Below, piece after piece: positions 1 to 64,000 of a stretch of 64,000 nt of DNA (position 1 is the stretch's first letter; each line of letters begins with the position of its first letter). The translations under genes were made by a program, and so were the position numbers. Source of the stretch: Phoronis australis (taxonomy: Eukaryota > Animalia > Phoronida); contig NMRA01000008.1 in assembly GCA_002633005.1 (NCBI GenBank), positions 1,769,174 to 1,833,173 on the forward strand, in the 5' to 3' direction. Below the pieces are notes generated by a model, which saw nothing but the letters and a program-made list of their open reading frames with translations, was not told the DNA's origin and searched no databases.

Positions 1-1023
1 CTTTCACTCTCCTTGCATACCAATTTCAAAAGGCTGCCCATGATTCTAAGCCACTATTCGGACTGGTTATCTGGGGCGTATCCAAACATTCTCACGTGTG
101 TGTGCTTGTTAGGGCCGGTTATGGTGCTCAAGCAAACGAGCATGGGGGAACTTGATTTTCAACAATGTATTGTAATTGTAAATGAACAAACAAACCATCA
201 CCACTATCATTTAAGGTGGATGACTAGATATCCTGTTGGAGCAAACATAGTGCAGGCCAAAATAAAAATAATCAGACACAATGACCCTGAAGTCACTGTC
301 ACAACCCTCAGTGACATGACAGCTGCAGAGCAATAGTGGACTTCCCCATCATGACGTTGAAGCAATATTTTCTGATTCCGTGTAACCTGTAGTGTAAAGT
401 CTTCCTACAGGTGGTGTTGGTGATCACTATTTCGACTGTGTTACACTGACTTGTAGCGCCACCTGTCATGTTGACATTATTTGCTCCTGAGGAATCTCTC
501 AAACATCCATGTAGATGTAGCACTGGAACAGCGCTCAGTGCCTGCTACTGTCCAATGCTCACAGACTAACTCTTAAGAGTTAAGCACAAATTGTCCAAGT
601 AAACCAAAAGTCTGACTTCTGCGCGTTCGACTTTTATATCATTTAGACAAGGTGAAAAGACTGTTTAATTTGAACCATCTATATTCATCACTTTATGTTT
701 TTATAGTACCTGTTTACCTTGGTGTATTAGGCCAAGAGAAGCATAGTTGGTTCTGGTCTCTACCCTGATTCATTCTGAGACCTGTGCTCACTGATAGCTA
801 AATAACAGTAAAAAAAGTTTTTAACACCATGATTTAACAAGCGGTGAGTAAAAAAACAAATTCTGGAACAGTTTTGCTTGTCTTAGGTGGATTTTCTTTT
901 TTTTTAAGTGAACAACACCACTGAATGGATTTTCCAAAATAACAGAGACCTGAATCAACTATTCATTTTTAGCCTTATGGTTGATACTGTTATCTAGGAT
1001 TGTTAATGTCTTTTTTATTTCAG

Positions 1024-1101
1024 TTGGTGATTCGGACATTAGAAGATTTTATGGTGAAGAACAACATGATGAGTCAACACAAAATCTCCCCTCCTAAGTG
1101 A
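1024..1101 (+). CDS. Possible terminal coding exon of an upstream gene, followed by long 3'UTR-like sequence
   Basis: Strong acceptor ttttttatttcag at ~1011-1023. Frame 0 reads LVIRTLEDFMVKNNMMSQHKISPPK*; another frame is also open to a stop. About 3 kb of T-rich UTR-like sequence follows, with AATAAA near 4102. Upstream exons were not identified. Confidence 0.3.
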   Translation: MVIRTLEDFMVKNNMMSQHKISPPK

Positions 1102-4100
1102 AAAAACAGCGGCCTCTTTTCCTTTGCCTCATCTGGTGTAAACTTTCAATTTCACAACACAGATATAAGTGCAAGGTTGTCATTTTTCAGTTTTGAAATC
1201 TGAATACGCATTCCAAAAAGTATATTGTTCAATGACAGCTTTTTATTAGTGATATTTCTTTTATACTTGATTTTGTTAAGAAATTGGCAAACTCTAATGC
1301 CACTTTAAATCTGCTGTGTTATGTTGGAAGTCGAAGAATCCTTACCTTTTCTGTTACTTTTTTGTTGTACATTTAACTCTCAATGCACCCATGTTCTGTT
1401 GAAACTATTTTGTTTTAAAAACTCAGCATTATAAGTTTGGTCTCAGCTTGTTTTTTGCTTGGATTTGAAGCCCTCTCTTTGCTAAGAAGAATTGGCGGGT
1501 CATTATTGGTTGAGACCAGGCTCAGTAATCTGGTCGTCACGGCAACTTGTAAGTTGTTCAGCTACAAGGAACTCTCAATTTTTACTAAGGTCAAATCTTC
1601 CCTGGAGTAGAGGTCATTTCTTATCTGAGGAGTTTGAGCTGAAGCTAATTTTATGTTGATAAGTGGTTTAATTGAGGGTAAGGGTTTCTGATAGAAGAGA
1701 TTCATTGGGATTTTTAAGTTCAAACAGTCATTAAATAACAAGCATCTGTTTTTTATGCTTTTCTTTATTCTAGTCCCAGAGTTTGAGAATCTGGACGTTT
1801 GTTTTGCAAATTTGTCCATTGTCCACATTTTTTCATGTTCAGTAATTTTCACAGTTGCTAGATGTTTGCGATTTCCAAAGAACATGCTGTGCTGTTATAA
1901 AGTTTTGAGGTGTTTCGAAAAATTTTTGGGCGGTTGTTTTTATAACACTGTCATTCCTTCATTAAGATTGCATTGGAGAGACTTGTTATTAACATTAGAA
2001 CCAAATCGCTCTTAAAAGCGGTGTCAGTCCTTGTTTTTGCATTTATTCAATTAATTTAATTTATCTTATATTGCGCATTATGATATCACATTCCAAAAAA
2101 TTCAAAATTTATAAATATGTATCTATGCTTATTTTCTGCTACATTTGCTCCAACCTTTTGTCAGTTCTTCTGAGTATAGAACTTCTGAGTAGGCAAGGTG
2201 AGTTGAGCTGTTCTCACTCATGGGATTGTGGAGGTTATTAATTGATATCGAACAGTTATTGAAGATTCTGAATGAGCATAATGCCCTCCTTGTAGTTAAA
2301 GTGTTATTTCACAGTAATGAGACTGCATGCTAGTACATGTGCCTTGCCCATTTTCCCATTTTGTGAGGTGCTGTAAGGTCAAGCTAGTACAATACAAAGT
2401 CTTAATAGCTAATGCAGTCTTGCAAAGTGGCCACTGCTGAAACCAATAGGACAGTTTTCTTGAATGTTGAATTACGGGTGAACATGGTGAATGTAAAATT
2501 GCTATTTTTGTTGTATGTGCCATGAGTAGCTGCTGCTGCTAAACACGCCTCTTTTTATATCTCTTCAAATTCTACTGCAATCAAATCCACCCTATTTTCA
2601 CGAGTGTAGTGTAGATTTTGCACCAAGGTTGCACGTGTTTTGTTTCATTGGCCCGTAGTCTTGGAGTAGTTGAAAATTTGTCAAAGATCGCGAAAAGTGT
2701 GGCACCTGGGATCAGTTGTAGCAAGCAGTGGTTGACACTTGGATGGCGCAAAAATTGGGTTAATCTTGCTCATTTGCGTTCAGACGGAATGACAAATTGC
2801 CGACCTGGTTTCTCCCTCACACACCAAACATTGTCACCTCCAGTGTTCTGTTCTTGCAGCAAGATGTTTTTCCTAACGTTTTTCTCTTTCTCCTAAGTTC
2901 TCGTTTATAGACAGATCTGAGCCTACACTGCATGGTGTCATTCACCAAGCACATGCAACACTTCTTAGAATTAAAGAGTGAAAAGAGTTGCTGTTTATTA
3001 CGTAACAGACTCTGTGTTTGCTGGAATGGAATTGGGGTGCATGAGAAAAGAAATTAGTTCTTAAGATAAAAATTGCAATGGAATACTGCTTTGAGGATGC
3101 CGGCTATCCCTCATCGAGGAAAATAGTCCACCTTCAAAATCCACGAATCTAACTCCTTCTGACTGCTTGGCCACGGGTCTGTTTTATTACTATTAAGTTA
3201 GTAGTGTTTAAAACTCTAGTTTCATTTTTGTTTTTGGCGATTGTTGGCCATGATATTGCCAATACCACCAGTGCTTTAAGATTTCTGCATTGCACGAGCA
3301 GTTAAGTGAAAAGACGTGTGTATTCGTGTTTAACAGTCACGTGTGGACATGACGTGATATCAAGACCACCCAACTTTACTGCCATACTCGACCTCGCATA
3401 AATTGCCATCGGTGAATTTCGTGAGGCACTCGCTTGGATTGTCACTCAAATGTGCCAGTGGCACAATCTCATTTCGAGTTCAATTTCGAAGTGAAGTTTT
3501 CTGGTTTCTGATCCAGATGAAGAGACATGTCTACCTTTTGGTGAAATATGAATGAAGTCGATTTTCTTTTAGCCCTACCCAATATTGCTGGGTCAGACCG
3601 TACCAACGAATTAGAATCTGTAAATTGCATGTTAAGCCAGCCTGACTGGCACTGTTTTCTCATTCTCTGGCATATAATTAAACTGTCTAACAGTGAGGTC
3701 AAAAGTTATAAAATAATCATTTTGTGGACAAGATCCGTTTAAGTAAATGAATTTCAGGGAATTTCTACTTAGTACTGAGAAAGTTTTTTTTTACCAGGAA
3801 AACTGCATTTGGCCTTTTTCGTAATTACGAAATGGGATGGATTACTGAGACTGGTCAGTCGGTGCCATAGAAATGGCTAAGTTTTTGGTCTTTTACCGTG
3901 ATATTGATGTTAACTGTGATATATGAATTGCAAAATTATTGCCACTGAGATCAAACTTGAGCTGTGACAACTGTGCCCACGGCTTATAACTGTGACTTTA
4001 GGTTATAGTTTAACACGTACTAGTACTGTTTGGTGCCAGCATTCGGTGGTCTTAATGGCTTACTTCTTCCACTGTTTTGTCCTAAAGCTTGTATTTGTGT

Positions 4101-5789
4101 AAATAAATATTCTGTTGGTTACCACCGCGAGTTTCTTTATTTCATCTGTGAGTGCTTGCATCGTTCGTGTGACCCATATCAGCCCTCAAACTTTTAAAAA
4201 ATTGATGACGTCACGATGGCAGTTGCCAAGTGTTTGAAGAAACCGTTCACAAAACTGGTCTTTATTAAGGTAAATTGTTTTGTACTCATTTCGGGCAAGA
4301 ATTATGGAACATTCTGACGAAAATTGATCCAATGAGAATAAATTCTAGAAAGCATTTGAGACGGAACCCGCATCGAGATAGCTAGATTAAATTTAGAACT
4401 AATCTCGTGAGGAAGTAGAATTTCCACGGCATCAAGATATGTAATCGGGTGACAAGATATACGGCTTAAACAACCAAGAAAGTGTGCGAAATTCACCCTA
4501 ACTCGATATACATGGTGAAAAAGCATATTAAAACACTCGTTCACTATCCAGTATCGTTATGCATTATGTTCTGGGGATTACTGTGTAATTATAGGTCACT
4601 ATCAGTTGTTATTGTGATTACACGACATTGAAAAATAACTTTATACAAGAAATGGGAGATGGAAAGTTAGCAATTTATTATTGGAGGATAAAGAATAGTC
4701 GAGTAACCCCCTCCCCCCAAAAAAACAAAATAAAAACAATTCTTGATGTAAAAAGTCAATCTACTACTCCTGTCTATGAGTTGGGGGGAACGAGAGCATC
4801 TCCAATGAAGCTATTCTGGATGTAATTGATGACTCTCTTTCTAGAGGTTTAGAAATGTCGTGCATGGCGATGTCTCGCGAATTAAGTCTTGCGTGATCTT
4901 ACGCTTTTTCGAGTGCGAATTATGTCTTCTGAACAGGCTACCAGGATGCGTGCCGTAGACGTAAAAATCTCGAGAATAAAGATGATATTCCGCCTGGGTC
5001 ACTTGCTTCGCTTTGCAATGCGTGGCCAGACCTCACGAAACATCTTAATTTTCCTCTAGAATGCGACTCGGCCACTAGCAGCCAGGGCACTTTTTTAAAT
5101 GTTTATTATGAAATATTCAGTACAATAAATATACATACCCAGAAAGCGCCAAGAGGCATTGTATCTGGGTTAAATACATACAAAGAAATCTATATACAAT
5201 TATTATACACGAATACATAAGTTAAAAATTACTGATGTTAAGCTTACAATGACATATGATTACGAATGTAAATAAACCATTTCCATAAACAACAAGTTAT
5301 TTTGCATGCATACAATTTTATCGACTAACACAAAGATATTTAACATTAAAAAGAAATTTTGGTGCTATTTCGAATAAAACCATGCTTTCATTTGGATCGA
5401 GTTCTTTACATCCATTTAGAAAAAAAAATAATTTCATTTACATTTGAGGAATATCTGAATATTTTTGTAAACATTGGGGTATGATTCGAGTGTCTGGAAA
5501 AGCTGTACCCTCTGCTCCCCGCATACCGTACAATGCTCCCCGCATACCGTACAAGCAAAAAAACATGAGTACGTGTCTGAGTGTCTCCACATGAACACAG
5601 AATTAAATTATTATTAAATTATGTCTAAGTTTGTCGTTGTTTAGGAACAGTCCGCATCTTGATCTGTATAGAATTATTTTATGGTTGCGAGGAAGTTGGA
5701 ATGATGTCAATGGGACTGGCAATTCTTGAGTAGTGATATGCAGTTTAAAGTTATTTTTGAGAGTGGCGATTGAAGTGCTTTCACAAAAC

Positions 5790-6385
5790 CTCATATATCG
5801 TCGCCAATTTGTATTCATGCCTGGTAACAGCACTGTGTCGCAACTTACAGAAATTGTACACGACATCCACCTCCAGTTTGAGCAAGGGTACAACGTCAGA
5901 TCTGTATTTTTAGACATTGCGTCAGCTTTTGATGTCGTTCCCCATGACCTGCTTCTACATAAATTACAATCTTACGGTTTCTCAGGCACTCTCCTCTTAC
6001 TTTTAAAATCATATCTGGAAAATCGAACTTACAAAGTCCGAATTGAGGGTGTCTTATCACCTTCATCAACGCCAGGTTTCGTAAATGCTGGAGTACCAGA
6101 GGGTAGCGTACTAGGCCCCTTACTCTTTTTACTGTACATCAATGATCTTCCAGACACGATAAGCTCTAAAACATTCTTATATGCTGATGACACTGCAATA
6201 TTCCACCCATTCTCAAAAGAGCATCCCCATGACGCCATACAATTGCAAACTGACCTTAACAAACTCTATGACTGGTCTCACAAATGGAAGATGAAATTTA
6301 AACCTGAAAAAAGTGTTGATCTTATATTTTCTAAGTCTAATAATACTCATTTCCAAACAAATCCAACACTGGAATTGGATCGTTC
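5790..6385 (+). mobile_element. CR1/L2-group LINE reverse transcriptase fragment
   Basis: ORF 5733-6614 contains [40 protein letters not shown] and WKMKFKPEKS. Similarity ends where a TIR element begins near 6408. Confidence 0.9.
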
Positions 6386-6407
6386 GTATGCACCTGTTGT
6401 GGCTAAA

Positions 6408-6553
6408 ACACGGGCGGCGCACCTAACGGAACTGGGGGGCTATAGCTTCCCCCACTTTTTCAGTGCTGCCCAGCCTATGGTCTATGGGCAGTGCACCACA
6501 GGGTGGCTGGGGGGCTATAACCCCCCATTTTTTCAGTGCTACGCCGCCCGTGT
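6408..6553. mobile_element. Short non-autonomous TIR element (MITE-like)
   Basis: Terminal inverted repeats acacgggcggcg ... cgccgcccgtgt. Internal duplicated unit ggggggctata(g/a)c..cccc..tttttcagtgct. Confidence 0.65.
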
Positions 6554-6659
6554 AAAGCTGCCAGGTATTTTAGTCTTTCTAATTGAAGAAGTATCCTATG
6601 CCTTCGTGTGCTGATTGGTTGGTTATGTCACCAGTAATCTAGATGTGGAAGTACAAGCC

Positions 6660-6940
6660 AAGATGAGTATTACTATACTTAGCAAATATAAGATCAACAA
6701 TTTTTTCAGGTTTAGATTTCATCTTCCATTTGTGAGATCAGTCATAGGGTTTATTTAGGTCAGTTTGTAATCGTAAGGAGTCATGGGGATGCTCTTTTGA
6801 GAATGGGTAGAACATTGCAGTGTCATCAGCATATAAGAATGTTTTAGAGTTTACTGTGTCTGGAAGATCATTGATGTACAGTGAGAAGAGTAAGGGGCCT
6901 AGTACGCTGCCCTGTGGTATTCCAGCATTTACGAAACCTG
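6660..6940 (-). mobile_element. Inverted, diverged second copy of the same LINE RT segment
   Basis: Reverse complement aligns by eye to ~6075-6345 (gtaaatgctgga..ccagggcagcgtactaggcccc..tatgctgatgacactgcaat..aaatggaagatgaaa) with scattered substitutions. Confidence 0.8.
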
Positions 6941-7089
6941 CCTCCGTTCATTAACGCTAGGACCTCGCTAAAAAGCAAGACATCGCGAGATTACGTGAGA
7001 TTGTTTCACCTGTCTTCGAGTTTTGTTTACTATATCCCAATATTCCTTAGAATTTTGGAGACAGTGTTGATGTTGGAGATGATTTTCAT

Positions 7090-7980
7090 TTTAAGACTTA
7101 TTTTGTCTTTATAATTAATTCTTCCACAATGTTGCACTCACCTGTTCTTTGTATCACTTAAACGTGCACGGGTTATTTGATTTTCTGACTGATCTGTACA
7201 GTTTATTCCTTTATTTATTTCAGACTTGATCTTGTTGTTAACCACGGTTTGTTCTTGTTTTTTAATGTTTTCATGGTTGATGGGATATTCTTATCTAGTA
7301 CGATGTATTGTAACTGAGTAAATGATGAGACTGCGTCATTTATGCATGGGGGCACCCGGGGGGGGGCTCAAACGAGCCCCCCAATTTCGCGAATTGGGCA
7401 AAAAGGTCCGCCTCAGTGAAACAAAAAGTCCGAGTAAACTAGACAAAAGTCCACAAAATCCACGGGAAGTCGGCGCGGATGTACGGTTCGTGGACCTGAA
7501 CCTAGTCCCCCCGTTTTATTTTTTTAGTCCTCGTTGATTTCTTTCTGTAAAAGGTCCGCATATCGAAAAATTCGAGCCCCCCCCCCCTATATTTTAGCCT
7601 GGGTGCGCGCATGTTATGTCACTTTTATTTAGTATTTCAGTCCAGTTAAATGTGGTTATGTCGGTGCGCAGTTTGTCCATGTTAATGAGGTTGTAATTCC
7701 ACGTCTTTTTGTTAATGGCGGGTTCTTTAGGTGCACAGGTGAGTGTGAATGGCACCGAGAACGGGACAACTGCTAAGGGCAATTTCGGAAGTAATTTGAC
7801 GGCGTTGGTATGGAGAGGGGGAAGTAGTAACGACAGCGCTGGGCAGACCCGATTCTCTGGGCCTGTCACAGTTGTATATCAGCATGAAAGAAGAACCCAC
7901 GCAGATGCGGTACGTGCCCCGAAACTCAAAGAACATTTTTAATTAAGTATTTATATTAAACAAATTACATATCATAGACT
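7090..7980 (-). mobile_element. Degenerate LINE ORF2 endonuclease-linker fragment interrupted by a MITE
   Basis: Minus-strand translation gives KKTWNYNLINMDKLRTDITTFNWTEILN and, past the MITE, VLDKNIPSTMKTLKNKNKPWLT. This is typical of the post-endonuclease region of CR1-group ORF2. Confidence 0.6.
7343..7612. repeat. Dispersed G/C-run MITE-like family, copy 1 (others at ~10330-10555 and ~17530-17765)
   Basis: Shared gcgcacccaggggg..ctcgaacgagcccc..aaaaggtccgcctca..acaaaaagtcc core, with an inverted ctgggtgcgcgcatg end. Confidence 0.75.
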
Positions 7981-8065
7981 TAACAATAAAGAACGATAAA
8001 AATCTTCGCCTCATCTCTACTTTATCATAAAAATTCGACACACACTAGTATACAAACAGTTTTAT

Positions 8066-8437
8066 CAGGGTCCGGGGTCTAATCTTTTTACTCGAAATCC
8101 AGCTCGAATTTTTCGCAATTCTCCTTTCTACTTTAAGACAAGCTCAACATAAATGATGGTAGTTCTATTCTCTACTGAATACATTATGGTTTACGTGACT
8201 GACTGTGTAATCTTAGTTGGCACTTGATAACCACGGCATTTAAGCTAAAATTTCGAACTCGAAATTTCGAGTTTTTACTTGAAATCTAGGGGTCATCAAG
8301 TCCGAAATTCGACTAGAAAGGCATTTGCATGAATCATAGTGTACTGGAGAATAGAACAGGTGTTACTTATCTTGAGTTCGTAATAAAGCAGGACGGAAAT
8401 TTTCGATTTCGAGTACCCAGATTAAACCCTGGGCCCA
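8066..8437. repeat. MITE-like family, related copy at ~25749-26105
   Basis: Starts cagggtccggggtctaatctttttactcgaaatc (25749: cagggcccagggtctattctttgtacttgaaatc). Ends with the inverted ccctgggccc. Confidence 0.65.
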
Positions 8438-10017
8438 GCCATATGCACACTAAACGATACAACTATTCTTTAACAGCTGGTAAACATGAAACTTCATTCA
8501 GACAGTCATTTCACACATTGATCTGTTTTTAGACAACCAGATAATGCGTTTTTCATGTCAATATCAGTCCTGTTTCCGTAACTGATGAAAGAACAGCCTA
8601 TCCCGCTGTATTACACGTGTTCAAATTATCCGATGCAATGACGCGACCAACACTCAGTAGTTAGTTTACTAAAGCATTATACAGTTCGTGATACAAGACT
8701 GCCATAATTGCTTCTAAATTTCCTTTTGTACTGATAAAATTTATTGCATAGACTTTAATTAACAACACTCGTTTTTTGGGTTCGTATGTCAATAAAACTG
8801 TTATCATAGATTTGTTGTAGTTCGTTATTTCCGATTATTTCATTAAATTTATTTTTGGTTCTAAGATTTCAATAAATATAAGTTGCAATCTGAATAAGAA
8901 ATATAACGCATTTTGCGCTTTAAGAACATAATTTCTTTTATCGTAATTATTCTTTGGTTAACCCTTATACGACTTTAAAAAGGCCTACGATTACATTTTC
9001 ACTGGTGAACGAAGTTAACCGTTTTCTGAACTTCGAATGACTGAAATTTCGATACTATTTGCATGAAATGTGGACTAGAGCCAATGCCGTGAATGCGGAT
9101 CGAAGTCCCTTCTGAAACCACGCATTCATGATGATTGCCTGTTTGAACTTTCTTTTGAAAAGTCGATTAGGAGAAAATTGTTTCACATTTCTGCCCGCAA
9201 AATCAGGTCATTGTAACAACTCGCCGGTCTGGGGAACAAAAATGCAGTGCAGTTCTTTCCTAATTCATAACAGGCTAAGTATAAAATTGAATTTTCTTAC
9301 TGTCAGTGAAACTCCCCTTATCGTGCTATATATGTTTCAGTGTTGTCAATTATTGAACACATCACTCTTCCTAAATTAGTTACACTTTATAATAGGTCTT
9401 CTGCATACTCAAGAAAATTAAAATTGGCAAAACAGGGGCGCGTCAAGAGATCTTTAGGTTCGCATCAAACTGTCGATTCGATTCTGTTGTGCTTTCTACG
9501 TATTTATGGCACAGAAACGCAGAGAAAATGTGACTTTCGTTTGTGCTCAACCATTCGGTAGAAACTTTACAGCATATTCACACTTCAAATCGTGTCACAT
9601 TTTTTATTGACTGTTTGTGCCCTAGTACGCACGCGCTTTTTCAGGCGGGTCCTCTCAAGGAAAGGTGACCGTTTTGCATCTTCCCAGCGTCGGTCCTCTT
9701 TTCTGGATTCACACCCAGTCTGGATTCGCGGGAATGGAACTTAGCTAACCCTTGCTCAACAACTTTAACTTATGGTGAAAGTCCCACGCAGCGCCATCTT
9801 TGGAAACCATCGTTTTGGCTTATGTTTTAGGTGAAACCCTTTGTTTTTTAACGTCAAATTTCTAAGTGTTCCTAATTTCACATGATAAAAGCCATGGAGC
9901 GAATAGTGTTCAATGATCACGCCAATGGCCCATAATTTGCTACGGCTAACTTGATACAGTTTGAAGTTTGCGATTTCGGCTTGACCTACTAGCGCTGTGT
10001 GGGCATTTTACTTGAGC

Positions 10018-13000
10018 TTACATGAGTGCGATTACCAAAACCAATGCAACTGTTGTAATAAAGCTTGTCACTCTTGAGGCGGATGCTGCGACGTCTTTCA
10101 TTGTTGACAACGGATGAGAGCACTGGTTTGAAGTGCAACAGCTCTGTACAAAGCATTTCTTTGACTGAAATATCGACATTCAAGTATGACTAGTCAGTTT
10201 ATTGCATTCTCATTTAGAAATTCATGTTCAGAGTATGCCCCTAAATATGTTCCGACTTCCAAGATTGTTACTAGACATGAAATTGGCACTGTTTGCAAAA
10301 TAGCATCACTCAACAAGTAATTTAAACTCATGCGCGCACCCAGGGGGCTCGGACGGGAACTCGAACGAGCCCCCTATTTGGCAAAGTGGTCAAAAAAGTC
10401 CGCCTCAAAGAAACAAAGAGTCCGTGAAATGGAGACGAAAGTCCACTAAACACACAATTTACAGCTCTGAACGTTTTTTAGTCCTTCAGCTTTGGTTTTG
10501 TTCGTAAAAGGTACACATCGTCAGAAATTCGACCCCCCCCCCTGGTGCGAGCATGAATATATGATAACTTCCTCAACTAATGTGTTCCCGAATGATGAAA
10601 TTTGGTTTTCAGATGATACGACTTGAGCAAAGCCAAGTTGACATCATTGCGTTAAAGTATGCAATGGTTCATTCAAATAAACAATAAAAAGTTTTCATAA
10701 CTTAAAGCTTTGAGACAGTTTCATTTCCAGTGGAAAGACAAAAACACGATGCATATACAATGGGTAAACTTACGTCTGTGCCAACGAAATGGCATAATTT
10801 CCCAGTTGCACTGGCACACGTCTGTCCTGCAATTAATGATGTCATGTCTTCGCTGCATCCAACTGTCATCTTCTTCGTTTCCCTCTCGTAAACCGCCTGC
10901 GTGCATAGAATTAGCGATATTTAAAATAAATTATTAAACCAGAATAGTATCTAAACTACTCTTCGTAGTTTACTTTATCGCTGAATTCATCGTCCTTTTC
11001 AGTGAATTTTAGAAAAATACCCAAACTTTCTTTTAAGTTTGCATTTAGCATTGTGTCATCATGCAAGCATCGTAACGGAGGGAAGTTTATTCTCAGCGCA
11101 AGTGAAAGCTAAGTTGACCATATCCCGCGAAGCCTTATGTAAACTCAGTCATCGCTTGGCTCTATAAAAGTCTGTTTTATGGACAAACACCAGACGATGA
11201 TCGTGAAAAACAAAATGGAAACTAATCCTTACCCAGCATTCCGAATCAGCTGATGAGCACGTCTTGTCAGTTAGTGAACAGGTGTCGCTTCCGGTTGCGG
11301 TGCATGAGCTACACACTCGGGGCTGTAAATCAAACAAATATTTAGTGATTTTACCGACTGCATAGGTAGACGTTTTAACTTAGAACCAGTTTGCAGCCCA
11401 ATGTTTAATAAAGGAAACTGGTTATCAAAATCTGGGACATTTTTAAGTGAATATCAGCCTGACGTTAGGTTCAAAAATGGTAGATTGTCACCACGTTAAC
11501 TAGCGAGTTTTTGAAAGAGAACTCATTCTTAAAACTGATTAAATCAGTACGTCTGGGATATTTCCCATGAAAACCCGACCGGTGACTATCCTGCATTCCA
11601 ACAGCAAGCTATACTATAAAGAGATGTCAAATTTTCACACTTTTTTTGTTATTCGTCATATTAAACTATCTTTGTAGTTCAATTACTTCTAATCACCCAC
11701 AGTGGGTTAATTACGATGTTCAGTGATGACGTGCCATGGCAGTAGATGACGCAATTTGGAACGGGAAATAAGACATGCAGTTGCACCGGGCTCAAGACGT
11801 CATAATGACGTCAAAATGACACGTTAAACCTTCCTATTATTTGCGCATACACAAGTGTCATCAAGTTTTCGTAATTGTAGTAACAAATAAACAACACGTT
11901 AGCCATTGATAAATAAAGTATTGGTTGAGAAAAGACAGGGTAGGAGTTCCATTCACTGCTTCATATACATCTACTTGTTGTATTTTGTTACTCACCAGTT
12001 TAACGACTGTTGCTGTTGCGGAGATTGAGCTAACATCCACCGTCGATCCACCTAAGGTGGTTCCACTGTTGACTGCGGTTTTCAGAGTGCTGGTTACTGT
12101 CTCGGCAATAGCTGTCGTGTTGACTGTACCAGATGTAGGTGTGTCCACTGTTATTTTGAATTCGACAATAATACTTCCGTTTCTAAATAAACAAAAAGAC
12201 TGTCCATCATCGACGTTATTCGGAGGCCAATCTTTTCACCAATAAAGTTAACCAATGCCAGTGCTATTAAGTTGATTAAAAAATAAAACTTATGACCGGA
12301 GGCTTGTTCCATGAAAAGTGACAAAAGACTAAAGTCAGAAATCTGGTCTTGCGCTCCACGCAATTATTTCTGAAAAAAAAACAATTAAATCTCACCTGAA
12401 CTTAAGGGCAAAATCTCTGAGAATATATACGTAATTGGTTCTTACTGAGATACTCTTCATAATTTATGTCTTGACTGTCACGTGCTCATAATAACTTGGC
12501 TGAAAGTTAGGTGGGAGCGCGAGACCAACCTCCCGTTCAGTAACGCTAGGACCTAGCTTAAAAGCAAGACTTTGCGAGATTACGCGAGATATTGCCATGT
12601 ATTTTAAATAAGAGCACGTGACCTTGACTAGCTTTTGGCTAGGTCCTAGCGTAGGTCCTAGCGTCTACTGAAGGCACGCCAAATTTCTGTTTTAAACATA
12701 CTCGTTCTACTTCATTTTAGTTAAAATCTTTATAAAAAGGATATTAATACAAGTTAGTTCCGTCAAATAATGTTCATTCAACATAACTATATATTTTCAA
12801 GATAGACTGAGTTTAATATGAATTTTTAGTGTTTAATTTTTATTTTTGGTTGTGCACCACCACCTAAAATGGCCACCGTCATCAATTGTCGTCATAAGTA
12901 ATGCGAGTTCCGCGGAAACTCCGCCTACTTTTAATTAATAGTAAAAGAAACCAATCACAAACAGGGCTGAAAGTTACGAAACTCAGGGAACCACTTTAGA

Positions 13001-16000
13001 TTTTAGCTGTCCTTCATTACTACTAACTTGTTGTTATAATAAGAGTTCATGGCAACCACGCAAAAAGTTTCTATGCCTACTTACTTGAATCCAGTCACTT
13101 CAACTTTCTTAAAACCCGACATATTCTTGTATATTTCGGTAAGCTGCAATAAGGAATTCAGTAGGATATGAGTTTGTAAGTGATATCGATGAGCAGCAAT
13201 CTTTAATCAATTCGTAGTACTTTTTATTTAGTTAAATTGAAAATTCCTTGGTAGCTACGCTCTTTTGTAACAGAGAGTCCATCAGATTGGTTTTACTTAT
13301 AGGCTTAAAACAAGTAAAAATCTGTATTCTGGTGAACTTTGAACTCTGATGCCATTTCGCCTAAATAACCTCTAAAATAACTGGTGCTGACATTGAGGTT
13401 ACTAAACAAAGTTAAATCTTATGAATTCATAAAAAACGTCTTGTTTTAGTTTTTATCGATACTGTAAAACTGTTTATCTCTTATGTATTTAAAAAACAGA
13501 ACGCATAAAATACAACTATTCTACCGCTTTGGTGTAAACTTCCGCTTAGAGTGTTCACAAAAATATAGAAAATCTTCAACTTTATGATGGTTTATTTACG
13601 AGGACATATTTTCCTGTCACGATTAATTCAGATGTGCAAGGTTTAGTTCATGAAAATCTTCTTACCTCGTTTCCAATTTTCGCAGATTCGTTTTTAAATT
13701 TTTCCGAAGTTGTATCAGCCAACTCCGCGCTGTAAGTGGCTTGTAATTTTACTGAAGCCTTCACTTCGGTAACTGAAATGATAAAATACATTGTCTCACG
13801 TGCGAGTCTCGGAAATTATGAAATCGTGATCCCACGCTTGATTTTAAGAAAACAGAATACACCTAAACCTGCATTGTAGTCAAATTTGTGTAAGGTGGGC
13901 CAGAGACCTGATAGCATATATCAAACATCAGGACATAAAAGTATGGACCATTGGAACTTAAACGCTAGGTTCAACTAAATAAATATGAAAGCCGCGTAGG
14001 CACGTCATATTGCAGGTGTCGAGCTTCCTTGAAGTTAAGGAAAATCTTAACTGGATAAGGAAAATTTTGAGACTTAAGGAAAATTTGAGACTTTTCTTAA
14101 GGAATTGCCAAAAGATATTATTAAGGAAAAATGTCACATTTTAAGGAAAACTCAGAAAACGGCATGGGCCCCAGGGACGCGACGTTTATCACTCGTAAAA
14201 GTGAATTCAAATACAAAGGGACGGAAATTGCGTCATGTTGTTAAAGTAAAAGCTACCAGTCTTGATGATGCTCAGGGTCTTACCTGTTTCAGGTGCTTTT
14301 GTCTGTAAAACAAAAGAATTGAATTGAACTCGTACGTTTGCTGTAATACTTAAAACATTTCGTAAACTTTAACCATACCTCTTCTAGTTTGTATAAAATT
14401 TTGTAAAGTACATCATCAGGCCATTTCTTTTGCTGTAGAAGACAGCCAAAGCTCTAGCGTGTAAGATTTCACTGAAGTCAGACGAAGAACATGGATTCGT
14501 CTCAAACTTAACGGAGACATTTTACCTGAGAAAAAATGATTTATATAGTCACAGAAAAACCTATATCGAATTTCGTCTGAATACCGCTTTAAAGCTCCGC
14601 CACGTATAGGGACCATGGCAGAGCAAGCTCTAAAACTTTTTCATTTACCGCAAATAAAGTTGTACAGTGTTTATTCATCTGTTTGCCTTTACGTACCGGG
14701 GCTTGTGTTGTAGTCGTGGTGGTGGTAGTAGATGTGGTTGTGGTGTCCGCGGCTGCCGCTGCCGTAGAGGCCGCTGCCGTCGAGGCGGCTGCCGCTGCAG
14801 TCGAGGTGGCAGCTGCCGCTGCAGTCGAGGCTGTTGTCGCTGCAGTAGAGGCGGCTGTTGATGCAGTCGAGCCAGCTGCGGCTGCTGTTGTCCCGGTGGT
14901 AGCTGCTACTGTGGTGGTGGAGTTCCCTGATGTTGCGCTCAGGGATGTTGTTGTGTCTGCTGATGCTGTGGTCGATGAATTTGTGGCGTTTGCCTGCACT
15001 CCTGCTGTGGTTGTCTCACTGTTAGCTGCGGCTGTGACGTTACTTGTTACTGCAGACTGAAATGAAAGTTAAAGGTTTTACTTATCGCTCAAATCACTAA
15101 GTTTGCTATTTTGGATCTTAAGCTGAGGCCCGCCCCAAACTATGCTATGGCACTGAGTAACATTTGGAAATCGCAACATGCAAACAGTTAAGTTCAGGCT
15201 GAAATCTTCGTAAATTAAGAAAACAAAAATATTTTAAGGAATAAAGGTTTTATACGTACGCTAGTTGTCGCTGCCTCCGTCGAGTTCGAAGTGTCATTGG
15301 ACATAGTTGTAACAACTGGCGCTGCTGTCGTTGCATTTGCCGACTCTGTAGTATTCGATGACTCTGTTGTGGAGTTGGCAGAGGCAGTGGCGACATCGAA
15401 GACGACACCTAGCGGCAATAATATATTTGAACAGGGATGTGTTCCGTCGACGCAAGACACTCGTGAGTAAAGCTGGAATGACTTTTGCAACGCATGGCCA
15501 CATCTCGCGCAGACTTGCGTGATCGTGTTTTTGCTTAAGAAACCTGCTTTACGGAACACTGGTCTGGTAAACACATCCAGACAGATTTTGAGTTCAAAAA
15601 CTTTGAATTTAATTTTTAATTTAGCTTATATTGCCCAAAATGCAGAAAAAAATCGCAGATTGTTTTAGAAATTCACAGTTTTGAAGAAAACCAACATAGC
15701 CACGTGGTTGGTGTTTATGTAAAACATTAAGTTCACTTTAACTCTACTGAGCAGGCCGCAGAAAACTAAAGGTGCTTATTTGGTGACTGCATAAATTCCA
15801 GAAAAAATTATAATTTTTTCACCGAGAGATTTCAACCCAGTCCACATGATATAAAATCGATCCCAGAGAGTATCAAACGACAGGTGTACAGCTTTCATTC
15901 ATCTCCGCAGTGATGAGAACACATGACGCCACCCTTGAAAGGTACTTTTAAGTTTAAAATACCTTACCCAAACGATTTGTGTTGAAGGGATAAACAGCGA

Positions 16001-16384
16001 GATAAAGAAATTAGGTTACCTACTTCTCGCTCAAAATGTAATTTGAAGTGCACATGAGCGTTTGGTCAGTTCCGGGGCGTTGTAATCCCACATTTTTCAC
16101 TTTGTTAATCCAGCGTTGTTCAGAGTTCTCCCACCGTTTAAGTGCCGATTTTATTTACTGGAGCTCATTCCTTCCAACTTCACTCAATATTATCTACCTG
16201 AATGTTGACTCAATTCTCACGGCAGAAGAGTGTTTGTTTGTCCGGAAGCTTGGAAATCGTATATTTACCCCGCCAAATCAAATGAATATAATGACGCATT
16301 ATTTTCATAGGTAGTAAATCAGTTACGGTACTCACCAAATGTAAGTGCCAGTAGAAAAATGAACAATGCGCACTGTATCTTCAT
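10018..16384 (-). CDS. GPI-anchored mucin-like protein: signal peptide + Thr/Ala-rich stalk + SEA domain + Ly6/uPAR (three-finger) domain, 429 aa
   Basis: Ten phase-consistent GT-AG exons: 16384-16336 (MKIQCALFIFLLALTF), 15408-15260, 15056-14697 (T/A/S-rich, several N-x-T/S), 14302-14284 (19 nt), 13772-13666, 13143-13085, 12182-11996, 11322-11233, 10896-10774, 10164-10018. Total 1290 nt with no internal stop. SEA features: YSAELADTTSEKFK and VTGFKNGSIIVEF. A 12-Cys domain ends CCTSNQCS. Tail AASASRVTSFITTVALVLVIALM* is GPI-like. Confidence 0.85.
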
Positions 16385-16948
16385 TTCTTTCCTGTAATGT
16401 AAATACAGCATTTTAATTACATCGTTTCAGTTCATAAGCACACGCCTAAAATTATCATTCTCTGGAAATTTAATTACAAATTATTAATTTGTGTTACGGA
16501 ATTATTAGTTATTAGGTCACGGAGAATATTTAACCACAGTGTTTATATTTTACCTCTAATAAATTTCCAACTTTGTCAGTCCCATCATTTGTGGAAATCA
16601 GATTTACCTACTTTTGTATGTTAATATGAGCCAATGCAGAGACTAAGCGTATACATTTTTATGTTCTTTATCGGGCAATAATATTTGAATTACAAAAAAA
16701 CGATTAACTTTACTGTTAAATATAACCCCCTTACTATAAAATTTTCGTGTTTACCGCTGGCATGTTCCTCGCTGATTAGAAATAAACTGTTTTCGCAATT
16801 GCGTATTGGAGAGACCGAACATACATGAAAATATAACTTCTAAAACAAGTGAGAAACTTCTCTAAAATTATTCTACTCGCCACATGATTTTTAGATTTGT
16901 GCTAATACACGTTTGAGGTAATTATAGAATCTAAATATAATTACTCAC

Positions 16949-17046
16949 CTATTTTAAGCGAGGTGGTGCAATACTGTACTTCGAAACAAGTTTCAGAACG
17001 ACGAATTTCCTTTTGCGCGTCTTCTTTCTCTCACAGTATATTTATG
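16949..17046 (-). promoter_or_regulatory. Putative 5' non-coding first exon and TATA-like element of the mucin/SEA/Ly6 gene
   Basis: Donor gtgagt at 16948-16943 and CATAAATATA at 17046-17037 on the minus strand. The ATG exon is preceded by an acceptor (tttacattacag), so an upstream UTR exon is required. Confidence 0.4.
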
Positions 17047-19576
17047 AATGGGAGAATACAAACGTCATTGTGATTCCTAAGAACCATGGAAACTCGGCTT
17101 ATTTTGACAACCGCGGGTGGTGGGATCAATGAATCGCTCTCCCCTACTAAGTGGGATGAGAATACCATTAATTGGCTTCATCGAATTTTCCAGTTATCGA
17201 TATTCATTCTGTTGATTTCCACAGGAGTGGAATTTTGTTTGAAGTTCGTAATGATTTTTACATTGGCAGGGTCGCTGTGCGTCTGAAGACAGCATAAAAG
17301 AACAGAGAGCGTTTCCCGTCAAAACTAAACGAGACCCCTAGCTTTGTCGACAGTGATACAAATTATTCTCATCTCTGTCTTTATCTCAATTACGCATTGG
17401 TTTCAGTATTAGCATTTGGAGTTATGCATTATGAAAGGAGTTAATTGATTAAGTTACCAAGGGGAAAATGATGTCAAACAATATCAGTAGGTCGATATGT
17501 ATATATTAGTTTATGGATATTATCGTTCGCATGCGTGCACCCAAGGGGGCGGGTGGCTCGGGGGGGGGGCTAGAACGAAGTGAGCAAAAAGGTCCTCCTC
17601 AGAGAGACAAAAAACTCCGAAAAAAGTAGAAAGCGAGACAAAAGAGTCCACTAAAAAGGCAGGAACTACCAAAATTCGGCGGATGCACATAGCCCCGTGA
17701 ATCTTAGCAAAAGTTCCACATTCTCAAAAACTCCAGCCCCTCCATTTTTTAGGTTGGGTGCGCCCTTCATCCAGGTACAAGAAGCGCATCAGTAATGCGT
17801 AGGTGTAAATCATCAAGATATCAAGAGACAGTGACTTCGGGTAATTTAATTTTTGCTTTCCAATTCGCCATAGCACCGTAAATCGAGTCCAACGAATTTC
17901 GTATTCGACAGGGTCGGACCCATGTGCGAGAAGTTATCTGACGATTACAAACAACGAATGCTAGAAATTACGCAGCGTGTTGGAAGCCGTTAAATACACA
18001 GTTTTCAACAGGTGATGATAAGCTGGGCAAATATTGGAATTTGTTCAGCCCGATGGTGTCCCAAAACAAGTAATGCGATAATTGGTAAATGTATATTGAG
18101 CATGAAACAATGGAATGAATGAATAATTAATGTAAATGTCCATAAATTCCGCATAGTTATTTGAGTGATCGATTTTTCGTTGTAATATCCAATTTCTGCA
18201 AGGTTGCAAATAAAGAAGAAAAAAAATTGTAATATGTCATTCTGTGATTATGTCCTCTATGTCTTGAAATTTATGCGTGGTTGCATCATATTTCAAGGGC
18301 TTTCAACGTCAAATGTGTATAAAAATAAGCACCGATGTTTAATTTCGCTTATTGGTTTGTACTGTTACCGTTCGAGCGCAAGTAACGTGAGTCTTGTCAA
18401 CACTTAAGGTAAATTGGAACCTTTTGTCTCCACACGCATTGATTGATGAACGCATGGTGTTGTGTCGTAACTATGAGCAACCAGTCTGTAAAGTGCAACA
18501 CGTGACGAACACGATATAACGAGATTTTTACGCAATGCCATTCGAAACCCTAAAATCTCCTCGAGTTAAGCGAGCAATATTGCATAGGACCTCTCTTCTT
18601 GTATTTGATTAGGTTTGTGGCTCATTAGAAAAGAAATGCGGCTTATGAAAAATTCTGACTTGCGAAAAGAACGTTAATGAGAATGGCCTTGAGATCTGCA
18701 TCAGGTAGGGACCTTGTCCATTCTGATGTTGACTTACCGAGAATTTTTACAAACAAATACCTTCTAAATGGACACCTTTGGGACGTTTGGAGTCAAAATT
18801 TCTTAAGGTTTGTGTAGTTCCCAAAAATGAAGTGTTTGCAAACGCTAGTGTAAACGATTCGTTATCCAGTCATAGTCAAACTCAGACATAAGGACTGAAG
18901 TCCAGAAAGCCAAGACATTACCTTGCTCTTGCGTCGGAAAATATTTGATTTTGGATCGAAAATAGTGAATTCTATCCCATAATTCAATATTCCAACCTCA
19001 CCGACCAATCAGTGAACAGTGGCCACCATTTTGTTAGGTTGAACTATTAGGGTATCGCACAAACTCGCGGTACACTGGCTTTTCTCGTCAGAAACTTGGT
19101 CTATGGGAAGTTACCTCGGCTAGTCAGTTGTATGATGGGGAAATCTTCTTTAGTTTTGACCAGAGCTGTAAAACAAACAATCCGTTTTGCTGTTGTCTGC
19201 TAGACATTTGCTAAAATCAAAGCCATGAACTTTGCACGTTAAGTACGCCTACGTCGCTAACTCTATTCCGAATTGAGGCTGACCAGCTTTCTCGTCGAGA
19301 GCGCCCTCGATATTACTTCGAGAAAGTGTCATGTAAATATCGGAGTTAAAAAATTGCGCGGGGTTGGCCGTGGAACATTTTGACGCAAAATTTTCGCTTT
19401 CGAAGGTCCGGTTTGCTGCCGATGGGGCACGCTACATAAGTGGGCTATGTTCGCTCCTACAGTAGTCTTGAACCCGGAGAGCCGTTTGTACATCTCTAAC
19501 ATGTGCTTGTTGATTGATCAATCAGTGATGAGGTCAACTACTTTAGATGTCGATCTTTGAAAAAGCTTAGTATATG

Positions 19577-20468
19577 TAGATTATTACATGGCGAAGTCGT
19601 TATACCCCGTTATCTAGAGCCCGAGTGGCTTTTGGAGAATTATCGCCCGAGGGGCAATATTAGCCTCGAATGGCAGATATAACCGTGTAATAACCCATCA
19701 AGCTATCTCACTAGTGAGATAATATTTTGGCGGGAAACCGAGGCCGGATTCGAACCAGCGCCTCAAGAGTTTCGAGTCGCCGACTTTACCACTACACCAC
19801 TCAGTGGCTGACGTCATAGAACGTGAAAATAGAATACTTAAATGAGCACGTTCAACAATCGCATGTTCAGCAAAGGGCATTGCACCGACATTTATACGCT
19901 ATGAAAAATAAGACGCATAATTTCCACAAAAACGCTGTTTTAATTCAGTGAAATTTTTCTCTCGTGTTCTCTCACTTGTAAATCACCGATCTCCAATTTG
20001 AATGCGGGTATCGTGTCGTCGGGATCCTTTGACTTGAGCATTACAGTCAGTTACTAGTGATAACCTACTTTAGCAGACGATATTTTCCCAGTCGAAGCTT
20101 AGCGTGATAAAATGTGTAGTAAGCTATAATAGTTGCTAAATCTTAATTTATAGAATCACTTTATTTCCATTTTGTTTTATTTTTCAATTGGTTATGAGTA
20201 TATTGTGACAAAAATAGCTCGACTTTTCTTAAAAGGTCACGACCTCCGACCCCGGGCCTCTGACTTAGAAAGTAGTTACAAAGCCGACGCGAGTCGAGGA
20301 AGGTATATCGATTCATTGCAATGTTCCTCGTTCAGTATGTGGTATAAATAGATTATTACATGTTCTCAGTCGTTATCCCCCTTATCTAGAGCCCTCGGGA
20401 GATAATTCTCCAAAATCCACTCGGGCTCTAGATAACGGTGGATAACGACTTCGCCATGTAATAATCTA
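19577..20468. mobile_element. Non-autonomous DNA element with ~77-bp terminal inverted repeats
   Basis: 19577-19653 (tagattattacatggcgaagtcgttat...cccgaggg) is a near-perfect reverse complement of 20392-20468. 20349-20468 is itself a hairpin. Confidence 0.75.
19735..19806 (-). other. tRNA-like sequence (pseudo-tRNA or SINE head) inside the TIR element
   Basis: A-box tggtgtagtgg and B-box ggttcgaatcc. Acceptor (actgag/ctcggt) and T stems (gctgg/ccggc) pair, but the anticodon and D stems pair poorly. Confidence 0.6.
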
Positions 20469-21284
20469 TATTCATCTTTATAGTACAATGAAAAGTTTGG
20501 GATGTGCAAGCCACACGCCGTATTTTGACAAACGTTAAATTCCCCGTTTGTTCGTTATTTTCAAGGCTTGCATGAAATCAATCAGCTGACCAAGATTCTA
20601 CAGATGATACGAGTCCTGAATCAAAACTTCTTTTCTGACAAAAACCAATGAAATATTACCCATTACATTGGACCTCGTGACGGAAGTCGCGATAGTGACA
20701 TAGCCCGATTATCGTTAGGAGCTTTTTAAGTATGTATGTTTGCAGCACTCAGTTTGACAGGACCATCGGGGAGTTTTTGTATGTTGGAAAAGACAAGAAG
20801 TTTGTGAGTAAACACACCTTCCGTCAGACTAAAGTTTCATTTAGATCTCTTACTGTTGGGTCTCAACTTGTTGTCTCTTGCTCAAATTAGGGATACATAT
20901 TGGGTTTTGGAATCACGGAAGGCTATTTTTTACGCTGTGTATAGTTTTAAACAATAGTACCACTTCTTTCGAAGCCTAGAGGGCGCGTGAATACTGACCG
21001 GTAAATGGTCTAAAGCAAACATTATTTTGTCTGACAAAACGCTTCTAAAACAACTTTTTAGACAACCTGTTACTATAAGACGTTTTGGCTCATTCATTAA
21101 TAGTTGTCTTCGCGTAGTCTCTACTGAGAGTTGTCGTTTCATTCAGCTACGACATTTCTTGCAGAAAACGGCAAATAAAGGTTATCTATAATGCGCACAA
21201 ACATCTCCTGTTGAGTGACAATATCTGACGATTGCAGTTTCCAAATGCATATTCTATGCTACTGTTACTGAGTGCCGAAGCTTG

Positions 21285-21710
21285 TCAGTTTGCGTTCTTT
21301 CCAGGAATCATAATGAAAAAATACATGGAAAACTATGCCTCGACATTGTTGTTCTCAATGCAGAGTAAAGAATTGTTATCAGATAAATACATGCAAGGTT
21401 GGTTATATTTAATTCAACCGACATCACAACAGTCGCGTTTCAGGTTACACTATTTCCAACAAAAAATGTTTGAAAACTGTGCCTCGGAGTTGTTGTTCTC
21501 AATGCAGGGTAAAAAATCGTTATCCGATTAATACATATGTACACAAACGTTCTCTTGTACTACACAAGGTTGTTTGCATTCAATTTAACTGATATTACGA
21601 TAGTCGCGTTTCAGTTTGCGTTCTTTCCAAGGATCGTCATGAAAAACGCTTGAAATACTATACCCATAAATTGTTGTTCACAATGCAGGGTAAAGAATTG
21701 TTATCAGTTT
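21285..21710 (+). repeat. Diverged tandem repeat, about 3 units of ~145-180 bp
   Basis: ttgttgttc(t/a)caatgcag(a/g)gtaaa recurs at ~21345, ~21490 and ~21671, with shared flanks. Confidence 0.7.
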
Positions 21711-22629
21711 TTTGTGTTTTTGCTTCTTTGACCCCGTTATCGTTAGAAATTTCAGGCAATATTTCCAATTTCTATTTATTATTATTACCGAGACCACGGA
21801 TGAGTTAATCCATAGTACAAACTATTTCACTGTCCAGCAGCTTCTATAATTTTACAATACCACAAAAAATGAGATTTCATGTTAAAATTTGACACTGATT
21901 TTGAGCGAAAACTGATGTGCCCGACTTTTAATCTATCAGAGTAGGAATTGTTTAAACTACATTTTAGTAATATAACATTAGAAAGTGAGCTGCAACGCAT
22001 AGTATGATCCAAATACGTGACATAGGGTATATCACCCATTTATGATTTTTTGTCTGGTCGGAAGTGCACTGCATTCTTAAGGTAGGAAACTGGCAAGTTT
22101 TCTCATCGGAATGTGTGAATGAATGAGCATACGAAAAACTTACGTTCATTGCACTGTAGTCATGATATGAATAAAAGAATGAAAAGAAAAAAACAAGAAA
22201 TTACGGTTTTAATATGGGTGTGCCGTCTATATTCGTCTTTTTATCCGTTTTATTCATAAAACATACATAAAACATACTTAGTCGGCACGCATCAAATTTT
22301 ATAATGAACACGCGGTTTACTCCGTGGATGGGCGGACACAGGTTATCGCTGACCGGTGTTTAGTAGCTTTCGGTGCGACGATAGACTGAAGACTGGTTCG
22401 AGTTAATCACTTTATTAACTTCGGCCCCACGTACTCAAGTCTACTCGAGCAAAACGCACTACGTAATGTCTGTTCTATGCTCCAGCTAGTGCTGCAAAAC
22501 CTTGACCAAGGGCAGATCCAGGATTTTGAGTTGGGGGGCGGGGCAGAGTATTAGCCAGGAATTTGCCCGTCAGACACTTACACCCCGAATTACCAAATTT
22601 AATCTGGAAGAATTTTAGGGGGGGGCATN

Positions 22630-25292
22630 CGAAAGCTTAAAAATATTGTTCATAATCAAGCTCACACTAGCAAAGATTTTATTGTTACTGGTGATTTTAA
22701 TTATGATGCATTGCGTAAGAAGACAGTGGGTAAGATTAAGGCATGGGAACGAGAGTTGGGTATGCAGAATATTATTAACGTGCCCACAAGGGTTACCGAC
22801 AAAACTTCCACATGCCTTGATCTTATTCTTGTATCAAACGTTGACAAAGTTTTTACATTTGATAGTATACCCATTGGGATTGGTGATCATAATCTTGTAT
22901 TCACAGCGTATAAGACTTGTCGCCCTAGGCTTCCGCCACGTATCATTACCAAGCGTTCATATCGCACCTTCGATAACGAAGACTTTCTCAGAGATCTACA
23001 GGCGATTGATTGGAGCGCCGTTACCACCGCTGTTGACCCCGATGCCGCTTGGACAATTTCCAAGCAAAGTTTCATTAGAGTTATTAATAATCATGTCCCC
23101 GTAATCCAATTGAAATTAAAGGGCAAATCACCCGAGTGGTATAATGATAACCTCATAGCTCTCTCTCGCAAGAGAGATTACCTGAAGCGAATAGCTCAGT
23201 GTACTCGAAATTCATCTGACTGGGGTATCTTTAAGAAAGCTAGAAATAAGGTAAACAATGCGCTTAAACAGGCTAAGGATGAGTATTACGACCCCAAGTT
23301 ATTAATGAAAACAAATCTAACGGGAAAACTCTCTGGAAAATCATAAAATCAAATTTACCTAACAAGTCCAAGTCTGTCGCAAATGAATTTCTAATTGGAA
23401 ACGATTTTGTTTCGGACAAAAGTAAAATAGAAAATGCATTTAATGACTTTTTTACTGGCATTGGCCAAAAACTTGCTGAGAATTTCAGTATGTCAACTAT
23501 TGAGCTCCCGCCCAATATACACGAGGGAATATCATTTAAGTTTCAAGACATTCAAGTTGACTACGTCCGTGAACAAATAGCTGTGCCGCTTACCAATATC
23601 ATTCATTTTAAGTTTAAAAACGGCTACAATTCCTAGAGAATGGAAGATGGCAGTTGTTACTCCTGTTTTTAAAGATGGTGAAAAGTCAAGTTGCGAAAAT
23701 TACAGACCAATGTCGGTCCTCCCTGCTGTGTCCAAAATTCTTGAAAGGTGTGTTCAAAAGCAGCTTCACCAGTTCCTGGAGCAAAATTCCCTTCTCTCGG
23801 CAGCACAGTCTGGTTTCCGCCCCTTGCATTCCACTCTTACTACAAACATTCGTGCTACTGAGTTTATCTTTAATAATATGGATCAGGGGAGGCTAGCTGG
23901 TGCTGTCTTTGTTGACCTTAAGAAAGCCTTTGACACTGTGGACCATGGTATCCTATTGCAGAAACTAGAGTCTTATGGAGTAAATGATAACGAACTCCTT
24001 TGGTTTAGAAACTACTTATACGACCGTAAACAGGCCACCAAATACGGTAGTATACTTTCTGACTACTCAACTGTAATCATGGGGGTACCTCAGGGTTCCA
24101 TTTTGGGCCCTCTATAATTCACTATTTTTGTTAACGACCTCCCTACTGTCCTCCACAACAGAGTCCCAGTTTTATATGCTGATGACACTGCAATTATGTC
24201 CACAGCTGGATCAGCAAAAGAACTCGAAACTTCTCTCAACGATGAGCTAGCCCTTATCCATAACTGGCTGATTCAAAATACACTCACTCTTAACGTTAGT
24301 AAAACCAAGTCGATGCTGTTTGGAACCCACCAGAAATTAAAACAACAAAAACTATCCCTTTCTATCAACGGTTCTCCCATCGAGAATGTTGACAAATTTA
24401 AGTACTTGGCCCTTACTTTAGATCCCAATCTTAAATTTAATATGCATATAGATCATATAACAAAGAAATTATCAAAGAAAATCGGTTTTCTTAAACGTCT
24501 AGGCAAATTTCTTAATGTCAGTACACTTAAGACCCTTTACCATTCTATTATTCAGCCTCATATTGATTATTGTTTACCGGTTTTGGGGCACACTAGTGAC
24601 ACACTTGTCAGCAAAGTCCAAGTAATCCAAAATAGAGCCGCCAGGGTTATCCTGGGTACTAAAATTAGGGACACTAGGGTTGACGACTTGTATTCCAAGC
24701 TGGGATTTATGAAAGTAAGATAAAGAAATAAATATCTCTCTGCCTGTTGTATGTACAGATGTATCAATGGGTTGGCTCCAGCATATCTCAGCAATAAATT
24801 CAATAGCAGCCATGCTGTATATTCTACACGTTCTTCTGTTGCTGGCAATGTTTCTTCTAAAAAAATTAAAACCGAGACGGACAAGAGATCTTTTATCTAT
24901 GCAGCTGCCCAGAAATTAAACGGTCCAATTCAATTACTGCCTTTAAAGTAAATATTAAGAAGTGGCTGTAATTTACTTAACCTTTATAACCTGCCTGTCT
25001 TAATGATGTCATTTTTTCATTGTCGTAAATACTCTCACTGTCTAGAGTCATCTCTTAATTTATTTCATCTGTCTTAGTTAAATTTTTATCATTATTTGTC
25101 ATTTAGTTATTATCTTAATTCTCAACCTGTTTTAATTGTATCTTTGTTACGTATATTTCATTGTTGTTTTATTACTTCATTGTATTATATTACTGTTTTT
25201 CTTGTTGAGGGCCCTCTTGGAAAGCAGTGCTATCACTGAAGAGGCCACCCTCATTTTAAATATCACTGACGACAATAATAAATAAATAAATA
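22630..25292 (+). mobile_element. Degenerate L2/Crack/CR1-group LINE ORF2 (endonuclease C-term + RT) with 3' UTR and (AATA)n tail
   Basis: PTRVTDKTSTCLDLIL..GDHNLV (endonuclease), NYRPMSVLP, QSGFR, FVDLKKAFDTVDH, GVPQGSILGP, YADDT, IQNRAARVI. Has frameshifts and in-frame stops (24115, 24721). The 3' end gagggccctcttggaaagcag is followed by aataaataaata. Confidence 0.92.
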
Positions 25293-25339
25293 AGTTCCAT
25301 GAGCCCAGTTTTACTAAAGTTAGGGAGAGAGTACGTTGA

Positions 25340-25580
25340 CGTTTCTTAATCATGTTGTATTGTTTTTAGTACATTCTATTTATTATTTTTTATTATTTTG
25401 TTTCATCAGTCTTTCCATGCTAATTTCGTATTCTTCACTGACTATTTAAATCTTATCTTTCATTTTGTAATTCTGTTAGTTTGTCTTACTGTCTTTGTGT
25501 TTTACTGAAGGCCCTAATGGAAAGCAGTGACAACTGATGGGGCTACCATCATTGTTAATATTACATTAATAAATAAATAT
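25340..25580 (+). mobile_element. Second LINE 3'-end fragment of a related family
   Basis: gaagggccctaatggaaagcagtgacaactgatggggctaccatc..aataaataaat parallels the tail at ~25207-25292. Confidence 0.65.
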
Positions 25581-27909
25581 ATAAACTGTATTTACTGAAA
25601 AATTACATATCTGTCGGTTCCTCACTCTCTCCTAAAAGAGCTTGAATCTGCCATTCACTGAAGAGCAGACGAGACGATTACGCTATGCTGGGAACGGCAT
25701 TTATGCCTACTGACTTACAATAAAACACAGACAAACTGACAAACGCACCAGGGCCCAGGGTCTATTCTTTGTACTTGAAATCGATCTTAAATTTATATTC
25801 GACATTTAACGTTCTGCGCATGTGCAAATTCCAGATAAGCGGATATTATTCCTTCCTCGGATGCCTTATGGTTCACGTTAATGACTGTCTTATCGAATTT
25901 TGCAGTTGGTGATCCGAGCACATAAATTACAATTTCGAGTACGATCTCGAAATTTCATGTGAAATCTCGAGTTTAACTTAAGTTTGAATCTGGGAGTCGT
26001 CAAATGCAAACGTGGACTACACAGCCATCTGCGTGAGTCGTAACATTACAGTAGTACACACGAAAGTAGAATGGAAATGAGAAATAATAATTTCGGGCCC
26101 AGAGGTGACTTCAATTTTTGGAAATACTTATATTTCGCTTGAATGGGATACCTTCGGGACAGTACCAAGGAAGTTCTTAAAGTTATCTCAAACCTTATTA
26201 CTTTACTGTTAAATGTATTTTAATACTATTAAAATAGTTAACCAGGACAATTACACCTATAAATCCTTGATGACCAGAGGTTTGAGATCACATAATTACT
26301 TTTTTTTGTAAAACCCGTGATTTCTCAGAGAGATCGGCAAATTTTCCACAAAACATTTTGTTCACACCCTATAAAAGAGTTTTGTTTCTTTATTCCATTA
26401 GCTACAAAATCGTATTTAGAATTTTTTAACCCAAGCTCTCTATTGTCAAAAACCAAAACTTGAATCCGTCAAAGAATGTTGACGCCTTCATTTTAGACAC
26501 CGAAATTCTAGAGCTAAAAGGCATTGAAAGAAAAACCCAGACAGTTTTGTAACTAACAAAATTAAGAAACAAAATTTGCTAGTTATAATGAAAAAAATTC
26601 TTTTTGTGAAAATATACTACGATCAAAGTGGAAAACGCAGTCATTTTCAACATGTGGGCATTGTTTTGTGCGCATAAAAAGATTCAGTGTTGAAAAAGGA
26701 TTTTAAAAGAATGTAGTTTCTGTGGGTGGACCGTAAATAAGAACCTAATTAGTAAACCCTGCAATCTCAAAAATTCGAATGAGCAACGAGAAACATGTCT
26801 GATAGTGACCTGGACTGAAAAGACTGTGAACCTACGTGTAATACTGACCCGAATGTTGCAAAGATGAAACACGTCTTACTGCTATTTGACACAGAAATGC
26901 GTGCAAATAGAAGGAGAAAATTAATTATCCTCGAAATGCCACTCAATATTTTTTCCAGCCACAGTCGAATTATAACCTACCCCCAATTTCATAAGAAAAT
27001 GGTGCCTGCTGGATTGGCTGGACACTTTGAGATTTAGTGCAAGTGTGGTGGCATGTATGATATTTGTTCATTTTGGACCTGTTTTGAAAAAAATCCAGGT
27101 TATTGCTCCCTTGACCTATTTTTTGTCAACCTTGGCTGCTAGTAAACACTCTACCAATTTCTAGGCAAGTCAAGTTTTGGCTGGAAGTTCAGGTAACGCT
27201 CAGACTTTTCAGGTGAAAGAAAATACATCCATTTGATTTCCAATTTTTGAAATTCGGAATCTTGTTGCATTCTGAGTGTGTTGTCTGCCGGTGCTTCGTA
27301 GTTGCATGCGAATCATGGTTTTAGGTTGAAAACTGCCCATTTTGTGTAGTTTTGCTCGTTTTGTGCCATCGCCAGCTAGGTTTGCTGTAGGTATAAAAAC
27401 AAAAAACGCACTTTGAATGCAAGTTGTTTAGACTATTAGGGAAGCTTTATGTATGGTCAGTAGCTGTATGTGTTTTACATTTTGTGGTTTTGTTGTAGAA
27501 AAGAAAATACTGCTTTCCCTCAGTTCACCCTGCCTGAGGAAACCAAAATGAGGAAAAATTGTTATTCGCCAGCTAAGATAAGGAGTTGCGTAACGTTATA
27601 CATGGCTGGCAGCAACTGCCTTTATTGGTTAAAAGTAGGATATAAGAATTTTCAATCGGTTGTGAGAGAGACTCGTTCCTTCAGTTGTGAACAGCTGATT
27701 CTGTCAGGCTTGGAGAATAGCCAATGGCCATTACACCGTGACGCAATTCATTGTCGTGAGAACGTTATTGGATAATAAACATAAACGTAATAAAACAATG
27801 TAATGACGTTCAAGTTTTATTGTCCAAAATTAAAAGGGATTCACCGCTAGGACAAGTTGACTAGTTGCGAGTATAAAGTAGTTGGCAAACGAGGAAAATC
27901 ACACGTTTA

Positions 27910-30900
27910 ATGAAGCTACATCTTACGAGAGAGCTCTCGTTGTCTAAAAAGAGTTCGTGCCGTGCTGTGATGGCCAGCACGTCGACAGAAAACGGCGATA
28001 CGCCAAATTCCCACACATTAGGGGAGCCCGATATGATGAAACCGGGGGTTATCTCCACACCTTCTGAGGCCCAGAGGAGCGCGGATGTTGGCAAAGGAAG
28101 TGAAGAGATAAATAATTATTTGAAAAAAATTAAAGATTTGACGGATGAAAATCGCAAGATGAAATCCGAAATGGAGATGATTCAGAAAGACCGGGACGCA
28201 AAGAAACGTCAAGTTAGAGCTTGGCGTAACAAGTCCCGTAAGTGTGTAAATTATTGCACCATCTGATTGCACCAGACGTTCACCAGGCCATTTGTTATAA
28301 TTGTCACTAGTCACGTCGATAACTGCTACTTATAACGTAACTGAAAAGAGGCATAACGATCTAAGTCATCACAGACAAATAATTTGTTTTGATAGTTACA
28401 TTACTAACGTCCGTTAATTTGTTTACACTTTTAGAAAACTTACGGGACAAGCTCGACGAATGTAAAAAGGATATGGACCTGATGCATAAACGTTCACTTG
28501 AAAATTATGGTAAGTAGCATGCAACGAGTGGGCTGCGAAGTACTAGTACAAGGTATTAATCAAGTGACTTAAATGTGCATTGCTCATTGGCGGACATTGG
28601 TGTATGTTGTTCTCTTGAAGATATAAAAACAACAGGGATTTGTTTCAGTTTGTCTATAATCTCGAAAGATAATCTTCGGTTAAATGTTTTTAACCAATTT
28701 CACGTGCTCTTCTATACTCCTATAGATGAAGTCGTAGCTAAATACGAAGACGAACAACAAAAAGTTCAAGGACTGAAAATGACCCTGGCGTTGACGCAAG
28801 AAAGGTTAGAGGAGCAGACGACAGTTATTGAGCAAATGCGCACAGGTATCTGATTTTTGGTTACTATGTTTAATCTGTGAGTGCGTAACTATGGTGAGTC
28901 ATCGAATCGCAGCGACGAACACTTAATACATCCGCACGTTAGTGATTCTAATCAAGTCGAAATTTCGACCTAAGATTCTAGTCAAGTCGAAATTTCGACA
29001 TACAATCTATCTTGAATATACGCTATAGTAAAAAGTGCACTTTCATAAAATGTGATGTTCCTTTGTTTTTTTTTCAGCACGTGTTTCTTCGTTTTGCACA
29101 TTTTAAATAATTTCGAATAAATTAAGACCTCATCTGAACCATACATCAATAGATTTTTCTGTTTTTGCACGAACAAGGCGTAGCAAAATACGACCTCATG
29201 CTGGACTTTATAACTGTCTCTCCAAATACACGATACTACAAAAATGCAAGTTGCTGGATGCAAACCTTCTAATCCCAAACACGTTTCGCTGTATTTGTGT
29301 AGCTTAGACAAAAACTCCCCAATCCATTTTCCTAGCGTGTAAATTTCTGTTCGCAGGTCATGACGCTAAATCCGAAAAGCGCGAGCTTCAGGTGGCGCTG
29401 GCGACGATGACTCGTGAAAAGCAAAATGAGCTGATTACAAGAGAAGAGATAACGCGAACAGGTACTTCAGTGATTTACGCGTCTCATTAAGATGCATAAT
29501 GGTGTGTCGCACTTCATTATTCCACGACAAAAATGAATGGCGAAATCATAGTCTATTACAAAAGACGTTTGCTCAAGAGCGGTGATAATATATGTGAATC
29601 TGTATGTTTGGAAATTTTGTCGACTTCAAAAAAATGTTACTCCTGTGGTAGTTGCTGGCGGAAAAAACATTGAAGTAGCTTTGCGTCAAATTATGAATAG
29701 ATTCTGTTGCTTTTGATCGAAGTGTGTTTAACTTGGGAAATAAAATGATTAAAAACGAGATGTTTCCTTGCAGGAGAACTCGGGTCGCAAACAAGTGTCA
29801 ACAACAAATTCACTGGAGACATTAAAACTGTTCTAGCCGAAGAAAAAGGCCAGTGTCGAGCTGTAGATGCCACAGACGATGCGAATACTAAACGTCTACA
29901 ACAAACAAATGGCTTCCACTTAGCTTTGAGAAAGAACATGGAGAGAGTTGGCAAGATGAACGATCACTTAACTACCCTCACCCAGTCAGTTGAAGAACTG
30001 ATACCCGAGTTGTTCTCAATGTCCAAGAAGTGCGAAGTTCAGCAACACCTCATTGCTGTGCTAGTAGCGAAAAATGCTGCCTTAGAAGCGGAGATGTCAT
30101 ATCTTGCTTTCGAAAATGTTGCAGATGAAAACAGCAGTAAGTTCATGTTAGGAGCCACCATTATTTGGGCGTTATGTAGAGAGATGGAAGTCAAGAAATC
30201 AAACGGTGTGATTCACCGCATGAACCAACAGCTGGGACGGTTGCAACAAAATCAAATAGAGCTTGAGAAGGAAAATCAAGAAAAAGGTTACGTCATTGAG
30301 ACGCTCCAAAGGTGTCAGTTTGAAACGAAGAAGCTCAAGCCTAATACCACCATAAGAGAGGGGGCCTTAAGTGAAAGGTGTGAGAAAATAAATCACCTGG
30401 TCAATGAATTAACTGAGTACAAGCGCCACGCGAATGACTTACGTGAAGAACTTGAATTGCGCTCTCGAGAAATTAAGGAACTAAGTCAGAGCCAGCGCGT
30501 ACAAAATGTGCAGATAGAGAAACATGTGAGAGACATTATGGGCCTGAAAGAGGACAATTGTCAACTGAAGTCCCAGATGGAGACTCTTCAGGAGCATAGT
30601 GAAGGACTGGATCGCCAAGTTGGAATTTGGCGAGAGACGGCCAGTAAGTTTCACAAGAAAATGTTCAGTGTTTATGGCATAGGCTAATGTATTTTGCAAC
30701 GAATATCACACAATGTCAATACAAATACGTAAACCCTGAGCACATAAAACAACACGAAATTGACGTAGTATGAGCATCGTCAGAACACACAAAATTTGGG
30801 AGAGATTTGAAAACTTGCTATGGGAAAGCGTGTTATTGCACACAAGTGCTACAACGTATAAAATGGTTTAAAATTCGATCCGTTAGTCATTCCGATGATT

Positions 30901-31502
30901 CATTCTATACTTTATCAGACAGAAGTGTGACACTTAAAGCTTTATTTCAGGAGACTTCCAGCTCAAACTTGAAAGAACCAGAATTGATATGAAGGCCATG
31001 CATAAAACACCCCCACATCGTCCTTCAGGAAGCATGGCACGCCGAAACCACGGTAGGTAAACGTCACAAGTTTTTGAAGTTTAAAATACTGCTACACGCA
31101 CAAGCATATCTCTGAACATTCCAACTGCGTCGGCTTGACTCGCAGGGTCCAATTATTTCTTTTTAGTCAGTTTAGCCAATTTTTCACTGACTTCTTATAT
31201 CTTTGCTAGTCATATGAATGTCATCGTCTTGTTCACATTCGTCACCTTCATCATCATCTCCATCATCGTCGTCATCATCTCCATCGTCTTTTCGTGAATT
31301 TCGCCAAGTGTCGCTCCTCCCAGCGCTCTCGTTTTCCTTTTTAGTCAGTTTTGTAACTTCATGATTCCCCGAGTTTTAATTCATGGTGTCATTTATTGAG
31401 ATGTGCACGTAAAATGAATGAAATCCTTTCTTTCCAGGGGAAGTGCCAACTGCCATTGAAGGTGCTGCATCAACTAAGCCGGGCCAAGTCCTCATTTCGT
31501 GA
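27910..31502 (+). CDS. Uncharacterised coiled-coil protein, 7 exons, ~554 aa (start could instead be ATG 27970)
   Basis: Exons 27910-28237, 28435-28509, 28726-28845, 29357-29461, 29774-30643, 30951-31052 and 31438-31502, all joined by phase-1 GT-AG introns with an open frame (1665 nt). E/K/Q/L-rich heptads. TATAAA near 27872. Confidence 0.75.
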
Positions 31503-32057
31503 CGTTCGGCGGCTTGAGAGCACACACGCAGCCTTAGTGCAAGAGAGAATTTGTGTTTTATGACTTTCTATTATTTCTTGTTATCATACAGACATTTACT
31601 TGGTTTGTCCAATAAATGTTTAAATATTATTACGATTCCATGTCAACATACCATTCAAAATATCTCATCGAAAAGCAAGATGGATGCCCTCAACTGGACG
31701 AAGCAGTCAACGTTTGTTCACGCACGATTTGAACCATTATTTATGATCGACATATGTCCCGAATAAAACATAAGTGTTTTAAAATTGCGTTGGAGATGAA
31801 AAGGAGACCGGGGTAAGCAATATAAGGTCATTTATTATTACGAAATACAATTTCAAGGAATACAATAGAGAATGCAAAATACGTGAGTAAAATAAATGAT
31901 CTCTGGTAAGATGGGCAATAAAAAGCGCTTCAAAAGGTGTTGTGAGGTAGTTCTTCATTCTCTGGTTTACGCTGGAAATATATACGCATTTCACAAGCCG
32001 GCTAAAATGCCGCATCTGAGGGACACGAACTAGACAAAATGAGAAGAGTTAACACTC

Positions 32058-32452
32058 CCGTTTAGACATCAACTTTTGGCCCGGCGCAACTGACACGGAA
32101 CAAATTGACCTGTCAAGCGGCCGTTTACACACACAACTCGCTAACCGTGGCAAGACGGAAATTAAAGGCTGGAGAGACTGAATCGCACATGCGCAGGTTT
32201 ACAAATGACGAGAGTTGCAGACAAAGAACCTGTACGCACAGTAGAGATGATCCTTTCCGCCTTGCTCCAGTTTCGCGTTTAGACTTATAATTGACAAGGC
32301 GCAAGATGTTCGGGCGCAAATTGCTCTACCTCACAAACGGGTGGCAAAAATTTGTCACCGCGGGGTCAATTTGCTCCGTGTCAGTCCGTTTACACACTGA
32401 AACAACTTGTTCCGTGTCAGCTGATCCGTGTCAACTTTTTAAGTGTAAACGA
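32058..32452. mobile_element. MITE with internal inverted repeats (PIF/Harbinger-like ends)
   Basis: ccgtttagac/ccgtttacac ... gtgtaaacg ends. tgacacggaacaaattgacc is inverted relative to ggtcaatttgctccgtgtca. Confidence 0.6.
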
Positions 32453-33539
32453 CATTAATGGTTACGTCACAATACAAACTTGAATGCAACTGCGTGTGGT
32501 TGAACTTTAGATAATACACATACTCTGCAGTTTTACTTAACATGTTTACTTAGTCTAATGTATAGGCGCATGGTGGATTTTTAAAAGCACTTTAACATAT
32601 ACTATACACCAAAGTACACAAATTTTAAGTTGCATTGTACGTGTAAATTGTGCACAGGCTGCTAAAAACTGCTTTTCCAGGAGCTTTGAATATAATCTCT
32701 ATAAGCAAACCTGGTTCTAACAAAAAAATAAAAAATCACCTCATTGTCAGTAGAGCAAAATATACAAAATTAGTGTGCGTCTTTTACATTTTCTTCTAAA
32801 TCAAGGATAGATATTCTTTAAAGAGCATTTACTTTCACTAAACTTTCCCAGCTACAATCCGGTCATTGGCCATCAAAACGTAACCTTTGAATAGATCATT
32901 TTTTTAGAGGAGCAATGATACATGTAGTTCAACCCATATACCAAAGCACAATCATCATAACAAGCCAGCTTATCGAACATGTTATCAAGCAAGTTAAAAC
33001 TAGATTATAATGATAAACATCAGAAATGAAAAGTTGAGAAATCGAAATCTTTCAAGTGGCCTCGTTTTCGAAATTTACACCACACTCTAATGCCAAGAGA
33101 TTCTGGGTTCATTGTTAGGTCGTTCCAACACCACGCACCTCGGGAAGGAACGATTGGTAGGCTAGGCCTACACAATCAACGTTTGGCATTACATTGAGCA
33201 TCATTCTATCACAATATTTTCTTCCAATGGTTGGCTGATTTAAAATGCCACGTCCAAGGACACAAAAATGCAAATGTGTCAATCGCTCCCAATGTTATCG
33301 TTGCGCCTAGAGCCAGACGTGAGTTTCATAGACACAAGAGCCTTGCAAAAACACAAGATCACGCAATACTTCAGAAATATCGCCATGTAATGCTTCCAAG
33401 CGAAGCATGTGATCATGCTAACAGCCTTTGCGAGATTCTTGCCTCTAGGGAACTCAGTTACGTAGCCGTGCGGTACTACTTTCTTAACGATCTGTCCGTT
33501 GTTCATGCGTAGTGGTGAGCGCTGGCTCGTTTTGAGAGC

Positions 33540-35830
33540 GGTTTTTCGACACATGCCAAGTTTGGGTGAAACGCCCGTGTCTGTTAAGGATATCTGAAAC
33601 CTTCTTTACAAAACTGGCCATTTTTACAACATTCCACACATGTCATGTTTAGCAAAATACCTTATCTTCGGGGAACTTCAAATACGAAATATATACCGTG
33701 TATCGAGAAAAATGATTTAGCAAAACCACTTTGGAAACGCGCAACCGCCAGAAATTTGTTCACTACTTATCCGAGGTCAAAGGTTACAGGGCTGTCACTC
33801 AAATCATGCACAGAGCAGCTCCGCACGCAGCCACTAAAATACGGAGGCCGCCATTACGTAATCACGTGACCTCGCGACGCAGGTGCTGAAACAGTGCAGT
33901 TCAGCACCAGAGATAACGTTGAGTTGAAGCATATTTGAACCATTCAAATCATGACAGCGTCGCAGTTTACTTCATTACCAAGATCACTGGCTCTGTTTAC
34001 AAAACTAATTCAAATTGGCAAGATTTTGTCTGCTTCAGGCTTGTGATTAGAAGACGAGCAGAGTCGCCGACAGCAGACAATGTAATGCAAAGAACTTACC
34101 TGCATGTACTCCTGATTCCCAAAGTACGCACAAACATAATGAGAAAAACAAACCGTGTCTCCTTCTACTACTCTTGAATAACCGCAATAGATGGCGATAA
34201 CGTATACTGTATAATTATTTTTTACTGCGCGATATTCAAACTTAACACTAACAACCGACGTCATGATGATAAAACTTTTTTAAATTTTATCTGGAGACAT
34301 ACTTCATGAAACGATACCCAAAACGTTCATTTTTCTTTTAATAATACATATGCGTGGGAAAGTATCGCCACCATGCCCCCAGGTACGATATCAGCTCGCC
34401 GACTTAAAATCGCCACTTTCATATAACAAGAATTCATGTAAATCAATATTAAAAGCGATTTGAACCACTTCGCATTGTTGTAAGAGCAGGAATTACTTAT
34501 ACATTTTTAGTTTGTGATTCTACTTGATTGTGGCTAAATCAGTTTTATCAGGAAGAGATAAGTTATCTCTTCCTGGTTTCATCAATATTTGAGAAATGTC
34601 AACATCTTATTCTAAACAAAAAATACATTTGACCCACCTTTATTCAATCACAGAAAATTGCTAAAATTTATTGTGATATTTTCTGTTTATTTTACGTAAC
34701 CATTATATCCGTCTTATAGGGTTGTCAAAACATCTTCAGAACGGCGGCAAACACGGGTAATCTTGACGTTTTTTCTCCACGTTCACTGCAAATTGATTGC
34801 TTCCAAACGTGCAGCTTCTTCAGGTTGCTGTGACAACCTATTACGACGTGCTGTCTTCTACCACTTTTTGTACGACATAGTTTTTCAGTTCTTTTCACGC
34901 TTTCACCACACCGCCGCACACCTCCGTTTTCGGCACCCTAAGGCCGAACGATTGTGGCGACACCGTTGGTCCAGGGGAGCTAACTCTTCGGGATCGCTTG
35001 CGGAGAAAGGTTTATAGTACCCTCAGTCGTTTCATTCACTGAGTCCCTGATGAGTCAAGGAGATGTACATATGATAGAAAGATGTCGGGGTAAAACGAAG
35101 ACAAAACGCAGTTTTGATCCTGAGTGATGCGTCAGTATGCATACTACTGTTGACAACGAATGCTCCAAGTCGCCTCAGGCTTTTGTGACTTTGTGTCCAC
35201 GAACACAGCAAGTTGTGAAAAGAGATAATTCATCACCCAATTGATTGATAGATAATTGGACACTTCGCTGCTTCGATCTCATGCTCATGACAACGTGCTT
35301 TAACCACCGACTCGATTTCTGTTATCCATTTCGTGCTTTGGTTTCATCAAAGATATTGGTTTCATATTAGTCTACCTGTGCGTGGTGTGTGCATCAGTGA
35401 ACTCTTGACCTACTTTTAATTAGCTCAAGAGTTAATCTACTTTTAATTAGGTCAACAGTTGATCCCCCCGTCTGACTAGAGACGGCCACAAAATTAACGA
35501 TTTAGCAATAATTCAGTTAATTACGCCCTGTAAATTCAGTTGACATTGCAAGTGAATGTTGAAATAGCGAACGTTGTTAAGCCATGTATAGGTTACATTG
35601 ACCGAAAACAAGTTTCCACCGAAAATATAACCGAGGACCTTGGGATTTGCACGTGGTCCAACATAACTGGCTTTTTCTCGGCAAACCTACTTAATTTGAA
35701 CTTAGGAACACAATTTCTCAAAAAACGGCTCGGTGGATTTCACTGGAACTTTCCCACAGCTTAGTGATCATGTTACGTTTAGAATTAATTGAAAGCTACC
35801 TTTATGCAAGGAAAATACAAAAAATGTGAA
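33540..35830. mobile_element. Degenerate DNA transposon with THAP-like relic; internally deleted relative at ~53590-54520
   Basis: 33700-33810 matches 53605-53710 (tacttatccgaggtcaaaggttac). 35150-35770 matches 53880-54500 (gaacacagcaag, ttgaccgaaaacaagttt). The minus frame near 34725-34860 reads VIGCHSNLKKLHVWKQSICSE, resembling a THAP-type N-terminus. Confidence 0.6.
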
Positions 35831-38289
35831 GTTCACCAGAAGGTCGGCCTGATTTAAATGTCTTAATGGTACAATTATATGCGGCCAATTCCGTGCATTA
35901 ACTTGTTTTATACACAGCCCTAGACTTACCGCAGCTAACTACTTGCCTAGGACAAGATGAGTGTGCACCTGAGCCATTTAAATGATTTTTTAATTAAAAT
36001 ATTTCGTTCGATGATTAGAAAAGCATAAACAGTGCTATGGACTCGACCTACTTTAATCAACGAATCTCATCTTGTGACTTAGTATCATTTTCCAAAATCG
36101 CCGAAATTATTTGCGTTCGACGAGTATTCTCGGACAATCCTAAATTGAACTAAAAACCAGTAGGGTGGGGTTTTTATCATTTTTTTGTCAGCCGTGGAAC
36201 GGTAATGGGAGGAGTCGTCGCCCCCCAAAACATGATGAAGCTGTGCTGCGTGCTAGTCTTGGACGCTGCGGTGACTTTTCAAAAGCGGGAGTGGCTCCAT
36301 TTGAGTCACTACAGTGTATACTAGTTGCAACTCGTGACGCTTCACGTTTCAAAAAGCATTCCTACCAGGTGTCGACGGAGGGAACTGACGGTATGCCATA
36401 CGTCTTCAGAACATGTTTTGCAGTTACCCCATAATCTCTGCGTGCATGACCCTTTCGTAATTCAACGGTAAGAATTGTTTGGCGCACACAGGATAGTTTT
36501 GCACCGCTATAGCCGTGCAGTGGCAATACTGCATTCTTGACACGAACGTGTCAACTCCGATAAATCTTGTCAACCACTGGAAACTGATGAAACGGAAAAT
36601 CTGTACTCTTCGAGAGCTCATGGTAAATCCCAGTAGGTAACAATTTGCATGCACATTGCATAAGATTTAGTAAAGGAAAATAACAGTCTAAACTGTTACA
36701 AAGTGACGTCCACTGAGTGACACATACGATGTCAAACAGTGATCGAAGTGCAGTGCAAACGAAACCCTGGGAATTATTTGGGCCACGAATAATGGAAAAT
36801 TAATTAGACCCCGGTTAAAAATTTATCAAGGATCATCAGGAAATCGTAATCACTAAAACCGGTTGCCCTCCTGATTTTATCTTCTCTGTGGGAAAATAAA
36901 GATTACAAAAATTAGCAGTAGCTCGTAATCGAGTCCATTAACTCCGCTGTGCAACTAACTGCCTAACGCCCAACCGCTGAGCCAAACACCACGCGTTAAT
37001 TAACAAAGTATTTTAAGCGTATTCAATTGGTGAAAACACAGGTCTTGATTTTGGCGAATGTATGGCAGGCAACGGCGAGAATTGGCGATTTGCAAAAAAA
37101 AATCTCAAAAACCCTCGTGGTTGTTGTTGTTTGATAGCTCTGGTCAAACCTTATAACTTCAAAAAGTCTTCTCTATTCAACAATAGCCCCAAGTTGCATT
37201 TTTCGGCCATAAAATCAATAGTGTCCCTTTGTAGGTTGAAAATTGTTTCGAAAGGGTGAAAATGGTATTAACTGGTGGAAATGGATCCGGAACCACTCGA
37301 CCTGTTGTGGCCATTCCAGCACAAATGAGAAAAAACGAAATTAATGGTGAAATTGGATTTATCGGATGAAAATGGAAATAAAAGGTGGAAAATAGAACAC
37401 AGCGGACATAATGGGTTAAAATGGACACAGTGCACAGCACGCATGTGCGCCACGCGCGTGAGCACCCACTGACACGTGACAGCTGCACTTGCTTAGTAAC
37501 GGACGTTTGTAGACAATAGCGTAGGCATAGGAAGCAGGCGGGCACCCCGCCCCTACCAGTCGTGAAGTTGGGGCAGCTTTATTACCGTCAATGTCAACAT
37601 GAGTTGTGACCCAGTTGACGTGAATAGTTCTCTCTGCTCCTTGACTGTCTCAGAGTACAACCTTTTTGTTAACAAAGATTGTCCCATGCTCTTTAGTCAG
37701 TTGAGCAGCCTGATGGAAAGCGACAATTCAAACTTCAAAAAGGTTGCAGTTCTGCTTGTCTAGAACTCGAGCTATCAAAGAATAAAACGAATTTAAAACA
37801 AAAGCCAAGTTCGAAGCCTCGTCTTGATTCTATATTAGGGCTGTCCAAGCGCACGTGCTGTAGTCCTAGTTTCCTGCAATGGCTTTCAATTAAATGGGAA
37901 AAAACACTTTAAGTACCAAAACAATCTAACACATTGGGGAAGTTTGGAAGACTGGTAGTAAATTTAATTCCTCATTTCTGGAATTTTTGTTAAATTAAAA
38001 AAATTGCGAACATAAGACCATAACAGTTTGTAACGGTGGAGAGAAATCATACCTGTTACAAAATTATTCATGAGACATAAACTTTCCTTCTGAATCAAGT
38101 AAATCGTAAATTAAAGTAATACCTTTTTATTACCGCCATTTATAAAAGACTACTGTTTTTTTGTAGTAATATTGGTATTATACCAAATTGGCTGCTATTG
38201 AAAACCCTCGATCTTAATTACAAATGTATCCTAAAATTGAGCAAAATAATCAGACGCTTCATTCTTCAAAATATATTAGTAATTAACTT

Positions 38290-38905
38290 AGAGCATTGGT
38301 CGTAAAGTGCACCCCCAACGGAAGAGTCCAAAGCCTCCTAGTGAAAAGTTTTGGATCATTTCAATTCTCATCATTTTATCAATTTTGCCGTTCCAAACAA
38401 ACTCAAAAAACTTGTTCAAGACTTTTAATCATTTGTCTGGGAGGCGATGGCAAAGCAAAAAATAACTGAACCAATTTAAATAGTAAGAGACATTTAATCG
38501 TCGTAATTCTGCCAAGGGAGGTTAATGGTCTTCAGGACCAGGTCAGTATTTGTCTTTCAATTTCCTTAATAGTCCTCCTCATTAAAGTTCAATTTGGCAA
38601 TTTCAGAAAGATCAACGCTAACGGTAATACCCAAGAAGGTAAAGTGTGACGCTATCCAAGAAAGATTAATATTTGAACAAAGACGAAAATTGCTGGCGCT
38701 AATCCACACACAGTGTGTCTTTCCCATACTTGATGTAAGTACTGAGAATTTATGAAATTGGTGCAAAAGATCAAGCGAGTGCCCTTTTTAGCGACTCGTT
38801 TGAGCCGTCGTCTGAATATTGTAAAAATTTGAGTTCTTTGTAACCAATTTTAACACCCTTAGTATTAACATTCCTAAACATAACACACATTATCTCCACA
38901 CAAGC
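38290..38905 (-). mobile_element. Degenerate L1/Tx1-type LINE RT fragment
   Basis: Minus translation fragments such as FTFLGITVSVDLSEIAKLNF. The sequence parallels the element at 54750-56600 and is heavily disrupted. Confidence 0.65.
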
Positions 38906-41900
38906 TTCTACAGCGAAATTCTTGCGTCTACGAGCACCTACGCTGTTTTCAGCCGTTCAGCTGCCCCGGAGCGACACATTAAACGGAAAATGTAAGAACG
39001 AGGCAAAAGAAAAGAAGATAAACGGAAGGGGGGAGTGAAGCGACGCGGGATATGCAATGTTTTTGCTGCAATTTTCTTTAATTGGGATAATGGGGCGATT
39101 AGAGGAAGAAGGGGACGATGAAATATTCATACTACAGTTTGTATTCTAAATATATTTACTGCGTACGCCTACCCATGCACTAATTTAGGTGCAATAAGAT
39201 AATGAGATTGCAACAAAAAGTATTTACGGACATTCAGTAGCTGTTGGCGACCAGTTTTCGCCACGTACCTTAATTACAAACCATGATTAAAGCCAAATCA
39301 TGCGTGACTCGTCATCACCTGCAGATTATTTCTGTTAATTAGAGAACACTTAATTTCCGCACACAATAAGTCAACAACAGACTTATATTAAATGAACACT
39401 GGTTTTCTGAGAAGCATTCATTACTTTTCCTGCCTGCAAGGACGGAGACCACACTTCGTTTTAAGTGAGTTACTTTGTAGGTAGTGGTGAAGCACAACAA
39501 ACGGTAAGTCTCCTCTGACAAGTTTATGTTTTTAGCTGGGCTGCATCTATTATTTTACAAGTGGCTTTCTTTCGTGAAAACGTGCGTTATTTTATTGTAA
39601 CTGCAGACAAGAATCTTATTATAATAGGCAAAAGTTTGCCAACATATTTCTATTTGTAGCCTAACTCAGCCATTGAAAATTGATTAAAGTTCAATTGAAA
39701 TCGTTGAGATAAGTTAACTTATGATCTGCTCCTGAAGTTCTATTTGGTTAAATTCGGTCTCTCATCTTTTCGAATTGATTCTTGACTGTTTCTTTCGTGC
39801 ATCAATCAATTCTGTTGCCAGGAAGGATCGGGGAAAACAGTTTAAGACCAGATCAAGGATATCATTTTCGACTATCATTTGACAAGAAATTCAGCAACAA
39901 AACTCTATCAGTTCGATCGTTCAACGACAGTGACAAGGATTGAGGGTCCGTCACAGTAACGGTTATACACATGCTTTTGAGCGAAAGGAATGCTCATTAT
40001 ATGAACAAAAAGCTGTTGGCCCTCATTGAGCCATAAACTCCGCACTGGTCACATCTGTTTCCGCTTTGGTGATGACATGTATTTCCGTAAGAAAAAACAT
40101 TAACATAATAAGCTGAAAACATTTTTGATTGTATTATGGCAAAGTAATGTAAGAGACATGTTTCATAAATACATGAAGAGCTGTAATTATGTTGTGAAAT
40201 GATTAATTCAAAGGATCTTTTGGCCTGCACCATTTAAAAACAATATCGGATTTACTACCTACACGACATGATTTGAGGGTCTTTTATGGGTAGGGTTGTC
40301 TTCTTGAAGTTATCAGGTTTAACAATACCTGTAAAACAGCAAAAACTATTGTTATGTGATTTTACTATGAATCGCTGATTCCTAACACGGGCTTCCAGTC
40401 AAAGTTAACTGAAATCGAGACGTCGATCTCAGCAGCTGTTTTGAAGGGTGGGCCGACGCCTGAGCGGTGTGTCTGATCAAAGACGGCATGGAAAAAACAC
40501 AAATGCTAATCTGAGCATTGATGAGAAAAAGAGGCGAAGGCCTGCAGCATTTTGGACGAGTAATTTTTCAATAATAAGCATTTTGGAAAAAACGTGAGCT
40601 CAACTGCAGTGCGAGATGAGTTGAATATTTCCAGAAATGCCGAACATATTCGGTTAGACAACCAACTAGGTTTGCATTCTTCTCCGTCTTCCAGAAGTAG
40701 TTTGACAAGTGTAACCCTAAAATTGCTTTTGAAAAGCTTATAATGTTTCCATTCTCTGACTAATTCACCGATTGGATCTCTAGCTGAGCCACGACAATTT
40801 TAATGATCTCATCCAGTAAGCATGTAATTATACAAAATTCGCTTTCTTAAATGACCAAATCCGCTTTGAAATCTCGATAACCTGATAATTATAACTGATA
40901 ACCTATGAAGTTTTTTTGATAATTATTACTTGGGCATTGTGTTGTTGGACATCATGCCTGACATAGGTGGATCTAGTGGATTCAAGGGGGTCTAGACCCC
41001 CTTTTGCACTGGATTTTAGTGATATCATATCTAGAATGTTCATATTGTTTACTTGGACCCCCTTTTTAAAAAATCCTGGATCCGACCCTGCCTGAACTTG
41101 CGGAAAAAACGGTACTTGAAAGACATCTGGTTCAAGAGTCGGGGAAGTCGAAGGTCATTGGCCATGCAAACTTTTGCGAAAATAACAGCAAAAGAAAAAC
41201 TAATTGACGTAAAATATTCGCAGTATTGTTTATGAAAAGGTTTCGAACAACTGTTGAAGTGTGGTAATACATGTAAGACAAATTCGTGAATTTTGCTCAA
41301 CTTTGTGCGATTATGTCCCTTTGAAATGTGTTACTTTGATATCTTTTAAACTGTACTTTTATTTTTCACGAGCGAGAAAGTAGAAAACACCCGTATCTTG
41401 TTGAAAGCTTATTATTATTACAAAAACGATCCAATGGCTATTAGATGGCTCATATGACGTTATTGTTCATTCTCATGACTGGCCACCTGTTTTGTATCTG
41501 AGAGCAACGTACTCATTAAAGACCTGGGAGTACGTCACAATTTGAACGGTTATCAAGAAGTCACCAGAGCTTACGGGGTAACCTTAACGAAATCCCTAAG
41601 CGAAAAATCCATAAAACCCACGTTAGGCACGATCTATAGTCGAGTGGCACTTCGCCATTTTAGATTTACTGCCAAGTCGGAAGTGAGAATCCTTCAGACA
41701 CGATTAAAAAGCAAGGTCGTCTATTCGACTGGGCTGAAGTGTGTTTGACATGGAATAAAACTTGTGTGAACATGCATGCATAACAATGAACATTCAATAT
41801 CAGAATAATAAAGTTAAGTTGCTATCCATTAACGTTATTCTAACAATTGGTGAAAACATTGAACATAAACTTGCGACTGGCGTGCGGGGAAAAACTAAGG

Positions 41901-42136
41901 TGAGAATAAATGCCTCAGTTGGCTACGAAGACGGAGCGAAGACCAGCGAGCTGTTTAAGCGGGATAAAACCAACCGGCTATAGTGACACGCAAATTTTTC
42001 TCACATGACCTGGATTGTGTTATGACACGACTGGTTTATAACACCGAGTACGTATTTTTTGATATTACATGGGCGAATAACAAAGTAGTGCAAAGTAGAA
42101 ATCCATACGCCTAATCTTTTATCGTCTGCAAAACAC

Positions 42137-42425
42137 CATAGATTATAGTACATGGGCCTGTCCCAAGAAACTGACTTAAGTTCATTTTTTACTTAAGTCT
42201 AAGATTTGTATTAACTTCCATACTTTGAAACTTCCACATCCGGTGAGATAGTTAAAATTAGGACAAAACTTTTATCAAAAACTTAATTCAAACTTAAGAC
42301 CTCTTTCTTGAAACGGTCCCGACACAAATTTAAGTTTTGTCTTAAAATTTACTAAAATTTAAGATTTGTCTTAGCTAAGTCAGTTTTGTTGGAACGGGCC
42401 CCATGTCTGTTGTCTATAATCTATG
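42137..42425. mobile_element. Palindromic MITE nested in a second small inverted-repeat element
   Basis: atgggcctgtcccaagaaactgactta ... taagtcagttttgttggaacgggccccat, flanked outside by catagattatag / ctataatctatg. Confidence 0.6.
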
Positions 42426-42944
42426 AAAACACTAAAACAACCAAACGCGCGCCAACCAAACAACGTCAGAATTCCTAGATAACAAGGTTATGATTGACAA
42501 ATCGGATGTCGTAAGTGTACGTACTCCCGCTCGCAAGGACATGCAAAAAACTTCTTAAACGGGCGCATCTTCGCTGGCGAATTCCATATCCACATTCATT
42601 CAAACGGAGACGAGCCCCAGCTCGGGATACGTGGCGAGACTGTCTAGCTGTGCTGTCTCAAGGTCAATGCTCACGCGCGGGGAAGCATTGCTGACTGTTA
42701 TTTCTATTATACACATTTTCCAAGTTTTAATATTACAACTTCAAAGACTATTTATTAGATTCTAACTTGAACATTTGCTACGAAAGCAGAATACAATTTA
42801 CAATAGTTAAGCTTAAAATAAAACTATTAACAAAAAGTAATTGAATTACTTTACATTGCGCAAACGTGTTTTTACAAAAGTTGCGTTATGTGGTTGAAAG
42901 TTTTAGATCGTTTTATGGTTCATGTGAGAAAACAAATCCTACAC

Positions 42945-44177
42945 TCGTCTCAGATTGATGACATGGGCAAAACCTGGAAGGAACTCAAGAACTTGGGACC
43001 TCAGCTCAAGAAGAGACATGAAAATACTATTCCTTCAGAAAGATGGGAGGCCAATTTCAGAGATTTGTTTTCGAAAATTCCAATGGCTGAAAGTCAAAAC
43101 ATAGATGATTTGGAGAAAGCAATGCAATATTCTGAACTTTCGGGTAATGTAAAAGAAGTACTGGAAAAAAGTTTTTCGTTTTTTGAAGTCTATTCTGTTA
43201 TTCGCAAATTAAAATCACGTAAGGCCACTGGTATAGACGGTATCCCATACGAAGTGCTGAGATCTCCAGAGATGGTTAATATTTTGGTCTCGCTCTTTCA
43301 GAAGGTCTTTGACACTGGATTTACCCCATCATTATGGTATAAAGCGATTATNNNNNNNNNNNNNNNNNNNNNNNNNNNNNNNNNNNNNNNNNNNNNNNNN
43401 NNNNNNNNNNNNNNNNNNNNNNNNNNNNNNNNNNNNNNNNNNNNNNNNNNNNNNNNNNNNNNNNNNNNNNNNNNNNNNNNNNNNNNNNNNNNNNNNNNNN
43501 NNNNNNNNNNNNNNNNNNNTTCAATATTTAAAATTATGGAGAAGTGTGACTTTTTAGAAAATTTCAGGAACAAACAAGTTGTGTCTCTCGAAAACTTCAG
43601 AACATTCAGGTTCCAGTTAGAAGAGTTAAATTGGTTAAAAATAATCACTGAGAAACCAAAACTGTACTTATATAGATCTATTAAGAATGACTATTGTGTA
43701 GAAGAGTATTTACGTCTGCCGGTGTCTCAGAGGTCCGTCATAGCTCGATTGAGAGCAGGTATTCTACCATTAGAGGTTGAGGTGGGGCGGTACTTCGGAA
43801 TTCCTGTGAATGAACGGATTTGTCGTGTTTGTAAAAAAGGAATTGAAGATGAAGTTCATTTCATTTTTGATTGTGAAAAATATACTCACATTCGACCATA
43901 TTTTTTACGGCGTTCTGCCCTACCTCAAATATTCCAAAATAACTTGAAAGGTCTAGCGAAATTCATTCAAGACGCTTTGCAGGTTAGAAGTAATTGTTTG
44001 TTTATAAACTAGTCTGAAGTGGTCATATTTGAGCTTGTGCAATTTGTTATGTAATGATTTAATTATTATTAGGTGACTGAGTAAGCCCATTGAGGCTGGG
44101 GGGTGTGGTGAATAATCTGTCTTTGATATTGTATTTACTGGTACCCTTATGTGACTATAATAAATAAATACACACAC
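42945..44177 (+). mobile_element. LINE ORF2 (RTEX-like) spanning an assembly gap, with C-terminal Cys/His motif and 3' tail
   Basis: LKSRKATGIDGIPYE (pre-RT region) and RLRAGILPLEVEVGRY..ERICRVC..IEDEVHFIFDC. The tail aagcccattgaggctgggg..actataataaataaa recurs at ~48685-48752. N-gap at 43352-43519. Confidence 0.85.
43352..43519. other. Assembly gap (Ns)
   Basis: Run of N. A second gap lies at 57328-57400. Confidence 0.99.
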
Positions 44178-47100
44178 CTCAAGGAAATTTCCAGGAGGTT
44201 TTGCCCATATCATAAACCTGAGACTCGTGTAGGATACTCTATCTATCAACTGGTGACACCAGCTAAAATTCACGAGACCAGTCATGCTAGAATAGTTTCC
44301 CATATCAGACATTCAGCTACCGCTTACAACACTTCGCCCTGTTAAGCTCCATCTTTTGGCCATTTTGTGCTTTCCATTGATTAATCACAGTCATTCACTC
44401 TTAGACAACGGTGATCTTTTCTTTCACGTTTTAACGTGAAAAAAAATATTAAAATATGTTTATTATTCAAAGTCAGTTTAGCAAGTGATATTTTGGCGGA
44501 GTAATACACTCGGCAACTCTCGGAGACTCTGTCTTCTAGGTGGCCAGATAGCAAAAGTAAAGCGTAGGATTGCGTCATTGTAATTCAAAAGAGGAACGCA
44601 TTGTTTTGACTTCGCAAATTTTGTTTGTTTGATGAGAAAATCAACGTGCATGGCTGTATTTTTACCGCTAAAACATTTTAACGGTCAACAAAGTCGGTGT
44701 GGGTTTGATTGCAAACGAACTTGTAAGTATTCGTAGCCGTTGCAGTTGCCTGTTTCACACCAGAGCAATGAAAAAATACACTTACAGATCTAGGATGCTT
44801 CCCCTTGAATTTATTATATTTTCAAGAGCTTGAATTAGCATAACCCCTTGAGATAAGGTCTTTAAGAATAGAGATTTTCAGCTTGTTATATCCGTTTTGA
44901 TGCAGAAAACTTTCGTTGACAAGCAGTTATTGCTTGGCTCGATCGTGGGAGAAAGCTTCACCGGACATCAATTAGCTATTAAGATTTCTGGAGGTTTATG
45001 GGAAAGCTGAGGTTGCTCGGTGAAAAACGAGAACATGGTATACAATATTTCGTGAGCTTCTTACTGAGATAGCAAGAAATGACACCTGTAAAAAGCAAGT
45101 AAACATACAATGGACCAATCACAATGTGTCAAGTGAAAAATTGACCAACCAAGGAGCCACCTTGGCCAAAGTGACTCAACAATGAGTTAAAACTGCATTT
45201 CGCCGTTGTTTGGCTGTCAATGTGGAATTTTGAACTGAAGCGTATTGGGTTTATAACACTTCCGTCATTCTATTGTCTTGATTTTGTGCTGAATGAGGTG
45301 GCAACTCAAGTCACTGCAACAGTAGGCGTACATGCGCCATTTTCGAATTCGCAATCTTGGCGTTGGCAAACCCTGGCAAACTCTATGATGTTCTTGCTGG
45401 GAACGGAAATAGAACCCTTTCACGGTTAGGAATATCATAAGACCGATGTTATGCTTGATTCAATTCTGGTTATTAAGGTAGCTAAATAGGGTCAAACAAT
45501 AGGCCATGTGATGTTAATCAAAAACGACACGTCCAGCAAGACGATCTTTCACGATAGAGAACTACGCTAAGACGGTAGTATCTATCAACAATTAAAAATG
45601 AAACAGAAACAAGCATAATGAAGTGTCAACCAAACTAGCGACACCTATAAAGCAAAAAAAGAAATAGTTGCAGAACATTGTCTCTATATAATCATTCAAT
45701 GGCAATTTGCGAGGGAAATTTTTAGTGTTTCACATTGGTAAAACAAATAAACACTTTCGAATATTTTAAGAGAATTTCCGTAGCTCATAAATAGCTCTTG
45801 TAGCCGTCTTCAGAGGAAATTACTGAAAACATGAATAGGAGGATGTAGAAAAAACAACGCTGATGGGGCCGGAACTCAATATATTTATCTCTAACTCTAA
45901 TGAGCTATAATACTACAGAAGATAACTTCGAGTAAATATAACAGCCCAAAAGATAATTCAAATGAAATGCGCACACATGATAACGGAATAACGAAACTAA
46001 AACGTAAATTAAAGAACAACTGGTTACTCTCAACGTTAGAAAATTTATTAACAATTGACAAAAGACGTCACCGGATGAAAGCATGAGAAGCGTTTTGTTG
46101 AACTATGAAACTGATGAAACACGCCAGTTCACGTGGGAAAATTTCGATGTTTGTACATTAAAGTGTGTGTTGTGACCCTAACAGGAACCACTTGGCATTT
46201 ATTGATCCAGAACTGCGTCACTTGTCAGGTTTATTACTGTTTGAAAGTTTCTCCACTTCATTTCGGGGTTGTAAGCCTGGCAGTGTACTAGCGACAGATT
46301 GATTTGAGGGATATTTTGAGATTTCATTTTTGTACAACGCCAAGAAACAGTGAACCCTTACAAGGTCCATTAGCACATTGACATCAGACGCTGATCACGA
46401 ATTTTACTGTCGAACAACCCCAACGGTTACAGGAGTTGCTTTTGAAGAACAAACTTTATTCACGTTTAGGTCCGCTGTATTTAAAGAACATCTCACGTCT
46501 AAGGTAAGAAATGTCAGTAAAAAGACCACCGCAGACGGAGAGTTGCGACTTGAGGTGACCGCCTCAAGTGAACGATAGCAGAGCTGATAGTTCACGTCAA
46601 GGCGTGAACATAGACAGGCCCTATTTCATTCAGTTGTTCTCGCCTTAGCATGAGCTGTCAGCTCAGCCGTTTTTCACTTGAGACAGACAGCTCAGTTCAT
46701 ACCTCTCTGTCTGCGGTGACCCTAGCGATAAATTGTAACAGCGTCACCGGCCGCAACACTGACAAAGAGTGTAAAGTAACTAGGCGCAGAAAACATTTGA
46801 TGACCGAGGGGAGCGGCGAACCCGTCAGTGTCAGGCATCTTGCCGACCACGCCTATTTTATGGGGAAAGAAAGTAGGAGAGGGTACCGACATTCTTCTCT
46901 AGTTAATGGAACATTTCAATGATGTTGAGCTGTCAATGTTGATTTCTAAGCCGAATCACTTTGAGGGTATACACTCATCCGATCTTGAATTGTTGTCAAA
47001 TGAGCCGGCAACTCAAATACCAACCGTTGCCCGTGAAACTGCGCTCGTAAATTACGCTCAGGATTCTGTAAGATCTTACACATTGAGTCAAATATCTACA

Positions 47101-48299
47101 AAACTGCAAAATTTAACACGATGAAAGTATATGTATATTTTATGAAAGTAGAAAGCTTGCTCAATTTGATTTTAGAATTTTCACTGCAATCATTGGGATA
47201 TCGTGATTACGTCTCTTTATTAAAATTTAGTGAGAAGAAATGTACATTCATAGCTAAATAACAACACCGATAAAATGACCAAATTTTGTTTGATATAGAT
47301 GTCCAGGAAAAAGATTCATAAATTCTGTTACAGTTTTATAAATAATTGTTTTCATATCTTGCTTTCAAATATAAAATGATGCTCTGTAACCCTCGTCAAC
47401 CTGTAAAAGCTTCGGATCAAGTTTGAAAACTTCTTACAAATTCTGCTTGTTCGGTAAGGGTGACAAACGCTTTAGGCAATCTATACGACAATTGCAGGAA
47501 AAGAGCACAAAACAACAGGACCCGTCTTATTACACAGTGAGTACGGTAAAACTTCTCCAATTTGGCTCATTTGCTAAAATTTGGGACACTGGAATTTAAG
47601 CTAAACTTGAATTTTCTTAAAATTGAGACATGGCTAATTTTGAGGTTCATCATGTTTCTTAAATATCGGACATTGCATTCTCTATCAACAATTGGAGATA
47701 GCTGCCAGTGCAAATTTTGTCTTTTTCATGATTCTTGAATTTGGTAAGGCTAATATTGTCTATTTCTAAAGTTTATTAGGAGCTCTGACCTTGAGTAATA
47801 TAATTAGTTTTTCAATTCTCCAAACTGGAGAATTTTTATTGTAAGTGTGTTTAGTGTTTAGCGGGACATCAATGGTGTATTCAAAGTACGTTTTTCTAGC
47901 AGGCCATGCTAAAAAACAAGTAAAAATACACAAAGTCGACAGTTTTCAACCCGAAACCACTCCAGATTCCAAAAATTGGGAAGTCGAAGAGGGTCGACCA
48001 GATCGTTTTTGCTAACCTGAAAAGTTTGCGGGGTACCTGAATTTCCAGTCAAAACTTACCTTGCCGACAGGAATTGGTAGAGTGTTTACGAAAAGCCACG
48101 GCTCCGAGAAAAATAGGTCAAGGGGGCAACAAACTGCATTTTCTTCCAAAACAGATTAAAAAACAAACAATTATTCGTAGTCACCACTCTAACAACAAAT
48201 TTCAAAATGTTCAGCCAATCCAGCAGACGCCAATTTCTTATGAAATGAAATTGGGGAGGTCAATTCGACTGTGGCTCTAAAAATCCATTGCGTGCCACC

Positions 48300-48465
48300 A
48301 AAGACGGTCTCTGATGTCACCTAATTAGGTGAATCAGAAGATGATAACTCTGACGCCTAGCGACTAAAACCACGAACTAACGGTATAATAGTTTTTAACA
48401 ATCGGTGTGAACGGTAACGATTACATAACAGCTACAATTATAGAAAGAGTTACAACCAGGTTAAG
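48300..48465 (+). promoter_or_regulatory. Candidate promoter and 5' UTR exon of the neuropeptide gene
   Basis: CRE-like tgatgtca/tgacgc at ~48313-48356, TATAATA at ~48384, and donor CCAG|gttaag at 48460. The ATG exon has an acceptor ending at 49577, so an upstream UTR exon must exist. This location for it is a guess. Confidence 0.3.
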
Positions 48466-49587
48466 TTGGTCTGAACACAGTTTATGTTTACAACAGTAAT
48501 TAGCTGAATTTATCTATACATTCACTTAACATGTAGTTATTGGTAATTTGATTTAGGAAAACTGACAACTCTATATGGAAAGTTACAAGAAAACTAACAA
48601 ACTATAACTTCAAGTGAAATACATACAAACGTAGTGTGTATTGCGTATAACCGCTTACATGTTTTATTTGAATCAGGGGACATGTAAGCCCAAGAGGCTG
48701 GGGATATATAGTATTCTGTTGTTTATCCATGCCACTATAATAAATAATAAATATGCAAGAGATAAACATTACAAGATAAAAGGACAAAGGATAAACAAAA
48801 TGGGTACTTGGTACTCTTTTTAATACCACAGAAATGTTTAATATGGCAGAAATAAACAGTGACGGGAACATCATAGAAACGACAACAGCAATCAGCTATG
48901 TTGCACTCAGAGTTGTAATAACTGTGTGGTAAACAATAACATAAATTGAAAACCTGAAGTGACCGGGCTAGTTGTGGTTTTCCATGGAGCAATTTCAGGA
49001 TAGCGATCACTAGTCTCAAAAGGCAATTCGCTGAAGCAATCTCGTCAAAGTGGGCGGTTCTTGAGACAGAACGCTGTCTTCGCAGGGCTGAGGAATCGCC
49101 TGTCCTAGGGTTAAAAGATGGGGGAATTTCGGAATTAACTGAACAACATATTGCTGATCTTGTAAAGAAGTTTCAAGCAAACAGAGTTTTTTTATTTCTT
49201 AATCAGGTTTAAGTTTGGATTTCTACAAATGTTTTTCGTGTGAGCGTCAAACTCACTGTGGATTACATGACGCAGGGCCCATTTTTTAATATTTTTGGTC
49301 GATCTAGTTTATTAATGCCCCACACACAGATGCCATTTTCAGTAAATAATAAACTGTTGTTCGAATGTGACCAAGATATTTTTCAATGGCGGCATATCAC
49401 CACATGTTCCAGGTGGTCTTAGAACGTTCGATATAAACAAACAAAACCGTCCAGTAGAGGATGACAAGCTTTAACAAGGTAGTCCCACTAAGCGGTAGAC
49501 GCTGTGTGGATATGATTTCATGTAAGGAAGGAGTGCGAATTTAACCGCAGTTAGAAACTAATTCATTGTTTTTACAGGATTTGGAAG

Positions 49588-50696
49588 ATGAAGATTTTTC
49601 TGTCCTACGTCTTGCTGTGGCTTGTTCTTTGCGGCACCAGTTCAGTATTCCACATATCTCAAGCAGACGCCTTCAGCCTCGATAGACATTCCGGATGGGG
49701 CAAACGAAATTCGAGGTTCTCATCACCGCACACAGGCTGGGGGAAACGCGACGATATTTCCAACAGTTGCCAGTTTCTGGATAGGAGCATCGAAGCTCTC
49801 GTCAACGAAATGCTAGAGGTGATTTTTATATACACTGCTAGAAATCAGAATTGAGCTTGTATAGCATTCGAAACATTACAACATGTATATGCTGTTACTG
49901 GCCCCTGCTTAAATAAACCCAGAAAAAGATGATTTCTATGTTCAAACTTAGATCGACAAAATGAAATTCTCGTGTTTTTCTGAGGGTAGTCCCATGTCGT
50001 TAAATAATGCGAATTTAACGTTTTTATTTCGCATTTGACAATGCGCTATCTAATATTCTATCGACCACTTTGGTCAGCCGTCTTCAAAGGTCTAAAAGTG
50101 TCGAGAGGGCCTCATTTCAGTTACAGCGGTCCGCACGTAGACACTATTACGGAGGTGTTCCCTCCCCCCTCGGTCGAAACTCGTTTCAATTTTGCGTTGA
50201 GTCCCCCCCCCCCCNTCCTTGTAAAGTACGTCCAGGTGGTCACTCGTTTCAGCTCCCCTCCCCTCACGGCCCGAAGTTTCGTGTTTGTTCAACCCGGATT
50301 CTGGCTTCGCCCCTGGCGGTCCTGCATGCACTTTGTATTTTAAGTAATTAAAATTAAAAAGAAAACCACAGCACTATCTTTTACATCAATTTTAGTCCCG
50401 GAATAGTCATTTAGATGTTTTTCCGGTATCTATTTACCTTGGTGACGAAGGTCATAATTCTTTTATAATCAGTATTCAAAAATATTGAAACCATATATTT
50501 CTTTTCAAATTCTTGATGGTTACATAAACGCATTGCATGCTTCAAGTAACGGCGGTGTGAATTCTTGTGATTGTTCATGAATTTCGAGTTAACTTTGAAA
50601 TCTTGTACAGGAAGTGGCTTCATGGCAGAATTTATTCTATTTCAGATAGAAGATAAACGCCAACGACTGTGTCAAGGATCGGAGGCAAACAAGTGA
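49588..50696 (+). CDS. Neuropeptide precursor (93 aa), GnRH/AKH/corazonin-superfamily-like, two GWamide peptides
   Basis: Exon 49588-49818: MKIFLSYVLLWLVLCGTSSVFHISQADA-FSLDRHSGW-GKR-NSRFSSPHTGW-GKR-DDISNSCQFLDRSIEALVNEMLE. Phase-0 intron (GAG|gtgatt ... ttctatttcag|). Exon 50646-50696: IEDKRQRLCQGSEANK*. Has a signal peptide, two amidation/dibasic GKR sites and a two-Cys helical associated peptide. AATAAA at 50946 and 51058. Confidence 0.88.
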
Positions 50697-51492
50697 CTTT
50701 GAAACAGACTGAACAGCACCCTGTATAAATTGCCACCTTCCATGATTCCTCATGTAGATGAAGACGTAAAACCGAATAATTTGCATGTACATGTATACCC
50801 AGTCTCTAGTCGTCAGTTATATAAAGCAAAGCCGTCCTTGTGCTACCAGGGTGGAGTTCAGTAACGCAAGTGTCTCGCTCAAAAAAGATCTCGCGAGGTT
50901 CTGCGAGATGTCGTCATGTATTTTAAAGGAACGCAAGTGATTTTGAATAAAATTTCTCGCTGTGAGACAGTAATTGAATTCGACCCAGGACTCCTTGAAA
51001 GAAAGGCGTCATGTTGCTGATACCACACGGTACAATATTCACACAAAAATCCAAAGAAATAAAAATGTTAACATATAGTCGGCTGGCAAACATGCGTTTT
51101 TATGAATTTGTTCACTGAACTATCCGAGAGGCGGCGGGCCATTCAAACATTTAAAGTTGCATTTTCCCCAGCTTAACTGACTGAAAAACGAAAGTCTAAT
51201 TAGGCCTTTTACTCTCTCAAAATCGGTCTCGTATTATTCCTTGCCATTCTATTTCCGGCACTAACGAGGACATCGACTCAAGAAAACGCTTTTAAGCATT
51301 TCTTGATTTAAAACAGTTTATTGGGGACGGACAACCCTAAGATTGCGGATTCGAAATGGAACGTGAACGCATTGCCTGCGACTTGAGTTGCCGGCTCATT
51401 CGGCAATTCAATATCGGATGAGCCCGGTAAAGTTAGGTCGATAGACCTTCGGTTAATAATTCAGCAATGTCAGTTTAACAGGGACAAGAAAA

Positions 51493-51605
51493 GGCAGTGT
51501 GGCCTAGTGTGATAGGTGCCCGCCTTCTTTACTCGAGGTCGTGGGTTCGAGTCCTACTGGGCCACAGTGCTAGATCCTTGAGTCAGGTTTCTAGCTCCCC
51601 ATCTC
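51493..51605 (+). mobile_element. tRNA-derived SINE fragment
   Basis: A-box tggcctagtg and B-box ggttcgagtcc, followed by a tccttgagtcagg CORE-like segment. Does not form a complete cloverleaf. Confidence 0.6.
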
Positions 51606-52644
51606 GGTTTTAATTATATAATAATCATAAAGCACAAAAATCGTTCCAGATGATTAGTGCAATGGGCCCACATGCGCGGCCGTAGGACGTCTGGTACAAC
51701 GTGTATCAGACCGCCTGCAATTTTTTTATAAACTGGGGCAAAATGCAACTTTAACTGCTTAGGAAGAAATCAAAGCGTGTTCTTATTAAACACAAACCAT
51801 GCAAAGGTGCGAACAAACATGCAATGTGTATTCATCGAATATACATTGGATAACCTAATAATAGATAAGCTCGAGCCTGTGTGCAGTTTTTTGTCACCAC
51901 TAAAGACTGAAACGAGACATAAGTTACAAGCTTTTTGATTTCCATTAAAGGAACATTTTCTTTTTATACACCCCTAAAACCCAAATCATAAATCATGTTG
52001 GTGTGGCGCAATCTTTCCATACCGTGATGAACAATAGTTGAGCCCCAAACATACCATACTGGGCACACGGCAGTTAAAAAGCAGTTTGAGAACATCATCT
52101 TCTAAGATTGATTGTCTTCCACAGTTAAACCATGTTAAGAGAAGGTCGCGAAAAAGCAAGACCATGCAAAATCACGGAAGTGTTTGGCGGGTGTGCTCAG
52201 GGCGCCTAGCTAGCGTACTCGGCCACTGAAGGGACCGGTCGCTGAGGCTGGAACGTTGGTTTATAGAACAGAAGTCACTGCTCCCTTTCCACAAGCGAAG
52301 ACCTCTTGCCGGCAGTGCTTCTCGAGTGTCCTGCTACAGAACGCAACCCAGTTTGTTCCCGGTACAGATCATCAGTCCAGAATTCCAATGTTTTCTTAGT
52401 AAACCGGAAATCCCCTTTCATTAACATGGGACCACTCTTTGTGAAAACTAATGTCGATTTTACGAAATTGTTGCTCGGATTGATCGAGAGGAACAATAAA
52501 TCTTGGGTCTCTTTCTGGAATGTGATACCGATTTCAGTGTCAATCAGGGAGAACGCGTGACTAACTTTCCCGCTGTCTTCAATGCAGAAATGTCGGGTTG
52601 CTGCTATTATTCCTTATCACGTTCTTGGAGTTCACGATTCTCCT

Positions 52645-53327
52645 CTAAACCTCTGCTCTTGTCCCATTAGCTGCCTTCTGGTTGTTAGAATTTAATGATG
52701 TCATGTCCAGTTGATGAGCTGTAGATGATTTCCTACGAAGCGAAACTTGTGTAGTTATCGTTGATTGGCGTCGAACAGCAACGTGCAATCCGAGCGCTTT
52801 TTTAAATGCGTCGCGGAATTTAGAGGATATGACATTGTAAATGATGGGGTTAATGGCCGAGTTGACGTACAACATAACTTTTCCAAAATATTCCAGACTC
52901 AAGTGACCCTGGAATCCAACCTGTTCTATATCTTCTAGTGGTGCGTAGTTATTCCATAAAGCAAAAACTTTCTGTGGTAGCAGGCAAACGAAAAACAACA
53001 AGATGACACTCATTAGCATAATCACCACTTGATGGCGCTGCCTGATGTTTGCCGATGTTGCAGAATCGCTACTTTCGTTCTTGCGGAACACGTGTGGATC
53101 CGACAAAAGCTGCCGGCTGATCAGTACATAAAGAACAACCAGTATTACCAATGGGACCGCAAAGAATAGAACTAAAATCAGTATCACGTAGACTTCTTTC
53201 CAGTTCCACTTGTCGCCGAGGTCACTAATACAGATTTTGACGTAAGTGCCATCGTAGTATTCCACGCCAAGTTCTTGTGAAATGAATAGAAAAGGGAAGC
53301 AGCTGGCCAGCGCAAGGCACCATACGA
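52645..53327 (-). CDS. ETHR: Class A neuropeptide GPCR, ecdysis-triggering-hormone-receptor-like: terminal exon (TM4-TM7, C-tail)
   Basis: Acceptor gtttatatttcag| then VWCLALASCFPF, EYYDGTYVKIC (ECL2), LFFAVPLVILVVLY, RHQVVIMLMSVILLFFVCLLP, MLYVNSAINPIIYNVISSKFRDAF. The motif pattern matches ETHR as I recall it. Phase 1 fits the exon at 59842-59693. Confidence 0.85.
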
Positions 53328-53589
53328 CTGAAATATAAACCAATCATGATAAAGCAGGTTGCTACGGAAGCGCAATAGTGCTATTTTGAAGTGAATAAAA
53401 ATATTTTATTATCTGGCGGCCGGGTTCCGTCAAAGAAGCGAATTTTTGATTTAGGCTACTTATTGGTTTCGACTTGTTCTTTATTAAGGTGAAAAGTAAT
53501 TTGTGGATTTTCGAAGAGCTGACAGTTCTTTCATCCTCGTGACCACGTTGGGTGCATAAAGTGGCAGGCTGTAACAAGCCAGCTCGCAG

Positions 53590-54720
53590 AACCAGGGGCC
53601 TGTTACGTGAAAGATTTAGCAGAACCACCTTGGAACCGCAAAACCGTGTGGAAATTTGTTGTATACTTATCCGAGGTCAAAGGTTACGGAGCTGTCTCTC
53701 AAATCGAATCTCCCGCCAGGCACAGAGCAGTTCCGCATGTACTCTCAATTTTTTTTTACCGAGTCGCCATAATATTTCGTCAACGACGTAAACATATGAT
53801 ACAAAGATGCCGGGGAAAACGAAGGGAAAACGTAGCTTTAATCCTGAGAGAGTTGTGTATCTGCATGGAAATAGCTATTGAGAACGAATGCTACGAGTCG
53901 TCTCACGCCTCTGTGGCTTAGTGTTCACGAACACAGCAAGATGTGAATAGAGATAAATCATCACCCAAATTCCTTAATTCGGGTAATTTGACATTTCGCT
54001 GTTTCGGTATCATGCTCAGGACGTGCTTTAACCGCCGACCAGATTTCTGTATCCATTTCGTACTTGAGTTTCATATCTGTTTCCCAACGTGTTGTGTGTC
54101 TAACAATGAACTATTGACCTACTTTAAAGTGGACCACAATGCACCAGATTGACCCACTTAATATGTTGGCTCCGCCTGTGACCTAGTTGCATTCGATGCA
54201 TTGGATACTGAATTGGCTTAAATTAAACTTTTTGTTATAATTAAGTTAATTACACACTGAAAATTCAGATGACATTACGTGCGCATGCTGAAATAATACA
54301 CGTGGCTAAGGTGTATACCGGTGGGTTATATTGACCGAAAACAAGTTTTCACCGAATAATTAACCGAAGACCTTGAGACTTTCACCTCTCTCAGTTTTAA
54401 AATTGACTTTTTTTGGGCTTCGGCAAATCGTCTTAATTTGAACTAAGAAACACGACTTCTCGAAAACGTTACGGTGGATTTCGCTGAAACTTTCCAAACT
54501 TAATACTTATTCATCAATCTCAAAAACGTAGTATTTTTGATATCAAGGCCTAATTTTTGCGTAATGTAACAAAGACGAATACGACTGCTATTTTTTACAA
54601 AAATACCTTACGTTTTGCTAGTTGATTTGTCATAGAAACCAAATGAAAAGACTAATCGAAAATTTCTAACAGCGTTTTTGCGGTAACTGATGAAGTTTTC
54701 ATATAAAAAGGTTTCATTAA
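53590..54720. mobile_element. Non-autonomous relative of the 33.5-35.8 kb DNA transposon, inside the GPCR intron
   Basis: Collinear similarity to 33700-33810 and 35090-35770, with the middle deleted. Confidence 0.6.
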
Positions 54721-54749
54721 GATCGATCGAGTGGTTATTTTGCAATGAA

Positions 54750-56600
54750 TGTACCTTTCTTAAAAATGAGTTTTTATACATTTATTGGCAACGAGAAAAA
54801 CATTACAATACCACAAAAAGACAAAGAACACCACAGACACGCACACACACACACGAATACCCCACAACTAATCCTCTTGACTGCTAAGAAAAACCGTTTC
54901 AAAGTTACATCATCTTTTTTGTATAAATTCTAAATTCAAATCTTTACGAGCATTATACTTTTCACTCATATAATATTCTGTGATGAAGTTAAAAAATCTA
55001 CTTAGAAGTAATCTTTTTGATCCGAACTTTTGGGTATAAATAAACTGTTAACCCAATAATAAAACAATGTTTTTAAAATTTTCTTTTTATCAGCAAAGCC
55101 AAAAATAACGTCGTTGCAGGAGAGGGTGCCGACACATTGGGGATTTGCTTTATTTAGAATTTCGTTATTAACTTTTGTCCAAAATGAATTTACTGTTTCA
55201 CAGTCCCAGAATAAGTGTTTCAAAGTCTCTTTCGATTGCCCACACTTGAATTATTTTTAAAAAATGAGTTAGTAGTCAAAATTCTCGTCAAGAGTCTGAA
55301 CTGAAGCCACCTAATTCTTGGGTCTCTTGGTGTGTTATATAGAAGGGAAGAAACTTCTTCCCATGAAAAATTAGTTGTGTTTACGTTCAGTTCGTTAGCC
55401 CATTTTGACTCTGCTTTTGAGACTTTGGAACTATAATTTAATTGTGTACAGATATGTTGCCACCCTCTCCCACCGCTTTTCAGTTTCATTAAAATCGTTG
55501 GAATAACAAGACAGTACGCACCAAAACTAACAACTCTATCAATACCACATTTTTGTTGGTACTTAAACATCACTAAAATTTTTCTAGAATATGTTTCGAA
55601 GGTTGTGGCAAGGATATCAGAAGATGTACAATTTTTGAAGCCGCTGGCGCCTTGATTACTGTAATCCTTCCGAAAGGCGTCAAAATTCTTTTGGACCAAT
55701 TTTTCAAAATTAATTCAATATCTTTTAATTTCGCCAAGTAATTCTGATCTGCCATATCATGTAAGCTGACTTGGAAATTAATCCCCAAGAACATGAAATT
55801 TGTTTTTGGTCCATAATAACTGTTCCCTGACAAAAATTTTTTCAGCACTGTTCTCCATGCTGCCAAACCAAATGGCTTTGTTTTTTCTACATTGACCCTG
55901 AGGCCGGAAAAATGAGCAAACAGATTTAAAACGTTTAAAGTACACCGTCAAGACGACTCTGAGCCATCTAAAATAATAGAGGTGTTATCAGCATATTGAG
56001 TTAGTAAGTATTCACGATCCATAATTTTGATCCCATTTGTATTTTTGTTGTGTCTGATCATGAGAGCCAAAATTTCCGCACAAATAATAAATAGATAAGA
56101 AGATAATGGGTCACCTTGTCTGACTCCTCAGTCTCTGTATATTAAACCAACGAGAATTTTGGCCATTAACAATAACACATGATTTGATATTTGATATTTT
56201 TGTAGAAAACTTTGACCCATCTCTTAATTGACCACTCAAAATTAAAAAAGATAGAGCTTTTTCAATAAAACTCCAAGACAAAGAGTAAAAGTCTTTTCAA
56301 AATCTATAAGAAGTAGTAGCCCAGGTATTTGGATCTTCTGGGTGTAACAGAACAGATCGTATAGCACACGAATGTTATCAGCCAAGTTCCTTCCCGGGAT
56401 GTAGCCACTCTGATCCTCATGAATAATTTTCCCTAGCACAGACTTAATGCGTTCCGCAATTGCTGCAGACGTGATTTTGTAGGTTACATTGAGAAGAGAA
56501 ATAGGACGCCAGTTTTTTAGAAAATGTTTACTTTTGTCTGCACTTTTGGGAATACAGGTAATAATACCCTCTTTCTGAGTGGATGGTAGTTGACCCACAG
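54750..56600 (-). mobile_element. Degenerate L1/Tx1-clade LINE ORF2 in the GPCR intron
   Basis: LKNWRPISLLNVTYKI, IHEDQSGY, LLLIDFEK, GVRQGDPLSPYLF-like, SQYADN, WSKRILTPFGRITVIK, KHLFWDC. Several frameshifts. Confidence 0.9.
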
Positions 56601-57619
56601 CAAAGACATGAAATTTTTACTTAAAGAGTGTTAACGTAATGATAATGATAGTACATAAATATAAAGCATATCTTTATATCCAATGATCTTTTTCGTTTCG
56701 GAAAATATATATTTTACTAGTTGACAAAGCTTAGTTTTTATATACGAGTTGGAGGCCACTAAATAAGGTTCGAGATAAATTTGTTTTTACCCTCCCACTT
56801 TCCAATTACCAAGTCCGGTTTAAAGAAACAATGATGTAACTCTTTCTATCTTTTTTCTTGATTGTGAGTTCCTCTTTGACAAATGACACTTTTAATAATA
56901 TTGCTAAAAATTAACCCTTTGTTCAATGAAAATGAATAGAGGCCTAGTCCTTAAATTAGGGGGATTGCGTGAAAAGATCACTATTACTTTCAGTAATATT
57001 GAGAATTCAAGAAGAGCCCACTCTCGATTTGTACCAAAGATAAAAAAGACTAAAACAGGATAAGAAATGACAACCAGTGTTTTCCCAAGTCCATAAATAC
57101 GCAGTAGATTTAGGGAACTTAAAAGTGTCCCTATCTGGGACCAGTGGTGGATCTAGGATACCATAAGGGGGCCCAACACGTTGCCTCGTGGAATCGGGCA
57201 AAGCACAAATGTATTCGCACAGATGGCCTGAAAGTTCCAGGCCTGGGGATGTGGACCTTCCGTTAGGGAAACCCTATCGTTAGACTAAAAAAATAAAAAA
57301 ACGTTTTCGCCGCGACCTCGGTCTGACNNNNNNNNNNNNNNNNNNNNNNNNNNNNNNNNNNNNNNNNNNNNNNNNNNNNNNNNNNNNNNNNNNNNNNNNN
57401 CCCCCCCCCCCCTAAATCCACCTATGGGGACTGTTTCATGCAATCGGTCACTCGTCTCTCTAGTAATAACGAACTACCAGCTCTTTCGACCCAAGGAGAA
57501 GCGGTCTAAATCAAAAATTTTTTTGCGATGGAGGGCGAGTTTATAGTCGTTCTAATGAATGAAACATGTCAATCACTTGTTACATCAGAGCTTTCGAAGA
57601 GCTTCATTTAAGTTAAAAC

Positions 57620-57930
57620 ATCATAAAACGAATTTTAACGCAAGTTACTTCAGTCCAAATAATGCTCATTCAACACAACTTCAAATATTTTCAAGCTTAA
57701 TAACTGAATTTGATATAAATTTTAGTTTAATTTTTATTTTGGTGGTGTACCGCCACCTAAAATGGCCGCCTTATTGAGTCACAGCTGACTCGTGCATTAT
57801 GGGTACTCACTCAACTGCCGCCGAATGTAATGAGGTTCCGCTGAAACCCCGCTCACTTTTTAAAAGTACTTTAAAAATCAATAGTGAAATATGACAAACA
57901 CAAGCAGGGTTAAAAGTAACCAAACGTTTG
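57620..57930 (+). repeat. Dispersed repeat also present at ~12765-13010
   Basis: Shared aataatg(c/t)tcattcaaca..attttcaag..ccacctaaaatggcc..aatg.ggttccgc.gaaac.ccgc. Confidence 0.65.
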
Positions 57931-59692
57931 TACTTTGGTGATATCTTTGACCTGATTAAAGTCATCGTGTGTTCTCAATTCAAGCGGTGAATGTGGATGA
58001 ATGAGTATCTTTAAAGAAACAGTAGACAAAGAGTTACCTCCATTTTCGGTGTTTAAACATGAAGCTTTTTATACGGCGCTTTATTTTTCCTAATTTCTCA
58101 GGATTACACTGTAGACAGAGTGGAATTCGTTATTTGCTACTACGACTCGATTTATTTCTTGGTTTTACTTGACTTAATGACTACCGTATATGGCTTCAAA
58201 TCACCCACAGGTCAGTGTCCTGTTTGTGACTTATTTCGCCATTTGCACCCAGACACTTCATTCTCGGGTCTATCTGAAAATACAATGCCGTCGTGCCCTG
58301 TTTTTACATAATAAAGTGCTCCTTATTCCATTCTTGCCTTCCAACTTAGTTTTATCAAAACACCAGTCTTAACCTTGAAACAACTTTCTTTTGTGCAATC
58401 TTATAGTTTCTGTTATCTTTCGCACCCATGTTCCTTACCCAGAATTCCTTGTGTTAGCTCTCAAAGACTGAATTATGTGCGCGGGAAAGAAAAAAAATGT
58501 CATGAGAAATAAAAGATCAGGACGTGGTTTGTGGGTACAAAATCCATTAGCTGTGACCCAGGAAAAACAAACTGCATCTTTTGTCAAATCGCTATGTGCA
58601 GTCGTCTCATAACGCACTTCAAGTCTAAGAAGAGCCCCTGGCAATGACGTCAGTACACAATTCCCTGTGCATGTGTTTAAAATCTCGAGAGTTTTTATAA
58701 TTACCATGCATTATTAAGAATAAAAGTGTCTGCAGCTAATCCGTGCTAAATCAACTTGCCCTCTTTAATTAATCGAAAACACATCACGTGGGAATTGAAC
58801 TAAGTATCGCGCTTTGTTTTTCATTTCTATTCCGGAGTCAAAGAAGCTGCTACTCGAAGACAAATGCGACGCAAAAAAAACAATGCGCAATTTCTGGTAG
58901 AAGCCACATATTTGGATTTTAGTTTTTTATTTTATTATTCAATTGCCGTCTGTTGTGAGAATAACTACAACTTTAAAGCGTCAGCACGCCGCCACTAAAA
59001 AGATTTTTCAATTTGTAGCCAAGCACTATATGGTGATGTAGGCATGTGATGGTGCCGCCAGGTAGGTGCTTGCTCGACCTTAGCCTACGAAAATCCGGGC
59101 AAGCCACTCGCTTAAATAATCGAGAACAAATCGGGCTACTATACTTAGTGACATGCCTATGTCGCACTAGATAGGTTACGGTAACCTGTTAGAATTTATT
59201 GGTGCCCGACCAGAAATTCAAAAAGTAAATTTAAAATTATGTGTTCATTTTATTTTGTGAATATCTGATATCAGAGAGCATTAATTAAGAATGCGACTAA
59301 CTGTTTTGTGTTGAATTCGTTTAACGAATTTACCTATAATGGAGGGGGAAGACGTTCCTATCGACAGCTTTGTACGGCGTTCACTTTTCGATTTATGAGA
59401 AGGCGAATAGGAAGTCTGATCAACAGACAGATTATCGAGCTTTTAAAGTTGGGAGATCCGCCGCCTAAGGGCGCACGATAAAAAGGCAGATCAGACGCTC
59501 AAGAGCGTGGCTTACTCGAGGTGTGAATTTTTCAATGGCGCGGATCATCGGACAGCAGCTATCGATCTGCATACTTTCTGACCGGACAGTATGTGAACGC
59601 TGCATCAGTTTTGTGTCTACGTTGCGACAACACAAAGGAGACCTGTACCTCTGGCGGTGTGAATGTGGCTTTATAAAGCATCCATTACTCAC

Positions 59693-59842
59693 ATGTTATG
59701 ATCTTGACTGTTCTGCTCACGGTACATGTGTACTGAGCTTGCAGTGGCCGACAGATGGCGTAGTAGCGGTCAAATGAAATAGCAATGATAACCAAAACTG
59801 AAGCATGTGCAACCGTGTTTTCGAGAAGGGCGACGATTTTAC
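59693..59842 (-). CDS. ETHR: ETHR-like GPCR internal exon (TM3, DRY, ICL2, start of TM4); not in the ORF track
   Basis: cctctatttcag|(C)KIVALLENTVAHASVLVIIAISFDRYYAICRPLQAQYTCTVSRTVKIIT|gtgagt; 150 nt, phase 1/1. It joins 53327 to give ...KIITFVWCLA. Confidence 0.92.
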
Positions 59843-62260
59843 CTGAAATAGAGGAAACCAATCACTATTATAGCGCGTGTTTGAGTAAGATAAGTTGGAG
59901 CCTGTGCTGAGCTTTGGTTTGGCATTTTTATAAATGTGCTCGGGCTTTGGGAATCATATTTATTCGTCCCCAGTTTCTCTGCTCTTACGCAACCCCAAGT
60001 GGGGATCACAAGACGCATCTTGCGTCGAGTTGGATCCCGGCACAGACGTTTCACCAATTTTGGACGGATGCCTCAAAACCAAATCAAAGTCTCACTTCGA
60101 CATGTGCGAATTAGCACGCATTACATCATAACGTATTCATGCTACTAAATTTAATTTTTACCCACACCAACTCCTAAATTTGTGTCCCATTAAAACTGTA
60201 ACCAAACTTCATAACTTAGTTATCAGTTTGTCATGTTTTGGACTTCTTTTCAAGGAATTCCAAATGATTCAGTGGCAAAACACAATTATTAATTCCGTTG
60301 CCTTTTCACGTCTTTGAGAACTGTATTTTTCCATTAATTGTTACCAGAGTAGTATAAAACGACACTTAACCGGCGTAATTCGCTTTGATTCACTTCAGTG
60401 GCAGTTGCCCCGACAGCGTATGTCAGGCCATTTACGCGGAAAGATTTGATCACAATAACGCAATTATCGCGTAGTCCTGGAACTGCCACAGCAGACGAAT
60501 GAGCGTGGACGTGACTAGTATAATTATGGACTGGTATAAAATAATAAGGTGAGATAATGGTTAACAACTCAATGTTGATTAGACAAACTGCTGATAGATA
60601 ATTTAATTGAACTGAGGCGAGCGCACATGTGTTCGCCTGATTGTTCAATTAATCCATCGACCGTATGTAAAATCGTCGAACAAGTGGACATATGCTGGAA
60701 CTTGTCTTCATCTATTACACAATTGGCCACCTGACAGTATTAGTATTTTTACCACTTCCCTTAACCAATCAATGAAAAAGAAGCAAAGCAACAGAAGTAA
60801 TAAAGTACAAGCTTGTAATGATGTTCGTGTGTAACCTGAACGCTGATAAGACAAGGTCAGCGCAGAGTATCCAAAAAGAAACCAAAATTAATTTGATGAT
60901 AATTTTCGCTACTTCTCTACGCGATCAGAAGAAATTTTATTTCTGAATTTCGCAAATGACCACGAGAAAATTCACATGCGCTGATGAAATGGTTCCTAAG
61001 AAAGTACTTTTACAAATAATTACGATGAAAGTTGATTTGTCTAAATCTATGAACCCCATACATGTAGATGCCAGAGTTGAGTCGCAAGTTCAGGAATTAT
61101 AATTTTCTGACTTAGCAAAAATAGTGCGAACAAAAGACGAAAATTTAATTTCCATGACTTGACGGGAGAGAATTTCGTGTATAAGCTGTACAAAATGTTG
61201 CGAGCATGATGTGAGGAAAAGGATGCTACCGTCAAAAGTATGAGACAAGAACGCCATCTGTTGTCAATCCTAACTTAGATCGGCTGCACAATCTCGATAA
61301 CATTCGAAAAAAATTCAACACAATTCATACAGGCATTAATTATGTTTCATTTTGCTTGATCAAGGAGACACCTACAACGCTTATTTGACACGAAAAAGAC
61401 GGCTGTGTACTAATCTAGGATTACGGGGATTGAGTGTCTGTCTCCTTTTCCCAAGGTTCAAGCCCCATTGCCATACACTTTTGTCAGGTCTCTAGTACAT
61501 CAGTTCCGTACTAATTTGTTGATATGTCTATGTGTGTTGTATGTGTTAATTTATAAAATGAATTCAGGTCTTTGCTGCAATGGGCCCACTTGATTGGCCT
61601 GCGCACGTCTGATGCAACGTGCGCCAGACCTCCTGCACTATATCTTACATCCAAAATCAAATGACAACAATCAGGGCAATCGCAATCATAGTGATCACCT
61701 TTTCCATCCATACACTTTCCTGATGGACCCTGTTTCCCGGGGATGCCATATTCTATCTTTGATGAGTTTTTCCTTAGAAAATAAGGGAATCCATTCTTTT
61801 ATACTTGGCAAAATGAAACGTCACCCTTTTGGAGAGTAAGCACGTTTAACCAAAAGAACTCATTTGCTGGGAGTTTCTATGACAAAGTGACCTTTTCAAA
61901 CAGCTGTTTTGCATAATATTATAATTACGTATTTTCCTAATTCTGCAGAATGCTTATTTGTTTACTTGAAATTGATCAGAATTTATTTTAAAACAACAAA
62001 CCTCAATAAAAATATGCACAATTCTGTTTCAAAAAGGGGCCATTTTGTAGAGTTCGAACTTCAAAAGGGACCCTTTCGTAGGGAATTCAATCGGAAAATG
62101 CACCCTGTTATTGCAACTCTGGCCGGTCCATGAACCAATCACCCATCTTAGTGTCACGTCCCGAATATGTGACCTAAAAACGTTTCCCTGGGAATGATAC
62201 ATTCCTCCGCCCTGTGATCTTTCAGTCGGTTGCACTGCCACCTGCAGTCAAAGTAACCTT

Positions 62261-63240
62261 TTAAAGGAGAGGCAACCTTTCTTCATGTCATTTTAGGTAC
62301 AAGTCCAGATTATCCCAGACATATCTTTCAGATAATAACAACTTACAGTAATTTTATCAATTAGTAGTCCCTTACTCCGGAAGTGAATTTCCCGTTTCTC
62401 GTTTTCTGACTTTGTGAGCTGTCGAGTCAGTCATTGTTTTATCTTGGTTGTCGTTTGCGTTTGTTTACGAGACAGTCTACATGCCACACGGTTGTTGTGT
62501 ACCGGGGTGTACTGATTATCGTCTCACGCGCACTTTGAATACGTCATTACACCGCTGTCCAAAAGATGACACGCCCCGCCGTACTTGGCTCTTCATGTGA
62601 AAAACGCAGCCTCGCCCTCCACACAACGTAATCAGTGGAGAATAACCGCCTGTCTGGCAAGCATTTTCTGCCGTTGGATAACGAAAGAAATATGTGCACG
62701 GAAATGACAAATTTCTTGCAAAGCAACGCTTGAAGAAAGTGCCAAACGGTCGCTGTTGATTTCCGTCAGTTCCCCGTCGTCACCCCCGAGAAGTGCATTT
62801 TTGAAACGAGTACCCTCGCGAGCTGTAACCTCTTCAATGACTGCAAGCCCTTCATCTACTGTCACCCGTGCCTCCGAACGTACCCTCAGCACGTGCAATT
62901 CCTGGAACTAGTAGTGATTCGTCCTGTACTGGTGTTGTCTCCAGCCCAGAGCCTTTAAGCAGTCCTGCAGCGATGTTGTGTAGTGGAAGGGCCAAATTCG
63001 ACACCCAGAGAGAAGGACAGTTCGTCGTCCAGTGATCAGGCGGGTGAGCCAAACTTTGATATGTTTATTGTGGACTTGAATGAAGTATTGGAGCTATTTA
63101 GGAGGTGCCTTGTAGCGAGGGAGTCACACGGCGAGATGTAAGCGATTTGGGTGCTCAGGTCACCATCTATTGGGAAAAGCATAGGCATTCCATTGAGATA
63201 GAACATACAGTGTTCGTGTCGACGGCGTACTTTCAACTTT
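62261..63240 (+). mobile_element. Degenerate THAP-domain DNA transposon, Kolobok-like left arm
   Basis: TTAA|AGGAGAGG terminus at 62261. ATG 62481 gives MPHGCCVPGCTDY..SLHRCPKDDTPRRTWL* and a frameshifted RLSGKHF (THAP pattern). Later MFIVDLNEVLELFRRCL..GAQVTIYWE resembles the Kolobok transposase N-terminal region. Confidence 0.6.
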
Positions 63241-63249
63241 ATCCCCTTT

Positions 63250-63735
63250 ATTTGTAAACGCAGGTGTACTGCAGGGTAGCGTATTGGGCCCTCTTCTCTT
63301 CTTGGTTTATATTAATGACCTTCCTGATAACCTGTCATGTAGCACATACCTTTATGCAGATGACACGGCGCTTTTTTACCCCTCCGCAGGGAGCAATCCT
63401 AAAAGTTCTTTGCAGCTTCAACATGACTTAAATAAACTCAGCTATTGGTCACAAGAATGGAGAACGAATTTCAAACCAGAAAAAAAGCGTTGACCTCGCC
63501 TTCTCTAAATCTATTAATGCTCTCTTACTTATTGACCCGTCCTATGATCTTAAACTTAATTATGAAATCATTCCAAGAAAACAGTCGCACTGACATCTCG
63601 GTATACTGTTAGATGAAAAACTCATTCACACCTCACGGTCGGGAGCTCGTACAAAAATCTCAGGAACTAATTAACCCACTTCAGCTTGTCTCTCATCATA
63701 TGAATTCTACACATTTAGAAGTTTTGTTCAAATCT
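63250..63735 (+). mobile_element. CR1/L2-group LINE RT fragment, same family as 5790-6385
   Basis: [49 protein letters not shown], then frameshifts. Confidence 0.85.
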
Positions 63736-63744
63736 ACCACTGGA

Positions 63745-64000
63745 CTTACGTATGTAGAGATGGCTACGTTGCGTCCTCCTCTCGAGGACTTCATCAGGCC
63801 ACTGAGTTGTCACGTGACTTGTCATGTGATCCGTCGTGTAGTTTCCGCGGGATTCTCTTCAGCGCCCTATCCCATGTCCTAGGTAAGTGAAACCGCAGCC
63901 CCCCCTGTCTATTGAGGCTAGGATTCTCGATTCTCTCGTAGATAGCTTCTTTGACCCCTCTCCGAAACCAATTCTCTTCTCTATCCAGGATCTTCACATC
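63745..64000 (-). mobile_element. Penelope-like element 3' end (GIY-YIG endonuclease C-terminus)
   Basis: KILDREENWFRRGVKEAIYERIENPSLNRQGG matches the Penelope EN signature (ILD.E..W..R..KEAI.I....P.LNR..G). Confidence 0.8.

What the first reader, a model, noticed from the sequence alone, without database searches (positions are those of the whole stretch)
49588..59842. Neuropeptide precursor lies tail-to-tail with an ETHR-like GPCR: candidate linked ligand-receptor or pathway pair
Seen: a two-peptide GWamide precursor (+, stop 50696) and a peptide GPCR (-, stop 52645) are convergent about 1.95 kb apart, with candidate polyA signals at 51058 (+) and 51322-51317 (-). No other host gene is evident for many kb around them. 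Known: arthropod ETH receptors bind PRXamide ETH peptides, ETHR orthologues outside arthropods are to my knowledge largely orphan, and in Manduca corazonin triggers ETH release. Inference: either (a) FSLDRHSGWamide/FSSPHTGWamide are unexpected ligands of this receptor, or (b) a corazonin-like gene and ETHR, two members of the same ecdysis cascade, sit in ancient microsynteny in an apparently non-arthropod animal. Chance adjacency remains possible, because GnRH-superfamily peptides normally use GnRHR/CrzR-type receptors.
Basis: partly seen in the sequence, partly recalled or inferred. Interest (0 to 1): 0.85.

Follow-up and report, generated by a model that had tools for sequence, protein, structure and literature searches.

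The report
RGWamide-type gene beside ETH receptor gene
A transcribed neuropeptide gene, likely a divergent RGWamide/APGWamide-type precursor rather than corazonin, lies tail-to-tail with an ETH-receptor-like gene, but the two are probably chance neighbours that use different partners, so the pairing is ordinary.

Summary
Both genes are real and converge with 1,948 bp between their stop codons. RNA reads show the 93-residue precursor spliced in three exons on the + strand. The receptor is weakly transcribed on the - strand, and its TM1-TM2 exons are not in the window. The receptor is an ETHR orthologue. The precursor is probably not corazonin. It has two GWamide copies and no leading Gln. Its two-Cys tail has a phase-0 intron at the same codon as 3 of 4 published RGWamide/APGWamide genes, and 5 of its 6 library hits are RGWamide-type precursors. 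RGWamide has its own known receptor in another GPCR clade; the proposed spiralian ETHR ligand is the PRXamide pleurin. Gene-number proxies in three spiralian genomes show RGWamide/APGWamide and ETHR genes not adjacent. Some precursor-GPCR neighbour pair is expected by chance 0.1-0.7 times per genome (assumed gene counts). No 3'UTR overlap was seen, and a high-copy repeat lies between the genes. Verdict: chance adjacency of two new family members; cognate pair about 5%. Residual interest: unusually extended GWamide peptides on a tail also shared with spiralian GnRH-type precursors.

The parts
46277..46503 (+). 5' non-coding exon of the precursor gene (start approximate)
   Evidence: RNA joint 46503/49579 in runs X5 and X6; 6 molecule ends at 46277
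49579..49818 (+). Precursor exon 2: ATG 49588, predicted signal peptide, both peptides, first Cys (49768) of the C-terminal domain
   Evidence: hydropathy
49672..49707 (+). Peptide 1, FSLDRHSGW plus GKR; may be trimmed at the single Arg to HSGWamide (predicted)
   Evidence: sequence; aligns with the DKRRGWGKR units of RGWamide precursors
49717..49749 (+). Peptide 2, FSSPHTGW plus GKR (predicted amidated peptide)
   Evidence: sequence
49819..50645 (+). Phase-0 intron, 17 residues after the first C-terminal Cys and 9 before the second (counts include each Cys)
   Evidence: RNA joint; positions; same position in Mizuhopecten, Notospermus and Capitella genes
50646..51063 (+). Precursor exon 3: second Cys at 50670, stop 50694-50696, 3'UTR to about 50950-51060
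51492..51727 (.). High-copy interspersed repeat, SINE-like (inferred), between the two genes
   Evidence: DNA depth above 50,000 against about 45; loose read ends at both borders; no tRNA called
52645..53327 (-). Last coding exon of the ETHR orthologue (TM4-TM7, C-tail, stop)
   Evidence: sparse opposite-strand RNA reads
55002..56616 (-). Broken LINE fragment inside the receptor intron
   Evidence: RVT_1 E=3.4e-12
59693..59842 (-). ETHR orthologue exon encoding TM3, the DRY motif, ICL2 and the start of TM4; phase 1 at both ends
   Evidence: tblastn 50-69% identity to relatives; splice ends

Best explanation
The locus holds a transcribed, spliced neuropeptide gene, likely a divergent RGWamide/APGWamide-type precursor, next to an ETHR orthologue, and the two are probably unrelated neighbours. 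The precursor is predicted to be secreted, cut at KR (and perhaps single R) and amidated, giving HSGWamide or FSLDRHSGWamide plus FSSPHTGWamide. These would act on an RGWamide-type receptor of the protostome RFamide/Wamide clade encoded elsewhere. The ETHR orthologue would respond to a PRXamide-type peptide such as pleurin. Shown: gene structures, transcription, receptor family, intron position. Inferred: peptide processing, family of the precursor, both ligand-receptor pairings, chance origin of the adjacency.
For: Exon-2 search of 1.84 billion representatives gave 6 hits, 5 of them RGWamide-type precursors (Urechis RGWamide, Capitella CAPTEDRAFT_100873, three unnamed with 4-6 matched stretches) and one bacterial chance hit. 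Independent of the repeats, the Cys-to-Cys domain matches Urechis RGWamide at 7/26 identities, shuffle p=0.0016; the first 17 columns against four precursors give combined p=0.016. Two Cys 20-30 aa apart plus a phase-0 intron between them define the family in PMC8557429 section 11. The 17|9 intron position equals 3 of the 4 splice patterns printed in its supplement 20; Lingula differs. The RGWamide receptor is known from Platynereis and lies in another clade. Pleurin is the proposed ETH-like ligand (PMC8398477 passage). Not adjacent elsewhere: Capitella ELU14209 vs ELU04429, on records of 374,783 and 233,704 bases; Notospermus g26977 vs g20072 and g12435; Patinopecten PY_T17384 vs PY_T14610. 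Chance expectation is 0.13-0.7 precursor-GPCR neighbour pairs per genome, of which 0.003-0.007 cognate (assumed counts). Human ligands lie no closer to their receptors than chance (PMC1309615 abstract). No reads at 51181-51454 in the two better-covered RNA runs.
Against: The phmmer hits are weak (E 5e-6 to 6e-4) and mostly driven by the GWGKR repeats. Three of the four single shuffle tests gave only p=0.03-0.07. The peptides are longer than RGWamide/APGWamide, and there are only two copies against 8-10 in the four hits counted. Spiralian GnRH-type precursors share the same Cys register and match as well by eye (5-8/26, against 6-9/26 for RGWamide/APGWamide), so the tail does not separate these two families. 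The synteny test uses gene numbers as a proxy for position and covers only the ETHR paralogues I saw listed. No close relative of this animal was checked. No pharmacology exists.
Confidence: 0.7

Rival explanations
1. The precursor is an atypical GnRH/AKH/corazonin-superfamily gene that has lost pyroglutamate and duplicated its peptide. It signals through a GnRHR/CrzR-type receptor, and its place next to ETHR is chance.
For: The Cys register and tail match phoronid and nemertean GnRH-2-like precursors (5-8/26 by eye). Peptide 1 may follow the signal peptide directly and both peptides start with F-S. A brachiopod GnRH-1-like peptide ends in Wamide, and amphioxus corazonin starts with Phe without Gln (PMC4923880 passage). 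Atlas feature neighbours include GnRH precursors at 0.90 and corazonin at 0.88, next to PrRP, spexin and galanin, so they are unspecific.
Against: 23 of 23 corazonin/GnRH precursors are single-copy and Gln-initial. The four corazonin tails counted match only 3/26 ungapped (by eye). Deuterostome corazonin genes have two coding introns; this gene has one. No Pfam hit at E<=0.1.
Confidence: 0.17
2. The GWamide peptides are the cognate ligands of the adjacent ETHR orthologue: a linked ligand-receptor pair that would deorphanise a spiralian ETHR.
For: Adjacency at 1.95 kb. ETHR orthologues are orphan outside panarthropods. The peptides are atypical for their family. Both genes have reads in the same two RNA runs, X5 and X6 (bulk samples, depth about 1-3 for the receptor).
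Against: RGWamide has a known receptor in another clade. ETH and pleurin are PRXamides. About 1-2 in 100 chance neighbour pairs would be cognate. There is no general tight ligand-receptor linkage in human. The linkage is absent in 3 of 3 genomes by gene number.
Confidence: 0.05
3. The pair is a conserved microsyntenic or co-regulated block (shared enhancers or antisense 3'UTR overlap) without being ligand and receptor.
For: Convergent orientation; both are neural signalling genes; about 1x receptor-strand reads in run X7 at 50770-51043 and 51318-51454.
Against: Not adjacent in Capitella, Notospermus or Patinopecten by gene number. No reads bridge the gap in X5 or X6. A high-copy repeat sits between the genes, and the stray X7 reads may come from repeats.
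Confidence: 0.05
4. The adjacency is an assembly mis-join through the high-copy repeat at 51492-51727.
For: The DNA run's listed contigs end at both borders of the repeat and none bridges it (606 pieces not shown).
Against: The repeat is only about 235 bp, and unique depth is similar on both sides (37-45). Contigs are expected to break at such repeats.
Confidence: 0.03

Closest known systems
Spiralian RGWamide/APGWamide precursors (Capitella CAPTEDRAFT_100873, Urechis QUP52002.1, Mizuhopecten AXN93473.1, Notospermus g26977)
   Same: GW-G-KR units; two C-terminal Cys in a 26-residue span with no peptide between them; phase-0 intron 17 residues from the first Cys.
   Different: Only two copies; N-terminally extended, non-identical peptides with His-Ser/His-Thr before GW; 93 aa against about 115-280 aa.
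Spiralian GnRH-type (GnRH-1-like and GnRH-2-like) precursors
   Same: Short precursor, peptide near the signal peptide, same Cys register in the tail.
   Different: Those are single-copy and Gln-initial, most with residues after the Trp; their intron position was not checked.
Corazonin precursors
   Same: Two-Cys tail of similar span in brachiopods and nemerteans; amphioxus peptide is Phe-initial and ends in Wamide.
   Different: Single copy, Gln-initial in spiralians, tail register shifted by one (3/26 by eye); two coding introns in deuterostomes.
ETH receptor family (insect ETHR; Lineus XP_064630050.1, Owenia CAH1784475.1, Priapulus XP_014674100.1, Capitella ELU04429.1)
   Same: About 39-48% identity over 230-285 columns for the 30 best hits; 196 bits to a named Anticarsia ETHR against 108 to a fish TRHR.
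   Different: No close relative (best 44-45%, unnamed P0036); ligand unknown outside panarthropods; N-terminal exons not in the window.

Membership tests
RGWamide/APGWamide precursor | Multiple GWamide peptides in the N-terminal region | tested here: met
   Two GW-G-KR units; fewer and longer than typical
RGWamide/APGWamide precursor | Two C-terminal Cys 20-30 aa apart with no peptide between them | tested here: met
   Cys61 and Cys86; definition in PMC8557429 section 11
RGWamide/APGWamide precursor | [quoted passage not shown] | tested here: met
   RNA joint 49818/50646; 17|9 position equals 3 of 4 printed splice patterns
RGWamide/APGWamide precursor | Canonical short peptide (RGW, APGW, RPGW types) | tested here: inconclusive
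   Predicted peptides are HSGW or longer forms; published members vary (Lingula, Novocrania); processing not shown
RGWamide/APGWamide precursor | Activates an RGWamide-type receptor | not testable with these tools
   Needs a receptor assay
Corazonin precursor | [quoted passage not shown] | tested here: not met
   13 of 13 listed precursors are single-copy and Gln-initial; this one has two peptides and no Gln at a plausible cleavage site (judged by eye, no SignalP run)
Corazonin precursor | Two coding introns (deuterostome corazonin genes) | tested here: not met
   One coding intron against PMC4923880 passage
GnRH/AKH-type precursor | Single Gln-initial peptide | tested here: not met
   10 of 10 listed; no Pfam hit at E<=0.1
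GnRH/AKH-type precursor | Two-Cys C-terminal domain in the same register | tested here: met
   5-8/26 identities by eye with four GnRH-2-like tails; shared with RGWamide, so not diagnostic
ETH receptor orthologues | Closer to ETHRs than to TRHR, GHSR, NMUR or motilin receptor | tested here: met
   21 of 22 hits at 116-202 bits against TRHR at 49; best PDB chains NMUR1 52, GHSR 51, motilin receptor 50 bits
ETH receptor orthologues | Supported clade in a tree with full outgroups | tested here: inconclusive
   28-row tree had one outgroup (TRHR); the window row sits among non-arthropod rows at 82/66, not starred
ETH receptor orthologues | Activation by a PRXamide peptide | not testable with these tools
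   Needs the full cDNA and an assay
Conserved ligand-receptor or pathway microsynteny | Same gene pair adjacent in other genomes | tested here: not met
   0 of 3 genomes by gene or accession number; proxy only, paralogues may be missed

The most novel reading that the evidence does not exclude
The two extended GWamide peptides are the native ligands of the adjacent ETHR orthologue, which would deorphanise a non-arthropod ETH receptor with a Wamide rather than a PRXamide. A milder and likelier novel reading (about 0.2): the precursor is a structural intermediate between GnRH/AKH-type and RGWamide/APGWamide precursors, supporting their paralogy. If the animal is a phoronid (not determined), both genes would also fill gaps reported for that phylum.
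Probability: 0.05. Interest if true: 0.75.

Novelty: new member of a known kind. Interest (0 to 1): 0.27.

Why it matters
As it stands, this adds a divergent RGWamide/APGWamide-type precursor and an ETHR orthologue from a probably spiralian animal. Three distinctive motifs of the precursor and one of the receptor were absent from the supplement of the 23-species survey PMC8557429. The extended peptides on a tail shared with GnRH-type precursors are a useful data point for the debated APGWamide-AKH/GnRH relationship (PMC10730642 abstract). If the peptides did activate the receptor, the open question of what non-arthropod ETH receptors bind would be answered, and the assay is cheap. The genomic evidence makes that outcome unlikely.

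Tried and rejected
The word-indexed search with precursor exon 2 found 0 hits among 5 candidates at E<=10. The atlas search of the precursor gave generic neuropeptide-precursor neighbours; that of the coiled-coil ORF gave generic coiled coils and did not place the animal. Rfam, tRNA and tandem-repeat scans were empty. The run search listed no RNA holder. Run X8 had no contig on the precursor's coding exons or the receptor exons (not evidence of silence). For Crassostrea, 4 of 10 occurrences of gene numbers sharing a prefix with its ETHRs were shown, none RGWamide- or corazonin-like by eye, in a file cut when stored: inconclusive. The Lingula RGWamide gene number was not found. Complex prediction was not run because the peptides are under 30 residues and the receptor lacks TM1-TM2. 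Three look-ups of earlier findings returned nothing. Literature searches for a precursor gene next to its cognate receptor (0 papers at 4 of 5 terms), corazonin/ETH receptor/synteny/pleurin (2 papers), RGWamide/APGWamide with ETH (6 papers) and phoronid RGWamide (3 papers) showed no report of this pairing in the listings or the passages read; the library lacks most subscription journals. The corazonin identity was rejected for the reasons given. My recollection that de Oliveira et al. 2019 (eLife) named pleurin as the ETH orthologue was wrong: that paper has no occurrence of pleurin and found no eth orthologue outside panarthropods.
Full report
Observation. The + strand holds a 93-residue precursor: ATG at 49588, coding exon to 49818, phase-0 intron 49819-50645, stop ending 50696. 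Stranded RNA reads span this intron in all three raw-read runs (16, 32 and 3 reads). They also reveal a non-coding first exon near 46277-46503 in two runs. The N-terminus is hydrophobic (no SignalP was available). The GW-G-dibasic motif occurs twice in the whole window, both times here. The - strand holds two exons of a rhodopsin-type receptor, 59842-59693 and 53327-52645, with canonical ends and an open joined frame of 276 aa. tblastn with 22 relatives found no TM1-TM2 exon in the window. The stops are 1,948 bp apart. Precursor reads fade near 50950-51050, matching AATAAA at 50946 or 51058. Receptor-strand reads are sparse (depth 1-3, 52277-53235, 2 of 3 runs) and do not reach the candidate signal at 51322. 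A repeat of about 235 bp with DNA depth above 50,000 lies between the genes, and no listed DNA contig bridges it. About 18-19% of each RNA run was read.

The receptor. The last exon hit 22 of 931 candidates. Of these, 21 scored 116-202 bits, mostly arthropod proteins with mixed automatic names, including Pycnogonum Ethr and Anopheles AGAP002881 (labelled ETHR in a supplement); a fish TRHR scored 49 bits. The best solved structures, NMUR1, GHSR and motilin receptor, scored 50-52 bits. A profile search gave 240 hits among 7,993 candidates, 120 listed, several named ecdysis triggering hormone receptor, plus Lineus, Tubulanus, Owenia, Capitella, Liolophura and Priapulus proteins. The joined fragment scored 233 bits to unnamed P0036, 196 to Anticarsia ETHR and 108 to TRHR. 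In a tree of 28 rows (27 chosen from 137 stored receptors, one outgroup) it fell among the non-arthropod rows at 82/66, which is weak. I take it as an ETHR orthologue from a probably spiralian animal; the phylum was not determined. Such receptors are orphan in lophotrochozoans (PMC8557429 section 15), and no eth gene was found outside panarthropods (PMC6660194 passages). Pleurin, a PRXamide, has been suggested as the ligand (PMC8398477 passage).

The precursor. HMMER over 1.84 billion representatives gave 6 hits: 5 RGWamide-type precursors (two named, Urechis and Capitella) and a bacterial protein. These hits lean on the GWGKR repeats, so I tested the tail separately. The 26-residue Cys-to-Cys domain shares 7 identities with Urechis RGWamide (shuffle p=0.0016). 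The three hits that run into the intron gave p=0.03-0.07 over 17 columns, and all four combined gave p=0.016. Those three show Val at position 18, as expected for read-through of a GT donor at the same place. PMC8557429 (section 11) characterises RGWamide/APGWamide precursors by multiple peptides, two Cys 20-30 residues apart and one phase-0 intron between them. Its supplement 20 puts that intron 17 residues from the first Cys and 9 before the second in Mizuhopecten, Notospermus and Capitella, as here; Lingula differs. Ungapped identities counted by eye on printed sequences were: RGWamide/APGWamide 6-9/26 (four of the listed tails), GnRH-2-like 5-8/26 (four tails), corazonin 3/26 (four tails). 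The tail is thus shared with GnRH-type precursors and fits corazonin least. The peptides decide between the first two: 23 of 23 listed corazonin and GnRH precursors carry one Gln-initial peptide, whereas this one has two tandem GWamides. Deuterostome corazonin genes have two coding introns (PMC4923880 passage); this gene has one. Against my reading, the peptides are longer and fewer than typical RGWamides, and they echo a brachiopod GnRH-1-like peptide and amphioxus corazonin. A link between APGWamide and the AKH/GnRH family has been argued before (PMC10730642, abstract only).

Is the adjacency meaningful? [quoted passage not shown] In Capitella the RGWamide gene (ELU14209.1) and the ETHR (ELU04429.1) sit on records of 374,783 and 233,704 bases. 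In Notospermus the numbers are g26977 against g20072 and g12435 (the latter two judged ETHR-like by eye from likeness to Lineus P0004). In Patinopecten they are PY_T17384 against PY_T14610. This assumes that gene numbers follow position, and it misses unlisted paralogues. Corazonin-ETHR and GnRH-ETHR linkage was not tested. With assumed counts of 40-70 precursors, 40-100 peptide receptors and 20,000-25,000 genes, 0.13-0.7 precursor-receptor neighbour pairs are expected per genome and 0.003-0.007 cognate ones. In human, ligands are not closer to their receptors than chance (PMC1309615 abstract). No 3'UTR overlap was seen in the two better-covered runs; run X7 has about 1x receptor-strand reads over part of the precursor 3'UTR, of unclear origin.

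Mechanism. Most likely (0.7) the precursor yields two amidated GWamide peptides, the first possibly trimmed to HSGWamide (its Arg aligns with the dibasic site of RGWamide units). These would act on an RGWamide-type receptor elsewhere, while the ETHR orthologue responds to a PRXamide-type ligand. Rivals: GnRH-superfamily precursor (0.17), cognate pair (0.05), conserved or co-regulated block (0.05), mis-join at the repeat (0.03). All ligand-receptor assignments are inferred.

Novelty. Both genes are new members of known families. Three motifs of the precursor and one distinctive receptor motif were absent from the PMC8557429 supplement, which reported neither RGWamide precursors nor ETH receptors in phoronids (sections 5 and 8). 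The good match to phoronid GnRH-2-like tails makes a phoronid source conceivable but unshown. Papers seen: PMC8557429 (sections 5, 8, 11, 13, 15, passages, supplement parts 10, 14, 26, 94, 213 and searches); PMC6660194 (passages, supplement searches); PMC6425005 (one supplement search; some files cut when stored); PMC6188537, PMC13551398, PMC5818035, PMC11521371, PMC8398477 and PMC4923880 (passages); PMC1309615 and PMC10730642 (abstracts). Supplement figure S9 of PMC4923880 and bioRxiv supplements were not seen; they may bear on intron positions of GnRH and corazonin genes. Final interest 0.27.

Noticed in passing
window 10700-15625 (-): Likely multi-exon gene with Thr/Ala-rich mucin-like exons, a SEA-like exon (judged by eye) and Cys-rich exons; no Pfam hit for the three frames scanned.
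   Followed up: partly
window 27877-30687 (+): Coiled-coil ORFs in several exons, the largest 312 aa; no Pfam hit; atlas gives only generic coiled-coil neighbours.
   Followed up: partly
window 5730-6614, 22603-24723, 42831-44012, 55002-56616, 63197-63493: Broken LINE/reverse-transcriptase fragments; RVT_1 confirmed for four of the five regions, 42831-44012 not scanned.
   Followed up: partly
window 51492-51727: Very high-copy SINE-like repeat with a B-box-like motif (motif recalled); abundant in RNA reads on both strands.
   Followed up: no
PMC8557429 supplement parts 14, 26, 213: Spiralian GnRH-type and RGWamide/APGWamide precursors share a 26-residue two-Cys tail in the same register, with corazonin tails shifted by one; suggests paralogy of the precursor families.
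   Followed up: partly
window 43352-43519 and 57328-57400: Assembly gaps (runs of N); the second lies inside the receptor intron, so the link between the two receptor exons crosses a gap.
   Followed up: no
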